This document shows, in pieces, positions 1 to 64,000 of a DNA stretch of 64,000 bases (position 1 is its first letter; every line of letters begins with the position of its first letter). Where the stretch lies: NCBI GenBank assembly GCA_051880395.1, contig JBJENW010000108.1, positions 3,677 to 67,676 on the forward strand, written 5' to 3'. The notes beneath the pieces were generated by a model, which did not search any database, was not told the origin of the DNA, and saw only the letters and a program-made list of their open reading frames with translations. The position numbers and the translations under genes were made by a program. The DNA is from Lachnospiraceae bacterium. Lineage in GTDB: Bacteria > Bacillota > Clostridia > Lachnospirales > Lachnospiraceae.

Positions 1-100
1 TCCGCACCGGACCGACAACCCCAATGTAAATTTCTCCTCCGGTCCGTTTTTGAATATCCTGATAAATGGAAAAACCTTCCTGTCCCATCTGATTTTCCAT
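1..100 (-). CDS. spoIVA: stage IV sporulation protein A, N-terminal fragment (gene continues beyond window start)
   Basis: Minus-strand translation from the ATG at 98-100 gives MENQMGQEGFSIYQDIQKRTGGEIYIGVVGPVR. This matches my recollection of the conserved SpoIVA N-terminus that leads into its Walker A. A GGAGGAG RBS sits at 111-117. Confidence 0.7.
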   Translation of the reverse strand, partial: MENQMGQEGFSIYQDIQKRTGGEIYIGVVGPVR

Positions 101-196
101 GAAAAAAACTCCTCCCTGCCTATCCAAACTAGATGACACGAATCTACTCTGATCATCTAATAAGATATATGCAGAAAGGAGTCTGCTTATGCCTTT

Positions 197-1021
197 TTAT
201 CCGTGAAGCAATCCAAAATACAACAGTACCACTGCACCAAGTATAATGCGATACCAGCCAAACACTTTGAAATCGTGTTTTTTGATGTATCCCATGAAGA
301 AGCGGATCACGATAACGGATACTACGAACGACACGATACATCCGGTCGCTAAGATGGCTGCCTCCATACTGGTAAAATGGAACCCAAATTCCAAAACCTT
401 TATCAGACTGGCACCGAACATCACCGGAATTGCCAAAAAAAAGGTAAACTCTGCTGCCACACTTCGAGAAACGCCGATCAGCAATGCACCGATAATAGTC
501 GCACCGGAACGACTGGTTCCCGGGAAGACGGCTGCGATCAACTGAAACATTCCGATGATAAACGCCGCTTGGAATGTGATATCTGCCAGCGTATTGATTT
601 TTGCCGCTTTTCCTTTATGTACGCTTTCTACCACGATAAAAGCGATGCCGAATACGATCAAAGCCGACGCGATCACAACATAATTGTAGAACAGTTCCTC
701 AATCTGATCCCCACACAGCAATTCCACAACCACTGCAGGAATACAGGCAACTGCAATTTTGATCCACATCATAAAAATGTCTTGTTTCACACAATACTTT
801 TCTTTTGTAGAAAATGGCCAGATCTGCTTCCAAAACAAAAGCACCACTGCCATAATCGCTCCCAACTGAATCACTACCTCAAACATACTAAAGAATTCTT
901 TGCTGACATTAAATTTCATAAACTCATTCAGCAAGATCAAGTGCCCAGTACTGCTAATTGGAAGCCATTCTGTAATTCCCTCCACAATACCGAATAAAAT
1001 CGCTTTTAAAATTTCAATCAT
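197..1021 (-). CDS. uppP: undecaprenyl-diphosphate phosphatase (BacA/UppP)
   Basis: 274-aa polytopic ORF. The N-terminus MIEILKAILFGIVEGITEWLPISSTGHL and the later PGTSRSG motif are UppP signatures. Confidence 0.9.
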   Translation of the reverse strand: MIEILKAILFGIVEGITEWLPISSTGHLILLNEFMKFNVSKEFFSMFEVVIQLGAIMAVVLLFWKQIWPFSTKEKYCVKQDIFMMWIKIAVACIPAVVVELLCGDQIEELFYNYVVIASALIVFGIAFIVVESVHKGKAAKINTLADITFQAAFIIGMFQLIAAVFPGTSRSGATIIGALLIGVSRSVAAEFTFFLAIPVMFGASLIKVLEFGFHFTSMEAAILATGCIVSFVVSVIVIRFFMGYIKKHDFKVFGWYRIILGAVVLLYFGLLHG

Positions 1022-1163
1022 TCTGTCACATTTCCTCCGTTTTTTGTACTTTCAAAATTTTTCCGTCTTTAAAAGGAATAAAAAAACTTCGAAAGCCGAT
1101 TCTGCCAAAGCGATTATAGCATGATATTCGTTCGGTTGTAAACAAGGGCATTAGTACTTATCT

Positions 1164-2651
1164 CTATTTGTCTTGCGGAATTCGCCCATATAATTTTGTA
1201 TTTTTTCGAATTTTTTTCGCTAGTTTTTCTGTAAAATCTGATTCTTTTGCACGCCACATCCAGTTTTTTCCGAGTGTAGACGGCTCATTCATCCGTGCTT
1301 CACTGCCAAGTCCGATCAAATCCTGCATCGTCACGATCGCTGTATCTGCTACACTTGCCCAGGCAGCTTTCATCATGCCCCAATGATACCCCTCTTTTTT
1401 TGTTAAACGCAGATATTTTTTCGCAAATTTTACGGATGCTTTCGGTGCGGTTTCAAACCATCCCAAAATCGTATCATTGTCATGCGTTCCGGTGTAAACC
1501 ACGCAATTCACTGGATAGGTATGCGGCTGATAATCATTTTCTTCCCGCGAATCAAATGCAAACTGCAGTACTTTCATGCCGGGATATCCACTTCTTTTTA
1601 GCATTTTTCGAACAGAATCCGTCAAAAATCCGAGATCTTCGGCAATTAACGGCAATTTTCCCATTTTTTTCTCCATCGTCTGAAACAACTTGATTCCAGG
1701 TCCCTTTCGCCACTCCCCATTTTTCGCCGTTTCATCTCCATACGGAATTGCATAGTACGACTCAAATCCGCGAAAATGATCGATTCGTATCACATCAAAC
1801 AACCGTCGCATAGCCTCAACCCGTTTACACCACCAGGCGAAATCCTCTTTTTTCATGACATTCCAACGAAATAGCGGATTTCCCCACAACTGACCGTCCT
1901 CGCTGAACGCATCCGGCGGGCACCCCGCCACCTCGATGGGTTGTAAATTCTCATCCAGATAAAACTGCTTTGGATTCGCCCAAACATCCGCACTGTCTAA
2001 CGCCACATAAATCGGCATATCTCCGATCAGCTGAATGCCGTTTTCATTTGCATAGAGCTTTAGATCGCTCCACTGTTCAAAGAAAAAGAACTGTAGCATC
2101 TTGTAGAATTCAATTTCTTCACGATAGGTGCTCTTTGCTTTTTCCAACGCTTTCGGCTCACGCATTTTCCATTCATCTGGCCATTCCTGCCAAGAGACAC
2201 CGTTTTGCGATTCTTTCAATGCCATAAACAATGCATAATCTTCCAGCCAGTCTTTTTCTTTCTCACAAAATTTTGCATATTTCGGCAGTTCGTTTTGGAA
2301 GAGCCGTTTCTGCGCTTTTTTCAACAGAGGATACCGTTTCTGATAGAGCATTGCATAATCCACCCTTGTTTCTTCTTTTCCCCAGTTAACTGCTTCGCAC
2401 TCTTTCTTTTTCAGATATCCTTCTTTACAAAGGATATCAAGATCGATAAAATATGGATTCCCCGCAAACGCCGAAAACGACTGATATGGGGAATCTCCGT
2501 AACTGGTCGGACCTACCGGCAGCATCTGCCAATACGTCTGCCCGCTTTTTTTTAAAAAATCAACAAATTGATATGCCGTTTCTCCCAGCGTGCCGATTCC
2601 ATACGGAGACGGCAGGGAAGAAACGTGCATCAAAATTCCGCTCGCACGCAT
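1164..2651 (-). CDS. malQ: 4-alpha-glucanotransferase (amylomaltase, GH77)
   Basis: Motifs GILMHVSSLPSPYGIGTLG, YWQMLPVGPT and GDSPYQS are present. I moved the start to the internal ATG (MRASGILMH), which is preceded by GAGGG. The longer ORF start is less likely. Confidence 0.88.
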   Translation of the reverse strand: MRASGILMHVSSLPSPYGIGTLGETAYQFVDFLKKSGQTYWQMLPVGPTSYGDSPYQSFSAFAGNPYFIDLDILCKEGYLKKKECEAVNWGKEETRVDYAMLYQKRYPLLKKAQKRLFQNELPKYAKFCEKEKDWLEDYALFMALKESQNGVSWQEWPDEWKMREPKALEKAKSTYREEIEFYKMLQFFFFEQWSDLKLYANENGIQLIGDMPIYVALDSADVWANPKQFYLDENLQPIEVAGCPPDAFSEDGQLWGNPLFRWNVMKKEDFAWWCKRVEAMRRLFDVIRIDHFRGFESYYAIPYGDETAKNGEWRKGPGIKLFQTMEKKMGKLPLIAEDLGFLTDSVRKMLKRSGYPGMKVLQFAFDSREENDYQPHTYPVNCVVYTGTHDNDTILGWFETAPKASVKFAKKYLRLTKKEGYHWGMMKAAWASVADTAIVTMQDLIGLGSEARMNEPSTLGKNWMWRAKESDFTEKLAKKIRKNTKLYGRIPQDK

Positions 2652-2847
2652 TCGAATCCCTCTTTTCTTTTTTCTTTTTATTATACCGTATCTTGTCACA
2701 CTATGGCAGATTTTTTTCATCGTTTGACAGTTATTCTAAAACATTTGCGCAAAAAAGCTCGTTTTTTGTCTACATTCCAAGCAGATTCTATGATACACTT
2801 GTAATACGATATGAGAAATGTAGAACGAAGAAAGGAATTAAGAACGT

Positions 2848-4110
2848 ATGAAAGAAGAAACACGCCATCATCTCCGGCATGATCTGCGCCGGCTTATCGT
2901 TTCAATTAAATGGATTATTTATGCCGTTTTTTCCGGTGTAATTGTTGGTTTAGTCGGCACTTTATTTTTTTATTGTATGTCAGCCGCTACCGAACTGCGG
3001 AAAGAAAATCCCTGGCTGATTCTAATGCTTCCGGGCGCTGGTATTTTGATTGTCAGTATTTACAAAGTATTACACGATGAAAAAAGTACTGGCACAAATC
3101 TGGTATTATCTGCCATTCATTCCGGTGAAAATCTGCCGCTTCGAATGGCTCCCTCCATTTTCATTTCCACTGTGATCACGCATTTATTCGGAGGTTCCGC
3201 AGGTCGGGAAGGCGCTGCGCTTCAGCTAGGCGGCAGTATCGGCGCCGCACTCGGAAAGTGGTTTAAGTTCGACCAAAAGGATCAGCACGTCATGATCATG
3301 TGTGGGATGAGCGCTGCCTTTTCTGCACTGTTTGGCACTCCTATGGCCGCTGCTATTTTTTCTATGGAAGTTGTCAGCGTAGGGATTATGTATTATGTTG
3401 CACTGGTTCCCTGTGTCATTTCCGCTCTGGTCGCACATGCTGTAGCCTCAACCTTTCACATTATCCCAGAGATGTTTCCTCTAAAAAATCTGCCTCCGTT
3501 TTCTATCACAAATGCAATCCGTATTTCCTTTCTTGCGATTGCCTGTGCCGGTGTCAGTATTATATTTTGTATTCTTTTACATACCGTCACGGACCTATAT
3601 CACAAGTTTTTTGAAGATTCCTATCTTCGCATTTTTGTAGGCGGCTGTCTCGTTTTAATGCTGACGTTTCTCGTCGGCTCACAAGATTACAACGGTGCCG
3701 GCATGGAGATCATTGCTTCTAGTGTTGCGAAGGAACAGGCACATCCTCTGGCATTTTTATTAAAAATAATTTTTACAGCTCTGACCCTTGGTGCCGGATA
3801 TAAAGGCGGTGAAATCGTACCTTCCTTTTTTGTCGGCGCCACATTCGGCTGTGTTTTCGGAAAACTGATCGGATTATCTCCAGCCTTGTGTGCCGCCGTC
3901 GGTATGAGTTCCGTCTTCTGTGGTGTGACAAACTGCCCGATCACCTCCCTCTTGATCAGTTTTGAACTGTTTGGATATTCCGAAATGCCATTTTTCCTTC
4001 TCTCCATTGCACTGAGCTACATGCTTTCCGGCTATTACGGATTATATGCTTCCCAAAAGATCATATATTCCAAATACAAAACCGAATACATTAACCGAAA
4101 AACACATTAA
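2848..4110 (+). CDS. CLC-family anion channel/antiporter, short form without CBS domains (possibly CLC-F-like)
   Basis: 420-aa polytopic ORF with GREGAALQLGG (gating Glu motif), GTPMAAAIF and GGEIVPSFFVGA. GTNLVL replaces the canonical GSGIP. Confidence 0.8.
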   Translation: MKEETRHHLRHDLRRLIVSIKWIIYAVFSGVIVGLVGTLFFYCMSAATELRKENPWLILMLPGAGILIVSIYKVLHDEKSTGTNLVLSAIHSGENLPLRMAPSIFISTVITHLFGGSAGREGAALQLGGSIGAALGKWFKFDQKDQHVMIMCGMSAAFSALFGTPMAAAIFSMEVVSVGIMYYVALVPCVISALVAHAVASTFHIIPEMFPLKNLPPFSITNAIRISFLAIACAGVSIIFCILLHTVTDLYHKFFEDSYLRIFVGGCLVLMLTFLVGSQDYNGAGMEIIASSVAKEQAHPLAFLLKIIFTALTLGAGYKGGEIVPSFFVGATFGCVFGKLIGLSPALCAAVGMSSVFCGVTNCPITSLLISFELFGYSEMPFFLLSIALSYMLSGYYGLYASQKIIYSKYKTEYINRKTH

Positions 4111-4137
4111 ATTTCTATTTATACTACTAATTCCCAG

Positions 4138-4490
4138 GCGGACGTTTCCGGGATTTGGACAGACGCAGGTTACGGGACGGCAGCTTTCAGAGGGACCAGA
4201 CAAAAATGCAGTCAAGTTCGCGACGGGCCAATCTGCGATGCTTTATTTTTGCTGTTTTCCGAAGGTCGTACAGTCTGCACAAAGATGTACGCCAGAGCAA
4301 GACTCAAAGTCGGATTCTTTCTCTGGCGTACACCTTTGCACAGCCAGTCCGCCAATCGGCAAAACAGCAAAGGCATCGCAGATTGGCCCGTCGGAACTTA
4401 CTAGCATTTCTGTCAAGGTCCCTCTGAAAGCTGCCGTCCCGTAACCTGCGTCTGTCCAAATCCCGGAAACTGTGTATCGGAACCGAGAGG
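4138..4490. repeat. long hairpin-forming intergenic repeat, copy A
   Basis: The element starts with GCGGACGTTTCCGGGA and ends with TCCCGGAAACTGTGTATCGGAACCGAGAGG. The arm GGACAGACGCAGGTTACGGGACGGCAGCTTTCAGAGGGACC pairs perfectly with its reverse complement about 250 nt downstream. The core is shared with copies B and C. Confidence 0.85.
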
Positions 4491-4766
4491 TTATATTTTT
4501 TGAAAATGAAAAGTATAAATCTTACATGCAGAATATCGTTTCGATCACTTTTCATATACTGACAGATCTCAGCCGCATAACCGCAGGATTTATCTGTATA
4601 AAAAATATGCGAGACCTTATGCAGTTCGTAAAATTTGTGATGAATTTTGAATACATTACGTTTTCTTAAGAAACATATTTTAATCTTTTGCAACTGATTA
4701 TTGGAAACGAGAGGTTAAAATCTGTTTCGTTTGCACCAGAAAGTTGTGGCCATAGAAAATTCACTG

Positions 4767-5122
4767 TCTTTCGGTTCCAATACACAGTTTCCGGGATTCG
4801 GCGGGGAGATTCGCACTGGGGATGGCTGGTTCAAAAGTGGCTTTGACAGAAATGTTAGTGAGCTCGGGCGGGTAAAATTGCGATGCCTTTGCTGTCTTGC
4901 CGTAAGGCGGAAAGGCTGTGCGGATTTGTACGCCAGAGAAAGAATCCGCTTTTGAGTCTTACTCTGGCGTACAAATCCGTGCAGACTGTCCGACATACGG
5001 AAGACAGCAAAAATAAAGCATCGCAATTTTGCCCGTCCGAACTCGACTTCATTTCTGTCTAGCCACTTTTGAACCAGCCATCCCCAGTGCAAATCTCCCC
5101 GCCGAATCCCGGAAACGTCCGC
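4767..5122. repeat. long hairpin-forming intergenic repeat, copy B (inverted relative to A)
   Basis: The element starts with CTTTCGGTTCCAATACACAGTTTCCGGGA and ends with TCCCGGAAACGTCCGC. Its outer stem CGGCGGGGAGATTCGCACTGGGGATGGCTGGTTCAAAAGTGGC is self-complementary but unrelated in sequence to the stem of A. Confidence 0.85.
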
Positions 5123-5161
5123 ATAGAAACTAATAGGACAAACAGAAAGTTTGTGTTCAAT

Positions 5162-5202
5162 AAGAAAACCCCCCGCAAGCGGGTAAACCCGCTTGCAGGG
5201 GG
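5162..5202 (-). terminator. intrinsic terminator of the rnf operon
   Basis: A GC-rich hairpin CCCCCGCAAGCGGGT/ACCCGCTTGCAGGGGG is followed on the minus strand by TTTTCTT, 20 nt after the rnfB stop. Confidence 0.8.
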
Positions 5203-5222
5203 TATAAAAAGAAACACTCTGC

Positions 5223-6014
5223 TTATAAAATGATCTTTTTCGGACATTTTTCTGCGCAGACACCACATCCGGTACATTTGTCCTGATCGATGTAAGCCAC
5301 ATTGTCCACGACATGAACCGCATCGTGCTCACAGTTCTTTTCGCACAAATGACAGCCAATACAACCAACGGAACATGCTTTCATGACGTCTTTACCCTTG
5401 TCCTTCGAACTGCACTGTACCGCATGTTTTGCATCATATGGTACTAATTCGATCAAACCTTTTGGACAGGTTGCCACACATTTTCCGCAGGCTTTACAAG
5501 CCTCTTTGTCCACTTTTGCGATACCATCCACGATATGAATGGCATCAAACGGGCACGCTTTCACGCAGCTTCCCATTCCTAAACAGCCATAATTACAGGA
5601 TTTCGGACCACCGTTTGGCACAAATGCCATTGCAGAACACTCTTCCACTCCGGTATATGCATAGTCCTGGTTTGCTTTCTCGCAGTTTCCGGCACATTTT
5701 ACAAATGCAACCATCCGTTTGCTCTCACCGGCAGATACGCCCATGATCTCGCCAACTTTTTCTCCGACAGCAGCGCCACCGACCGGACACTGATTGACTG
5801 GCGCTTCGCCTTTCACGATTGCAGCAGCCAGACCGGAACATCCGGCATATCCGCAACCACCACAGTTATTTCCCGGGAGTACCTCTAATATTGCTTCTTC
5901 TCTCGGATCCACTTCTACTTTTAATTTTTCTCCGGCAATACCAAGGAAAAATCCGATCAGTATGCCTGTGCCACCTACGATGACGGCGGCAATGATAATA
6001 CTTGTAATATCCAT
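5223..6014 (-). CDS. rnfB: Rnf electron-transport complex subunit B (polyferredoxin)
   Basis: N-terminal TM helix, a CGGCGYAGC motif and several CxxCxxCxxxCP 4Fe-4S motifs. It is the last gene of the rnfCDGEAB order. Confidence 0.9.
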   Translation of the reverse strand: MDITSIIIAAVIVGGTGILIGFFLGIAGEKLKVEVDPREEAILEVLPGNNCGGCGYAGCSGLAAAIVKGEAPVNQCPVGGAAVGEKVGEIMGVSAGESKRMVAFVKCAGNCEKANQDYAYTGVEECSAMAFVPNGGPKSCNYGCLGMGSCVKACPFDAIHIVDGIAKVDKEACKACGKCVATCPKGLIELVPYDAKHAVQCSSKDKGKDVMKACSVGCIGCHLCEKNCEHDAVHVVDNVAYIDQDKCTGCGVCAEKCPKKIIL

Positions 6015-6026
6015 CTGCCTGCCCTC

Positions 6027-6602
6027 CTAAATGACGCCTGAGAATCCGAAAAATGCAATCGCCATCAAACCTGCTGTTACAAGCACGATCGGTGAACCTT
6101 TGAATGCACCCGGTACGTCGTTGTATTCAATCTTCTCTCTGATACCTGCCATAATGACAATCGCGATGGTAAAGCCGACTGCTGTCGCAAATCCGTTTAC
6201 CACGCTCTGTAAAATGTTATAATTTTTTGTCACATTCTTTAACGCAACACCAAGTACTGCACAGTTTGTCGTGATCAGCGGAAGATACACTCCCAAAGAC
6301 TGATACAGTGCCGGCATTGACTTTTTCAAAAACATTTCCACAAACTGCACCAATGCTGCAATAACCAAGATAAAGACGATGGTCTGCAGATATTCAAAGC
6401 CCGACGGTGCCAAAATAAATTTGTAAATCAATCCCGTTACAAAGGAGGACAATGTGATAACGAAAACAATCGCTCCTCCCATACCTGCCGCCGTCTCTAC
6501 TTTCTTAGAAACACCAAGAAACGGACATAAGCCTAAAAACTGGCTCAAAACGACATTATTTACAATAGCGGAACTTACTAAAATAATCAGTAATTCTTTC
6601 AT
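6027..6602 (-). CDS. rnfA: Rnf complex subunit A
   Basis: 191-aa polytopic protein with an RnfA/NqrE-like sequence (LGLCPFLGVS) in the expected operon position. Confidence 0.9.
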   Translation of the reverse strand: MKELLIILVSSAIVNNVVLSQFLGLCPFLGVSKKVETAAGMGGAIVFVITLSSFVTGLIYKFILAPSGFEYLQTIVFILVIAALVQFVEMFLKKSMPALYQSLGVYLPLITTNCAVLGVALKNVTKNYNILQSVVNGFATAVGFTIAIVIMAGIREKIEYNDVPGAFKGSPIVLVTAGLMAIAFFGFSGVI

Positions 6603-6616
6603 CTTGTCTCATCCCC

Positions 6617-7372
6617 CTATTCTTTCTTCGCAGCTTCTGTAGCTGCCGGTGCTTTTTCAGATGTGGAAACACGTCCTGTACACATGCTGTTCCCACAACT
6701 TAAGCAGTCTCCAGCCAGGCATCCTTGTGCTGCTGCCATCGGTTTGCCCTTTTTCTCTGCATTCTTTTTGATCTGATTCATAATTGCAACCAAAAAACCT
6801 AATACAAAGAACGCACCAGGTGCCAATACAAAAATCGTGATCGGTGTATATCCAGCTTTTCCAGTTGCTGCATCCGCTAATGGTAAAAGTTGGAATCCGA
6901 AAATCTGTCCGGCACCTAAAATCTCACGAACAATACCAATACAGGTCAGACCAAATGTAAATCCAAGTCCCATACCAATACCATCAAAGATAGATGGAAT
7001 TACCGGATTCTTAGACGCATAACTTTCTGCACGACCTAAGATGATACAGTTAACAACGATCAATGGAATATAAATACCCAGTGATGCATACAAAGCTGGC
7101 ACAAAACCCTGTACCAAGAACTGTACAATTGTTACAAACGATGCCACAATAACGATAAATGCCGGCATACGAACTCTATCCGGAATCACTTTCCGGAGCA
7201 TGGAAATGATCATATTCGACATAACCAAAACAACGGTTGTAGAAAGCCCCATACCAAGGCCGTTGATGGCAGAGGTTGTGACTGCCAGTGTCGGACACAT
7301 ACCAAGCATCAGCACAAAGGTAGGATTTTCTTTAATAAGACCGTTGTATAATCTCTCTACACATTTATTCAT
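6617..7372 (-). CDS. rnfE: Rnf complex subunit E, with a Cys-rich C-terminal tail
   Basis: MNKCVERLYNGLIKENPTFVLMLGMCPTLAV is RnfE/NqrD-like. I placed the start at the internal ATG directly after the rnfG stop. The extra C-terminal tail reads GCLAGDCLSCGNSMC. Confidence 0.88.
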   Translation of the reverse strand: MNKCVERLYNGLIKENPTFVLMLGMCPTLAVTTSAINGLGMGLSTTVVLVMSNMIISMLRKVIPDRVRMPAFIVIVASFVTIVQFLVQGFVPALYASLGIYIPLIVVNCIILGRAESYASKNPVIPSIFDGIGMGLGFTFGLTCIGIVREILGAGQIFGFQLLPLADAATGKAGYTPITIFVLAPGAFFVLGFLVAIMNQIKKNAEKKGKPMAAAQGCLAGDCLSCGNSMCTGRVSTSEKAPAATEAAKKE

Positions 7373-7373
7373 C

Positions 7374-7991
7374 TTAATTACCTCCTGCCAATACATTTCT
7401 GAAATAACACATACCAGCATCAACACCATAAGTCATCGCCTTCGATGTGATCGTAGCTCCACTGATCGCCTCGATCGGATCACTTGCAGAAGCGTCTACT
7501 TTGCTGACTTCTAAATAACTGTCCGGCGCAGAAAAGGTATGATCTTTAAACTGATCCATAAAAGCGGATTCTTTCGCTTTCATACCAAGTCCGGCTGTTT
7601 CACTGATATCTGTAATGGAATAACCATTTAACGTTCCGTCTTCTTTCACACCCATGGAGAAAGAAATGTCTCCGCCATATCCTGCATGACTCGTCACATT
7701 TAATACATACCCCAGGATCGTTCCACTGGAATCTTTTGCAGCTACCACACTTGTAATGTCATCATCTGCATAACCATTATCTGCTAAAACTTTTTCTGCT
7801 TCCTGTGTGTCAATGTCTACATCTTCAAATGTTTCCGCAGAATCAAAAACAGCTTTGTAAGCTTCTTGTGTCGCTTTTGCATTGGCATCTGCAATCGGCT
7901 GTTTTGTCACATTGTATACCAATCCTAATGCTGTACCGGCAACAAGTGTGATGAGCGTTAGAAGTAGTGCATCTTTTACGACTTTATTCAT
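7374..7991 (-). CDS. rnfG: Rnf complex subunit G (FMN-binding)
   Basis: N-terminal TM anchor plus an SGATITS flavin-attachment motif, in the expected operon position. Confidence 0.88.
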   Translation of the reverse strand: MNKVVKDALLLTLITLVAGTALGLVYNVTKQPIADANAKATQEAYKAVFDSAETFEDVDIDTQEAEKVLADNGYADDDITSVVAAKDSSGTILGYVLNVTSHAGYGGDISFSMGVKEDGTLNGYSITDISETAGLGMKAKESAFMDQFKDHTFSAPDSYLEVSKVDASASDPIEAISGATITSKAMTYGVDAGMCYFRNVLAGGN

Positions 7992-8934
7992 TCTTCTTTC
8001 CCTCCTTTACAACACCGAATGCCCTCGGTACCGTCCATCTTTCAATCAGCGGAACTAACAGGTTGCTGAAGATGATCGCATAGGAAACACCCTCTGCAGA
8101 AGCTCCGAAGATACGGAAAATACCGGTCAGCAAGCCTAAAATAATACCATAAACAATCTTTCCTGTCGGTGTAATTGGCGATGTCACATAATCCGTTGCC
8201 ATAAAGAATGCTCCAAGGAGCAGTCCACCACCACAGATTTCCTGCGTTACATAGGTCCAGTCAAATCCATGACCACCAAATAACAGAATGAAAATGACAA
8301 ATGTCACGATATATGTACCTGGGATTCTCAGATCAATGACTCCCATTATGATCAAAAAGATAGCTCCGATCAGTATTGCGATTGCTGATGTTTCACCAAT
8401 TGTTCCTGCCGTACGACCGATCAACATATCCATCGCATTGTAGGAACCGCCGCCCTTAATAACAGCCAGCGGCGTCGCCTCTGTGACACCATCGTATGTA
8501 AAGCTTGTCATCGTTCCGGTAAAGGAGATCAACAAAAAACAACGAGCAGCCAATGCCGGGTTCATAAAGTTCTGTCCCAATCCGCCAAACAACATTTTTA
8601 CAATGATGATCGCAAATACACTACCGATCATCGCCTGCCACCAAGGCAGTGTATGTGGTAAGTTTAAGGCCAAAAGCAAACCTGTGACAGCGGCACTTAA
8701 ATCGCCGATCGTACTCTTTTTATGCATCAATTTCTCATAAATCCATTCTGATGCAACACAGGTCGCCATACAGACCAAAATTAAAATCAGTGCTTTTACT
8801 CCAAAATTATACACTCCAAAACAGGTGGTCGGCAGTAAACCGATCAGAACATAAAGCATGATCCTGCTTGTGGAATCTTTCGCACGCACGTGTGGTGATG
8901 ATGATACATGAAACAAATCACTCACAATGTTCAC
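7984..8934 (-). CDS. rnfD: Rnf complex subunit D
   Basis: 316-aa polytopic RnfD/NqrB-like protein (SSSPH near the N-terminus, TDYVTSP motif). It overlaps rnfG by 8 nt. Confidence 0.9.
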   Translation of the reverse strand: MNIVSDLFHVSSSPHVRAKDSTSRIMLYVLIGLLPTTCFGVYNFGVKALILILVCMATCVASEWIYEKLMHKKSTIGDLSAAVTGLLLALNLPHTLPWWQAMIGSVFAIIIVKMLFGGLGQNFMNPALAARCFLLISFTGTMTSFTYDGVTEATPLAVIKGGGSYNAMDMLIGRTAGTIGETSAIAILIGAIFLIIMGVIDLRIPGTYIVTFVIFILLFGGHGFDWTYVTQEICGGGLLLGAFFMATDYVTSPITPTGKIVYGIILGLLTGIFRIFGASAEGVSYAIIFSNLLVPLIERWTVPRAFGVVKEGKKNE

Positions 8935-8965
8935 CTCTTTCTACTGTTCTTTCTACAAGTCTTTT

Positions 8966-10288
8966 TTAATTTTTCTTTCTCTTTTCTGCCAAGATCAGTT
9001 TCTTTTCCGTCTTGATCGACTGTGCTAACTGCCGTCTTGCCGGACAAATAAAGCTGCAGCTTCCGCATTCAATACATTCTAGGCCATGCCATTTTTCAAA
9101 CTGATCCGCCTGTTTATTTTCAGAAAAATCAGCCAAACGAGAAGGCACAAGCTGCTCCGGACATGCTTCCACACAGCGTCCACAGTTGATACAAGCCGTT
9201 GTCTCATATGCTGCTACCTCATCTTTTGTCATGGCAAGTAGTGCAGACGTTGTCTTTGTTGTTGGGACTTCTAAACCAAACATCGAAAATCCCATCATCG
9301 GGCCTCCGGCAATAATTTTTTCCGGCTGCTCCTTAAACCCACCGGCAGCGTCTAATAACTCCTGAAAACTGGTTCCGATATTAAAATAAAAGTTTCCTGG
9401 ATTTTCTACCGCATTTCCTGTTACGGTAAAGATTCGGTGCATCACCGGCTGCCCTAACATAACCGCATTGTAAATAGAGATCATCGTCTCCACATTATCA
9501 ACGATACAGCCCGCATCTGCCGGCAGCATTTTCGAATTGATCGAACGTTTTGTTGTCGCATAGATTAACTGACGTTCTCCACCCTGCGGATATTTTGTCC
9601 GAAGCGGTACCACTTCAATGCGTGGCTCATCTTTTGTCAATTCTGTCAGCTTCTCGATACAATCTTTTTTGTTGTCCTCGATACCAAGAAGACCTTTTGC
9701 ATGATCAAACAGTTTCAGAACAATTTTCATACCTGCAATCAATTTTTCCGGATTTTCAATCATACGACGATAATCGGATGTCAGATATGGCTCACATTCT
9801 GCGCAGTTTGCAATAATGTAATCAATTTTTTCCGGTTCTTTTGGTGAGAGTTTCACATGTGTCGGGAATCCGGCACCTCCCATTCCGACGACACCGGCTT
9901 CTTTGATTCGGTTAACAATTTCTTCTTTGGATAATGCATCCAGATTTTCTGCCGGATGATACTCCACTTCGTTAAATTCTCCATCGCTTTCGATCACGAT
10001 AGATGTTACCATGTCGCCTACTGCAACACGTCTCGGTTCAATCGCCTTTACTGTTCCCGATACGGAAGAATAAATCGGCGCGGATACAAATCCACCGGCT
10101 TCGGCAATTTTCTGTCCTTTTAAAACCGTGTCTCCTACTGCCACAATCGGCTTTGCCGGCGCACCTATGTGCTGTGAAACCGGATAAACAAGTTCGCCTT
10201 TGGGCAATACTTCCTGGACAGGTTTATCTTTGGATAAATCTTTACCGTCATAGGGATGGACTCCACCTTTAAAAGTACTTAAACCCAT
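8966..10288 (-). CDS. rnfC: Rnf complex subunit C (NADH-binding, 2x[4Fe-4S])
   Basis: 440 aa with MGGAGFPTHVK and CINCGRCVEACP / CIECGSCSFICP motifs. It is the first gene of the operon. Confidence 0.9.
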   Translation of the reverse strand: MGLSTFKGGVHPYDGKDLSKDKPVQEVLPKGELVYPVSQHIGAPAKPIVAVGDTVLKGQKIAEAGGFVSAPIYSSVSGTVKAIEPRRVAVGDMVTSIVIESDGEFNEVEYHPAENLDALSKEEIVNRIKEAGVVGMGGAGFPTHVKLSPKEPEKIDYIIANCAECEPYLTSDYRRMIENPEKLIAGMKIVLKLFDHAKGLLGIEDNKKDCIEKLTELTKDEPRIEVVPLRTKYPQGGERQLIYATTKRSINSKMLPADAGCIVDNVETMISIYNAVMLGQPVMHRIFTVTGNAVENPGNFYFNIGTSFQELLDAAGGFKEQPEKIIAGGPMMGFSMFGLEVPTTKTTSALLAMTKDEVAAYETTACINCGRCVEACPEQLVPSRLADFSENKQADQFEKWHGLECIECGSCSFICPARRQLAQSIKTEKKLILAEKRKKN

Positions 10289-10490
10289 ATTCTGTGCCCC
10301 ACTTTCTGTAATAAAATTATAGTTCTCTGCATATGTATATCGGTTATTATGCGAAAACCTTTACGCCTGAATTCTCCAATATTGTTTTCTTCCAAGCGCT
10401 CAAACTGTGCGTTTGATATAGCTATTATAACACAAAAAGCCATAAAATCAGTACTTTTTTCTTATCACATTGTTTTTTTTTTAATACTTT

Positions 10491-10520
10491 TTGACAAAAA
10501 ATATCTTAACCTGCTAAGAT
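10491..10520 (+). promoter_or_regulatory. candidate sigma-A promoter for the exonuclease leader
   Basis: TTGACA (10491-10496), an 18-nt spacer, then TAAGAT (10515-10520). A second TGnTATACT extended -10 lies at 10549-10557. Confidence 0.35.
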
Positions 10521-10575
10521 ACATTGCTTGTTTTCTAAAAAGATTTTGTGGTATACTAGAGTACAGCAAGATGCA

Positions 10576-10776
10576 CTCTCAAAGCTCTTTATCCTTGATT
10601 TTGAGAGTTCATACATAATGTTTTCTCGGAATCTCTTTGTGCTTGATTTTGTGAGATGATTTTTTGTCAGATGTGCACAAATTTATGAGGCGTACGTGGA
10701 GCGTACGTTGATTAAATTTGTGTGCATCTGACGGAAAATCATCCGCAAAAGCGGGCGCAAGGGAGATTCCGAGAGA
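10576..10776 (+). promoter_or_regulatory. structured 5' leader: a small hairpin (10576-10607) plus a ~154-nt hairpin (10623-10776)
   Basis: I paired arms 10623-10696 and 10702-10776 by hand. The result is about 70 paired positions, about 13 of them G.U on the plus strand and none A.C. The hairpin ends 25 nt before the ATG at 10802. Confidence 0.55.
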
Positions 10777-10801
10777 ACATCAAAAAAGGAGGAGGCTTTT
10801 T

Positions 10802-11947
10802 ATGCAAATCTGGCAAACAGAAACAAAATTGACAACGAAAGATTTGGAATATCTCACTTTTTTCCCAGAAAATGCGACTTTTTTTGACATCGAAACCACT
10901 GGTTTTTCTGCCGGACATGCCATCTGTTATCTGATCGGATGCGCATCCCGAAAAGAAAATCGTCTATTGATCACGCAGTTTTTTGCGGATCAGATAATTG
11001 ATGAGCAGAATGTTTTAGAAGCATTTCTGGCATATATCGCTGATTTCCAAATATTGATCTCTTTTAATGGAACCGGATTTGATCTCCCGTTTTTACAAAA
11101 ACGCTGTGAAATGCTATCGCTCCCGGTGGATTTTACAAATTTCCAGCAGACGGATATTTTTAAAGAAGTATCCGCGCTCAAAGAAGTCTTTTGTCTTCCA
11201 AATTACAAACAAAAAGCCATTGAAGCATTTCTTGGAATCATGCGCGAAGATCAATATAACGGCGGAGAACTGATCAACCAATATTTTTCCTATGAGAAAA
11301 CACAAGATTCCAAACTGCTTTCCCTTTTAAAACTGCACAATTACGAGGATGTTCTTGGAATGACCAAGCTGCTTCCCATTTTTTCTTATATTTCCTTTTT
11401 TCAGGGGAATTTTCACATTGCATCGCTTGAAAAGAACACGTTTACGGATTATGCAGGCGAGAAAAAGGAAGAAATGCTGTTTTCACTCACCTGTGATCTG
11501 ACCTTTCCAAAACGCCTCACCTGTCGTAAAGATGGAATTCATATGGTTTTTTCCAAAAATATTGTACAATTCTCTGTCCCAATTTATTCAGGAGAATTGA
11601 AATTTTTCTATCAGAATTACAAAGACTACTATTATCTTCCAAAGGAAGATATGGCCATTCACAAGAGTGTTGCGTTTTATGTCGATAAAAATTATCGAAC
11701 ACAAGCGAAGGCTGCCACTTGCTACAGCAAAAAGACCGGTTGTTTTTTGCCACAGTTTGATGACGTGATCTCGCCCTATTTTAAACTTGAATATAATGAC
11801 ACACACTCTTATTTTGAATGCACGCGTGAATTCTATGAATCGGATGACGATGTCAAACGCTATTGCATGCATATTCTCCATCATTTTCTCGAAAAAAAGA
11901 AGCAATCAAAAACCTCAAAAAAGACAAAAAAGCCGATTGTCGGATAA
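10802..11947 (+). CDS. RNase H-like / DnaQ-type 3'-5' exonuclease domain protein (YprB-like)
   Basis: FFDIETTGFS (ExoI DxE motif) lies near the N-terminus. I set the start at MQIWQTE, behind the AAGGAGGAGG RBS. The longer ORF start lies inside the leader hairpin. Confidence 0.6.
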   Translation: MQIWQTETKLTTKDLEYLTFFPENATFFDIETTGFSAGHAICYLIGCASRKENRLLITQFFADQIIDEQNVLEAFLAYIADFQILISFNGTGFDLPFLQKRCEMLSLPVDFTNFQQTDIFKEVSALKEVFCLPNYKQKAIEAFLGIMREDQYNGGELINQYFSYEKTQDSKLLSLLKLHNYEDVLGMTKLLPIFSYISFFQGNFHIASLEKNTFTDYAGEKKEEMLFSLTCDLTFPKRLTCRKDGIHMVFSKNIVQFSVPIYSGELKFFYQNYKDYYYLPKEDMAIHKSVAFYVDKNYRTQAKAATCYSKKTGCFLPQFDDVISPYFKLEYNDTHSYFECTREFYESDDDVKRYCMHILHHFLEKKKQSKTSKKTKKPIVG

Positions 11948-11970
11948 CTTTCCGACAATCGGCTTTTTTT
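11926..11970. terminator. bidirectional intrinsic terminator (exonuclease gene / cheR)
   Basis: The hairpin AGCCGATTGTCGG...CCGACAATCGGCT is flanked by an A-run and a T-run, between convergent genes. Confidence 0.8.
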
Positions 11971-12745
11971 ATATTTTTTCAAAAAAGAAAGACTGTTTCC
12001 TTGCATAATTCAACTCTTTATAATTTATGATCTGCTCTGTGCTACCGATGAAAAGAATTCCTCCCGGTTTCAAAGCTTCATTGAATTTGCGATAAATCTC
12101 TTCTTTTGCTTCTTCTGTAAAGTAAATCAATACATTCCGGCATACAATCAGATTGCAGCCTTGCGGGTACGGATCTTTTAACAAATTATGTTCTTTAAAA
12201 TCCACACGCGACTTAATCTCATTTGAAATTTGATAAGAAGGTCCTACTTTTGTAAAATACTTCTTTTTCAAATCCTCTGGCACAGCTGCGATACTTTTCT
12301 CATTGTACAGACCTACACGTGCTTTTTCCAGCACTTGCTTATCAATATCCGTTGCAGTGATTCGAATCTGATTCAACGGCATAAACCGTGATAATGCCAT
12401 CACCAGTGAATATGGTTCATCTCCTGTTGAACAGGCAGCACTCCAAATCTTCAGGTTTTTGCCAAATTTCTGAATCAGTTCCGGGAATACCTGCTGTTCC
12501 AAAAGTTTCCATTGTTCCGGATTTCGATAAAACTCCGAAACATTGATCGTAAGAAAATTGACAAACTGATCAAACTTTTGTTTGTCTTTTTTGATCATCT
12601 GCACATACGCATCGTAAGAATTTGCACCATTTTTTGTAAGCAGCGTATCAATTCGCCGACGCATCTGTTTCTCCTTATAAGAATTCAGATCAATTTTCGT
12701 CAATGCGAATACATCTTTTTTGAATTTTTCATACCCTTCAAACAT
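11969..12745 (-). CDS. cheR: chemotaxis protein methyltransferase CheR
   Basis: 258 aa with EFYRNPEQW (the CheR TxFFR-type motif) and the SAM-binding segment IWSAACSTGDEPYS. Confidence 0.88.
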   Translation of the reverse strand: MFEGYEKFKKDVFALTKIDLNSYKEKQMRRRIDTLLTKNGANSYDAYVQMIKKDKQKFDQFVNFLTINVSEFYRNPEQWKLLEQQVFPELIQKFGKNLKIWSAACSTGDEPYSLVMALSRFMPLNQIRITATDIDKQVLEKARVGLYNEKSIAAVPEDLKKKYFTKVGPSYQISNEIKSRVDFKEHNLLKDPYPQGCNLIVCRNVLIYFTEEAKEEIYRKFNEALKPGGILFIGSTEQIINYKELNYARKQSFFFEKI

Positions 12746-12766
12746 ATTGATCCCCTCACAGACTTT

Positions 12767-14686
12767 TTATTCTTCTGATTCGGTCTCGTCTTTGTCGTCC
12801 GTTAAAAGTGCTTTCATACTTAAGCTGATCTTCTTTTCTTCCTCGTTAAAATCTACGATTTTTGCTTCGATTTCCTGTCCGACTTTTAATACATCCGCCG
12901 GTTTTTCTACGTGCTCTTTTGCAATCTGGGATACATGTAACAATGCATCTACGCCCGGAGCCAGTTCTATGAATGCACCGAAATCTGTCATTCTTGCAAC
13001 TTTTCCGTTTACAATGTTTCCAACTGCAAATTTTTCAGCAGCATTATTCCAAGGATTTTCATCTTCAAATTTCATGCTGAGTGCAATCTTTGTACCGTTG
13101 ATATCCTTGATGAATACTTTTACAACATCACCTACTTTAAATACTTTCTTCGGGTTTTCTACTCTTCCCCAAGACATTTCAGAGATGTGCAGTAATCCGT
13201 CTGCTCCGCCAAGATCGATAAATGCACCGAAATCTGTAACGTTTTTCACGGTTCCTTCGATCACATCGCCAACATTGATTTTTGCAAATAATTCTTTCTG
13301 TAATTCTTCTTTTTTTGCAACCAGTAACTGTTTTCTGTCACCGATGATTCTTCTTCTTCTCGGGTTAAACTCGCTGATTACGAATTCGATATCCTGATCT
13401 TTATATTTGCTCAGGTCTTTTTCGTATGTATCAGAAACGAGACTTGCCGGAATAAAGACTCTTGTTTCGTCAACAACAACACTCAAGCCACCATCGAGTA
13501 CCTGTGCCACTTTTGCTGTCAGCACTTCTTTGTTCTCGAATGCTTCCTCTAACCGTTTGCTTCCTTTTTCTGCTGCAAGACGTTTGTAAGTCAGTAATAC
13601 CTGTCCTTCACCGTCATTTACTTTCAATACCTTTGCTTCCATGGTATCACCAACGGAAACCTGTGTGGTTAAGTCAACATTCGGTTCGTTTGTGTACTCG
13701 TTACGGGTAATAATTCCGTCAGATTTGTAACCAATATTTAAAATAATCTCGTCCGGTTTCACATCAATAACGGTACCTTCGACTACCTCTCCATTTCTTA
13801 TTGTTTTTAATGATTCTTCTAACATTTGTTCAAAAGTCTGCTCTGACATTCTTTTTTGAACCTCCTCAATAATATTATTTGGGGTAGAAGCCCCTGCGGT
13901 AATACCTACGCTATCAACGGATCCAAACTGAGTTAAATCCAAGTCATCGAGTGTCTGTATATAGTAAGTATTTTCACATTCCTTTTTGCATATTTCAAAT
14001 AACTTCTGTGTGTTTGAGCTATGCTTTCCACCAATGACAATCATGGCATCAACGCACCCTGCAATGTCGTAACTTTCTCGCTGCCGTTTTTCGGTCGCAT
14101 TGCAGATAGTATTTAAAACACTTATATCATACCCTTTTTTCGAGATAATTTCAACTAAATCTTGAAATTTCTTGTAATTAAATGTCGTTTGTGATACAAT
14201 ACACACCTTTTTGTGTGGATCAAGTTTCAATTTTTCAGCTTCCTGGGCCGAATTTACTACAAATGTGTACTCCGGATCGCTCCACCCACGAATGCCTTCT
14301 ACCTCCGGATGGGTCGGATTCCCGATGATCACGATCTGTTCTCCCAACGAACTATGTTCTTCCACAATACGATGGATTTTCAGAACAAACGGACATGTCG
14401 CATCTACAATGCGGAATCCATTTTTTTCCAATTTCTCATACACCTGTTTCGATACTCCGTGGGAACGGATCACGATAGTGGCAGCATTTAGTTTTTCTAA
14501 CTCTTTTAAATCTTCAATGACCTCCACACCTTTTTTTTTCAGATCATTGACCACCTCTTCATTGTGAATGATAGGACCAAACGTATACAAGGGTTTATTC
14601 CCTTTTTCCGCCTGTTCATACACCTGTTCCACCGCACGTTTTACACCAAAACAAAACCCTGCGCTTTCTGCTACCCGAACCTGCAT
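12767..14686 (-). CDS. ispH: bifunctional 4-hydroxy-3-methylbut-2-enyl diphosphate reductase / ribosomal protein S1-domain fusion
   Basis: The N-terminal ~280 aa are LytB/IspH-like (AGFCFGVKRAV, ATCPFV). The C-terminal half carries four S1 domains (e.g. GTVKNVTDFGAFIDLGGADGLLHISE). Confidence 0.9.
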   Translation of the reverse strand: MQVRVAESAGFCFGVKRAVEQVYEQAEKGNKPLYTFGPIIHNEEVVNDLKKKGVEVIEDLKELEKLNAATIVIRSHGVSKQVYEKLEKNGFRIVDATCPFVLKIHRIVEEHSSLGEQIVIIGNPTHPEVEGIRGWSDPEYTFVVNSAQEAEKLKLDPHKKVCIVSQTTFNYKKFQDLVEIISKKGYDISVLNTICNATEKRQRESYDIAGCVDAMIVIGGKHSSNTQKLFEICKKECENTYYIQTLDDLDLTQFGSVDSVGITAGASTPNNIIEEVQKRMSEQTFEQMLEESLKTIRNGEVVEGTVIDVKPDEIILNIGYKSDGIITRNEYTNEPNVDLTTQVSVGDTMEAKVLKVNDGEGQVLLTYKRLAAEKGSKRLEEAFENKEVLTAKVAQVLDGGLSVVVDETRVFIPASLVSDTYEKDLSKYKDQDIEFVISEFNPRRRRIIGDRKQLLVAKKEELQKELFAKINVGDVIEGTVKNVTDFGAFIDLGGADGLLHISEMSWGRVENPKKVFKVGDVVKVFIKDINGTKIALSMKFEDENPWNNAAEKFAVGNIVNGKVARMTDFGAFIELAPGVDALLHVSQIAKEHVEKPADVLKVGQEIEAKIVDFNEEEKKISLSMKALLTDDKDETESEE

Positions 14687-15354
14687 TATTTTTTCTTTTC
14701 CTTTACAATGTTTAAGATTTTTGTCACTACTTCGTCAATCGTAAGATCAGAGGAATCCACCAGAATCGCATCCTCTGCCTGTTTCAGCGGCGACACATCC
14801 CGATGCATATCCCGATAATCGCGATCTTCGATATCTTTCTCGATTTCTTTTAAATCACAGGCCTCTCCTTTGGCTTTTAATTCCTCATAACGACGCATCG
14901 CTCTTGTTTCCACGCTCGCCGTCAGATAGATTTTTACCGGTGCATCCGGAAGTACGCAGGTACCGATATCACGACCGTCCATAATGACGTCAGTTTCTTT
15001 TGCCAGCTGTTGCTGTAATTCCACTAATTTTTTTCGAACCGCCGGGTAAGCACTTGTCACAGAAGCTGTATTGCTGACCTGTTCGGTCCGGATTCGTCCG
15101 TTGACATTTTCGCCATTTAACAATACCTGCTGTTCTCCATCCTCGTATGCGATCTTTATTGAAATCTCATTACATATATCGGATACAATCGCCTCATTCT
15201 TTACATCCAGCCCTTTTTCCAGAAAATAAAGTGCCATCGCACGATACATCGCACCTGTATCAACGTAAATATAAGACAATGCACTTGCCACGCGCTTTGC
15301 GATCGTGCTTTTCCCTGCTCCTGCCGGTCCGTCAATTGCAATATTAAATCCCAT
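14686..15354 (-). CDS. cmk: cytidylate kinase
   Basis: IAIDGPAGAGKSTIAK P-loop, 222 aa, with the usual cmk-S1 synteny. Confidence 0.92.
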   Translation of the reverse strand: MGFNIAIDGPAGAGKSTIAKRVASALSYIYVDTGAMYRAMALYFLEKGLDVKNEAIVSDICNEISIKIAYEDGEQQVLLNGENVNGRIRTEQVSNTASVTSAYPAVRKKLVELQQQLAKETDVIMDGRDIGTCVLPDAPVKIYLTASVETRAMRRYEELKAKGEACDLKEIEKDIEDRDYRDMHRDVSPLKQAEDAILVDSSDLTIDEVVTKILNIVKEKKK

Positions 15355-15383
15355 GTTTCATTACTCCTTTGTCACTGCTATTT

Positions 15384-16613
15384 TTATTCTATGCTCATTC
15401 CAGCCAAATGGCCGCTAGACCATGCGATCTGTAAATTAAACCCACCTGTCATTGCATCCACATCCAGTACCTCACCTGCAAAAAACAGGCCTTTTATTTT
15501 TTTGGATTCCATCGTATGAGGATCGATCTCTTTCAAGGAGACTCCTCCTTTTGTGATAATGGCTTCCGTAAAATCCCTTGTTCCCGTCAATGTCAGCGGA
15601 AATCTACGTATTTTTTCCATCAGTTTCTGCCGTTCTTCTTTTGTAACCGCATTCACTTTTTTTTCCGGATCGATTCCACTGATTTCGATCATGACCGGAA
15701 TCAGTTTCGCCGGGAAAAGTTTTGCGATCGCATTTTTAAACTGTCGATTCTGATTTTGATCGAATTGGCGTAATATCCGCTTGTCCAGCTGTTCGTCATC
15801 TAATGCCGGCTTTAAATCGATTTCCATGGAAAGTGTCTGTTTTTGCAGCACATCCGTAATCTTTGAACTCGCACTTAAAATCAGCGGTCCGCTGACTCCA
15901 AAATGTGTAAACAGCATTTCCCCGAAATCCTCATACAAACATTTCTTTCCATTATAAATGTGTATTTCTACATTTTTTAATGATAACCCTTGTAATTCTT
16001 TTACATATTCTTCTGCCGTAGTAAGCGGGACAAGTGCCGGTAAACATGGTTTGACTGCCATCCCTGCCTCCTTAGCAAAACGATATCCATCTCCCGTTGA
16101 ACCGGTCGCCGGATAGGAACAACCTCCCGTGGCAACGATTACCGCTTCTGCTTCTATTATGTCACCATTTTTTAATTTTAAACCAGTCACCCGATCTTTT
16201 TCCATGCACAATTGCAAAACCTCTGTCTGCAAACAAACATTTACGTGCAATTCCCTCATTTTTCGATTGAGTGCCGCAATTACATCCGACGCGTGATCCG
16301 ACTCCGGAAACACACGATTTCCACGTTCCGTTTTTAATTTCAATCCAGTTTCTTCAAAAAACTGCATGACCTGAAAGTTATCATACCCGTAGATCGCACT
16401 GTATAAGAATTTCGCATTACCGTTGATATTTCGAAAAAGATCCTGTGTATCACAGGCATTTGTCAGATTGCACCTGCCCTTGCCGGTAATATATAATTTT
16501 TTGCCGGTTTTTTCATTTTTTTCTAAAACCGTAACGGTATGACCGTTCTCTGCGGCCGCGATCGCAGCTGCCATTCCGGCCGGTCCTGCACCTACCACTA
16601 CTACTTTACTCAT
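15384..16613 (-). CDS. NAD(P)/FAD-dependent oxidoreductase, HI0933/YhiN/BaiN family
   Basis: VVVVGAGPAGMAAAIAAAENG dinucleotide fold, 409 aa, and a C-terminal GEVLDVDAMTGGFNLQIAWSSG segment typical of the family. Confidence 0.8.
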   Translation of the reverse strand: MSKVVVVGAGPAGMAAAIAAAENGHTVTVLEKNEKTGKKLYITGKGRCNLTNACDTQDLFRNINGNAKFLYSAIYGYDNFQVMQFFEETGLKLKTERGNRVFPESDHASDVIAALNRKMRELHVNVCLQTEVLQLCMEKDRVTGLKLKNGDIIEAEAVIVATGGCSYPATGSTGDGYRFAKEAGMAVKPCLPALVPLTTAEEYVKELQGLSLKNVEIHIYNGKKCLYEDFGEMLFTHFGVSGPLILSASSKITDVLQKQTLSMEIDLKPALDDEQLDKRILRQFDQNQNRQFKNAIAKLFPAKLIPVMIEISGIDPEKKVNAVTKEERQKLMEKIRRFPLTLTGTRDFTEAIITKGGVSLKEIDPHTMESKKIKGLFFAGEVLDVDAMTGGFNLQIAWSSGHLAGMSIE

Positions 16614-16819
16614 TCTTTCTCTCCTAAAAATTTTCGAACCTAATTTAGAAGTATAACAGAAAAATTTAAAAAAAACTAGTATAATTCCTTAAAATTGTAT
16701 TAATTTCCACCCATTTCCCTTGTTTTACTTTTCTCATATATGGTATGATAAATGTAAATGAGTGCCTGGCTTTACAAAATAAAGTCTGCCTCAAATATTA
16801 TTTTCATGGAGGTAAACCA

Positions 16820-18190
16820 ATGATTACAAACACTCTAAGCGAAATTACACCGGAAATTCTGCAGCTTGCAAAGTTGTGCCAGGAAAATGCGTCCATTGAT
16901 CCTGCACTGTATGCAGAATATGATGTAAAACGCGGATTGCGTGACTTAAACGGAAAAGGTGTCTTGGTCGGTCTGACAGAAATTTCCGATGTCTGTGCCA
17001 CAAAAGTCGTGGATGGCGACGTTGTTCCTGCTGACGGTAATCTGTATTATCGTGGATACAATGTCAAAGACCTTGTGCAGGGACTCGATAAAAATGCTCA
17101 CACCGGTTTTGAAGAAACCACCTATTTATTGCTTTTTGGCGAGCTTCCGACGCAAAAACAGTTGGCGGATTTCTGTAAGCTGCTTTCGAATTACCGAACA
17201 CTCCCGACCAGTTTTGTACGTGACATCATCATGAAAGCGCCAAGCCACGACATGATGAACACACTGGCTCGAAGCGTTCTGACTCTGTATTCCTATGACG
17301 ACCGTGCAGATGACATCTCACTCCCGAACGTTCTGCGCCAGTGTCTGCAGCTGATCAGCTTATTTCCTCTTTTATCTGTCTATGGATATCAGGCTTACAA
17401 ACACTATCATGACGGTGCCAGTCTTTATATCCACCCACCAAAACCGGAATATTCCACTGCAGAAAACATTCTGCATATTTTACGTGCAGACAGTCAGTTC
17501 ACACCATTAGAAGCAAAACTTCTGGATATTGCGCTGATTTTGCACATGGAGCACGGCGGTGGAAATAACTCCACCTTTACCACGCATCTCGTTTCTTCGT
17601 CCGGTACTGATACTTACTCTGTGATCGCCGCCTCTCTTGGTTCCCTCAAAGGTCCAAAACACGGCGGTGCCAACATAAAAGTCGTGCAGATGTTTGCTGA
17701 CATGAAGCAGCATGTAAAAGACTGGACCAGTGAAGCAGAAGTGGGCGACTACCTGCGTGCACTTTTACACAAAGAGGCATTCGATCACGCGGGCTTGATC
17801 TATGGTATGGGACATGCGGTTTATTCGCTGTCGGATCCTCGTGCACAGATTTTCCGTTCCTTTGTCGAACAACTTTCCAAAGAAAAAGGTCGGGAAGAAG
17901 AATTTGCGCTTTATACGCTAGTAGAACGTCTGGCTCCACAGATCATCACCGAGGAGCGCAAAATCTACAAAGGTGTCAGCCCGAATGTCGATTTTTTCAG
18001 TGGTTTTGCTTACAGCATGCTGGATCTGCCATTGGAATTATATACCCCGATTTTTGCGATCGCCCGTATTTCCGGCTGGAGTGCGCACCGATTAGAAGAA
18101 TTGTCCTACAGCGGAAAGATCATGCGTCCGGCTTATAAAAATGTACAGCCGCACCGCGCGTATGTTCCGATGAGTGAACGCCACGAATAA
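16820..18190 (+). CDS. citrate synthase
   Basis: LILHMEHGGGNNSTF and GMGHAVY motifs. The start is at MITNTLSE behind a GGAGG RBS. The longer ORF start lacks an RBS. Confidence 0.88.
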   Translation: MITNTLSEITPEILQLAKLCQENASIDPALYAEYDVKRGLRDLNGKGVLVGLTEISDVCATKVVDGDVVPADGNLYYRGYNVKDLVQGLDKNAHTGFEETTYLLLFGELPTQKQLADFCKLLSNYRTLPTSFVRDIIMKAPSHDMMNTLARSVLTLYSYDDRADDISLPNVLRQCLQLISLFPLLSVYGYQAYKHYHDGASLYIHPPKPEYSTAENILHILRADSQFTPLEAKLLDIALILHMEHGGGNNSTFTTHLVSSSGTDTYSVIAASLGSLKGPKHGGANIKVVQMFADMKQHVKDWTSEAEVGDYLRALLHKEAFDHAGLIYGMGHAVYSLSDPRAQIFRSFVEQLSKEKGREEEFALYTLVERLAPQIITEERKIYKGVSPNVDFFSGFAYSMLDLPLELYTPIFAIARISGWSAHRLEELSYSGKIMRPAYKNVQPHRAYVPMSERHE

Positions 18191-18227
18191 AAAAGAAAAG
18201 GCTGGTTTTTCCAGTCTTTTCTTTTTT
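18189..18227. terminator. bidirectional terminator after citrate synthase
   Basis: The hairpin AAAAGAAAAGGCTGG-TTTTT-CCAGTCTTTTCTTTT has a T-run and lies between convergent genes. Confidence 0.7.
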
Positions 18228-18591
18228 AGTGAAGTTTATATTTCAAAAATTCCTGTCTCCACTTTTGAAGACAAGCACAGTAAACGATTGCATAAAGTAA
18301 AAATACGATCAATAAAATTTTGACTGCTAAGCCAATCGGCGTCAATAATGTATCCACAATTCCTGTGATTCCTGTCAAAATCGCACAGCCTCCGAATAAA
18401 ATCGTCGGCACAGATGCCGCTTTAACGAAACTGTTTTCGTCCGACTGTTTCTTATTTAACTCTTTTTCGTCAGCCAGCCAGGAACTCACTTTCCCTGTTC
18501 TTTTCATCTGAGCCCCTGCAAAGCATATATAACCGCCGAACAAAAGCAACGGCAAATAGAGTACAATACATAAAAACAACGTTGTTTTCAT
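18226..18591 (-). CDS. small membrane protein, function unknown
   Basis: 121 aa with hydrophobic segments at both ends and a charged central loop. I see no recognisable motif. Confidence 0.5.
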   Translation of the reverse strand: MKTTLFLCIVLYLPLLLFGGYICFAGAQMKRTGKVSSWLADEKELNKKQSDENSFVKAASVPTILFGGCAILTGITGIVDTLLTPIGLAVKILLIVFLLYAIVYCACLQKWRQEFLKYKLH

Positions 18592-18801
18592 ATGGATTCT
18601 CCTTTTTAAAATTTTTTATATTTAAATTATACTCAACCATTACATTTTTTTCAACATCTACCGATACATATAGTAAGATTATAAATATACTAGAATGCGT
18701 ATACATTTTATCAAAGATTTGTTTTTTTATTGAAAACTGTCGCATTTTGGTGTACTATGTATATATATTATGGAATTTTCTATGAGTGGAGGAGAGGCTA
18801 C

Positions 18802-19179
18802 ATGAATCTTGAAAATATTTCAATTTTAATTGGTGATGATTCGATTCTTGCACGCAAACAATTAAAGGATGTACTAACTTCTTTTGGTGCAACACATTTT
18901 CTAGAAGGAGCGAACGGTGAGGAGGTTATTGAACTTTACAAGGCCAACAAACCGAATCTGGTTTTTCTTGATATTGTTATGCCTGTGAAAGACGGAATTA
19001 ATGCTGTCCGCGAAATCATCAACGTAAACCCGGATGCCGATATTGTTATGGTATCTTCTGTCGGAACGCAGGATCAATTGAAAGCTGCTATTAATGCCGG
19101 TGCGCATGATTTTATTCAGAAACCTTTAGATGCTGATCAGGTGCACGCAATCTTAAAAGTTCGATACGAAGGGAGATAG
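18802..19179 (+). CDS. cheY: CheY-like single-domain response regulator
   Basis: 125 aa from MNLENISILIGDDS, behind a GGAGGAGAGG RBS. The receiver residues are present: DD, FLDIVMP (phospho-Asp), SSVG and QKP. Confidence 0.85.
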   Translation: MNLENISILIGDDSILARKQLKDVLTSFGATHFLEGANGEEVIELYKANKPNLVFLDIVMPVKDGINAVREIINVNPDADIVMVSSVGTQDQLKAAINAGAHDFIQKPLDADQVHAILKVRYEGR

Positions 19180-19182
19180 AAT

Positions 19183-20064
19183 ATGTATACACAATTTTTT
19201 GGTAATTATCTCTTGCACCGTGGAGCGATCACACCAGAGCAGCTGATGGATGCAATGAAAGAAGAATCTTCTTCCCACATCAAGCTCGGTACTTTAGCGA
19301 TTCATTCCGGCTACATGACTGCAAGTGAAGTGGAAAACATTATTATTATGCAGACTCATCAGGATAAACGCTTTGGTGATCTTGCTGTGGAACAAGGATA
19401 TCTGACAAACGATCAGGTACGCGAATTGATTGAAACGCAGAATCCAAATTATTTATTACTTGGACAGATTTTAATCGAAAAGGGCTATCTGACACATTCT
19501 GAATTTGAAACCTTACTTTTGGATTATCAGTCAGAAAATGAAATTACTGAGCAGGATATTTCATCGAATGAGTTGGAACACATCCATACGCTGTTACGCA
19601 ACTTCTTGAAAACATTAGATTTTCAGGATCAGGATTATATCATTCAATATTTATCCCTGCTGTTTAATAATCTTATCCGATTTATCGGAGACGATTTTTC
19701 ACCGCTTGATCCGATTCCTTGCGAAGAGATTCCGATAACATACTGTATTTCTCAGCGAATCGGTGGTTCCATCCAGCTTCTCTCCGGATTAGAATTGGAC
19801 GAACCAACCGTCATCGCGTTCGCATCTCGCTATGTTGGTGACACCTTCACAGAATTCGATGAGTATGTAAAGGCTTCTGTTGAAGATTTCTTAAATTTAC
19901 ATAACGGACTGTTCAATGTCAATATGTCCAACAACAACTCGATCGAATTGTCTTTAGATCCACCGATGCGGATTGAAGATCCGATTTTCTCCTTAGAGGG
20001 AAAATCCTATCTCATTCCAATTGCTTATCCGTTTGGTATTCTTAATTTCATTTTGGCATTTTAA
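19183..20064 (+). CDS. protein with four tandem MshEN-type 24-residue motifs and a CheX-like C-terminal domain
   Basis: Residues 5-115 are four repeats of about 24 aa separated by 5-aa spacers. The pattern is xxGxx(L/A)(L/I/V)xxG(Y/A)(I/L/M)xxxx(L/V/F)xxx(I/L/M)xxQ. The C-terminal ASVEDFLNLHNG resembles the CheC/CheX E/D-x2-N-x3-G active-site helix. The gene starts 4 nt after cheY. Confidence 0.55.
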   Translation: MYTQFFGNYLLHRGAITPEQLMDAMKEESSSHIKLGTLAIHSGYMTASEVENIIIMQTHQDKRFGDLAVEQGYLTNDQVRELIETQNPNYLLLGQILIEKGYLTHSEFETLLLDYQSENEITEQDISSNELEHIHTLLRNFLKTLDFQDQDYIIQYLSLLFNNLIRFIGDDFSPLDPIPCEEIPITYCISQRIGGSIQLLSGLELDEPTVIAFASRYVGDTFTEFDEYVKASVEDFLNLHNGLFNVNMSNNNSIELSLDPPMRIEDPIFSLEGKSYLIPIAYPFGILNFILAF

Positions 20065-20105
20065 AAATCCAGGGTTTCCACTTTTTCGGAAACCCTGGAT
20101 TTTTA
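20064..20105. terminator. bidirectional terminator (cheY operon / thrC)
   Basis: AAAAATCCAGGGTTTCC-ACTTTTTC-GGAAACCCTGGATTTTT. Confidence 0.85.
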
Positions 20106-20116
20106 TTTCTTCATTT

Positions 20117-21607
20117 TTAAATTCCCAAGAATTTTTTTACAACTTCTGGCATTTCTTCTACTTCGCAAACGGTTTTATGGCGAATATCCGCATTCCGAAT
20201 TTCTTCGATCGCATTTGGAACTTTTACATTTCCAATTCTGCTCAGTTCGTCAACTAACTCGAAATCTCCCATTGCATCATATTTTTCTTTATCAATCGCA
20301 TCCATAACGCTTCTGGTAAATTTAAACGGACTTGCTGTTGAAGCAATAACGGTTTTTGTAGTATCCCCCGTATCTTTGCAATATTTTTTGTAAACACCTG
20401 CCGCAACAGATGTATGCGTATCAATGATATATCCTGTCTTTTCATACAAATTCTTGATGGTTGCCGCACACTCTGCTTCTGTCTCATAATTTCCATAGAA
20501 ATCCTTCAACTCTGCCTGCATCGCATCGGTGATCGTATAAACACCTTCTGTTGTCAGCTGTTTCATCAACTCCGCATTCTTTTTCGCATCATTTCCGGCA
20601 ATTCGATAGATCAGACGTTCCAGATTGCTGGAGATCAGAATATCCATCGACGGTGACGTTGTAAGAATGAAATCACGATTTTTATCATATGTACCTGTTG
20701 TAAAGAAATCATACAGTACTTTATTGTCATTTGACGCACAGATCAGTTTATTGATCGGAAGTCCCATATTTTTTGCATAATAAGCAGCTAAGATATTTCC
20801 AAAGTTTCCCGTTGGAACAACAACATTGATCTTTTCTCCTTCTTTGATGGAACCCTTCTTCAACAATTGACCATATGCATATACATAATAAACGATCTGC
20901 GGAACCAAACGTCCAATATTAATGGAATTAGCTGATGAGAACTGGAATCCGGCTGCATCCATCTCTTTTGCAAGCTGTGGATCAGAAAACATTTTCTTGA
21001 CACCTGTCTGAGCCTGGTCGAAGTTTCCATGGATTCCTACTACAAAGGTATTTTCTCCTTTTTGTGTTACCATCTGTTTTTCCTGAATCGGGCTGACGCC
21101 GTTCTTCGGATAAAATACTACGATTTTTGTTCCTTCTACATCCGCAAATCCAGCCAACGCTGCTTTTCCGGTATCTCCGGATGTGGCCGTCAAAATAACG
21201 ATCTCATTTTTTACCTGATTTTTCTTTGCGGAAGTAATCATAAGATGTGGCAAAATGGATAATGCCATATCCTTAAACGCAATTGTAGAACCGTGGAACA
21301 GCTCTAAGAAATATGCGCCGTCTGCTTCTTTCAACGGTGCGATTTCTTCTGTATCGAATTTACTGTCATAAGCACTACGAATACAGTGTTTCAGTTCTTC
21401 CTCCGTGAAATCGGTAAGAAACTGTTTCATAACAGCGTATGCCGTCTCCTGATAATTCATCTGAGCCAGATCCTTCAATGAAACATCCAATGCCGGAATC
21501 GAATCCGGTACAAATAAACCGCCATCATTTGCAAGTCCTTTCAAAATTGCCTGAGATGCTGTTACTTTTTCATCTGGGTTTCTTGTGCTTGAAAATAACA
21601 AATCCAT
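20117..21607 (-). CDS. thrC: threonine synthase
   Basis: 496 aa with the PLP-lysine motif TIAFKDMALS and the overall long-form ThrC layout. Confidence 0.9.
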   Translation of the reverse strand: MDLLFSSTRNPDEKVTASQAILKGLANDGGLFVPDSIPALDVSLKDLAQMNYQETAYAVMKQFLTDFTEEELKHCIRSAYDSKFDTEEIAPLKEADGAYFLELFHGSTIAFKDMALSILPHLMITSAKKNQVKNEIVILTATSGDTGKAALAGFADVEGTKIVVFYPKNGVSPIQEKQMVTQKGENTFVVGIHGNFDQAQTGVKKMFSDPQLAKEMDAAGFQFSSANSINIGRLVPQIVYYVYAYGQLLKKGSIKEGEKINVVVPTGNFGNILAAYYAKNMGLPINKLICASNDNKVLYDFFTTGTYDKNRDFILTTSPSMDILISSNLERLIYRIAGNDAKKNAELMKQLTTEGVYTITDAMQAELKDFYGNYETEAECAATIKNLYEKTGYIIDTHTSVAAGVYKKYCKDTGDTTKTVIASTASPFKFTRSVMDAIDKEKYDAMGDFELVDELSRIGNVKVPNAIEEIRNADIRHKTVCEVEEMPEVVKKFLGI

Positions 21608-21749
21608 TTATCCATCCATCCTTCTTATTTCAAAAATTTTTCTACTATGTAAAACTACACCATCTCATTATACGCGATAAAATCGCTCCCTGTCAATCAC
21701 ATTTCCCGGATTCCTCTAAAAATATCTCAACCATCGTTGGTATCCCCAC

Positions 21750-21947
21750 GCGGACGTTTCGCAACACGCCGGGCATCTCTGCGAAAAACACGGCTCCTGT
21801 TCAGGTAAGCTAACTCTTAAGATTCTCTAAGACACTCAGGATCGCCTTCGTGCCTAAGAGAATCTAAAGAGTGGATCTCACCTGCACCCGCCGAAACGTT
21901 TTTTCGCAGAGATGCCCGGCGTGTTGCGAAACTGTGTACTGGAAACG
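21750..21947. repeat. hairpin repeat, copy D (same ends as A, different interior)
   Basis: Ends GCGGACGTTTC...GAAACTGTGTACTGGAAACG. The 33-bp outer stem GTTTCGCAACACGCCGGGCATCTCTGCGAAAAA pairs perfectly with TTTTTCGCAGAGATGCCCGGCGTGTTGCGAAAC. Confidence 0.8.
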
Positions 21948-21975
21948 GAAAAGATCTCAACCAATCGGTTTCATT

Positions 21976-22062
21976 ACACAGTTTTCGGTATCCGGCAGGA
22001 GGCAAGGACCGGAAACTGTGTATTGGAAACGCTAGGTTGAAATATCTTAACCTCCCGTTTCC
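21976..22062. repeat. minimal copies of the same repeat ends (two short hairpins)
   Basis: First hairpin: ACACAGTTTTCGGT...ACCGGAAACTGTGTATTGGAAACG. Second hairpin: GGAAACGCTAGGTT...AACCTCCCGTTTCC. Confidence 0.6.
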
Positions 22063-22066
22063 GATA

Positions 22067-22402
22067 GACAGTTTCCGAAATTTGGCTGGGTGGGCAAGGC
22101 GGGGCGGCTGCTTTCAGAAGGGCTTTGACAGAAATGTTAGTGAGTTTGGGTGGACAAATCTGCGATGCCTTTGCTGTTTTGCCGAGAGGCGTACAAGCTG
22201 TGCGTAGGTGTATGCGGGAGAAAGAGTCCGCTTCTGAGTCTTTCTCCCACATACACCTGCGTGCAGCTTGTACGACATTCGGAAAACTGCAAAAATAAAG
22301 CATCGCAGATTTGCCCGCCCAAACTCGACTTCATTTCTGTCTAGCCCTTCTGAAAGCAGCCGCCCCGCCTTGCCCATCCAGCCAAATTTCGGAAACGTCC
22401 GC
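22067..22402. repeat. long hairpin-forming intergenic repeat, copy C (same orientation and core as B)
   Basis: GACAGTTTCCGAAATTTGGCTGGGTGGGCAAGGCGGGGCGGCTGCTTTCAGAAGGGC pairs with its complement and ends GGAAACGTCCGC. The core TTTGACAGAAATGTTAGTGAG...TGCGATGCCTTTGCTGT is shared with B. Confidence 0.85.
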
Positions 22403-22413
22403 ATAGAAAACAC

Positions 22414-23613
22414 TCAAATCCCCTGACAAAGCTGATTCATGGATAATACGATTCCCATGATGTCGGCCGAACATTTTTCCATGTTTTGGGACAGATAATT
22501 CACTTGAGAACGTGCTTTTTGAATCAAGGACTGGTTATAGTCCAAATGCTCCTGCAATTTATGCTGACGGTTGATGAGATTCTGCCGCTCTTTTTCTATC
22601 TCTTCGTCATCTAACAAAATATCGATCTGATCAAACCACAGTTTCTCATCTGTCAGATTCAACTCATGTAAAATCCTGCTTAATTTTTCCTCATAATATT
22701 CTAAATCATCGCTGGTTTCCATATACTTTTTACGCTGTTTCACACTGTCCATATACTGTTCCCATTCGTAAAGCAGCTCCTGACCACTTTTTACATGATA
22801 TTTTGCACAGGCATAATCAACCGCATTTGTTACATTCACATACTTCACTTTCATCTTATTTTCGCGCTCAATCGCATAATTCCGGTTGACGTTGATTTTA
22901 TGCAGTTCGGTAATATTGTACTGACGTTTCATAAAAATGCCAAATGTTAACATTGCGACAACAAAGATCAGAAGGAAAAATGCATTTTCACAATGCAGAC
23001 GAAATCCCTCCTTCAAAACAAATAGAAGCACGATCCCTACTCCACAGACACCACACAGACAATACAATAATTGCTGCAGCGTGGTCTGTTCTTCTGTCAG
23101 CTGTTCTTGTCGTATTGCCAACTGCTCTTTTTCGCTCGACAAATATTGCATATCTCGTTTCACGGCTGCCTGATATTTCTCGTTTGCCTGTAGGCGACGA
23201 ATCTCATCCGGCATTTCCTCTTCCTTCTGCTGCATCTGAAGAAAAATCGCATCTTCCATCCGATGGCCTGCTTTTCGGTAATTTTCTCTTGCATTTGTCA
23301 GTTTGCGCACATTTTGAACCGTCTCTTTGAGTTCCGCACTTTTTTCTTCCGGAAGTGCTTTCAGCTTTTCAATATCAGCCAGATAATCGCAAACCTCATG
23401 ATATTCTTTTCGACCTTCCTCTAACTCTTTTGTATTTTCCATGATCGTTTCACACTGAGAAACGATATAGTGTTCAATTTCCTCTCGATTACTTTTCGGT
23501 TTTGACACCCGCTCCACTGGCGGTAATTCCGGTTCTTCCTCCTCGCCAACCGAATATTGCTGAATCGGCTTTGACTGCTTTTCATTCTTTTTTTTCCAAT
23601 GAAACCACTTCAT
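22414..23613 (-). CDS. coiled-coil membrane protein, unknown function (4th gene of orphan operon)
   Basis: 399 aa. It has a charged, heptad-like N-terminal half, two hydrophobic helices (LLYCLCGVCGVGIVLLFVL and FFLLIFVVAMLTFGIFM) and a second coiled-coil-like half. A GGGGGAG RBS precedes it. Confidence 0.6.
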   Translation of the reverse strand: MKWFHWKKKNEKQSKPIQQYSVGEEEEPELPPVERVSKPKSNREEIEHYIVSQCETIMENTKELEEGRKEYHEVCDYLADIEKLKALPEEKSAELKETVQNVRKLTNARENYRKAGHRMEDAIFLQMQQKEEEMPDEIRRLQANEKYQAAVKRDMQYLSSEKEQLAIRQEQLTEEQTTLQQLLYCLCGVCGVGIVLLFVLKEGFRLHCENAFFLLIFVVAMLTFGIFMKRQYNITELHKINVNRNYAIERENKMKVKYVNVTNAVDYACAKYHVKSGQELLYEWEQYMDSVKQRKKYMETSDDLEYYEEKLSRILHELNLTDEKLWFDQIDILLDDEEIEKERQNLINRQHKLQEHLDYNQSLIQKARSQVNYLSQNMEKCSADIMGIVLSMNQLCQGI

Positions 23614-23637
23614 AAAAACTCCCCCTTATTTTCTTCA

Positions 23638-24462
23638 TCAGAAGACACATTTTTGCATATATTCATTTTTCCAGGCCGCCATGATCGTGTCCGCCTGTTC
23701 ATAAAACGCATTGATCTCTCCTTTTTCACGCAGTTCATACAACTGCTGCATCTGTGCATCTTCGACTAGTTGTTCCCTACTATTCTGATCCTTCAAAAAC
23801 GCTTCGATCTGATCCGAGGCATACTTTGCTTCTTCCATAAGACTTCGTGTCTTTTCTTCCCCATATGCCAAAAAACAGGATGCCCAGTACTCCTGCCCGA
23901 TCTGACTTGTATCTTGATAAGTGGAAGCCATTTCAAAACAATGCATCGCATCCTCAAATAAAAATATTCCGGCATAAGCAGTGCCGAGATTATTCCAAAC
24001 CTGACTTTGAAACACTGGTTTTTCCTCTTTTGTTTCAGAAAGCAGCAGTATTTTCCGATATTCCTGAATGGCAGCCACATATAAGTGTTTTTTTAGCATA
24101 CGGTCCGCACGCATTTTTTTTCGTTCTACCGGATTTTTCTTTTGAAACTCCTCAATCGTACTACATATCATAGAAATTTCCGAAGGTGTATGATATCCGC
24201 TCGCCTGTAAAAGACTTTCCATAAACAGCGCCACGTTTTTTCTTCGCCAATACAATTCCATTCGCTGCGCCAGGGAAGGCATTGCCAGCTCTTTTGTCAC
24301 CCATTCCAGAAATGACTGCCGCATAAAGGACGGCTGCGCCAGATCAATATTTTCCTGAATAAAATAGCTGATCTCCTCCAGGTTATAAAGATGCAATGAC
24401 AGTTCTTCTAACTCATACGGTGTTTGTGCCTGATTACGCCGGCATAAAATCACACTGCTCAT
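23638..24462 (-). CDS. helical / TPR-like protein, unknown function (3rd gene)
   Basis: 274 aa. The segment WNNLGTAYAGIFLFEDAMHCFEMAS is TPR-like. A strong AAGGGGGG RBS precedes it, with a 17-nt gap to the upstream gene. Confidence 0.55.
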   Translation of the reverse strand: MSSVILCRRNQAQTPYELEELSLHLYNLEEISYFIQENIDLAQPSFMRQSFLEWVTKELAMPSLAQRMELYWRRKNVALFMESLLQASGYHTPSEISMICSTIEEFQKKNPVERKKMRADRMLKKHLYVAAIQEYRKILLLSETKEEKPVFQSQVWNNLGTAYAGIFLFEDAMHCFEMASTYQDTSQIGQEYWASCFLAYGEEKTRSLMEEAKYASDQIEAFLKDQNSREQLVEDAQMQQLYELREKGEINAFYEQADTIMAAWKNEYMQKCVF

Positions 24463-24479
24463 TTCACATTCCCCCCTTT

Positions 24480-25712
24480 TTATAAACGAATCACATATTC
24501 CCAGGTTTGCCCGGTTGCAGCAAAAAATTCTCCGAATCCCTGATCTGTTAAAGACACCTTCACTTCCCGATCAGAAAGAGGTTCTGCTTTCACATGGAGC
24601 CGCGTCGTCCTTGGAGGCCGTTCGGGGAGTTCCGTTAACTGCAATGTCTGAATCTGTGCATTTCGACTTTGTGGCAATTGCAGATAAAAATCAATTGCTG
24701 ATGATTTATCAAGGATAATATCACATTCCCCTTTTGTCTCATACCAGTTTTCGCCGGCTGAGATCAGCGTAAACATACCATCCCCCTGTGCCCCCCGCAC
24801 TTTCATACTGACATTGACCTTCATCTCATTTTCGCCCATGTAGACAAACGGCCATTGCTGATTTGAATCCCGAATTGCTGCAAAATAACAGGCTCCTATG
24901 GAAAACAGATTTTTTCCCATAAAGGCTTTTCGATTCTTACACAAAATCTGCAGTGATTGCCGCATCCATCCTCCTTCAAACAAATCTCCTGTCAGATAGA
25001 CTGCTGAAACGATTCGCCCGGAAAGCTGTTGATTTGCCATTTCTGCAAATGCAGAATCTTTTTGTTCCCCAAGCGCTCCGAGTTTTTCTTCCGTAACCGT
25101 CACAAGCTGTGGACTGGTTTTCTGACTTCGTTCCAGACACCATGCAAAGATTTGATTCTCTTTTTCCCGAAACATCAAAACATCATGCAGCCACAGTTCC
25201 CGCTTCTGATTCAGCGTATATACATAAAAACTTTCTTTATAATTTTGAATATGCCAGTTTGCTGAGGAGATTCCTGCTTTTTTCAACGCCCATCCCAGTT
25301 TGCGCACCAGTTCTTTATTGACTTCCTCCATTGTAAGAACCAGCCGATCTACGCGAAACGGTGTTCCATTTTTTTCCGGAAGTGCCAGAACTTTCCGAAA
25401 AAACAACGCCAGAAGTTCAAACGCTTCGTAGCTTTCTTTGTCCCAGACGATTTTTTCTTCAGACATTGTTTTTTGTATTAAGTGATCTGCAAAACAAGGT
25501 TCGTTGAGCTGCATCTGCTTTTTTGCTTCATCCCCGTATAACCAATAGCTGGAATTTTTCTTATGTCCGATCACCAGAGGGATCTGATAGACATTTCTTC
25601 CTGCGACAGCACTCACCGTTTCCGGTTTTTCACTGTCTGCACGCATGAAACTGAGCATCACGCTTGTGTCACTGATATCCATGCCCGCATAACATCTTAT
25701 ACCTTCTATCAT
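24480..25712 (-). CDS. Hsp70/actin-fold ATPase-like protein without a substrate-binding domain (2nd gene)
   Basis: 410 aa. GMDISDTSVMLSF resembles Hsp70 phosphate-1 (GIDLGTTNS). RLVLTMEEVNKELVRKLGWALKKAGIS resembles the VITVPAYF...AG segment. VYLTGDLFEGGWMRQSL resembles the VLLVGGxTRxP adenosine motif. These are weak motif-level matches only. Confidence 0.5.
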   Translation of the reverse strand: MIEGIRCYAGMDISDTSVMLSFMRADSEKPETVSAVAGRNVYQIPLVIGHKKNSSYWLYGDEAKKQMQLNEPCFADHLIQKTMSEEKIVWDKESYEAFELLALFFRKVLALPEKNGTPFRVDRLVLTMEEVNKELVRKLGWALKKAGISSANWHIQNYKESFYVYTLNQKRELWLHDVLMFREKENQIFAWCLERSQKTSPQLVTVTEEKLGALGEQKDSAFAEMANQQLSGRIVSAVYLTGDLFEGGWMRQSLQILCKNRKAFMGKNLFSIGACYFAAIRDSNQQWPFVYMGENEMKVNVSMKVRGAQGDGMFTLISAGENWYETKGECDIILDKSSAIDFYLQLPQSRNAQIQTLQLTELPERPPRTTRLHVKAEPLSDREVKVSLTDQGFGEFFAATGQTWEYVIRL

Positions 25713-25729
25713 ATACTTCTCCCCCTTTT

Positions 25730-28700
25730 CTACAATATCAGGAACTGGTTGTTCACATTTTTCTCTCGACTTTTGTATTTTTCCATCAGACCAAGCATTG
25801 TTTCACTGTCTTCGAGTGCTCTCGATACTGCCATTCCGTTTAAAAGATCATATCGACTGTCATCATTTTCATTATAACCATCCGCATTCTGAATCACATT
25901 GCTTCCAGTAATATCCCATATACCATCGATTTTTTCCTGTACATAGTATTGAATTTTTTCCCCAAAGAACAACACAAAACTTTTGACATAAATCCCTTCA
26001 TACATTTCCTGCATTCGCTCTTTCTTGAAATCAACTTGCAGATCATATTCGGGTTGATAGCAGAGCATCACTTCTTTTCCCGGATCTGTGCGATACTCAA
26101 TAAATATTTTATCATAAAGATAAAATTCCTGCTGAATTTCATGAGGAAACTGTTTATAAAAACGGAAATACAAACCTTTCTGTATGCATTGTCCCAACAA
26201 GTCTTCGACAATTTCGCGTTCCGCCTGTGACAGACTCTGCTTCTGCGACAGCCATTGCAGTAATGCCAGCTCTCCCATTTGATTGATTGTATGTTCCTGA
26301 TACTGATGTAATAATTCTTCAAAAACAGACTCCGAAACAACCATCTTTTTCACAAAACTGCAATATGAATAGTAAGAAACATATGCTGCACAGATTTCAC
26401 TGCGACCACCGCTTTTGCAATAACTCTCATAAATCTCATCCGTATTTTCCACAAATACCGCCGTGGAAAGCATCTGAACCAGGAGACGTTCTTCCAGCTC
26501 TGCGGTATCCACCAGGAAATTCTTCGCCGTGCGAAAGAGTGCCGCCATTTTTGCGGTCGGTCCCTCATAATATTTGACCAGATAGTTCAGCAAAACATCA
26601 TTATATTTTCCTGCACGATACGCCGCCTCACTCAGATACAGTAGATTTTTTTCCCACTCATATGCGTGCTCTATGATCAAATAACTGCACAAAGAAAGAA
26701 GTCGTCCACTCTGCAATTGATCTACACTTCCACACGGAATCTGTTCGTATGCAGCTTCATACTCATGCAGTTCCACTAAAATCTCCACTGCCATCCTGTG
26801 TGCATCTCCATCGAGCAGTGAAAGATTTTCCTTTTTCAGATAAGGTGCTACCCGCTCAAAATCCCCCGCCTCATAACAATACCGAACTAACTCACAAATA
26901 AGCGTTTTTCGATATTCTTCGCGGATTTCTTTTGCTTTGATCAGATGCATCAGTAAATCCATTTTATCATTTTGCATCGCTTTTTCGACCGGACTACTCG
27001 AAAAATAATGCAGCAGATACGGAATCTTTTCCGGTGCCCATGAAATACATTTGCGTATATAATGTGATGGATGCATCAGTTTTTCCAGCTCGCAATCCTC
27101 TAAACCTGTCAAAAGATTTCCATATATATCTTCTAAAAGGATCACATAATTCGCAGAATAAACCTGCACATAAGCGATATGATTTACAAGTGGTACAACC
27201 TGCACTTTTTTCCACTCCTGCTGCGCTACTATGACGTAACGAATATCTGGTCGTTTGCAGACAAACTGACAAGTATAAAACAGTTCCGATAATTTCTTTG
27301 TAATTTCCGGATTAACCATTCCCGCTTCTAAAGCAGTATCATAAATCAGTGCCAGATTTGCATCCATATGATGTTGTTCCATCTGGCGCAATGCAAAATC
27401 TTCTATATTCTGCATATAATGTTCCAGCACATCCGGCTGCCTGTTACGATTTTTAATGATATTTACATACAATATCGCTTTTCGCGCTACCGGAAGCGTA
27501 TTTGTATTATATTGGAAATAAATCTGCACCTCTTTCGGCAATGGGTCCGTTCGCTGACTATCAATGGAAAGCAGATAGGATTCATATAGATTCGTGATAC
27601 GAAAATCTTTTTCGATTCCCATCGCATACCAATGCTGATACTGTACTCCGTATTTCGAAAAGCGAGTCAGATAACGGCAGATTATCTCTGCTAACTCCTC
27701 TGTCTGATATTGTTCATAACAACCGCACAAAATCTGATAGTTTTTTTCATCAAACGAACGCTCCATGGACAGTAATTTCAAAAAACGCTCCATCATCGCA
27801 TGTGTGAGCCCCTTTCTCTGAAGCCCCCACAATAAAATCCGTTTCTCATATGTTCCCAGTTTTTTCATCAGATTCGGTTCTTCCTGATAAAGATAAAATG
27901 CCTCCATATAGAAAAATGGACTGGCATGTCCGCTGCAAATGTGTTTTTCCAGTGCCTGTTGGCGTACCTTGTGATCGGTGAAATAATCTTCTCGTAAAAA
28001 CAAGAGCACCCAGAATAAAATCTCCGGTTTTCCTCTCTTTTGATAGATGACCTCTATCTCTTCTGTAAGCTTATTTACATAAGATGCTTCTCGCTCTATC
28101 AATGTCAAAAGATACAGATAATACGCCCATTCTGTCGTATCTGTCTCTTTAAAATGTTCGCGCTTAAATGCATCTAAAATCCATTCTGCTTCCTGTCGCT
28201 GTTTATTCAAAAGATACGCCTGTGCTTTCATCAAGCGATAAATATCCTGTTTTGTCAATCGAAACAATTGATCTAATAATTCATTTGACTTCTGACACCA
28301 TTCTCCCGTCACGATTTTCTGAAATCGATAATCCATATACAGTTTTGTTAATTCTGCCTGATATTTTTGTTTTTCCCAAATCAGCTTTTTCTGTTGAGGA
28401 TGTCGACTCGTCTGCTCCACCAAAAGTTCCACCTGCTCAATTTGATTCGTTCCTGCAATCGTAATGCGAATGAAATTTTTTCCATGATGCAGCTTTTGGG
28501 GATCGATCACATAAGGAATCTGCAGTACATCTCCCACAAAATCCTCTGTTTCAAACAATTGTTTACTAAAACAGATTCCCGCAGAATCTGCAGTGACCGA
28601 AAGACTGAGATACCCCCAGCTGTCTTTTTCAACCTGTAAAAGCTCCTGACTCGGTTCCTTGATATCTTGAAAATTACGCGTAGAATCCAATACACGAAAT

Positions 28701-29275
28701 GCGATCCGCTTTTTCTTTTTCAAACCACACAGATACTCTTCTACCGCCTGGCTGCCATTTGAATCCCGACAAATTTCCCGATATAATAATTTTGCCCGGT
28801 CATCTTCATTATGTAACAACTCCCGAAATGCCGATGAATGAAAAAACTGTTCGGCTTCTTTTGGCGCTGTCTGCGCCAGCCGTACAAAATCATGCATATG
28901 GCGCATCAACCCTGTACTTGTCTGTTGATAATTTCTTGTCACATATGCAACAAAAGAAAGGCTATATTCCCCACCGTTGCAAATAATTGAAAAAACACCT
29001 TTTTGAATATTTCCTTCCTCTAATCCTTCGCTATGAAATTTATATTTTACTCTGACCTGTGTACCGCTAAAACGGGCGATCTTACATTCCATTCTCCCAT
29101 TTGAAGAAAAAATCTGTCCCTCAATCGGAACACGATTCAGGCTATTGATCTGAAATTCTCCCGTGCAGCACTGTCCCAATGGAACATTCAATTCTATTTT
29201 TTCCACTGATAACTCTACAACCGGTCTGTCATAATTAAATTGTCCTCTTGCTAGTTCCTCTATCCGTCTCTGCAA
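25730..29275 (-). CDS. 1181-aa protein of unknown function (1st gene): N-terminal beta-rich module, long helical-repeat body, beta-rich C-terminus
   Basis: A single uninterrupted ORF with a TTG start at 29273-29275 behind a GGTGG RBS. I saw no catalytic motif, signal peptide or TM segment. From memory, homologues may be annotated as DUF5717 with a neighbouring DUF5716. I could not verify this here. Confidence 0.6.
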   Translation of the reverse strand: MQRRIEELARGQFNYDRPVVELSVEKIELNVPLGQCCTGEFQINSLNRVPIEGQIFSSNGRMECKIARFSGTQVRVKYKFHSEGLEEGNIQKGVFSIICNGGEYSLSFVAYVTRNYQQTSTGLMRHMHDFVRLAQTAPKEAEQFFHSSAFRELLHNEDDRAKLLYREICRDSNGSQAVEEYLCGLKKKKRIAFRVLDSTRNFQDIKEPSQELLQVEKDSWGYLSLSVTADSAGICFSKQLFETEDFVGDVLQIPYVIDPQKLHHGKNFIRITIAGTNQIEQVELLVEQTSRHPQQKKLIWEKQKYQAELTKLYMDYRFQKIVTGEWCQKSNELLDQLFRLTKQDIYRLMKAQAYLLNKQRQEAEWILDAFKREHFKETDTTEWAYYLYLLTLIEREASYVNKLTEEIEVIYQKRGKPEILFWVLLFLREDYFTDHKVRQQALEKHICSGHASPFFYMEAFYLYQEEPNLMKKLGTYEKRILLWGLQRKGLTHAMMERFLKLLSMERSFDEKNYQILCGCYEQYQTEELAEIICRYLTRFSKYGVQYQHWYAMGIEKDFRITNLYESYLLSIDSQRTDPLPKEVQIYFQYNTNTLPVARKAILYVNIIKNRNRQPDVLEHYMQNIEDFALRQMEQHHMDANLALIYDTALEAGMVNPEITKKLSELFYTCQFVCKRPDIRYVIVAQQEWKKVQVVPLVNHIAYVQVYSANYVILLEDIYGNLLTGLEDCELEKLMHPSHYIRKCISWAPEKIPYLLHYFSSSPVEKAMQNDKMDLLMHLIKAKEIREEYRKTLICELVRYCYEAGDFERVAPYLKKENLSLLDGDAHRMAVEILVELHEYEAAYEQIPCGSVDQLQSGRLLSLCSYLIIEHAYEWEKNLLYLSEAAYRAGKYNDVLLNYLVKYYEGPTAKMAALFRTAKNFLVDTAELEERLLVQMLSTAVFVENTDEIYESYCKSGGRSEICAAYVSYYSYCSFVKKMVVSESVFEELLHQYQEHTINQMGELALLQWLSQKQSLSQAEREIVEDLLGQCIQKGLYFRFYKQFPHEIQQEFYLYDKIFIEYRTDPGKEVMLCYQPEYDLQVDFKKERMQEMYEGIYVKSFVLFFGEKIQYYVQEKIDGIWDITGSNVIQNADGYNENDDSRYDLLNGMAVSRALEDSETMLGLMEKYKSREKNVNNQFLIL

Positions 29276-29412
29276 GTCGCCACCTGCTTTATCATTTATT
29301 ATATAGCGATTCAGCTCGTTTCTGAATCGCTATATGAATCGGTTTCATTATACCCTATTTTCAGCCACTATGCAACAAGTGAAACCTTTTCTCGTGCAGG
29401 TTCTCTCTTTTT

Positions 29413-31992
<2,580 letters not shown>

Positions 31993-32041
31993 TTACATAA
32001 CTTCTTTTATTTTACCACTTCAAAAAAAAGAACGCAACTAC

Positions 32042-32926
32042 TTATACGGCAAACTGGTGCAAAAGTTCACGCGCCGCAGCGGATAACGGTGTATTCGCAT
32101 CAGTTACAATGGCAATCTGACGTTTCGGAATCGGCTGCTCAAACTGAAGCCGAAACAGACTTTTGTCCGCAATTTTTTCTTTTGCGAAATCCGCCATGAC
32201 ACAGGCTACTCCGAGCCCACGCTGCGCAAACTGAATCAGCATATCACTGGTAGCAAGTTCAAATTCCGGCAAAAGCGTAATACGCTGCTTCGCCAAAAAT
32301 GCATCAACGGAACTGCGCGTTGACGTATTTGGCTCCAGACAGATGATCGGATATTCCTGCAGCATCTGATACGTCAGCAGTTTTCCTTTTAACTGTTCGA
32401 ACTTTCTGCCCGCCACAAAAATATCCTCCACTTCCCGAACAGGCTGAATCTTAAAATGATGCTTCTCTTGAACCGGCGTACTGATCACACCGAAATCAAT
32501 CCTCCCCTGCTGTAGATGATGCAGCGTTTCCGGTGTCGGTGCATTTGTCACCTTGATTTTAATATTCGGATGCTCCTCATGGAACCGCTCTAAATATTCT
32601 AACAAATAAAACCGCAGTGTCATATCACTGGCACCGATGCAGATTTCCCCCTCTTCTAGATCACGCATTTCCCGCAACTTTTTCTCGCCTGACAAAATAT
32701 ACTCATACCCACGCTGCACATATGTGTAAAACATTTCTCCTTCCGCAGTAAAGCGAACCCCCTTGGAAGTACGCACAAACAATGTCACCTGCAGTGCCTC
32801 CTCCAAATGACGAATCGCCTGACTTACGGCAGGCTGGGAAATCGATAATGCTTCCGCCGCCAGTGTAATACTCTTTTTTTGCCCTACATAATAAAAAATT
32901 TTGTAATATTCTAAATTGATATCCAT
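32042..32926 (-). CDS. LysR-family transcriptional regulator
   Basis: HTH segment SITLAAEALSISQPAVSQAIRHLEE, 294 aa, typical LysR substrate-binding half. Confidence 0.88.
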   Translation of the reverse strand: MDINLEYYKIFYYVGQKKSITLAAEALSISQPAVSQAIRHLEEALQVTLFVRTSKGVRFTAEGEMFYTYVQRGYEYILSGEKKLREMRDLEEGEICIGASDMTLRFYLLEYLERFHEEHPNIKIKVTNAPTPETLHHLQQGRIDFGVISTPVQEKHHFKIQPVREVEDIFVAGRKFEQLKGKLLTYQMLQEYPIICLEPNTSTRSSVDAFLAKQRITLLPEFELATSDMLIQFAQRGLGVACVMADFAKEKIADKSLFRLQFEQPIPKRQIAIVTDANTPLSAAARELLHQFAV

Positions 32927-32935
32927 CTCTGTTTC

Positions 32936-33361
32936 CTATTTCAGAAAAAAATAGGTAAGCGTTGCCGTTGCGATCAAAGTTCCTTTTTGGTTTGTGATCG
33001 AGACATCGTAAACGCTGATCGTCGCTCCCACTTTTCGCTCAACTGCCTCTGCAGTCAACAGATCCCCCTCAAATGCCGGTTTCAGGTAATTGATATTGGA
33101 ATTGATCGTCGTCACAACACGTCCGCGACTTTCTCCAGCTACCCCCGCGATCGTATCTGCCAGTGTAAACAGCATTCCTCCATGCACGCTTCCGTTTGGA
33201 TTCGTATGCCTTTTTTCTGCGCGAAAAATCCCTTCTGCATATCCGGGTGTCACTTTCAAAATCCGTATCCCTGTTTCCTTTACAAATCCTTCGATCGTGC
33301 CCTCTTTTGTGATGGTCTCCTGAATGGTATCTGCTGCGCTTTCTATTTTTTTCTCTATCAT
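32936..33361 (-). CDS. PaaI-family hotdog-fold thioesterase
   Basis: 141 aa with NPNGSVHGGMLFTLADT. Confidence 0.8.
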   Translation of the reverse strand: MIEKKIESAADTIQETITKEGTIEGFVKETGIRILKVTPGYAEGIFRAEKRHTNPNGSVHGGMLFTLADTIAGVAGESRGRVVTTINSNINYLKPAFEGDLLTAEAVERKVGATISVYDVSITNQKGTLIATATLTYFFLK

Positions 33362-33378
33362 TTTGTTCCTTCTTTCCT

Positions 33379-34272
33379 TTACTTCACTACTTTTGAACAG
33401 GCAAGTGCCAGAGAACCCGGTCCGATATGGCAGGCAATACTGAGCGATAACGGAGCTGCCACAATCTCACTACCTGCAAATACCTGTTTCAATTCTTCCA
33501 CATATTGCAATGCCGGTTCTACATCCTTACTGTATGCTACAGACAGATGCACCGTCGATGCATCTATGCTTCCATCTTCCTTTTGCGTACCGCCGAAACG
33601 TTTTACAATATCCTGCTTCATTGCCTCGATCATAATTGATTTTGCCTGCTTTACCGTTCTCGCCTTTGCAAAAGCATCTAGTTTTTCCCCCTGAATCGTG
33701 AGAACCGGTTTTAATTTCAGCAGTGTTCCGAGTGCCGCCGCTGCCGGAGTGATACGGCCACCTTTTTTTAGATACGTCAGCGTATCCACCATAATGTAAA
33801 TACTGGATTCGAATTTCACTTTTTCCAAAATTTCCCGAATCTCTGCTGCAGTTTTTCCTTGTTTTGCCAATTCTACCGCATCCAAAACAGATTGTCGCTG
33901 TGTCACGGAAATACGCTGATTATTGACTACCTCTATACGTCCTTCATAATCTTGTGCCAAAGAAACAGCCACCTCGCAGGAACTGCTGAGTCCGCTCGAC
34001 ATCGGAATATAGACAAGTTCTTCATACTCGTTCAATAATCTTTCCCAAAACTCCGTCAGATTACCAACCATTGGCATTGATGTCGAAATATCCGCACCTG
34101 TTTCCAATTTCTCATAAAATGCTTCCTGTGTCAGATTCACATCTTCATAAAACGTTTCTTCGTTCATATAAAAAGGCATCGGTACAACAAAAACCCCGTA
34201 TGTTTCTGCCTCCGCTTGTGTCATTCCGCTGTTACTGTCTGTTACAATCGCAATCTTTTTCATTGCATTCAC
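33379..34272 (-). CDS. DegV-family fatty-acid-binding protein
   Basis: 297 aa with KIAIVTDSNSGMTQ at the N-terminus and the overall DegV layout. Confidence 0.85.
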   Translation of the reverse strand: MNAMKKIAIVTDSNSGMTQAEAETYGVFVVPMPFYMNEETFYEDVNLTQEAFYEKLETGADISTSMPMVGNLTEFWERLLNEYEELVYIPMSSGLSSSCEVAVSLAQDYEGRIEVVNNQRISVTQRQSVLDAVELAKQGKTAAEIREILEKVKFESSIYIMVDTLTYLKKGGRITPAAAALGTLLKLKPVLTIQGEKLDAFAKARTVKQAKSIMIEAMKQDIVKRFGGTQKEDGSIDASTVHLSVAYSKDVEPALQYVEELKQVFAGSEIVAAPLSLSIACHIGPGSLALACSKVVK

Positions 34273-34424
34273 TCCCTTCTTTTTTTATGTTCTCTCGGAG
34301 TCTCCTCTGATTCTGCTTTTGATCTCCTATTGAATACACACAAATTCCATCGCAATCTTTTGAAATGAAAATCCGTGTTTCAGTATACCGTATCCGGTCA
34401 AAGAACGCAAGTCATGTTTTTTTC

Positions 34425-34468
34425 AAAAAATGCCTCTGCGACATTCTTCGTTCACAGAGGCATTTTTT
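34425..34468. terminator. bidirectional-looking terminator after cysN
   Basis: AAAAAATGCCTCTG...CAGAGGCATTTTTT lies directly downstream of the cysN stop. Confidence 0.8.
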
Positions 34469-34479
34469 ATAGAAAGCGT

Positions 34480-36171
34480 TTAGATGACCCAGAAATTATC
34501 ATGGAAAATGATTTCCCGATATGTTTCAAATTTCAGCCATTTGTCAAATAAAGCGGCATCCGGATTTTCACCTGCAGCTTTATAATCGGAGCGGAATGCA
34601 TCGAATTCTTCCTGTGACTCGACTTGAATCGCAAATCCACGACCGTTGACCAGCGGATATCCACTGTATTCATAAGAATCAAACGGAACCACTGCTGTCA
34701 CTTTTTCTTTTCGGATGGAAACAGCAACCTTGTCACGCAGTACAAGAATATCGAAGTCATCCGGATAATGGTAGCTTTGTCCTTTGACCGGAATCGTGTC
34801 ACCGATCGTATAAGTATCTTTGACTGCACGAGTTTTTGCGATGTTCGTGCTCTCCAGATTATAATAGAATTCGTCAAAGATTTCTCCTCTGGTCTTCACA
34901 TCACCGGATACAAACGTATATCCGCCCTCATCATGCTTCGTATCTTCTACAACACCGCAGGCAGATGTCATATGGCTGACACGGTCGATCAAGATCAACT
35001 CGCCGAGCGTCTTATGATTTTTGAAACGGTCTACCACGATATTTTCTTGGAATAACAGTTCGCAGACCGCGATCTCATTTTTCTCCAAATGCTCGGCACT
35101 CTCATGTTCGCCTGTATTGACATTGATCTTATACTGCACCTTTGTCAAAACCGCCGGAATTTCTTTCGTTCCAAGTTTTACGATATAATCTTTTCCAATG
35201 ACCAGTTCCTCATCATCCATCCACAATAACGTCGCTGTCACCTTATTGCTGACTACCAGATCTGTATCTTTTGTCAACACACATCCACGGGAGACATCGA
35301 CCTCTTTATCCAACTGAATCGTCACAGGTCTTCCTTTTTCGGCACTGCTGCTTTCTTTATCACCGATCAGAATGCTCTTTACGTTTGCCTCCTCACGGCT
35401 TGGCAATGTGATGATCGTGTCCCCAACAGCAACACTTCCGGACTCGATCTGTCCCTGGAATCCACGAAACGTATGATCCGGACGGCACACACGCTGTACC
35501 GGCATATAAAAGCCTTCTTCCTGTGTCTTTTCGGAAACATCCACCTGCTCTAAATACGGAAGCAGCGCTTCGCCTTCATACCAAGGCGTATTCTCGGATT
35601 TTTTTGTAACGTTATCGCCCTCTGTCGCGGAGACAGGAATGATCTGCACACTGGCGAGTCCCAATTCTTTTGCCAATTCCTCGATCTGTGCGGTGATCTC
35701 ATCAAACCGCTCTTTGCTGTATCCGACAAGGTCCATCTTATTGACAGCAAATACAAAGTAGCGAATTCCCATCAATGCACAGATTCTGGCGTGACGTCTG
35801 GTCTGTACCAGTACCCCCTGCTTTGCATCCACAAGGATCACCGCCAGATCTGCAAAAGAAGCTCCAACTGCCATGTTTCTGGTATATTCCTCGTGTCCCG
35901 GTGTATCTGCCACGATAAAGCTTCTGTAATCGGTCGTAAAATACCGATACGCCACATCGATCGTGATGCCCTGTTCCCTCTCTGCCATCAGACCATCAAG
36001 CAGCAAAGAATAATCGATCGCACCACCACGGCTTCCGACTTTACTGTCAAGTTCCAATGCTTTTTCCTGATCTGCGTAGATCAATTTCGAATCATATAAA
36101 ATATGTCCGATCAAGGTAGACTTTCCATCATCTACACTTCCACAAGTGATAAATTTTAATAATCCGCTCAT
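34480..36171 (-). CDS. cysN: sulfate adenylyltransferase subunit 1 (GTPase) with an unassigned ~130-aa C-terminal extension
   Basis: GSVDDGKSTLIG, DTPGHEEY and NKMD GTPase motifs. The start is at MSGLLKF, overlapping the cysD stop. The tail has no P-loop, so it is not an APS-kinase (CysC) fusion. Confidence 0.85.
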   Translation of the reverse strand: MSGLLKFITCGSVDDGKSTLIGHILYDSKLIYADQEKALELDSKVGSRGGAIDYSLLLDGLMAEREQGITIDVAYRYFTTDYRSFIVADTPGHEEYTRNMAVGASFADLAVILVDAKQGVLVQTRRHARICALMGIRYFVFAVNKMDLVGYSKERFDEITAQIEELAKELGLASVQIIPVSATEGDNVTKKSENTPWYEGEALLPYLEQVDVSEKTQEEGFYMPVQRVCRPDHTFRGFQGQIESGSVAVGDTIITLPSREEANVKSILIGDKESSSAEKGRPVTIQLDKEVDVSRGCVLTKDTDLVVSNKVTATLLWMDDEELVIGKDYIVKLGTKEIPAVLTKVQYKINVNTGEHESAEHLEKNEIAVCELLFQENIVVDRFKNHKTLGELILIDRVSHMTSACGVVEDTKHDEGGYTFVSGDVKTRGEIFDEFYYNLESTNIAKTRAVKDTYTIGDTIPVKGQSYHYPDDFDILVLRDKVAVSIRKEKVTAVVPFDSYEYSGYPLVNGRGFAIQVESQEEFDAFRSDYKAAGENPDAALFDKWLKFETYREIIFHDNFWVI

Positions 36172-36172
36172 C

Positions 36173-37072
36173 TTAGAAATAGCCCTCCCTTTTTCTTCTT
36201 TCCATGCTGCCGGCTGCCTCATTGTCAATCACTCGACTGGTACGCTCGGACTCTACTGCACTTAATGTTTCTTCGATAATTTCATCTAATGTGGTCGCAT
36301 TCGATTCGATCGCCCCGGTCAACGGATAGCATCCAAGCGTACGGAAACGTACTTTTTTCTGCGTAACTTCTTCCCCCGGATTCAGTTTCATACGATCGTC
36401 ATCTACCATGATCAGGTTTCCGTCACGCTCCACAACCGGACGTTCTGCCGCAAAATATAACGGCACGATATCGATGTTTTCACGCTTGATATACTGCCAG
36501 ATATCTTTTTCTGTCCAGTTTGAAATTGGAAAGACACGCATGCTCTCGCCCTTGTTGATCTTTGTATTATACAATTTCCACATTTCCGGTCTCTGATTCT
36601 TTGGATCCCATGCCTGCGCTTCGTTTCTAAATGAAAAAATACGCTCTTTTGCACGCGATTTTTCCTCGTCACGTCTGCCTCCGCCAAATGCTGCCGTGAA
36701 CCCATATTTATTCAGCGCCTGTTTCAATGCCTGTGTTTTCATAATATCCGTATAAGCAGAACCGTGATCAAACGGATTGATTCCTTTGTTCACACCGTCC
36801 TGATTGATGTACTCGATCATTTCAATTCCTTTTTCCTTTGCCACGCGGTCACGGAATTCGATCATTTCCTTGAATTTCCAAGTCGTATTGACATGCAAAA
36901 ATGGAAATGGTGGTTTTTCCGGGTAAAATGCTTTCATTGCCAGGTGAAGCATAACCGAACTGTCCTTTCCGATGGAATATAACATAACTGGTTTTTCGCA
37001 TTCCGCAGCCACTTCTCTGATGATATAGATGGCTTCTGCTTCTAATGCGTCAAGATGTGATAATGTACTCAT
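36173..37072 (-). CDS. cysD: sulfate adenylyltransferase subunit 2
   Basis: 299 aa with the PP-loop segment [15 protein letters not shown]. The sequence is CysD-like throughout. Confidence 0.92.
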
Positions 37073-37116
37073 ATCGTTTCTCCTTTATTCTTTCTATGTA
37101 AAAAAGTAACTACCCG

Positions 37117-37431
37117 TTAATATTTATTGGCTTCTTTTCGGTTGATTTCAATGGTGCACTCGCTTTTGTCTTTTCGTGTCAGTTTCCAAAGCAGCACATC
37201 GCCTTTTTCTTCTGTATGCATAAGGCTTCCTTTTCCACCGATGTCCTCTCCGAGATAAAAATCAATCGCATTTTGATGACATTCTTTCAGGCAGGATGCA
37301 CAGCCCCAGCAGTCACGCGGGTACTTTATATATGCTTTTCCAGCCTCATCGCGTGCAAGCAGACTGCCCGGACAAACTGTAAGACAGCTGCCACAGCCCA
37401 CACATTTTGCTTTATTGATCGCTATGCTCAT
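37117..37431 (-). CDS. small 2x[4Fe-4S] ferredoxin, AprB-like partner of the upstream flavoprotein
   Basis: CVGCGSCLTVCP and CWGCASCLKEC motifs. It overlaps the upstream gene by 20 nt. Confidence 0.65.
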   Translation of the reverse strand: MSIAINKAKCVGCGSCLTVCPGSLLARDEAGKAYIKYPRDCWGCASCLKECHQNAIDFYLGEDIGGKGSLMHTEEKGDVLLWKLTRKDKSECTIEINRKEANKY

Positions 37432-39112
37432 ATGTGCTGCCTCCTTTCACCAGATCCCGATAGATGATCTGTATCTTCCCATCTTCCATTCTGGAATTTA
37501 CATACTTCAACCATTCATCGCTTTTTTGCGGATGATCCAAATTTTCTGCAAAACAATGCCAACGTGTTTCTTTTCTGGCTTTCAGATGGGCGATCAGCGT
37601 TTTACAGACCGTCAGACGATCCTTCAGTTCATAAATAAACAAAAGTTCATGTGCATCCGATGCAGCAAGCAGCTCTGTTTTCTGTTCAATCTCTGCAATC
37701 TTTTCGGCTGCAATATCCAGATCTTTTTCATGAAACTGATAATGTGTACCGATTCCGCCTGCGTACTGATCCATAACTTCCTGCATTTCTTCTTCCAGCT
37801 GTTCCACCGTATACGGAGCATCTTTTCTTTCTAAATATTGCTGATATTCGGCTGCCTTTTCTTTCAGCTTTCTCTTCTGCTCTGTGTTTGCCTCTGACGA
37901 ACCAGTTTTTTGCACGTTTTTCTGTTTTTGCGCAGCAATTGCTTCTGCTGCGATCGCACCCTCAACCAGTGCACCAGAAACATACTTCTGCGGACAGCCG
38001 CCGGCCACATCACCGGCCGCATGCAAGCCCTTGATCGTTGTCTCCCGTTTTGTATCCACCCAGTAACCGCTGGCAGTATGCCCACCAACTACATACGGCT
38101 CGGTTCCTTCAATCTCGACATTCTGTTCACTCGGCATTTTCCCAGATTCCAACCATTTCAACGTCTGGCTCGGAGCCATGTTCAGATATGCTTTTAGCAG
38201 TTCCTCATCCTGCTTTGGCGTAATACCTTCGGTCTTTAAAAAACAAGGTCCGCGCCCTTCGAGGTTTTCTTTTACCGTTCCATACAAACGCTGTGAGGTC
38301 GTCAAGCCATATTTATCCTCGTAAATTTCCCCTTCGGAATTGACCTGTTTCGCACCAACCCCCTGCGCGATCGTTCCGACCGGTGCGATCGTGTCTTTAC
38401 AGCGTAGTGCGATAAAACGCATTTCAAACGTTGTCATTTCTGCACCGGCGCGAATCCCCATCGCATAACCGGCACCCGTGTTAAATGGAGAGTACCACAT
38501 CTTATGGCGGGAAAACCCCGGATTGTTCGGCTTGTATAAACCTGCTGCGCCACCGGTCGCACAAATGACATTGTCCGCTAAGATCTCATAAACCTCACCG
38601 GTTTCCATATGAAATCCGATTGCGCCCTGAATCTGATTGCCTTCTACAATATAATCTGTGATATTAATATGTTCTAATACTGTTACATTTGAAAGGGCAG
38701 TCACTGCATCCGCGAGAATCGGTTTGATATTCTCTCCGTTGATCTTGATATTTCGATTTCCTCTTGCTACATATTCCCCGTTTTCATCTTTTAAGATCAC
38801 AAGTCCCAGTTTTTCCAGTTCTGCAGTCACCTCGTTGACACGTTCCGACATCGTTAAAAGCAAATCCTCCCGCACTATGCCATCCGCATCCTTCTTGGCA
38901 TACTCCACATAATCCTGTGGCACATGGCCTTTTGTAATATAAGCGTTGATCGCATTCACACCTGCTGCAAGGCAGCCGCTTCGTTTGATATTTGCTTTTT
39001 CGGCGATCACAATGTTACACTGCATTTTTTTCTGCAAAGCCAGAGCTGCGTAGCAGCCTGCCGTACCGCCGCCAATAATCAGCACATCTGCATTTAAAAT
39101 CGTCTGTTTCAT
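37412..39112 (-). CDS. FAD-dependent oxidoreductase of the fumarate-reductase/AprA superfamily (putative adenylylsulfate reductase alpha subunit)
   Basis: VLIIGGGTAGCYAAL dinucleotide fold, 566 aa. It is embedded between cysA and cysD in a sulfate-assimilation operon. Confidence 0.6.
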   Translation of the reverse strand: MKQTILNADVLIIGGGTAGCYAALALQKKMQCNIVIAEKANIKRSGCLAAGVNAINAYITKGHVPQDYVEYAKKDADGIVREDLLLTMSERVNEVTAELEKLGLVILKDENGEYVARGNRNIKINGENIKPILADAVTALSNVTVLEHINITDYIVEGNQIQGAIGFHMETGEVYEILADNVICATGGAAGLYKPNNPGFSRHKMWYSPFNTGAGYAMGIRAGAEMTTFEMRFIALRCKDTIAPVGTIAQGVGAKQVNSEGEIYEDKYGLTTSQRLYGTVKENLEGRGPCFLKTEGITPKQDEELLKAYLNMAPSQTLKWLESGKMPSEQNVEIEGTEPYVVGGHTASGYWVDTKRETTIKGLHAAGDVAGGCPQKYVSGALVEGAIAAEAIAAQKQKNVQKTGSSEANTEQKRKLKEKAAEYQQYLERKDAPYTVEQLEEEMQEVMDQYAGGIGTHYQFHEKDLDIAAEKIAEIEQKTELLAASDAHELLFIYELKDRLTVCKTLIAHLKARKETRWHCFAENLDHPQKSDEWLKYVNSRMEDGKIQIIYRDLVKGGSTYEHSDQ

Positions 39113-39135
39113 GCCAATTAATTTCCTTTCTTCTG

Positions 39136-40197
39136 CTAAATATAGAATACGTCATTCTCCTGCATCGCTGTATTCTCCATCAAATATGTCTTTTTATCAT
39201 CAAATACATACAAACGATAGATCAACACCTGCACTTTTTCTCCCACAGAAACCGGATCTTTTTCCAGTGACCGTTCTGCTTTGATGTGAATTCCTTTTAC
39301 ATTGATGGTCAATTCCAGATAATTTCCACGGAAAATGATATCTTCGATCACACCCTCTTCTGCAGCACTGATATATTGATCCAAATGTCCATAACGAGTC
39401 ACTTTTACAAACTCCGGTCGAATGACTGCCTGACTCGCCCCCGGTACTTTATCAAACCCGGTTAGCTTTTCATAATCCGATACGACAACGGATCGACCAA
39501 TAAATTGTGCCACAAATGGTGTGTCCGGTGCTTTATAAATCTCCATTGGCGTTCCGACCTGCTCTATTTTTCCATGATTTGTGATAATGATCTCATCTGC
39601 GACCTCCACCGCTTCGTCTTGGTCATGTGTGACAAAGATACTCGTAATGCCGACTTTGTGGATCATATCCTTTAACCAGTTTCGCAATTCAAACCGCACT
39701 TTCGCATCAATTGCCGCAAATGGTTCATCTAATAACAGTACCTGCGGATTCGGCGCCAACGCTCTGGCAAATGCCACTCTCTGACGCTGCCCGCCGGACA
39801 GCTGATTCGGATAGCGCTTTTCCATGCCGCTGAGGCCGATTAAATCAATCAGTTCCATCACACGCTTTTTGATCTGCGCTTTCGGCACTTTCTGAATTTC
39901 CAGTCCAAACGCAATATTGTCATACACTGTCATATACCGAAACAACGCATAATTTTGAAATACAAACCCGATACCACGCTTCGCTGCCGGAATCTCATTC
40001 ATACGTTTCCCATCGATAAAAATGTCTCCGGAATCCGGATTTTCCAAACCTGCCAGCATACGCAGAATGGTTGTCTTTCCGCTTCCACTCGGTCCGAGCA
40101 ATGCAACCAATTTTCCTTTTTCTATGCCGAAACTCACATTGTCTGATGCCTTAAAGTCACCAAAATTTTTTTGAATATTTTTCATTTCCACATACAT
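39136..40197 (-). CDS. cysA: sulfate/thiosulfate ABC transporter ATP-binding protein
   Basis: Walker A GPSGSGKTT, signature LSGGQRQRVAFARAL, Walker B LLLDEPF and a C-terminal TOBE-like domain. Confidence 0.9.
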   Translation of the reverse strand: MYVEMKNIQKNFGDFKASDNVSFGIEKGKLVALLGPSGSGKTTILRMLAGLENPDSGDIFIDGKRMNEIPAAKRGIGFVFQNYALFRYMTVYDNIAFGLEIQKVPKAQIKKRVMELIDLIGLSGMEKRYPNQLSGGQRQRVAFARALAPNPQVLLLDEPFAAIDAKVRFELRNWLKDMIHKVGITSIFVTHDQDEAVEVADEIIITNHGKIEQVGTPMEIYKAPDTPFVAQFIGRSVVVSDYEKLTGFDKVPGASQAVIRPEFVKVTRYGHLDQYISAAEEGVIEDIIFRGNYLELTINVKGIHIKAERSLEKDPVSVGEKVQVLIYRLYVFDDKKTYLMENTAMQENDVFYI

Positions 40198-40285
40198 TGT
40201 TATTTCCTCATTTCTGCTTCACTTACCGTTCACAATTTTTACAGAATTTTTCTTCTAAGTAAAAGCTGTGCGAACCATATGTTTT

Positions 40286-41149
40286 TTATCCTTCCTCTTC
40301 CTGCTCCTTTTTTGCAGACTTATATTCCACAAAATTGCGCAGAATCAGCACTGCTACCGCGATCAAAACCAATAACGATGAAACCGCAAACGCCGCTGTG
40401 ATCGATTCAGCTGAGCCCGACATATAAAGGGCATCAATTTCCAATGGCAGGGTAAATGTACCGCCACGCGTTTTTGAGATTGCATTTACCGCACCGAATT
40501 CTCCAAGCGCACGCGCTGTACAAAGAATAATTCCATATACAAGCGCCCATCGAATATGTGGCAATGTGACTTTTCGAAAAATCTTAAATCCTCCTGCCCC
40601 CATCAGCGCAGCTGCCTCTTCTTCCTCTTTCCCCTGTGCATTTAAAACAGGAATGATCTCTCTTGATACAAAGGGAAATGTCACGAAAATCGTTGCTAAA
40701 ACAACACCTGGAATTGCAAACGCAATTTTTATACGCGTATCAAATTGCATATTGAACGCCATGATAAATTTGTTCGCCCAGCCCAATCGCCCAAATGTCA
40801 TCAAAAACGCAAGACCCGCGATCACCGGTGAAATAGAAAACGGAATATCGATCAATGTTGCCAGCACATGTTTTCCTTTAAACGAGAATTTCGTTAAAAG
40901 CCAGGCAGAGATCAATCCAAAGAACGTATTTACCATGACAGCAATCACTGTTGCAAGTAAAGTAACACCCAGTGCAGAAATAACATATTCTGTCGAGATC
41001 GCTTTCAAATAAAATTTCCATCCTTCCCGTAAGGAACTCACAATCACAGATAAAAGTGGCAATACCAGCATCGTTAAAATAAACAGAACGCCCAGTAAAA
41101 TCAAAACAACCTCTGTTATACTTCGTTTTTGCTTTTTCTCTTTCTGCAT
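40286..41149 (-). CDS. cysW: sulfate ABC transporter permease CysW
   Basis: Polytopic protein with an EAA-type loop (EEEAAALMGAGGFKIFRKVTLP). It is the second permease in sbp-T-W-A order. Confidence 0.85.
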   Translation of the reverse strand: MQKEKKQKRSITEVVLILLGVLFILTMLVLPLLSVIVSSLREGWKFYLKAISTEYVISALGVTLLATVIAVMVNTFFGLISAWLLTKFSFKGKHVLATLIDIPFSISPVIAGLAFLMTFGRLGWANKFIMAFNMQFDTRIKIAFAIPGVVLATIFVTFPFVSREIIPVLNAQGKEEEEAAALMGAGGFKIFRKVTLPHIRWALVYGIILCTARALGEFGAVNAISKTRGGTFTLPLEIDALYMSGSAESITAAFAVSSLLVLIAVAVLILRNFVEYKSAKKEQEEEG

Positions 41150-41159
41150 GATATTCCTC

Positions 41160-42008
41160 CTAACTGGTATGTTTTACCTGATACGCCTGCACCAAATTTA
41201 CCAAAAATAAAATCACAAACGATAAAATCAGCATGACAAGTGCGATCGTTGTCGCGCTGGCATAATCAATATAATTTAACTTCTGCATGATCACATAGGA
41301 AATAACCTGTGTTTTATCCTTTGCACTGTTTCCGGAAATATAGATCACACTTCCATATTCTCCCACACCTCTGGCGAAAGCTAATCCGAATCCGGTCAGT
41401 AATGCCGGACAAAGCTCTGGCATAATGATCTTAAAAAATATCCGTACGCGGTTTGCTCCGAGCATGCTTCCAGCCTCCTCATACGACGGATCGAGTTTTT
41501 CTAAAACCGGCTGAATCGCCCGCACCACAAACGGAATTCCGACAAAGATCAACGCGATAATGATTCCCAACTTTGTATAGGAAACCTGTATTCCAAGTTT
41601 TGCAAGATACTTTCCTGGAAAACCGGTGTCGGAATACATTTTCGACAACGTAATTCCGGCTACGGCGGTCGGCAGAGCAAACGGAAGCTCGATCAGTCCA
41701 TCCAAAATCCGTTTCCCCGGAAAATCGTACCGTACCAGAATCCATGCCAAAATCACACCGAAAATACAATTGATCACAGCTGCGATCAACGAACAGCTAA
41801 TGCTTGTCCACAAAGCATTTTTTACACTACTTTTCATCAATAGCTCAAACATTTCCGGAATCGACAGCCTCATTGAATACACTAAAATTGATACCAAGGG
41901 AATCAACACCAATAGTGATAACATTGTAACTGTAATACCCAGACTTAATCCAAATCCCGGTATGACTCTACCAGAACCTTTTTGTTTTTTCTTTCCAAAT
42001 CCGCTCAT
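41160..42008 (-). CDS. cysT: sulfate ABC transporter permease CysT
   Basis: Polytopic protein with an EAA-type loop (YEEAGSMLGANRVRIFFKIIMP). It is the first permease after the binding protein. Confidence 0.85.
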   Translation of the reverse strand: MSGFGKKKQKGSGRVIPGFGLSLGITVTMLSLLVLIPLVSILVYSMRLSIPEMFELLMKSSVKNALWTSISCSLIAAVINCIFGVILAWILVRYDFPGKRILDGLIELPFALPTAVAGITLSKMYSDTGFPGKYLAKLGIQVSYTKLGIIIALIFVGIPFVVRAIQPVLEKLDPSYEEAGSMLGANRVRIFFKIIMPELCPALLTGFGLAFARGVGEYGSVIYISGNSAKDKTQVISYVIMQKLNYIDYASATTIALVMLILSFVILFLVNLVQAYQVKHTS

Positions 42009-42043
42009 GTTTTACCTCATTTCTCCCAGATTTTTCGCACCAT

Positions 42044-43063
42044 TTACGGATTGTAAATTTCATCAAAAATTCCATCATCATCAAAAAATTTTTCATAAGC
42101 AGCATCCCAGCCGCCAAAATCCTGGATATTGCAAAGCTCCATATCCAGAGGGAAACAATCTGCAAATTCTTCTAAAATATCCGGATTTGTCGGACGATAC
42201 CCATTTTCTCCGATCAAGCGCTGCGCCTCATCGGTATACAGCCCGTCCAAATATTCCTTTGCCACTTCCTGTGTGTGATACATATCCGCATTCTCATCCA
42301 CGATCGCCACACTCGGCTGTGCTAAAATACTGTACTTCGGATAGACAATCTCATATTGATCGGGATATTCCTGCAGCGTATTGATTGCTTCATTTTCCCA
42401 ATCAAGCAGCACATCACCCTGACCGTTTTCTACAAACGTTGTCGTAGAACCTCGTGCACCGGAGTCCATTACTGTCACATTGTGATACATCGCTTTTACA
42501 TATTCTTTTGCCTTCGCCTCATTATTTTGATAGGTCTTTAACGCATAATTCCACGCTGCCAGAAAATTCCAGCACGCAGCACCGCTGCTCTTCGGATCTG
42601 GTGTGATCACCGCAACATTCTCTTTGATCAGATCATCCCAATCCTGTATATTCTTCGGATTCCCTTTTCTCACCAGAAAGACGATCGTAGATGTATACGG
42701 AGAAGAATCATATGGAAATTCTTTTTTCCACCCCTTTTCGATCAATCCGGTTCGCTCTATTAAAGTGATATCATGTTCCAAAGCCAGTGTGACAACATCT
42801 GCATCGCTTCCCTCTACAACGGAACGTGCCTGTGCACCAGAACCTCCGTGCGACTGAACGACTTCAATTTTCTTTCCTGTTTTTTCCTGATACTGATTTT
42901 CAAAAATTTGATTATATTTTTCGTACAATTCTCTGGTCGGATCATAAGATACATTTGTAATGGTAAGTACATCTGTTTTTTTCGTTCCACACCCAGAGAC
43001 GCTCGAAAGCAGCACTGTTGTCAAAAGCATCCATACTGTCGCTTTCTGCCATCTTTTTTTCAT
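42044..43063 (-). CDS. sbp: sulfate ABC transporter substrate-binding lipoprotein
   Basis: Lipobox LLSSVSGC, 339 aa, with an Sbp/CysP-like sequence (HGGSGAQARSV). Confidence 0.85.
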   Translation of the reverse strand: MKKRWQKATVWMLLTTVLLSSVSGCGTKKTDVLTITNVSYDPTRELYEKYNQIFENQYQEKTGKKIEVVQSHGGSGAQARSVVEGSDADVVTLALEHDITLIERTGLIEKGWKKEFPYDSSPYTSTIVFLVRKGNPKNIQDWDDLIKENVAVITPDPKSSGAACWNFLAAWNYALKTYQNNEAKAKEYVKAMYHNVTVMDSGARGSTTTFVENGQGDVLLDWENEAINTLQEYPDQYEIVYPKYSILAQPSVAIVDENADMYHTQEVAKEYLDGLYTDEAQRLIGENGYRPTNPDILEEFADCFPLDMELCNIQDFGGWDAAYEKFFDDDGIFDEIYNP

Positions 43064-43077
43064 GGTATCCTCCTCTT

Positions 43078-44019
43078 TTACTCCGTCTGTAAGGAGAAAA
43101 GTTCTGTCGATAAATAACGCTCTCCGGAATCCGGCAAAAGAACTACAATGTTCTTCCCTTTATTTTCTGGTCGTTTTGCCAGTTGTTCTGCTGCACAAAG
43201 TGCACTTCCAGAAGAAATACCTATCAAAAGTCCGTCCGTTTTTGCCACTTTTCTGGCACTAGAAAATGCCGCTTCGTCAGAAACAGTTATCACTTCGTCG
43301 ATCAGATTCATATCCAGCACTTTCGGAATAAATCCTGCACCGATTCCCTGAATTTTATGCGGGCCCGGCTTTCCACCTGACAACACCGGTGAATTTTCCG
43401 GCTCAACCGCAATGATTTTCACATCCGGATATTTTTCTTTCAGTCCTTGCGCTGTTCCTGTGATCGTACCACCTGTTCCGACCGCCGAGACAAAAAAGTC
43501 AACCGGTTCATCCATATCTTCTAAAATTTCTTTTGCCGTTGTCTCCTTGTGTACTCCTGGATTTGCCGGATTTTCAAACTGCTGTGGAATCACCGCATTT
43601 CCATAGTACTCTTTCAATTCTTTCGCTTTTTCGATTGCGCCTCGCATCCCAAGTCTTCCCGGTGTCAATACCACTTCCGTCCCAAGTGCTGTCACAATTT
43701 TTCTTCGTTCCACACTCATTGTGTCCGGCATTGTTAGAATAAGATGCAACCCCATAGATGCCGCAACAAACGCAAGACCAATTCCCGTATTTCCACTCGT
43801 CGGCTCAATTAAAATCGTTTTATCATTGATCAGACCCTCTTTCACTCCCTGCGCGATCATTGCATATGCCACACGGTCCTTCACACTGCCAAGTGGATTG
43901 AAATATTCGAGTTTTCCGATCAGATGTGCCTGCAGATGCTCCTCCTTTTCCAGATTTGTCAACTCTAACAGCGGAGTATTTCCGATCAGTTCTGTTAAAT
44001 GTTTTGCAATTTTACTCAT
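43078..44019 (-). CDS. cysK: cysteine synthase A (O-acetylserine sulfhydrylase)
   Basis: PLP-lysine motif NPLGSVKDR and the TSGNTGIGLA loop. Confidence 0.92.
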   Translation of the reverse strand: MSKIAKHLTELIGNTPLLELTNLEKEEHLQAHLIGKLEYFNPLGSVKDRVAYAMIAQGVKEGLINDKTILIEPTSGNTGIGLAFVAASMGLHLILTMPDTMSVERRKIVTALGTEVVLTPGRLGMRGAIEKAKELKEYYGNAVIPQQFENPANPGVHKETTAKEILEDMDEPVDFFVSAVGTGGTITGTAQGLKEKYPDVKIIAVEPENSPVLSGGKPGPHKIQGIGAGFIPKVLDMNLIDEVITVSDEAAFSSARKVAKTDGLLIGISSGSALCAAEQLAKRPENKGKNIVVLLPDSGERYLSTELFSLQTE

Positions 44020-44043
44020 TTCTTTCTCCTTCGCTTCGATATA

Positions 44044-44448
44044 TTAGATACAGTAGATAAAATCATTCTCCCGTTTCCATGATACCAGCTCTTCCAATGT
44101 CACCGCATCAGTCACACTGCTGACTGCATCATCAATCTTATTCCAGAGAAGAACCAATGCTTCTTCATCATTTTCCGAATTTACTTTCAAGCTGCCCTCT
44201 GTCACTTGCAGAATATCACCAACCTTATATTCTTCCGGTTTTTTTGACAGGTGATATCCACCCTGCGGTCCCCTGATACTCTTTACCAGCCCCGCTTTAT
44301 TTAACATTGAAACAACCTGTTCTAAATACTTCTCTGATATATTTTCTCTTCCGGCAATATCTTTCAAACTCACTGGTCCTCCAGCATCATGTCCTGCCAG
44401 ATCCATCATTAATAATAATGCATATTTTCCCTTCATTGATATTTTCAT
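44044..44448 (-). CDS. Rrf2-family transcriptional regulator (CymR-like position)
   Basis: 134 aa with the winged-helix segment SLKDIAGRENISEKYLEQVVSMLNKAGLVKSIRGPQGGY. It lies 24 nt upstream of cysK. Confidence 0.85.
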   Translation of the reverse strand: MKISMKGKYALLLMMDLAGHDAGGPVSLKDIAGRENISEKYLEQVVSMLNKAGLVKSIRGPQGGYHLSKKPEEYKVGDILQVTEGSLKVNSENDEEALVLLWNKIDDAVSSVTDAVTLEELVSWKRENDFIYCI

Positions 44449-44502
44449 ATGATTCCATGTGCCTCCTTTTTTCGAGTTCTATGTCTGTTCACAGGCTTTT
44501 TC

Positions 44503-44554
44503 TCTTATCATTTTCCCTATGATAAGTTATAACATGTATTCCCTAGTTTGTCAA
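44503..44554 (-). promoter_or_regulatory. candidate promoter plus operator of the Rrf2-cys operon
   Basis: On the minus strand: TTGACA (44554-44549), a 17-nt spacer, then TATAAC (44531-44526). Immediately after comes the perfect palindrome CTTATCAT-N7-ATGATAAG (44503-44525). Confidence 0.5.
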
Positions 44555-44589
44555 TGTGTAAAATATGCTTTATTATTTTTCTTAAAGAA

Positions 44590-44796
44590 TCAGCTCTTTT
44601 TTTGCGCATCCAGAAGTGCCCTCAATGCCTCTTCATCCTCACTGATCCAGGCATCTTCCTCCTCGGCATTTAGTCCGAGATATGCACGCAATGTCAGCTC
44701 CGTGTCACTCATCCCCCACTCGAAACTATATCGATCAATTTCTTCAAAAGGGATTTCTCCTGCCAGATAACGCTCTTTGAATGTTTTATTTCCCAT
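44590..44796 (-). CDS. small acidic hypothetical protein (68 aa)
   Basis: MGNKTFKERYLAGEIPFEEIDRYSFEWGMSD... sits behind an AGGAGGG RBS. The longer 92-aa version would run into the gltD terminator hairpin. Confidence 0.45.
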   Translation of the reverse strand: MGNKTFKERYLAGEIPFEEIDRYSFEWGMSDTELTLRAYLGLNAEEEDAWISEDEEALRALLDAQKKS

Positions 44797-44834
44797 AAGC
44801 ATGACCCTCCTATTATTTCTGATAAAAATGAAAA

Positions 44835-44874
44835 TAACATGAAAAGGCGGCTTGCCGTGGCAAACCACCTTTTC
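44835..44874 (-). terminator. intrinsic terminator of gltBD
   Basis: Hairpin GAAAAGGCGGCTTGCC-GT-GGCAAACCACCTTTTC, followed by a T-rich tract on the minus strand, 45 nt after the gltD stop. Confidence 0.65.
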
Positions 44875-44918
44875 TCTATATACGCTGCTTTTTCATGCTC
44901 CCTTTGAAAAGCAACTGT

Positions 44919-46412
44919 TTACTGAACAGACAGATAAGAATATCCCATCAGACTTTCATCAACTGCACGTGCTGCCTCACGCCCTTCACGAATTGCCCAG
45001 ACAACCAAGGACTGTCCACGATGCATATCACCTGCTGTAAAGACATTCTCTACATTTGTCTTATAAGAATCAGCCTCTGTCGCAACATTTGTACGTTCAT
45101 TTAATTTTACGCCGAACGCATCTGCTACATATTTATCACAGCCCAGGAAACCGGCTGCAATCAGCACTAAATCCGCATCCATCTTTGTCTCGCTTCCAGG
45201 AACTTCTACCATATTGATACGTCCTGTCTTTTCGTCTTTTTCCGGTGTCAGTTTTACAACTTTTAAGCCACAGACATTTCCGTTTTTATCTTTTAAGAAT
45301 TCTTTCACGGTTGTCTGATAGATTCGCGGATCGTGTCCAAACACTGCGATGGCTTCTTCCTGACCGTAATCTGTCTTGCAGACCTTTGGCCACTGTGGCC
45401 ATGGATTGTCCTCTGCGCGCTGATCCGGTGCCTTTGGCATCATCTCTAACTGTGTTACAGATGCTGCGCCATGACGGATACTGGTTCCGACACAATCGTT
45501 ACCGGTATCACCACCACCTATGATGACCACTTTCTTTCCTTTTGCAGAAATATAAGCATTATCCTTTAAATCCGAATTCAACAAACTCTTTGTTGTAGAT
45601 GTAAGGAAATCCACTGCAAAATAAATACCTTTTGCATCTCTGCCAGGAACTTTGATATCACGCGGATTTTTTGCACCACATGCAAGTACAACCCTGTCGT
45701 ATTCTTTTAACAGTTTTGCTGCTTTGACATCTTTTCCGACATTTGCGTTCGTAATAAATTCTACGCCTTCTTCTTTCATGATATTGACTTTCCGATCAAT
45801 GACCTGTTTTTCCAGTTTCATATTCGGAATACCATACATCAGAAGTCCACCAATGCGATCATCTCGCTCAAATACTGTAACAGAATGACCACGACGGTTT
45901 AACTGATCCGCAACGGCAAGACCAGCAGGACCGGAACCGATAACTGCTACTTTTTTACCTGTTCTAACTTTTGGTGGTTTTGCAGCTGCATAACCTTTTT
46001 CATACGCATTTTCGATAATGCTGTGCTCGTTTTCCTTACAGGACACCGAGTCACCCCAATGTCCGCAAGTGCAGGCTGCCTCGCATAAAGCCGGGCAGAC
46101 ACGAGACGTAAATTCCGGGAAGTTGTTCGTTTTTTTCAAACGATTGTATGCCTGTTCCCAGTTTCCTGTAAATACTAAATCATTCCATTCCGGAACCAGG
46201 TTGTGCAGCGGACATCCGGAGGTCATTCCCATAATGGTCATACCTGACTGACAAAACGGGACTCCACAGTCCATACAACGCGCACCCTGTTTCCGTTGTT
46301 CTTCGAGAGAGAGCGGCACATGGAACTCATTAAAGTTCTTGATACGAGTTTTCGGATCGATTGCCTGACTCGTCTCTCTGTCATAATCCATAAATCCGGT
46401 TGGTTTTCCCAT
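44919..46412 (-). CDS. gltD: glutamate synthase (NADPH) small subunit
   Basis: 497 aa with N-terminal Fe-S cysteines (CMDCGVPFC) and [17 protein letters not shown]. Confidence 0.92.
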
Positions 46413-46426
46413 GTTGTTGCCTCCTC

Positions 46427-49400
46427 TTACTTCCTTGTATTTGCATAGAATGCTTCAATCTGTGCCTGTTCCGCATTCAAACCTTTTTCTTCCATCTGTA
46501 CAATGGTCATCAACATACGGTTGTAATCGTACGGAACGATCTTCTTGAATTTCGGCAAATATTCGCTGAAATGATCAAGAATCATTTTTCCTTTTTCAGA
46601 ATTGGTCAATGCAACATGTTCTTTGATCATTTCCTTTAACTCTAATACGTCATATTTCGATGTTACTTCCTCGCAGAATACCATCTCTTTATTCAGACGC
46701 ATGTAGAGATCTCGATTTTCATCCAGAACATACGCAATACCACCGCTCATACCAGCTGCAAAGTTCTTACCGGTCGGTCCAAGAATCACAACACGTCCTC
46801 CTGTCATGTATTCGCATCCATGATCACCGACACCCTCTACAACCGCGATCGCACCAGAGTTACGTACACAGAAACGCTCACCTGCAACACCGTTGATAAA
46901 GGCTTTTCCACTTGTTGCACCATACAATGCTACGTTTCCGACAATGATATTTTCATCTTTCTTAAACGACACACCTGCTGGCGGATACACAACCAGTTTA
47001 CCACCGGAGAGACCTTTTCCGAAGTAGTCGTTACTATCACCGACAAGCTCTAATGTCAAACCATTCGGAATGAATGCACCAAAACTCTGTCCACCGGAAC
47101 CGTTACACTTGATAATAAAGGTATCCTCTTCTAATGTATTGTAATAGCGTTTTGTGATTTCAGAACCGAAGATCGTACCAAAGGAACGGTCTGTATTGGT
47201 AACTTCCACATCCAGACTGCGTTTCTGCTTATTATCCAAAGCACTCTTTAACTGTTTCATCAGAATCCGCTCGTCCTTTGTCTTCTCTAATTCGAAGTTG
47301 TATACCTGTTTCGGATCAAAGATCACTTTCTGTTTCGATCCTGCATATGGATTGTACAGGATTCTGGAAAGATCGATCTTCTTTTCACGCTCACTTAAAC
47401 CATCACGCACACGTAACAGATCCGTTCTTCCGACCAACTCGTCTACCGTACGAACGCCTAATTTTGCCATATATTCACGCAGGTCTTCCGCGATAAATTT
47501 CATGAAGTTTACAACATACTCCGGTTTTGCTGCAAAACGTTTTCTCAGTTCCGGATTCTGTGTTGCGATACCAGCCGGACATGTATCCAGATTGCAGACA
47601 CGCATCATAACGCAACCCATAACTACCAATGGTGCTGTAGCAAAACCAAATTCTTCGGCTCCGAGCATTGCTGCGATTGCAACATCACGACCACTCATCA
47701 ACTTACCGTCTGTCTCCACACGAACTTTGTTTCTCAGACCATTCATGATCAATGTCTGATGTGTCTCGGAAAGTCCAAGCTCCCATGGAAGTCCTGCATT
47801 ATGAATGGAGTTTCTCGGTGCAGCACCGGTACCACCATCGTATCCGGAAATCAGAATAACCTGTGCTCCGGCTTTTGCAACTCCGGCTGCGACTGTACCA
47901 ACGCCAGCCTCAGATACCAGTTTTACAGAAATTCTGGCATCTGTATTTGCATTCTTCAAATCGTAAATCAACTGTTCCAAATCCTCGATGGAATAGATGT
48001 CGTGGTGTGGTGGCGGGGAAATTAAGCCTACACCCGGGGTGGAATGTCTGGTTTTTGCAATCCACGGATATACTTTTTTACCTGGCAGATGTCCACCTTC
48101 ACCCGGTTTTGCTCCCTGTGCCATCTTAATCTGGATTTCCTGTGCACTGGTCAGATATTTACTCGTTACACCAAATCGACCGGACGCAACCTGCTTGATC
48201 GCGGAGCAGCGATTTAAGCCGTCTTTTCCGATGGTCAGACGTTCTAAATCTTCTCCACCTTCACCGGTATTTGATTTACCATGAATCATATTCATAGCGA
48301 TCGCCAATGTCTCGTGTGCTTCTTTTGAAATGGAACCATAAGACATCGCACCTGTCTTAAATCTGGTCACAATGGAATCCACACTTTCTACTTCCTCGAT
48401 CGGAATTCCTTTCTTCGGATAGTTGAAGTCCATCAAACCACGAATCGTCATGTCTGCTTCTTCTGCATCCACTAACTCGGTATACTGTTTAAACATCTGA
48501 TAATCGCCACGTTTTGTAGATTCCTGTAACAGATGAATCGTCTGCGGATTATACAAATGCTTATTTGCACCGCTTCTCATCTTATGACGTCCACAGCTGT
48601 TCAATGTCAGGTCATTTTCTAATCCTAACGGATCGTATGCCGTAGAATGTAATGTGTCTACATCATTTGCAATATCATCGATTGTGATACCACCGATTCT
48701 GCTGACCGTACCGGTAAAGTATTTGTCAATGACACTCGAATCAATACCGATTGCCTCAAAGATCTTGGATCCCTGATAAGACTGGATCGTAGAAATACCC
48801 ATCTTAGATGCAATCTTAACAATTCCGGATAAAACAGCCTGATCGTAATCTTCGATTGCTGCATAACAGTCTTTCTCTAACATATTGTTATCGATGAGCT
48901 GTTTTACGGTATCCTGTGCTAAATATGGATTGATCGCACAGGCACCAAATCCTAACAATGTTGCAAAGTGATGTACTTCACGCGGTTCACCACTCTCTAA
49001 GATCATGGCAACTGCAGTACGTTTCTTTGTCTGGATCAAGTGCTGCTGTAATGCAGATACTGCGAGCAGAGAAGGAATCGGCACATGGTTTTCATCCACA
49101 CCTCTATCGGAAAGGATCAGGATATTTGCGCCATCCTTATAAGCACGGTCTGCCTCTACATACAGACGATCGATGGCTTTCTCCAAGCTTGTATTTTTAT
49201 AGTAGATGATCGGAATGACTGCGACTTTAAAGCCATCTACCTTCATATTTTTAATTTTCATTAAATCCGTATTGGTCAAAATCGGATTGTTTACTTTCAA
49301 TACTTTACAGTTTTCTGCAGTTTCTTCCAGCAGGTTTCCGTCTTCACCAATGTATACCGTCGTGGATGTCACTACCTTCTCACGGATGGAATCGATTGGT

Positions 49401-50980
49401 GGGTTTGTAACCTGTGCAAATAACTGTTTAAAGTAATTAAACAATGGCTGATGATCTTCTGCAAGAACCGGAAGTGGCGCATCGACACCCATTGCAGCGA
49501 TTGCTTCGGAACCGTTTTGTGCCATCGGCAAAATCGCATTGCGCATAGACTCGTACGTATAACCGAATGCTTTCTGCATTTTTAAAAGTTCATCCTTATC
49601 ATACTGCGGTACGCGCTCGTTCGGGATCTTTAAATTCTGCAGATCGATCAGATTGCTGTCAAGCCATTCACCATACGGCTGGCTGTTCGCATACTTTTCT
49701 TTTAATTCTTCGTCATCGATCACACGTCCCTGAACAGTATCTACTAACAGCATTTTACCAGGATGTAATCTTTCTTTGACAACGATCTTCGTCGGATCTA
49801 CATCAAGAACACCAACTTCTGAAGATAAGATCAGTTGATCATCATCTGTGATATAATAACGGCTTGGTCTTAATCCGTTACGGTCAAGGACCGCACCCAT
49901 AACATCTCCATCACTAAACAAGATTGAAGCCGGTCCATCCCATGGCTCCATCATTGTTGCATAGTACTGATAGAAATCTTTTTTCTTCTGATTCATGATC
50001 TTATTGTTATCCCAAGGTTCTGGAATTGTGATCATGACAGCAAGCGGCAGATCCATACCACTCATTACTAAGAATTCCAAGGTGTTATCTAACATTGCAG
50101 AGTCAGATCCTGCTGTGTTTACAACTGGAAGCACCTTCTGCAATTCACCTTTTAGCTGTTCTGACTCCATCGTCTCCTCACGAGCCAGCATCTTATCCGC
50201 ATTACCGCGAATGGTATTGATCTCACCATTGTGTACAATAAAACGGTTTGGATGTGCACGCTCCCAGCTCGGCTGTGTATTCGTCGAGAAACGGGAATGT
50301 ACCATAGCGATCGCGGATTCATAATCCGGGTCCTGTAAATCTGCAAAGAACAGTCTCAACTGATCTACTAAGAACATACCTTTATATACGATCGTACGGC
50401 TGGAAAGAGAAACGACATATGTATCATCGTTACTCTGCTCATATACACGACGTGCAACATATAATTTTCGATCGAAATCAATTCCTTTTTTGACATTTGC
50501 AGGACGTTTTACAAATCCCTGCATGATACATGGCATGCAGTCCACTGCTTTCTGTCCCAGTTTCTTTGGATCCGTCGGCACTTCACGCCAACCCAAAAAT
50601 TCCATGCCTTCTTTTTCAATGATGACTTCAAACATCTTTTTCGCCTGATTACGTTTGAATTCATCTTGTGGAAAGAAGAACATACCAATACCGTAATCAC
50701 GCTCGTCTCCGATTTCAATTCCAAGTTCTTTTGCTGCTTTTGCAAAAAACTTGTGGGAGATCTGTAACAAGATACCTACACCGTCACCGGTTTTTCCTTC
50801 TGCATCTTTTCCTGCCCGGTGTTTCAGATTTTCTACGATCTTCAACGCATTTTCTACGGTTGCATGGGTTTTTTTACCTTTAATGTTTACAACCGCACCG
50901 ATACCACAGTTATCATGTTCGAACCGTGGATCATACATACCCTGGGCAACTGCATTGCTTTCATTCTGTTGTTTCTCCAT
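46427..50980 (-). CDS. gltB: glutamate synthase large subunit
   Basis: 1517 aa. It has the Ntn-amidotransferase start FEHDNCGIGAV, a central FMN/Fe-S domain and a C-terminal GXGXG beta-helix domain. Confidence 0.95.
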   Translation of the reverse strand: MEKQQNESNAVAQGMYDPRFEHDNCGIGAVVNIKGKKTHATVENALKIVENLKHRAGKDAEGKTGDGVGILLQISHKFFAKAAKELGIEIGDERDYGIGMFFFPQDEFKRNQAKKMFEVIIEKEGMEFLGWREVPTDPKKLGQKAVDCMPCIMQGFVKRPANVKKGIDFDRKLYVARRVYEQSNDDTYVVSLSSRTIVYKGMFLVDQLRLFFADLQDPDYESAIAMVHSRFSTNTQPSWERAHPNRFIVHNGEINTIRGNADKMLAREETMESEQLKGELQKVLPVVNTAGSDSAMLDNTLEFLVMSGMDLPLAVMITIPEPWDNNKIMNQKKKDFYQYYATMMEPWDGPASILFSDGDVMGAVLDRNGLRPSRYYITDDDQLILSSEVGVLDVDPTKIVVKERLHPGKMLLVDTVQGRVIDDEELKEKYANSQPYGEWLDSNLIDLQNLKIPNERVPQYDKDELLKMQKAFGYTYESMRNAILPMAQNGSEAIAAMGVDAPLPVLAEDHQPLFNYFKQLFAQVTNPPIDSIREKVVTSTTVYIGEDGNLLEETAENCKVLKVNNPILTNTDLMKIKNMKVDGFKVAVIPIIYYKNTSLEKAIDRLYVEADRAYKDGANILILSDRGVDENHVPIPSLLAVSALQQHLIQTKKRTAVAMILESGEPREVHHFATLLGFGACAINPYLAQDTVKQLIDNNMLEKDCYAAIEDYDQAVLSGIVKIASKMGISTIQSYQGSKIFEAIGIDSSVIDKYFTGTVSRIGGITIDDIANDVDTLHSTAYDPLGLENDLTLNSCGRHKMRSGANKHLYNPQTIHLLQESTKRGDYQMFKQYTELVDAEEADMTIRGLMDFNYPKKGIPIEEVESVDSIVTRFKTGAMSYGSISKEAHETLAIAMNMIHGKSNTGEGGEDLERLTIGKDGLNRCSAIKQVASGRFGVTSKYLTSAQEIQIKMAQGAKPGEGGHLPGKKVYPWIAKTRHSTPGVGLISPPPHHDIYSIEDLEQLIYDLKNANTDARISVKLVSEAGVGTVAAGVAKAGAQVILISGYDGGTGAAPRNSIHNAGLPWELGLSETHQTLIMNGLRNKVRVETDGKLMSGRDVAIAAMLGAEEFGFATAPLVVMGCVMMRVCNLDTCPAGIATQNPELRKRFAAKPEYVVNFMKFIAEDLREYMAKLGVRTVDELVGRTDLLRVRDGLSEREKKIDLSRILYNPYAGSKQKVIFDPKQVYNFELEKTKDERILMKQLKSALDNKQKRSLDVEVTNTDRSFGTIFGSEITKRYYNTLEEDTFIIKCNGSGGQSFGAFIPNGLTLELVGDSNDYFGKGLSGGKLVVYPPAGVSFKKDENIIVGNVALYGATSGKAFINGVAGERFCVRNSGAIAVVEGVGDHGCEYMTGGRVVILGPTGKNFAAGMSGGIAYVLDENRDLYMRLNKEMVFCEEVTSKYDVLELKEMIKEHVALTNSEKGKMILDHFSEYLPKFKKIVPYDYNRMLMTIVQMEEKGLNAEQAQIEAFYANTRK

Positions 50981-51216
50981 ACTCAGTTCCTTTCTTTCTG
51001 TATCGACTCAGAGTTCAAGCACAGACAGGCAACGTCTGTCCTCTCCTCTCTATCTACAAACAGTTTAAATTAATCATACACTCATTTTTCTCATTTGTAA
51101 ACTTCTTTTTTTTTATTATTTTCAGATAATTTGTATTTTGCGTATTTTTCTTTAAATTATCTGATAATAAACTTTATTATCTTAATTACATGCGTTTTTT
51201 TGCGTACAACTCATCC

Positions 51217-51263
51217 CAAAAAAGGCGTCCGCTTTGGAAACTTTTTTCTCCTCCGTCGGACGC
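51217..51263 (-). terminator. possible terminator of the parE-parC-HAD-CPBP transcription unit
   Basis: A 7-bp GC stem GCGTCCG/CGGACGC is followed by a T6 run on the minus strand, but the loop is long (25 nt). Confidence 0.35.
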
Positions 51264-51353
51264 TTTTCTGTCATTATTTTAAAATTGTTTTTGAATTGTT
51301 TCGAAAAATAGTGGTCAAATTCTTTCCCTTTTTATAGAAAAAAAGAATTCCTT

Positions 51354-52148
51354 TCATAATTTCTTTTTATGGAATGTTTCTAAAATGCCGATGCATGCAG
51401 CAGCAACCAACGCCATTCCCAAAAGGAATCCCACATGTTGCACCGTATTCTGCTCGATTGCACGCAGACAGTCCGTTTCTGTCCGAAGCACAGAGAACAG
51501 ATTGGCCGCCATATGTCCAAGCAGCGCTCCATACAAGTGTCCGGTCTGCTCCATAAAATATGCCAAAAACAGTCCAAACAGGAACGCATACAAAAATTGT
51601 ACAAAATTCATATGCATGATTCCGAAGATCAAAGCAGACACGATTGCCGCCACGATTCTCCCGTACCAGCTCTTTAACCGCTGATAGACGATACCACGGT
51701 ACAATAGTTCCTCCGCAAGCGGCGCCAGCACACAGGTTCCCGTCACTTCCCAGAAAAGGGTTCCACCGTAAAATTTATCTGCCGTCTGCTGGTATGAACG
51801 CGACTTCTCCAAAAGACCGCTCATAGCGATCACATCATTCCAGACAATCGAAAGACAGACAGCAGCCACAATGATCAATGCCGCCCGCAAAAGTCCTTGT
51901 GCGCAAAACAGCTCACGCACCTTTTCATTTCGGATTTCCGGCAACTGACTGCACACAATATCCTGCCGATAAATGCCATATAAGATCGGCAGAGTCAGGC
52001 ATGTCGCGATCGACTGCAGGATCATATAATTTTTGTCCGTATAAGGGATAAATGTCGCCAGCGCCAGCATCCACAGATTGCTCGCCAGAAAATATACGGC
52101 AACCGGAAAAACAATGTTCCAGACTTTCCACCCTCTAATCCGCCGCAA
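51354..52148 (-). CDS. CPBP-family intramembrane glutamic endopeptidase
   Basis: Polytopic protein with EELLYRG and FGIMH motifs. Confidence 0.85.
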   Translation of the reverse strand: MRRIRGWKVWNIVFPVAVYFLASNLWMLALATFIPYTDKNYMILQSIATCLTLPILYGIYRQDIVCSQLPEIRNEKVRELFCAQGLLRAALIIVAAVCLSIVWNDVIAMSGLLEKSRSYQQTADKFYGGTLFWEVTGTCVLAPLAEELLYRGIVYQRLKSWYGRIVAAIVSALIFGIMHMNFVQFLYAFLFGLFLAYFMEQTGHLYGALLGHMAANLFSVLRTETDCLRAIEQNTVQHVGFLLGMALVAAACIGILETFHKKKL

Positions 52149-52785
52149 GATACGCCTCCACTTCTTTTAAAGAATCAAATACTTTATCCGCGCCGGCAGA
52201 AAGCATCTCTTCTCTGGTTCCAAAACCATAGGTAATGCCGATACAGGATACACCTGCTTCCTTTGCCCCCTCAGCATCAAACCTGGTATCTCCGATCAAT
52301 ACCGCTTCCTCTTTTTTTGCAGAAAATCGATGCAGGGATTCGATCAAAACCTTCGCTTTCGTGTTGCGCCCTCCTTCAAAATCCGAACCCGTGATCACAG
52401 AAAACAGGTCCGTGATCTGATGGTAATCCAAAATCTTTTTGCAGAAAACCTCCGGTTTCGAAGATGCCAGGCCGATTGCATATCCAGCCTGTTTCAGACG
52501 CGTCAGAGACTCTTTCACCTCCGGATACAACTTACATTCAAATGCACCGATCGGGTTGTAGCGTTCCCGGTATTTTTTCACCAGAAAATCAATCGTCTCC
52601 TCATCGAATCCATAAAATTCACGGAACGAATAGTCCAGTGGTGGTCCGATAAACCGGCGCAGTTTTGCGTCATCCGGCTCCTCTTTTCCGATTGCTTCCA
52701 GCGCATAACGGATACAATTCATGATTCCTTCCTGCGAGTCGATAATGGTTCCATCGAGATCAAATAAGATCACACGTTTTTTCAT
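52135..52785 (-). CDS. HAD-superfamily phosphatase (phosphoglycolate-phosphatase-like)
   Basis: The sequence MKKRVILFDLDGTIIDS contains the FDLDGT motif, and GDTRFD lies further along. I set the start at this internal ATG. Confidence 0.8.
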   Translation of the reverse strand: MKKRVILFDLDGTIIDSQEGIMNCIRYALEAIGKEEPDDAKLRRFIGPPLDYSFREFYGFDEETIDFLVKKYRERYNPIGAFECKLYPEVKESLTRLKQAGYAIGLASSKPEVFCKKILDYHQITDLFSVITGSDFEGGRNTKAKVLIESLHRFSAKKEEAVLIGDTRFDAEGAKEAGVSCIGITYGFGTREEMLSAGADKVFDSLKEVEAYLAAD

Positions 52786-52810
52786 TTTACTTCCTTTCCA
52801 GGCGCAAACA

Positions 52811-55066
52811 TCACCGCTTGACGCCCTGTCCTGCACGTTTATTTACTTTCAGTCGATGCAATGCGATTTCGTTTTCCTCTCCGATCAATACAGTCTTCTC
52901 TTCATCCTCTGCCAAAAGATAAACCGCTTTCACCAGATCCTTTGTCTTTAATGTGATGCCCTTTACGCCGACGGCACCCTTTTTCTTTTCCGGTACTTCT
53001 TCCACTTCAAATCGTAAAAACATGGCTTTCTCTGTCTGAAGGACAACGGTCTTCGTCTCCTCCTGTATCGGCTCCACGGACAAAAGCATATCCCCTTCTG
53101 CCAGTTTCGTCGCGGCGACTGTCCGCTTTGATACATCAAACTCACTACCGTCCACCTGTTTCATCATACCCGATGCTGTGGTAAAAAGCAATTTTTTTCC
53201 GCAAATTTCCCGCAGACCGGAGAGAAAGACGATCGTCTCCTCACTGCTGTCGTACTTTCCAAAATTGTCGATCGGCTGGCCTTTATCGCGGAAACGCCCA
53301 TACGGAAGATCGAGTACTTTCACCAGATGCAGCTGCCCGGTATTCGTAAAAATACAGAGTTTATCCGTATTCATCAGATGCACGATATGTTTATTTTCCG
53401 CATCTGCGGCTTCCTGATTCCGCTCATATACCGCTTTGTCCACCGTCTTTACATAGCCGAAACGGTCCATCAAAAGCACAACCTCTGCCTCTTTGACCGT
53501 CTCTTCCTCGTAGACTGCCTCGGATGCGTTTTCTAATGCTGTTTTCCGCTCGGTCGCAAATTCCTTTTTCAGTTTATCCAGCTCTTTTATAATGACTTTT
53601 GCCATACTTGAACGATGCGCCAAAATATCCTGATACTGCTCGATATTTTTCAATGTCGTATCATGTTCTTTCTGCAAAGCCTCGATTTCTAACCCGATCA
53701 GTTTATATAACCGCATTTCTAAAATCGCAGTTGCCTGACGTTCCGTAAAATCAAGCATTGACGCCTGCTTTTCTGACGCTTTGGAGCGAAACTTGACCTT
53801 GCTTGTATCGCCGTGGATCAGACAGGCCTTCGCATCCTTGATATTTTTACTTCCACGCAAAATCTCAATGATCAGATCGATTACATCACAAGCCCGAATG
53901 AGACCCTCCTGAATCTCTTTTTTCTCCAGCTCTTTCTCTAACAGTGTCTGATATTTTCTAGTGGCAAGCTCATACTGAAAATTCACATGATGCCGAATGA
54001 TCGGTACCAGTCCCATCGTCTCCGGTTTTCCATCCGCAACTGCGAGCATATTGACACCGAACGTATCCTCCAAGCGTGTCTTTTTATATAATAAATTGAT
54101 GATATTTTGTGCATTTGCGCCTTTTTTCAACTCAATGACGATTCGAATCCCCTCTTTGGAAGACTGATTCGAAATATCCACAATGTCATTCGTTTTTTTC
54201 GTCTCCACCAGACTGTAAATATCGTTCAAGAATTTTCCAATATTTGCACCGATCATCGTATATGGAATCTCTGTGATCACAATCTGCTCTTTTCCGCCTT
54301 TTAACGGCTCTACCTCTACTTTTCCGCGCAGCTTGATCTTCCCAGTTCCCGTCGAATAAATCTGCAAAAGATCATCCTTATTTGCCACAATGCCTCCGGT
54401 CGGGAAATCTGGTCCTGGAATATACTGCATCATCTGCTCCGTATTGATATCCGGATTTTTCATGTACGCCTTAACACCCTCGATGACTTCCCCTAAATTG
54501 TGTGTCGGGATACTCGTCGCCATACCGACCGCGATTCCCTCCGCACCGTTTACCAAAAGATTCGGCACCTTGACCGGCAGCACCTCCGGTTCTTTCTCTG
54601 TCTCATCAAAATTTGGCACAAAATTGACCACATTTTTATCGAGGTCCGCAAGGTATGCCTCCTGCGTGATTTTCTGCAGCCGCGCTTCGGTATAACGCAT
54701 TGCAGCCGCGCCGTCCCCTTCTATCGAGCCGAAATTTCCATGTCCGTCTACAAGCGGCATCCCTTTTTTGAAGTCCTGTGCCATCACGACAAGTGCCTCA
54801 TAGATGGAACTGTCCCCATGTGGATGATACTTACCCATCGTATCTCCGACAATACGCGCACATTTTCGATACGGTCTGTCATAGCGGATTCCAAGTTCAT
54901 ACATATCATACAGCGTTCGCCGCTGTACCGGTTTCAGACCGTCCCGCACATCCGGAAGCGCACGCGATACAATGACACTCATCGCATAGTCGATATACGA
55001 TTTCTGCATCACTTCGGAGTATTCGGTCTGAATGATCTGTTCTCTTTCTTTACTTTCTGTACTCAT
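52811..55066 (-). CDS. parC: type IIA topoisomerase subunit A, topo IV ParC-like
   Basis: The catalytic-Tyr region AAAMRYTEARL is present. The protein is only 751 aa, and I saw no GyrA-box (QRRGGKG-like) at the start of the C-terminal domain. Confidence 0.7.
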   Translation of the reverse strand: MSTESKEREQIIQTEYSEVMQKSYIDYAMSVIVSRALPDVRDGLKPVQRRTLYDMYELGIRYDRPYRKCARIVGDTMGKYHPHGDSSIYEALVVMAQDFKKGMPLVDGHGNFGSIEGDGAAAMRYTEARLQKITQEAYLADLDKNVVNFVPNFDETEKEPEVLPVKVPNLLVNGAEGIAVGMATSIPTHNLGEVIEGVKAYMKNPDINTEQMMQYIPGPDFPTGGIVANKDDLLQIYSTGTGKIKLRGKVEVEPLKGGKEQIVITEIPYTMIGANIGKFLNDIYSLVETKKTNDIVDISNQSSKEGIRIVIELKKGANAQNIINLLYKKTRLEDTFGVNMLAVADGKPETMGLVPIIRHHVNFQYELATRKYQTLLEKELEKKEIQEGLIRACDVIDLIIEILRGSKNIKDAKACLIHGDTSKVKFRSKASEKQASMLDFTERQATAILEMRLYKLIGLEIEALQKEHDTTLKNIEQYQDILAHRSSMAKVIIKELDKLKKEFATERKTALENASEAVYEEETVKEAEVVLLMDRFGYVKTVDKAVYERNQEAADAENKHIVHLMNTDKLCIFTNTGQLHLVKVLDLPYGRFRDKGQPIDNFGKYDSSEETIVFLSGLREICGKKLLFTTASGMMKQVDGSEFDVSKRTVAATKLAEGDMLLSVEPIQEETKTVVLQTEKAMFLRFEVEEVPEKKKGAVGVKGITLKTKDLVKAVYLLAEDEEKTVLIGEENEIALHRLKVNKRAGQGVKR

Positions 55067-55095
55067 TTTTTATGATAAACGTCCTTTCTTTGCGT

Positions 55096-57018
55096 CTAAA
55101 TATCCAGTTCTGCATCCTGCGCATGCTGATAGATATATTGTTTTCGGGGCGGTACATCGTTTCCCATCAAAAGTTCTGTAATCTCCGATGCCTGAATGCC
55201 ATCCTCGATCTCCACCCGCTTCAAAATCCGTGTCTTTGGATCGAGTGTTGTCTCCCAGAGCTGCTCGGCATCCATCTCGCCCAAACCTTTATAGCGCTGC
55301 AGCGTAAAATTCCCGGTGTGGGTCTTTCGGTATTTTGCCAGTGCCTCATCATCGTAAAGATATTCCTCTTTCCCCTTTGACGGGATCGCTTTATACAAAG
55401 GCGGCATCGCGATATACACATGTCCCGCATAGATCAGCTCCGGCATAAATCGATAAAACAACGTCAGCAAAAGTGTTGAGATATGGGCACCATCGACATC
55501 GGCATCCGCCATGATGATGATCTTATCGTACCGGAGTTTGGAAATATCGAAATCATTTCCGTACCCCTCTGAAAAGCCACAGCCAAACGCGTTGATCATC
55601 GTCTTAATCTCGGCATTTGCCAGCACCTTATCAATACTTGCCTTTTCCACGTTTAATATTTTTCCGCGGATTGGCAAAATTGCCTGGAAATTTCGATCCC
55701 GCGCCGTCTTTGCCGAGCCTCCCGCGGAATCTCCCTCGACGATAAAAATCTCACAGATCGACGGATCACGGCTTTCACAATTTGCCAGTTTTCCGTTTGA
55801 ATCAAATGAGAATTTCTGTTTCGTCAAAAGATTTGTCTTCGCTTTTTCCTCTGTCTTTCGAATTTTCGCCGCTTTTTCCGCGCAGGAAATGACGGTTTTT
55901 AATGTTTCCAGATTTTTGTCAAAAAACAACTGTATCTCGTCTCCGGTCACCTTTCCGGTCGCGCGGGCCGCATCCTGATTGTCCAGTTTTGTCTTCGTCT
56001 GACCCTCAAAGCGTGGGTCCGGATGTTTTACAGAAATGACCGCTGTCATCCCGTTTCGCACATCGGCTCCAGTGAAATTTGTATCCTTTTCTTTTAAAAT
56101 TCCAAGTTCTCGCGCATACGAATTGATCACGGTAGTAAATGTCGTCTTAAACCCGGTCAGATGCGTTCCTCCCTCAGAATTATAGATATTGTTACAAAAT
56201 CCTAAAATATTTTCATGAAACTCGTTTGTATACTGAAATGCTGCCTCGACCGTTATACCTTCACTTTCCCCGGAAAAATAGATCACATCATGCAATGTCT
56301 CTGCATTCTTATTTAATTCACGCACAAACCCTTTGATGCCATCCTCCTCATGAAACGTGATCTCCTCCTTTTCCTCTCCGCGAAGATCCGTGTAATAGAT
56401 CGTAAGCCCCGGATTCAGATACGTGGTCTCGTGCAGACGACTTTTCACCTCGTCTTCTTTAAATCGTGTTTTTTCAAAAATCGTCGGGTCCGGCAAAAAA
56501 TTTATTTTGGTTCCCGTTTTTTTCGTCTTTCCGATGATCGGAAGCAACCCGTTTTCCAGTTCGACGACAGGTCTGCCCTGCTCATAGCGATCGTGATGAA
56601 CGGACCCGTCCTGACTGATCTGCACATCCATATAGCTGGAAAGCGCATTCACGACCGAAGAACCGACACCGTGCAATCCACCGCTCGTCTTATAAACGGA
56701 ATCATCGAATTTTCCTCCGGCATGCAGTGTAGAAAAGACCACGCGTGCCGCCGAAACGCCTTTCTGATGCATTCCGACCGGAATCCCTCGTCCGTTATCC
56801 TCCACGGTACAGGAACCATCCGCCTCCAGCGTCACCCAGATGGAATCGCAGGCACCCGCCAGATGCTCATCCACTGCATTGTCTACAATCTCATAAATTA
56901 AATGATTTAATCCTTTTCTCGATACACTGCCGATATACATGCCCGGGCGTTTCCGCACGGCCTCTAAGCCTTCGAGCACAGAGATACTGCTTGCATCGTA
57001 AGTCACTTGTTCTGCCAT
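55096..57018 (-). CDS. parE: type IIA topoisomerase subunit B, topo IV ParE-like
   Basis: LEGLEAVRKRPGMYIG, the Toprim motif EIFIVEGDSAGGSA, and PIRGKILNVEKA. It is paired with the ParC-like gene. Confidence 0.7.
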   Translation of the reverse strand: MAEQVTYDASSISVLEGLEAVRKRPGMYIGSVSRKGLNHLIYEIVDNAVDEHLAGACDSIWVTLEADGSCTVEDNGRGIPVGMHQKGVSAARVVFSTLHAGGKFDDSVYKTSGGLHGVGSSVVNALSSYMDVQISQDGSVHHDRYEQGRPVVELENGLLPIIGKTKKTGTKINFLPDPTIFEKTRFKEDEVKSRLHETTYLNPGLTIYYTDLRGEEKEEITFHEEDGIKGFVRELNKNAETLHDVIYFSGESEGITVEAAFQYTNEFHENILGFCNNIYNSEGGTHLTGFKTTFTTVINSYARELGILKEKDTNFTGADVRNGMTAVISVKHPDPRFEGQTKTKLDNQDAARATGKVTGDEIQLFFDKNLETLKTVISCAEKAAKIRKTEEKAKTNLLTKQKFSFDSNGKLANCESRDPSICEIFIVEGDSAGGSAKTARDRNFQAILPIRGKILNVEKASIDKVLANAEIKTMINAFGCGFSEGYGNDFDISKLRYDKIIIMADADVDGAHISTLLLTLFYRFMPELIYAGHVYIAMPPLYKAIPSKGKEEYLYDDEALAKYRKTHTGNFTLQRYKGLGEMDAEQLWETTLDPKTRILKRVEIEDGIQASEITELLMGNDVPPRKQYIYQHAQDAELDI

Positions 57019-57112
57019 TTTTATACCTGTTCACCGCTCTTTTTGTCTGCGGTTTTTCCTTTCTTTTCTCAAACATTACTCAGTATAGCATATTTCATTT
57101 GGAATTTCACGT

Positions 57113-57145
57113 AAAAAAACCAGCACACGAAATTTCGTGTGCCGG
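57113..57145 (-). terminator. intrinsic terminator of surface-protein gene 1
   Basis: Hairpin CCAGCACACGAAATTTCGTGTGCCGG, followed by T7 on the minus strand. Confidence 0.8.
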
Positions 57146-57167
57146 TCCATTGTTTTACCTCTGTAAA

Positions 57168-60100
57168 TTATTTTACTTTTACAGTCATTGTAACGGTTTT
57201 CTTTGTTCCGTTCTTCAAAGTTACTGTTGCCTTGATCTTTGCTGTTCCTGCTTTCTTTGCTTTGATCTTACCGGTTTTTGTAACGGTTGCAACAGTTGTT
57301 TTTGTAGATTTGTATGCAATCTTCTTAACATTTGCTTTGTCGAATTTCGAACCAAATGTCATCTGGATCGTCTTGTTTTTCTTTATACTTGCAGAAGTCT
57401 TCTTCAATGTAACCGTCTTTAAGACAGCTTTTTCCATTGCCTTGGTATCTGCTGCATTTAAGAGCTGGTACGTACCTTTGCCCTTTACAGTTGCGCTGAC
57501 ATTTCCGCTTGTAGATACTTTGTAGGATTTGTCATTGACCAGTGTTTTCTTTCCAGTCTTCGAATCTACTTTGACAATTGTCAGTTTTTTGCCTTTTTTC
57601 AGATCAGCAACATTTGCTTTCAATGTATATGCGGTCTTGCCATTTTTATCTGTGACCGTCTGGCTGATCTGTACGCTCTTTGTTCCAGCTGCTTCCTGCA
57701 CTTGTTTTGCTACCGTTGCAGAGATGGTTCCCTTTGTACCTTCTTTTGTGGTACTTCCCTGTTTCTTGATCGTTGCAGTTGCCGTTACTTTTCCTTTGGA
57801 ATCCGTCTTTACGCTGACAGTTGCAGTCGCATTCTTCTCTACATTCTTGATGACGGAGGTTTTCACTTTGGAAGTAACTTTTCCTTTGGTATTGGTATTT
57901 GTCACTGTCGTAACTGCTACCTGTTTTCCAGACTTATTCGTCGTGGTCGTCTTTGTTGTTTCCTTTGCAGAACCATTCGCCGCTGTTTCTACTTTTTTAG
58001 TAGAACCGTCTGCTTTCTTTTCTGTCACGATTGAAGAACCGTCTGCTTTTTCCTCTTTCTTTTCATAGGAGCCGTCCGGTTTCTCTACGGTTGCGATCGT
58101 GGTTCCATCTACCTTGGTTTCTATTTTTTTTGTCGTTCCATCTTTCTCAATTTCCGTATGGAGTGTGGAACCATCCAGATTTGTCTGATCCGTGACCGTT
58201 GTTCCGTCTTTTTCTGTCGATACCGTTCTGCTGCCATCCCCATTCGTTACGGTCTCGATCACCGTTCCGTCTACGTCGATTTCAGACTCGATTACCGTTC
58301 CATCTGTTCTGGTTTCCGTCTTATTGATGGAGCCGTCTAAGTAGGTGATTGTCTTGATGACTGTTCCATCCGTTTTTTCTTCCGTTACAACTTCTGTACC
58401 GTCTGCTCGTTTCTCCGTCGTTACGATCGTACCGTCTTCTTTTACCTCTGTCTTTTTATCCTCGCTCGGTGCCTGACTTGGTGCGGTACTCGGATTTGTA
58501 CTTGGCTGCGTGCTTGGTTCTACACTCGGTGTCGTACTCGGCTCGGTGCTTGGTTCAACACTTGGTGCGGTACTCGGCTCAGTGCTTGGTACGACACTTG
58601 GTTCCGTGCTTGGCTCGGTACTCGGTGCAACACTTGGTTCTACACTCGGTGTACTTGGGCCGGTGCTTGGTACGACACTTGGTTCCGTGCTTGGCTCGGT
58701 ACTTGGTGCAACACTTGGTTCTACACTCGGTGTACTTGGCTCGGTACTCGGTGCAACACTTGGTTCTACACTCGGTGTCGTACTTGGCTCAGTGCTCGGT
58801 GTTGAAGGTGTAACCGTTCCGCCACCACCGCCAGTTCCTGTACCACCGCCGGTACTTGGTCTCTGTTCCGGTACTACAGACACTTTACAAAAGACTCTCT
58901 TTGTTGTTCCGTCTTCTGCTTTATACTGTGCCTCAACAGCAGTTGTTCCTACCACTCTTGCTGTTACTGTTGCAGTATTTGCATCGCCCTTTGTCACGGT
59001 TGCAATCGACGGATTCAGTGAAATCCATGTGATCTCGCCTGTTGCTCCAGTTGCTCTAAGCACTGCTGTTCTATTCGGATTCAAGGAAACGTTTGTCCGA
59101 TTCAGTGTGAATACCTCGTTATTGCTTACAATAACTCGATAGCTATATGATGCATTTCCACATTCTGCAGTAATCGTTACTGTTCCAGGTGTAATACCCT
59201 CAATTTCTGCTGTTTTTCCCTGATTACTTACATTTGCAATGAATGGGTCTGCGGTTGTCCATTCGATCTTATCCGTTGCATTTTCCGGTGTTACAGTTGC
59301 TGTCAATGTAATCTTATCATCCACTGTAACTGCGGTTGGTCCAGAAATCGTAATGCCTGTCGATGCTTCTGACGGAACCGTCACTGTGCAGGTTGCTGTG
59401 TAGAAACCGGACTGTACCGTGATCTCTGCGGTTCCCGGTTCTACGCCTGTAACCGTTCCATCTTGATCTACTGTTGCAACATCTTCGTTGGATGAGAACC
59501 ATCTGACAGCATCTGGTGAACCTGCCGGATTTACCACTGCTACTAGTGGGGCTGTTGCTCCAATTTTCACCTCAGCTGTTTCCCTGTTCAGTGATACGCT
59601 TGTTGTAGAAGTACCTTCCGGTGCCGCTGTAGCAGATTTAAATTCATCCGAAATTGTTTCAATACCCGAAACCGTTGTAGCCGGATCCACATAAATTTTC
59701 GGACCGTTTGTTCCTCCTGTTACATGAAAAATATTCAGTGCATCTTCTTTTGCTGTTACCGTACCAAAAATATTGACAAATACGTTTTCAGATACTAAAA
59801 GATCCTCATCTGTATTTTCATTAAAATCATCTGTATCATAAACCACAATTCCGTAGGTTTCCTGTGCAACTACGGTTGCGTCTTTTTTAACATTCAACTG
59901 TGTTTTTTCTGTTGTGCCTTCTTTTCCACCCATGATGTCGATCATACCATTTGCATAGTCTGTCGTACTGGTGAAATATCCTGCCTGCAAAGTTACCGTT
60001 CCACCTTTTTCGATGTGGAACAGCTGATGTTTTCCACTTGCATCAATCGTTGGATGTGCAACGCTATCTTCTGCTGCTCCAATAATTTCAAGATCACTGT

Positions 60101-60404
60101 TACGAACCGTAAATGTGATATCACCAGAAATCGTCTTTCCATTCGTGATCAATTTTTTTGCACCAACCACAGTGATATCATCTGTTGCTGCGATATCAGC
60201 AGTCAGCTCTACCTCTGTGATCTTCGGATTCGTCAGTGCCGCCTGTAACTCTGCAAAATTCCCCACTTTCGTCGATGTTTCTGCCTGTGTACTGATTGTT
60301 GTCTCTTCTGCCCAGACTGGCAACGCACTGCCCGGCACGCTCCCCACTGCAATTGCCGATGCCATCATCAAGGCAAACAGTTTACAAATCTTTTTGTTCT
60401 TCAT
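57168..60404 (-). CDS. large secreted surface protein: unassigned N-terminal domain, Big_2-type Ig domains, Pro/Ser/Thr linker, DGT-repeat module, basic Ig-like C-terminus
   Basis: Signal peptide [25 protein letters not shown]. Several Big_2-like units are present (e.g. [21 protein letters not shown]). There is a [12 protein letters not shown] tandem array and about 16 repeats of roughly 11 aa containing DGT. I saw no LPXTG motif. Confidence 0.8.
58461..58815 (-). repeat. in-frame tandem DNA repeat encoding the (P-S-T/V-E-P-S) linker
   Basis: Near-identical blocks of about 90 nt recur (GGTACGACACTTGGTTCCGTGCTTGGCTCGGTACT(C/T)GGTGCAACACTTGGTTCTACACTCGGTGTACTTGG). They translate as [26 protein letters not shown]. 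Confidence 0.85.
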
Positions 60405-60555
60405 AATTACATTCCCCTTTCATTCTGCTAGGACTAAGCTGGTTTACTAGTAGGTAAAATTTTCCTCTGTATATAACATCGAGCTTTTTTGCGAAAACCT
60501 TATAGTTATTTTTAATTTTTTTCAAAAAAAAAGCATATTTATAATTATGACAACT

Positions 60556-60592
60556 AAAAACAGGTAGGCAAGCGAATTTTCGCATGTCTACC
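60556..60592 (-). terminator. terminator after the RloB-like gene
   Basis: On the minus strand, GGTAGACATGCGAA-AA-TTCGCTTGCCTACC is followed by TGTTTTT, directly after the stop at 60599. Confidence 0.6.
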
Positions 60593-60598
60593 CATTCA

Positions 60599-61280
60599 CT
60601 AATCTAAATTTTTTTTTAATTCTTCCACTAATTTGTAAACCGTAGTGCCCGGATCATACTGTGAAGGTTTATATCCCCCTTTTTCAAACTGAGCCATTCT
60701 TCGTTTTGCATGCTTAATCGCTGTATCTACACCATCATACATATTTACCAAATCATATATATTCTCGTAGTTTTTTTTGGTATCTTCCATTGCCCAAATT
60801 AAATTTTTGAAATTCTGTATCCAATCTTTGATTCCACTGTGATCGATGTAATGCAACGTCGCTGTAATTAAAATGTAAATACAACCAATATTCAAACGCC
60901 TGATTACTCCATGCCACATGATACCCTTTCGCCTCAGCTGCTTGAATCGCCTGATCAAAATCGTCAAAATCATCTTTATCAAATACAAGCCATACATTTT
61001 GATAAATAATTTTCGCATCTTTTACAATCTGATCTGTTACCTCAAGTAATTTACTTGTGGAACATCCATGCCCTTGTATTTGAATCATCGGTTTTTCCAC
61101 AACATCCACGATTCCTCCTACTTTTTCAAGTATGAGTTTTTGCAATCCTTTAAAATACAAAGGTTCTGTACATGTTCCTTCTGTTACGATCAAAAATGAA
61201 TTGGCCTTCGGTGTTTTATATTCATATTTTCTTTGTTTTCTCGCTTGACGACGTTTTTTAAATAAATCATCTGTCCCCAT
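60599..61280 (-). pseudogene. RloB-like (AbiLii-like) gene interrupted by a 1-nt frameshift in an A8 tract
   Basis: One frame carries the N-terminal RloB motifs (FLIVTEGTCTEPLYF, VWLVFDKDDF, AWSNQAFEYWLYLHF). The C-terminal part (NYENIYDLV...DTAIKHAKRR...PGTTVYKLVEEL) continues in another frame. The switch is at CCAAAAAAAACTAC (60771-60778). Confidence 0.75.
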
Positions 61281-62474
61281 CTAATCGCCCTCTTTCATAT
61301 CAAAATCTTTCAGCCATGGTATTCCACCATATACTCCTGCCAAATAATCTTTTTCAAATGAGGAATCTGATCTTACTTTAAAATCCGATAGAGCAGACAA
61401 TTTTGAATATCCAAATTCATCCTTTTGAACAAACCAAATCTGGTCTCGTCGAAAAAACTTTTTATCCATCAATGTAGTATCATGCGTTGTATAGATCAAC
61501 TGTGCCTTGGATTTTTGATCATAAAACAAATCTATAATAAATTTCAATAACAGTGGGTGCAATTTTGCATTTAATTCATCTACAAAAATCGTACGATTAT
61601 TCAATATAGCCGTCTGGGAATAAATAAAAAATAGTATACTTTTTATCGTTCCCTCTGATTCATAAAACAAATCCAACGAATACGACTTTCCATCTTTCCC
61701 TTTATGAAATGTTGTAAATTTGATATTTTTCTCACTATCATCGTATTCAATATCCTTAATCCCTGTATCAGTCGCAGACAAAAAGCAAAGTAACTTTTTC
61801 TTATCAAAATCAATCACTTGAGGAAGAAGTGCTTTTAACAATCTTGGATTCTCACAAAAATCTGTTGGGATAACCAAAATATCCATAATTCCTTTATAAA
61901 CTTCATTAAAAATGTTTGTCTTCAGTTTTAACTTTTTAAAGAAGGATAACACTAACGTTTCAATTGGAATCTGCTCTCCATATAATTCACATTCTTTTCG
62001 AACAGTAGGACCAAACCGTACTTCTTTTGTAGTTCGTTCAAATATCGTTGTAGTCCGATTTGTTTGCAGATTTTTTCGATATAACCATTCCGTCACAATG
62101 CATTCTTCGTTATATTCGAACCCATACTTATATTCAAAATCTCCTAAAATCTGCACGATTTCAAACTCTGAATTTTCTTTACAACCATCAAGTGAAAACG
62201 GTTCGTAATATTTTTCAATTGCAGTTGTCTCATCCTCCGCCACATTATTTAAAGATTCCCGAATAATTCTTTGAAAATAGTTCATCGCCATATATAAATT
62301 CGATTTACCACTTGCATTAGCTCCATAAATCGCAGAAACCTTAAGATATTTTTCTTTCGTTCCGTTCTCAATCAAATTACATTCATGTTCCTTATATGCA
62401 CGAATCGCTGTCATATCTAAAATGGTTTCCTCTTTAAAAGATAAAACGTTCTTTAACATAAACTGTACCAACAT
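61281..62474 (-). CDS. ABC-type AAA ATPase (AAA_15/AAA_21-like; AbiLi/RloA-like partner of RloB)
   Basis: Walker A GANASGKSN, Walker B TIFVDELNAKLHP, and TTHD. Its stop codon abuts the RloB start codon. Confidence 0.8.
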   Translation of the reverse strand: MLVQFMLKNVLSFKEETILDMTAIRAYKEHECNLIENGTKEKYLKVSAIYGANASGKSNLYMAMNYFQRIIRESLNNVAEDETTAIEKYYEPFSLDGCKENSEFEIVQILGDFEYKYGFEYNEECIVTEWLYRKNLQTNRTTTIFERTTKEVRFGPTVRKECELYGEQIPIETLVLSFFKKLKLKTNIFNEVYKGIMDILVIPTDFCENPRLLKALLPQVIDFDKKKLLCFLSATDTGIKDIEYDDSEKNIKFTTFHKGKDGKSYSLDLFYESEGTIKSILFFIYSQTAILNNRTIFVDELNAKLHPLLLKFIIDLFYDQKSKAQLIYTTHDTTLMDKKFFRRDQIWFVQKDEFGYSKLSALSDFKVRSDSSFEKDYLAGVYGGIPWLKDFDMKEGD

Positions 62475-62500
62475 GTCAAACCGCCTCCTTTATATTATAT

Positions 62501-62529
62501 AATATAATGTTTTTCTAATTCTATGTCAA
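62501..62529 (-). promoter_or_regulatory. candidate sigma-A promoter of the ATPase/RloB pair
   Basis: On the minus strand: TTGACA (62529-62524), a 17-nt spacer, then TATATT (62506-62501). An AAGGAGG RBS follows before the ATG at 62474. Confidence 0.5.
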
Positions 62530-62695
62530 TATTTTTGTGATTTTTTCACATTTATATCATTATAGTTTTCTATTTTTAATTATTTATTCACATTCTCCCA
62601 TTATTTTCTTCCTTCTACCATTATTGGCGCGTACATTCCATTGTTTGATGATCTCAAAAATACCGTATCCTCTTGATTGCCGCACCTAAGGCAAT

Positions 62696-62760
62696 CTCTT
62701 CTCATAAAAGAAAAACCGACACGTATGCGTTCGCGTGCCGGTTTTCTTTTATGAGAAGAG
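62696..62760 (-). terminator. long hairpin terminator of surface-protein gene 2
   Basis: CTCTTCTCATAAAAGAAAAACCGACACG...CGTGCCGGTTTTCTTTTATGAGAAGAG lies 15 nt downstream of the stop. Confidence 0.7.
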
Positions 62761-62777
62761 ATACCCGTATGAGCTAT

Positions 62778-64000
62778 TTAATTTTTACCGTCATGGTAAC
62801 AGTCTTCTTCTTTCCGTTCTTTAATGTGACAGTTGCCTGAATCTTTACACTTGATCTTACCATTCTTTGATACAGTTGCAACACTAGATTTTCCTGACTT
62901 GTATGTGATTGTTTTTACATTTGCCATATCCAGTTTACTGCTAAATGTCATCTTCGTCTCTTTATTCTTCTTCAGTGTGGTACTTGTTTTCTTTGATGCA
63001 ACGGTCTTTAAGACTGCTTTTTCCACTTTCTTGGTATCTGAGGCATTTAAGAACTGATAGGTTCCTTTTGTCTTAAATGTCGCGCTGACGTTTCCACCTG
63101 CAGATACTTTATAATTCGTCGCATTGACCAGTGTCTGTTTGCCGGTCTTTGGATCTACTTTGACAACGGTCAGCGTTTTTCCTTTCTTTAAGTCCGCAGC
63201 GTTGGCTTTTAATGTATAAGCAGTCTTTCCCTTCTTATCCGTCACCGCCTGGCTAATCTGGACTTTCTTGCTTCCGGCTGCCTCCTGTACCTGTGTGACA
63301 ACAGCTGCACTGATCGTGCCTTTCGTTCCCGACTTCGATGTGCTGCCCGGTTTCTTGACGGATGCCGTTGCAGTCACCTTACCCTTCGAATCCGTCTTTA
63401 CGGTAATGGTTGCGGTCGCATTTTTCTCTATTTTTTCGATGACAGAGGTCTCAACTTTGGAAGTCACTTTGCCCTTCTTATCTGTCTTTGTCACTTCCGT
63501 GACAGCTACTTTCTTGCCGGATTTGTTGGTCTCTGTGGCTTTTACGGTCTCCGTTGCGGCACCACTTGCGGTTGTCACCCGTTTCACGGTCGTACCGTCG
63601 GCTTTCTTCTCGTTCATCACAGAAGAACCGTCGGTCTTTGTCTCCGTCTTCTTGTAGGAGCCGTCCGGACGCTCTTCGCTGATCTCTTTGGAACCGTCCG
63701 GGTTCTCATTTGTTTCGATGGTGGTTCCATCGGCTTTGTTCTCAACTTTGTTCATGGTTCCGTCTGCGGAAATCTCTGTCTTTGTGGTGCTTCCATCCGG
63801 TTTTTCTTCGGTAATGACTTTGGAACCGTCGTCCTTGGTCTCTGTGGTAACGGTAGTTCCGTCTTCTTTTGTTTCTGTGGTTGTATCGATCGTGCTTGGT
63901 CCGCTCGGTTTTGTGCTCGGTGCCTCACTCGGAGCATCGCTTGGTTCTTCGCTCGGAGCAGTACTTGGTTCTTTGCTTGGCTCTTCACTTGGAGCGGTGC
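62778..64000 (-). CDS. paralogous surface protein, C-terminal part only (continues beyond window end); C-terminus frameshifted relative to paralogue 1
   Basis: The frame stays open through 64000 (TAPSEEPSKEPSTAPSEEPS...DGT repeats...). From the DGT repeats onward it aligns with the C-terminal ~330 aa of the 57168-60404 product. The last ~20 aa diverge because of a 17-nt length difference. Confidence 0.8.
   Translation of the reverse strand, partial: TAPSEEPSKEPSTAPSEEPSDAPSEAPSTKPSGPSTIDTTTETKEDGTTVTTETKDDGSKVITEEKPDGSTTKTEISADGTMNKVENKADGTTIETNENPDGSKEISEERPDGSYKKTETKTDGSSVMNEKKADGTTVKRVTTASGAATETVKATETNKSGKKVAVTEVTKTDKKGKVTSKVETSVIEKIEKNATATITVKTDSKGKVTATASVKKPGSTSKSGTKGTISAAVVTQVQEAAGSKKVQISQAVTDKKGKTAYTLKANAADLKKGKTLTVVKVDPKTGKQTLVNATNYKVSAGGNVSATFKTKGTYQFLNASDTKKVEKAVLKTVASKKTSTTLKKNKETKMTFSSKLDMANVKTITYKSGKSSVATVSKNGKIKCKDSGNCHIKERKEEDCYHDGKN

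Follow-up and report, generated by a model that had tools for sequence, protein, structure and literature searches.

A conserved four-gene operon of Lachnospiraceae encodes a divergent Hsp70, a TPR protein, a giant Ig/solenoid protein and a membrane protein, a possible membrane-tethered scaffold

The window analyzed here, a 64,000-nucleotide stretch of Lachnospiraceae DNA, carries on its minus strand a four-gene operon that is kept across hundreds of gut Lachnospiraceae species (Table 1). The reading we favor, with slightly less than even confidence, is that the operon would encode a vertically inherited, Lachnospiraceae-specific and non-enzymatic scaffold, tethered to the cytoplasmic face of the membrane and built around a peptide clamp derived from Hsp70. 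Expression in vegetative cells is probable, and the assembly seems to act through binding instead of catalysis.

The four co-directional genes lie 17, 17 and 24 nt apart and each start is preceded by a G-run resembling a ribosome binding site (GCAGGTGG, AAGGGGGAG, AAGGGGGG and AAGGGGGAG for genes 1 to 4). Both features had been noted in a preliminary description of this DNA and were confirmed from the sequence. In relatives the gaps are also tight (medians 12, 9 and 2 nt), and genes 1, 2, 3 and 4 occur in the same order and on the same strand in 79, 80, 80 and 76 of 80 genome loci, respectively. Likewise, the four-gene order is kept in 57 of 59 testable metagenome loci that were retrieved independently via gene 4. 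Tight spacing and conserved order support a single operon of the four genes, as had been proposed, and the synteny check that the description had called for turned out positive. The module is found in 414 species representatives, in a single copy per locus. The label "orphan" does not apply; this is a widespread family module.

Proteins 1 and 2 are full-length members of the Pfam families DUF5717 and DUF5716, an identity that had been suggested correctly and to which Pfam assigns no function. They score 821.9, 304.6 and 339.6 bits (the DUF5717 pair and DUF5716), above gathering cut-offs of 25, 25 and 34.7 bits. The Pfam model, however, covers only the C-terminal two-thirds of DUF5716, and neither the Pfam entry nor the literature searched mentions the Hsp70 relationship of DUF5716, its fusion to gene 3 or the link of the two families with genes 3 and 4. 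No confident profile match places the four proteins in a characterized system, and our analysis supports the earlier view of an assembly-like set rather than a metabolic one.

Table 1. Features of the operon and its upstream region (positions are those of the window; residues are those of the encoded protein).
Feature	Position	Strand	Description and basis
Promoter	29347-29375	minus	sigma-A type; -35 TTGCAT (29375-29370), 17-nt spacer, -10 TATAAT (29352-29347); read from sequence
5' UTR hairpin	29301-29335	minus	perfect 14-bp hairpin between -10 box and RBS
Gene 1	25730-29275	minus	1181 aa; TTG start; DUF5717
Gene 1, residues 20-288	28412-29218	minus	two predicted ASH/PapD-like Ig beta-sandwiches (20-113, 193-288) with a helical insert (127-184) between them; model secondary structure
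Gene 1, residues 293-662	27290-28399	minus	first alpha-solenoid, TPR-like helical repeats; ~25 consecutive helices in model
Gene 1, residues 668-732	27080-27274	minus	small all-beta insert, solenoid to solenoid; six strands in model
Gene 1, residues 740-1050	26126-27058	minus	second alpha-solenoid; model and Foldseek
Gene 1, residues 1056-1180	25736-26110	minus	C-terminal beta domain (1056-1129) and two terminal helices; model
Gene 2	24480-25712	minus	410 aa; DUF5716
Gene 2, residues 1-285	24858-25712	minus	Hsp70-type NBD fold (lobes IA/IB/IIA), without IIB, catalytic motifs degenerate; AF2, Foldseek and profile
Gene 2, residues 290-410	24483-24845	minus	eight-stranded beta-sandwich, predicted Hsp70 SBD-beta; strands between 299 and 409
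Gene 3	23638-24462	minus	274 aa; TPR protein; conserved N-terminal domain (1-100), TPR pair/triplet (~113-195), variable helical tail ending WKxEY
Gene 4	22414-23613	minus	399 aa; two-TM protein
Gene 4, residues 1-10	23584-23613	minus	N-terminal short linear motif; MKWFHWKKKN in window, consensus MGLFRRKKKPK
Gene 4, residues 182-228	22930-23070	minus	TM hairpin (TM1 182-200, loop KEGFRLHCEN, TM2 211-228); Kyte-Doolittle maxima 2.7 and 2.4

A sigma-A-type promoter precedes gene 1. Searching for the pattern TTG[ACT][ACT][ACT]-N16-18-TA[ACT]A[AT]T, we found 43 of 68 relatives to have such a site 5' of gene 1, compared with 2.7 expected in shuffles. In the relatives it mostly reads TTGCAa-N17-TATAAT, with a spacer that often ends in AAATnGTT. 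A generic promoter scan overlooked the window site, whose TTGCAT agrees with TTGACA at just 3 of 6 positions. Motifs of the sigD, sigE, sigK, sigF and sigG types are not enriched upstream of gene 1. The 5' UTR hairpin folds at -27.1 kcal/mol (z=-5.8 against shuffles); its conservation in relatives is not obvious, and it matches no Rfam family.

Gene 2 matches DUF5716_C (E=1.6e-101), and its AlphaFold2 model (pLDDT 83.8) resembles DnaK, Hsc70 and BiP in Foldseek searches (E=2e-20, probability 1.0), which bears out the Hsp70/actin fold suggested earlier. Ssz1 in the core of the eukaryotic ribosome-associated complex (RAC; 6sr6) is among the matches at E ~1e-15, and lidless DnaK constructs comprising two domains align over ~500 columns. 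In HMMER the gene 2 profile matches DnaK co-linearly at both ends, with residues 356-394 aligned to DnaK 430-468 ('LTGIPPAPRG..IEVTFDIDANG'). A profile search of the PDB reached DnaK at E=0.13 only, and the Pfam HSP70, MreB and FtsA models gave no match at E up to 10 in 30 members of the family. As modeled, gene 2 is a divergent Hsp70 that includes the SBD-beta. The statement that it has no Hsp70 substrate-binding domain was wrong, as residues ~290-410 form the SBD-beta and only the helical lid (SBD-alpha) is missing; the protein stops at its last beta strand, residue 410, and unfused relatives are all ~400-460 aa. An EEVD tail is also absent, the C-terminus being WKYTMxM.

The phosphate and adenosine motifs, which had been described as weakly kept, are degenerate instead. 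On alignments of 12-15% identity, which make single-residue calls somewhat uncertain, the position of the DnaK Lys70 is a near-invariant Leu in the family (Leu79), the GTT positions of phosphate-1 (DLGTT) are D, N or E, and the GGGT positions of phosphate-2 (DLGGGT) are unconserved. The same family, aligned with DnaK by MAFFT, retains D8 in 126 of 149 members and Gly341 in all 149; the Asp194 position is acidic in 117 of 149 and Arg in the window protein. The alignment evidence on subdomain IIB covers the printed DnaK block 225-240, where IIB starts; this block falls in a gap for the window protein and for at least half of the 149 sequences of the family, and lobe II of the model has IIA elements only. 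Furthermore, no DnaJ/J-domain or GrpE was found in the four proteins or the flanking genes, and no HPD tripeptide in the four. Judged from sequence and model, gene 2 is probably ATPase-dead, having lost the catalytic Lys, both phosphate loops and IIB, which argues against the earlier notion of a nucleotide-driven machine. With Asp8 retained and the Asp194 position frequently acidic, it may still bind some nucleotide or metal.

A profile of 32 gene 3 orthologues matches consensus TPR proteins over residues 128-195 (E=3e-22 to 1e-8), in agreement with the proposed TPR assignment; the window protein alone is sub-threshold for TPR_1 (18.9 bits vs a cut-off of 27.8). Some lineages have natural fusions of 684-745 aa in which gene 3 is appended C-terminally to gene 2 (BLASTP E=2e-29; hhalign probability 99.2%). 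At the loci L082 and L083 such a fusion has a homologue of gene 1 on one side and one of gene 4 on the other. One lineage, L081, carries gene 1 and the fused gene 2-3 with no gene 4 within 18 kb, and so the membrane anchor is not universally required.

Gene 1 matches DUF5717_N over residues 1-872 (E=7.5e-247) and the C-terminal DUF5717 over 875-1178 (E=9e-91). Its 142 relatives are all ~1180 aa, and the TTG start is supported by the alignment of its N-terminus from residue 1 with 43 homologues. The AlphaFold2 model (pLDDT 86.8) fits a large non-catalytic scaffold of the kind envisaged before, which is predicted to be cytoplasmic. In Foldseek searches the Ig region matches ciliary central-pair ASH proteins (best E=1.6e-7) and the SPD-2 domain of CEP192, with E values of 1.6e-7 to 1e-5 over these two groups, as well as the PapD-like domain 2e6j of HYDIN (TMt 0.72, rmsd 3.5) and P. 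gingivalis 2qsv. As modeled, the N-terminus thus has the seven-to-eight-stranded Ig architecture of ASH/PapD-like (MSP) domains at the level of fold only, with no sequence family match to them. The first solenoid resembles scaffolds of the TPR/HAT type, namely Integrator, the SKI complex (Ski3-containing), Paf1C, NatA (Naa15-containing) and OGT (E 1e-5 to 1e-3); because these matches have low TM-scores, we assign it to a fold class only. The all-beta insert has no specific structural match, and the second solenoid lies mostly within DUF5717_N and in part within the C-terminal DUF5717. Most of the invariant positions hold aromatic or structural residues. The C-terminal domain has several near-invariant ones, aromatic and acidic in character (F1103, G1105, Y1110, Y1111, E1114), and no catalytic signature was found in the protein.

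Genes 1 to 3 have no TM segment (maximum KD19 <1.2). Gene 4, as had been described, is a membrane anchor with two TM segments. Long coiled-coil-like regions had been described on both sides of this anchor; since the loop between TM1 and TM2 is only ~10 residues, the two soluble parts are expected on the same side of the membrane, which is predicted to be the cytoplasmic one. The 148 relatives of gene 4 are all named 'hypothetical' and nearly all are without a Pfam domain; the window protein has no Pfam family, and a profile search against the PDB returned nothing. Among 40 relatives the hairpin gave weak, sub-threshold matches to DUF2207_C (23/40, best E=3e-5), SLATT_1 (5/40, best E=0.004), Phage_holin_3_6 (6/40) and CyanoTRADDas_TM (3/40), which may reflect generic TM-hairpin composition. 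At the N-terminus, 35 of 40 relatives show two hydrophobic residues and then a basic run, a motif shared by L082 and L084, which are distant loci; the linker behind it varies in length and sequence.

We examined the chromosomal context of the operon. Its neighbors are core-chromosome genes, including those for Rnf, IspH, Cmk, ThrC, GltBD and topoisomerase, and the aminotransferase, gltX and uvrD flanks are retained even at 24% gene 1 identity. None of 72,556 plasmids matched the operon. Five virome scaffolds labeled 'Bacteriophage sp.' do match; the two inspected are bacterial chromosome fragments that carry ValS, MgsA and hydrogenase housekeeping genes, and their flanks share 88-93% identity with chromosome neighbors in Roseburia. 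Divergence of the operon proteins correlates positively with that of the neighboring GltX (rho 0.28-0.53). At 85% GltX identity the operon proteins are 43-61% identical, and by this sequence comparison the operon evolves several times faster than gltX. The locus L083 adjoins DISARM-like genes (helicase, MZB/DUF1998, PLD), and on one metagenome contig, of low coverage, atypical ORF pattern and possibly chimeric, gene 4 stands beside a SipL/SPOCS gene.

We propose that gene 1 would serve as the platform, with its two ASH/PapD-like Ig domains and ~700 residues of TPR-like solenoid, and that gene 2 would be an Hsp70 descendant that kept the NBD shell with its two lobes and the beta-sandwich for peptide binding, with gene 3 as its obligate TPR partner. 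Gene 4 would tether the assembly to the membrane via the TM hairpin. We infer that the four proteins form a complex in which gene 2, having lost ATP cycling, would permanently clamp a linear peptide from a partner, by analogy with Ssz1 on Zuotin. Hsp70 classically binds peptides in which basic residues flank a hydrophobic core. The conserved N-terminal MGLFRRKKK tail of gene 4 has this pattern and would be the best candidate ligand; alternatively, it could bind the membrane as an amphipathic or basic tail.

Ssz1 is a non-canonical Hsp70 that holds a segment of Zuotin in its SBD-beta as a pseudo-substrate (PMC7083937). It shares with gene 2, as we read it, a shortened SBD and the position of a stable structural subunit whose action does not depend on hydrolyzing ATP. 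In contrast to gene 2, Ssz1 keeps IIB and binds ATP, and its partner is a J-protein in a complex on ribosomes, whereas the operon has no J-domain and the partners would be a TPR protein, an 1181-aa Ig/solenoid scaffold and a TM protein. The likeness to RAC is a functional analogy and not membership. Canonical DnaK/Hsc70 with TPR co-chaperones of the Hop, CHIP and Tom70 type have in common with the operon the NBD and SBD-beta fold and a dedicated TPR partner, but gene 2 is without lid, IIB, catalytic Lys, phosphate loops and EEVD tail, is not matched by the Pfam HSP70 model, and has neither J-protein nor GrpE in its operon. E. coli HscC is a specialized Hsp70 paralogue in an operon with the membrane-anchored co-chaperones DjlB and DjlC. 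That arrangement, too, pairs an Hsp70-type protein with a membrane-anchored partner; unlike gene 2, HscC is a full-length active ATPase with J-protein partners and no giant scaffold, and it is proteobacterial.

The operon could instead encode an ATP-driven, specialized Hsp70 machine. Gene 2 would then cycle with nucleotide, gene 3 would assist as a co-chaperone of the TPR kind, and genes 1 and 4 would supply its dedicated client or targeting factors. TPR proteins of the Hop/CHIP type are known to pair with Hsp70, the SBD-beta looks intact, and Asp8, Gly341 and the acidic Asp194 position are widely kept in the family. Yet the Lys70 equivalent is Leu, the phosphate loops are without their glycines and threonines, the window protein has Arg at the Asp194 position, the subdomain for binding of adenosine and exchange factor has been lost, there is no lid, and neither operon nor flanks offer a J-domain, HPD or GrpE, all of which makes active cycling quite improbable. 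A role in sporulation or spore-envelope assembly in spore-forming Lachnospiraceae is very improbable. A scaffold with a membrane anchor would suit the logic of coat morphogenesis, cotJA/cotJB/cotJC-like genes lie directly downstream in 17-34 of 80 loci, and there is the contig with SipL/SPOCS. However, that contig is possibly chimeric, and the cotJ adjacency is restricted to some clades, with no example in the window or in L081-L085. The operon also has a sigma-A-like promoter, whereas motifs of the sigE/K/F/G types occur in 0-1 of 68 relatives. The family also includes Butyrivibrio, which is not known to sporulate.

An anti-phage or abortive-infection system appears unlikely. In such a system gene 1 would sense the invader, genes 2 and 3 would transduce or threshold the signal and gene 4 would permeabilize the membrane. 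Fast evolution relative to GltX, seen in all four proteins, is a pattern also typical of conflict systems; the operon shares with many sensor-effector systems the lack of a visible enzymatic function; the gene 4 hairpin weakly matches SLATT_1, Phage_holin_3_6 and CyanoTRADDas_TM; and L083 lies beside DISARM-like genes. Moreover, Hsp70 with TPR- or DnaJ-fused partners has been described in conflict systems that depend on NTP, in Firmicutes and Actinobacteria (PMC7159879). Such GTPase-centric clusters, in which Hsp70-family proteins, some of them truncated, are accompanied by TPR or repeat proteins, contain GAP1-N2/DO-type GTPases, GrpE and/or DnaJ fusions and FNIII proteins (Kaur, Burroughs, Iyer & Aravind 2020, PMC7159879), whereas the operon has none of these, nor a STAND, nuclease or other typical partner. 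In PADLOC-DB v2, genes 1 to 3 have no match and gene 4 gave coiled-coil noise only (E >=0.05). Even between deeply diverged genomes the operon also keeps a stable place among housekeeping genes; it has a conserved promoter of the sigma-A type, is present once per locus, is absent from plasmids and is without a genuine phage carrier in the two of five scaffolds inspected, and a locus may lack gene 4 but retain the others.

Under the membrane-tethered scaffold that we favor, our tentative guess at the physiological role is organization of the membrane or cell envelope. It is possible, though we regard it as doubtful, that the operon represents a new bacterial cell-biological machine, in which an Hsp70 has become an ATP-independent clamp locked to a TPR partner and an 1181-aa platform and tethered to the membrane, without a characterized counterpart in any organism and with a lineage-specific organizing function that may be cytoskeleton-like, envelope-related or division-related. 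If this is true, such a lineage-specific organizing machine would sit in the dominant butyrate-producing Lachnospiraceae of the gut.

Alignments and a structure model indicate that gene 2 of the operon most likely encodes an ATPase-dead Hsp70 derivative. The protein belongs to Pfam DUF5716 (DUF5716_C, E=1.6e-101), the family suggested in the preliminary description. Among PDB sequences the best match of a 30-orthologue profile is DnaK. The match is weak (E=0.13) and co-linear at either end, with residues 6-109 on DnaK 4-100 and residues 356-394 on the segment 'LTGIPPAPRG..IEVTFDIDANG' of the substrate-binding beta-sandwich (SBD-beta). AlphaFold2 models were made of gene 1 and gene 2 as monomers, and that of gene 2 is good (pLDDT 83.8, pTM 0.71). 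Foldseek matched it to two-domain Hsp70 structures (E=2e-20, probability 1.0), including lidless DnaK, Hsc70(1-554), BiP and the Ssz1 subunit of the RAC core (PDB 6sr6). The preliminary description had denied this protein an Hsp70 substrate-binding domain. That was wrong, as residues 299-409 form the eight strands of SBD-beta in the model. The protein ends after these strands and therefore has no helical lid.

The nucleotide-binding domain is heavily eroded. In the HMMER alignment the position of the catalytic Lys70 of DnaK is a near-invariant Leu. Likewise, a MAFFT alignment of 149 family sequences with DnaK shows no conserved Gly/Thr in the phosphate-1 GTT and phosphate-2 GGGT loops. DnaK residues 225-240, the start of subdomain IIB and the part of it covered here, are gapped in the gene 2 of the window and in at least half of the 149 members, and the DSSP string of the model contains only IIA-type elements in lobe II. 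Of the DnaK motif residues only Asp8 and Gly341 survive in the family, together with an acidic Asp194 position in many members, and the window protein has Arg there; these alignments run at 12-15% identity, and single-residue assignments are somewhat uncertain. The Pfam HSP70 model gave no match to 30 gene 2 members, even with E up to 10. Aligning the DUF5716 alignment to one DnaK sequence by hhalign was uninformative in global and local mode, and the MAFFT alignment was used instead. No J-domain, HPD motif or GrpE was found in the operon or its flanks, in agreement with the earlier remark that no J-protein partner lies nearby.

Gene 1 matches DUF5717, again as suggested beforehand (DUF5717_N, E=7.5e-247; DUF5717, E=9e-91). 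Its model (pLDDT 86.8, pTM 0.57) predicts a non-catalytic platform of Ig-like sandwiches and alpha-solenoids (see table). By Foldseek the N-terminal Ig tandem is of the ASH/PapD-like type (E 1e-7 to 1e-5), matching ciliary central-pair proteins, the CEP192 SPD-2 domain, HYDIN (2e6j, TMt 0.72) and P. gingivalis 2qsv. The solenoids resemble TPR/HAT-type scaffolds of Integrator, the SKI complex, Paf1C, NatA and OGT, a likeness of fold class only. Invariant residues are mostly aromatic or structural. As described before, neither a TM segment nor a signal peptide was found. A Foldseek search of viral structures (BFVD) returned only generic Ig/BACON domain matches. Single-sequence phmmer searches of PDB sequences gave zero matches for gene 1 and for gene 2, and PDB searches with the profiles of gene 1 and gene 4 gave no meaningful match.

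The gene 3 profile (32 orthologues) matches consensus TPR proteins (E=3e-22, residues ~128-195), and the single sequence gives only a sub-threshold hit to Pfam TPR_1. The first 100 residues make up a conserved domain for which no relative was detected. Gene 4 has no Pfam family. It carries TM helices at residues 182-200 and 211-228; since the loop between them is only 10 residues long, its soluble parts should share one side of the membrane. We infer that this side is cytoplasmic, because the protein has no signal peptide and a 180-aa N-terminal domain. Coiled-coil-related signals were limited to sub-threshold SMC-like and leucine-zipper matches, the former being the sole noise in an NCBIfam search of the operon. 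Among 40 relatives of gene 4, weak matches to two-TM modules were obtained for DUF2207_C (23/40), SLATT_1 (5/40) and a holin-like family (6/40). A short N-terminal motif, with the consensus MGLFRRKKKPK, is present in 35 of the 40 and is followed by a linker variable in length and sequence.

Genes 2 and 3 are fused in six of the best 150 DUF5716 representatives: in these proteins of 684-745 aa, DUF5716 runs on into an entire gene 3 homologue (hhalign probability 99.2% over 267 columns; BLASTP E=2e-29). In two divergent loci, L082 (Butyrivibrio) and L083, the fused gene has DUF5717 on one side and a homologue of gene 4 on the other (hmmsearch E=3e-75 and 5e-85, respectively). A third, L084, has four unfused genes. 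In a fourth, L081, gene 1 and the fused gene lie beside the aminotransferase/gltX/uvrD flanks of many other loci, and gene 4 was not found within 18 kb. The invariant core therefore consists of genes 1, 2 and 3, and gene 4 is nearly always present, yet can be dispensable.

Gene 2 relatives turned up in 414 genomes when one genome per GTDB species was scanned by pattern. The best 80 of the 414 are labelled Agathobacter, Roseburia, Lachnobacterium, Eubacterium plexicaudatum and unnamed Lachnospiraceae, with a few MAG records under other labels. Gene order is well conserved: contig permitting, genes 1, 2, 3 and 4 occur in the same order and strand in 79, 80, 80 and 76 of these 80 loci, with median gaps of 12, 9 and 2 nt. 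Metagenome retrieval through gene 4, an independent start, placed genes 2 and 3 directly upstream in 67/69 cases and genes 1-3 all upstream in 57/59. One exception (L101, 3141-4853) is a 570-aa ORF in which an N-terminal piece of GH2 continues in frame into residues 35-268 of gene 3. In the other (L130, 4458-6053), on a low-coverage contig whose ORF pattern is atypical, gene 4 stands alone beside an oppositely oriented SipL/SPOCS sporulation gene. Each of the two probably reflects a chimeric contig or a rearrangement. Searched exhaustively by HMM, 1.84 billion cluster representatives yielded at least 1,678 family members (50% identity clusters), 643 of them at E<=1e-30, and the family is therefore much larger than a word-indexed search implied. 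The few members with organism names are from Butyrivibrio or Lachnospiraceae.

Universal neighbours beyond the four genes were ruled out, the flanks being clade-specific (P-type ATPase, aminotransferase, gltX, uvrD, cotJABC). Genes resembling cotJA, cotJB and cotJC (Mn-catalase family), identified by eye without a profile search, lie 50-650 nt 3' of the operon in 17-34 of the 80 loci, mostly on its strand; they are missing from the window. At L083, on one metagenome contig, helicase, MZB/DUF1998 and PLD-family genes that resemble DISARM occupy positions 1-2468, ~2 kb upstream of the operon.

In the window the gaps between the genes are 17, 17 and 24 nt, exactly as first described, and the G-rich ribosome-binding sites noted then do precede all four starts (GCAGGTGG, AAGGGGGAG, AAGGGGGG and AAGGGGGAG). 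For gene 1 the TTG start is credible, since 43 homologues align with the protein from residue 1. A sigma-A-type promoter, TTGCAa-N17-TATAAT, lies 5' of gene 1 in 43 of 68 relatives versus 2.7 expected from shuffles; sigma-D-, -E-, -K- and -F/G-type motifs were not enriched in this set. The hairpin that follows the promoter in the window has no obvious conservation in relatives, and an Rfam search of the whole window, hairpin included, matched no family. A second, weak helix in this 5' UTR could pair the ribosome-binding site with the TTG start.

Positions and properties of the operon, its predicted domains and other features of the window
Feature	Position	Strand	Description	Identity where neighbouring GltX is ~85%
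Gene 1	25730-29275	minus	1181 aa, TTG start	53%
Gene 2	24480-25712	minus	410 aa	61%
Gene 3	23638-24462	minus	274 aa	49%
Gene 4	22414-23613	minus	399 aa	43%
Operon promoter, sigma-A type	-35 29375-29370; -10 29352-29347	minus	TTGCAT, 17 nt, TATAAT; homologous to relatives' site	
Hairpin, gene 1 5' UTR	29301-29335	minus	perfect, 14 bp; -27.1 kcal/mol, z=-5.8	
Gene 1 Ig-like sandwich 1	residues 20-113		AlphaFold2 model	
Gene 1 helical insert	residues 127-184		AlphaFold2 model	
Gene 1 Ig-like sandwich 2	residues 193-288		AlphaFold2 model	
Gene 1 alpha-solenoid 1	residues 293-662		AlphaFold2 model	
Gene 1 small beta domain	residues 668-732		AlphaFold2 model	
Gene 1 alpha-solenoid 2	residues 740-1050		AlphaFold2 model	
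Gene 1 beta domain	residues 1056-1129		AlphaFold2 model; then two terminal helices	
Palindromic tract	21756-22396		~640 nt of consecutive long imperfect palindromes	
Hairpin-forming element	22071-22396		~326 nt; outer arms 54 nt, 98% complementary; nested inner arms	
Second palindromic element	21756-21932		~177 nt; 33-nt arms, perfectly complementary	
GH53 endo-galactanase	29413-31968	minus	851 aa; two Listeria-Bacteroides repeats and FN3 domain	
LysR regulator	32042-32926		after GH53 gene	
Response-regulator receiver pair	18730-20064	plus	stand-alone receiver, 149 aa, TTG start; 3 nt on, 293-aa protein	
CheR	11969-12745			
Low-GC region	60001-62474		GC 0.348, ~0.43 elsewhere in window	
AAA_21/AbiEii-like ATPase	61281-62474			
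ORF without assignment	62778-63755		325 aa	

The palindromic tract begins directly 3' of the gene 4 stop. Further inverted repeats lie between its two elements, several arms begin GTTTC and finish GAAAC, and mechanical ORFs of 109 and 99 aa fall inside it, the former without a Pfam match. The arms have no other copy within the window, and an exact-match metagenome scan for the palindrome arm downstream of the operon found no occurrence; the tract could be a MITE-like element, a terminator/insulator or a structured RNA. Immediately upstream of the operon, the GH53 enzyme is probably at the cell surface. The low-GC region is possibly a small islet that was acquired or serves defence. The 293-aa partner of the receiver protein has only a sub-threshold DUF4388-like match, and CheR suggests a chemotactic organism.

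The surrounding window is ordinary core chromosome, with the Rnf complex, CheR, IspH-S1, Cmk, citrate synthase, ThrC, CysD/N-like proteins, GltB/D and type II topoisomerase subunits. No gene 2 relative was found among 72,556 plasmids. The operon proteins are less conserved than neighbouring GltX (see table), and their divergence correlates positively with that of GltX (rho 0.28-0.53), which fits vertical inheritance combined with fast evolution. Matches in the phage collection comprise five 'UNVERIFIED Bacteriophage sp.' virome scaffolds. Phage carriage was rejected, as the two inspected of the five (H1 and H2) have bacterial housekeeping flanks and represent bacterial contamination in virome assemblies. 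Two such records, MT835486.1 (L085) and MT835719.1 (L086), from a human faecal virome, hold the entire operon amid the housekeeping genes for MgsA, ValS (split), an amidase and FeFe hydrogenase. The flanks match neighbours on the Roseburia chromosome at 88-93% identity, and both records look like bacterial DNA assembled from a virome, not phage genomes.

The facts shown fit a non-enzymatic, stable, membrane-tethered assembly in which gene 2 would act as an Hsp70-derived peptide clamp, bound to its TPR partner (gene 3), the Ig/solenoid platform (gene 1) and the TM anchor (gene 4). In the eukaryotic ribosome-associated complex the Hsp70 Ssz1 does not hydrolyse ATP, and its SBD keeps a segment of its partner Zuotin bound like a pseudo-substrate (PMC7083937). 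Ssz1 in RAC, itself among the structural matches, is the closest mechanistic precedent for gene 2. The N-terminal motif of gene 4 is the obvious candidate ligand of the putative clamp, because its hydrophobic core is flanked by basic residues. A hydrophobic core with basic flanks is the textbook pattern of Hsp70 binding. We lean towards a physiological role in membrane or envelope organisation, because the promoter is of sigma-A type, the chromosomal position is stable and no effector enzyme is present. The module has a fair, if less than even, chance of being a categorically new cell-biological system.

The operon could instead be a conflict system with a two-TM effector. Its proteins evolve fast, gene 4 shows the weak SLATT and holin-like matches, and conflict systems containing Hsp70 have precedent (PMC7159879), but the distribution is core-like, syntenic and non-mobile and a PADLOC search of the operon gave no match, leaving this reading unlikely; were it correct, the system would be a new type overlooked by current defence catalogues. 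An ATP-driven chaperone machine, in line with the nucleotide-driven machine proposed in the preliminary description, is disfavoured by the motif and subdomain losses of gene 2 and the lack of J/NEF partners, and we consider it distinctly improbable. A sporulation role is very unlikely: clade-limited adjacency to cotJABC is its sole hint, and the sigma-A-like promoter contradicts it.

The clamp assembly is the favoured reading. Genes 1 and 2 are already catalogued as Pfam DUFs. Neither the Pfam entry consulted nor the literature that was searched describes DUF5716 as an ATPase-degenerate Hsp70 devoid of IIB and lid, the DUF5716-TPR fusion, the ASH-Ig/solenoid architecture of DUF5717, or the four-gene module with its promoter; literature searches on DUF5716/DUF5717 and on Hsp70-like proteins in Lachnospiraceae found nothing relevant. 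The module is genuine, structurally unusual and widespread among important gut bacteria, and it bears on no major open question yet. Hosts of the family include Agathobacter, Roseburia and Butyrivibrio, which rank with the most abundant butyrate producers in human and animal guts. The gene 2-3 fusion and the gene 4 N-terminal motif provide specific, directly testable interaction hypotheses for the operon. DUF5716 would be a bacterial addition to the short list of 'pseudo-Hsp70' proteins such as Ssz1, one that has shed ATPase, IIB and lid and kept the peptide-binding sandwich, and it would offer Hsp70 researchers a natural minimal NBD-SBD-beta unit.
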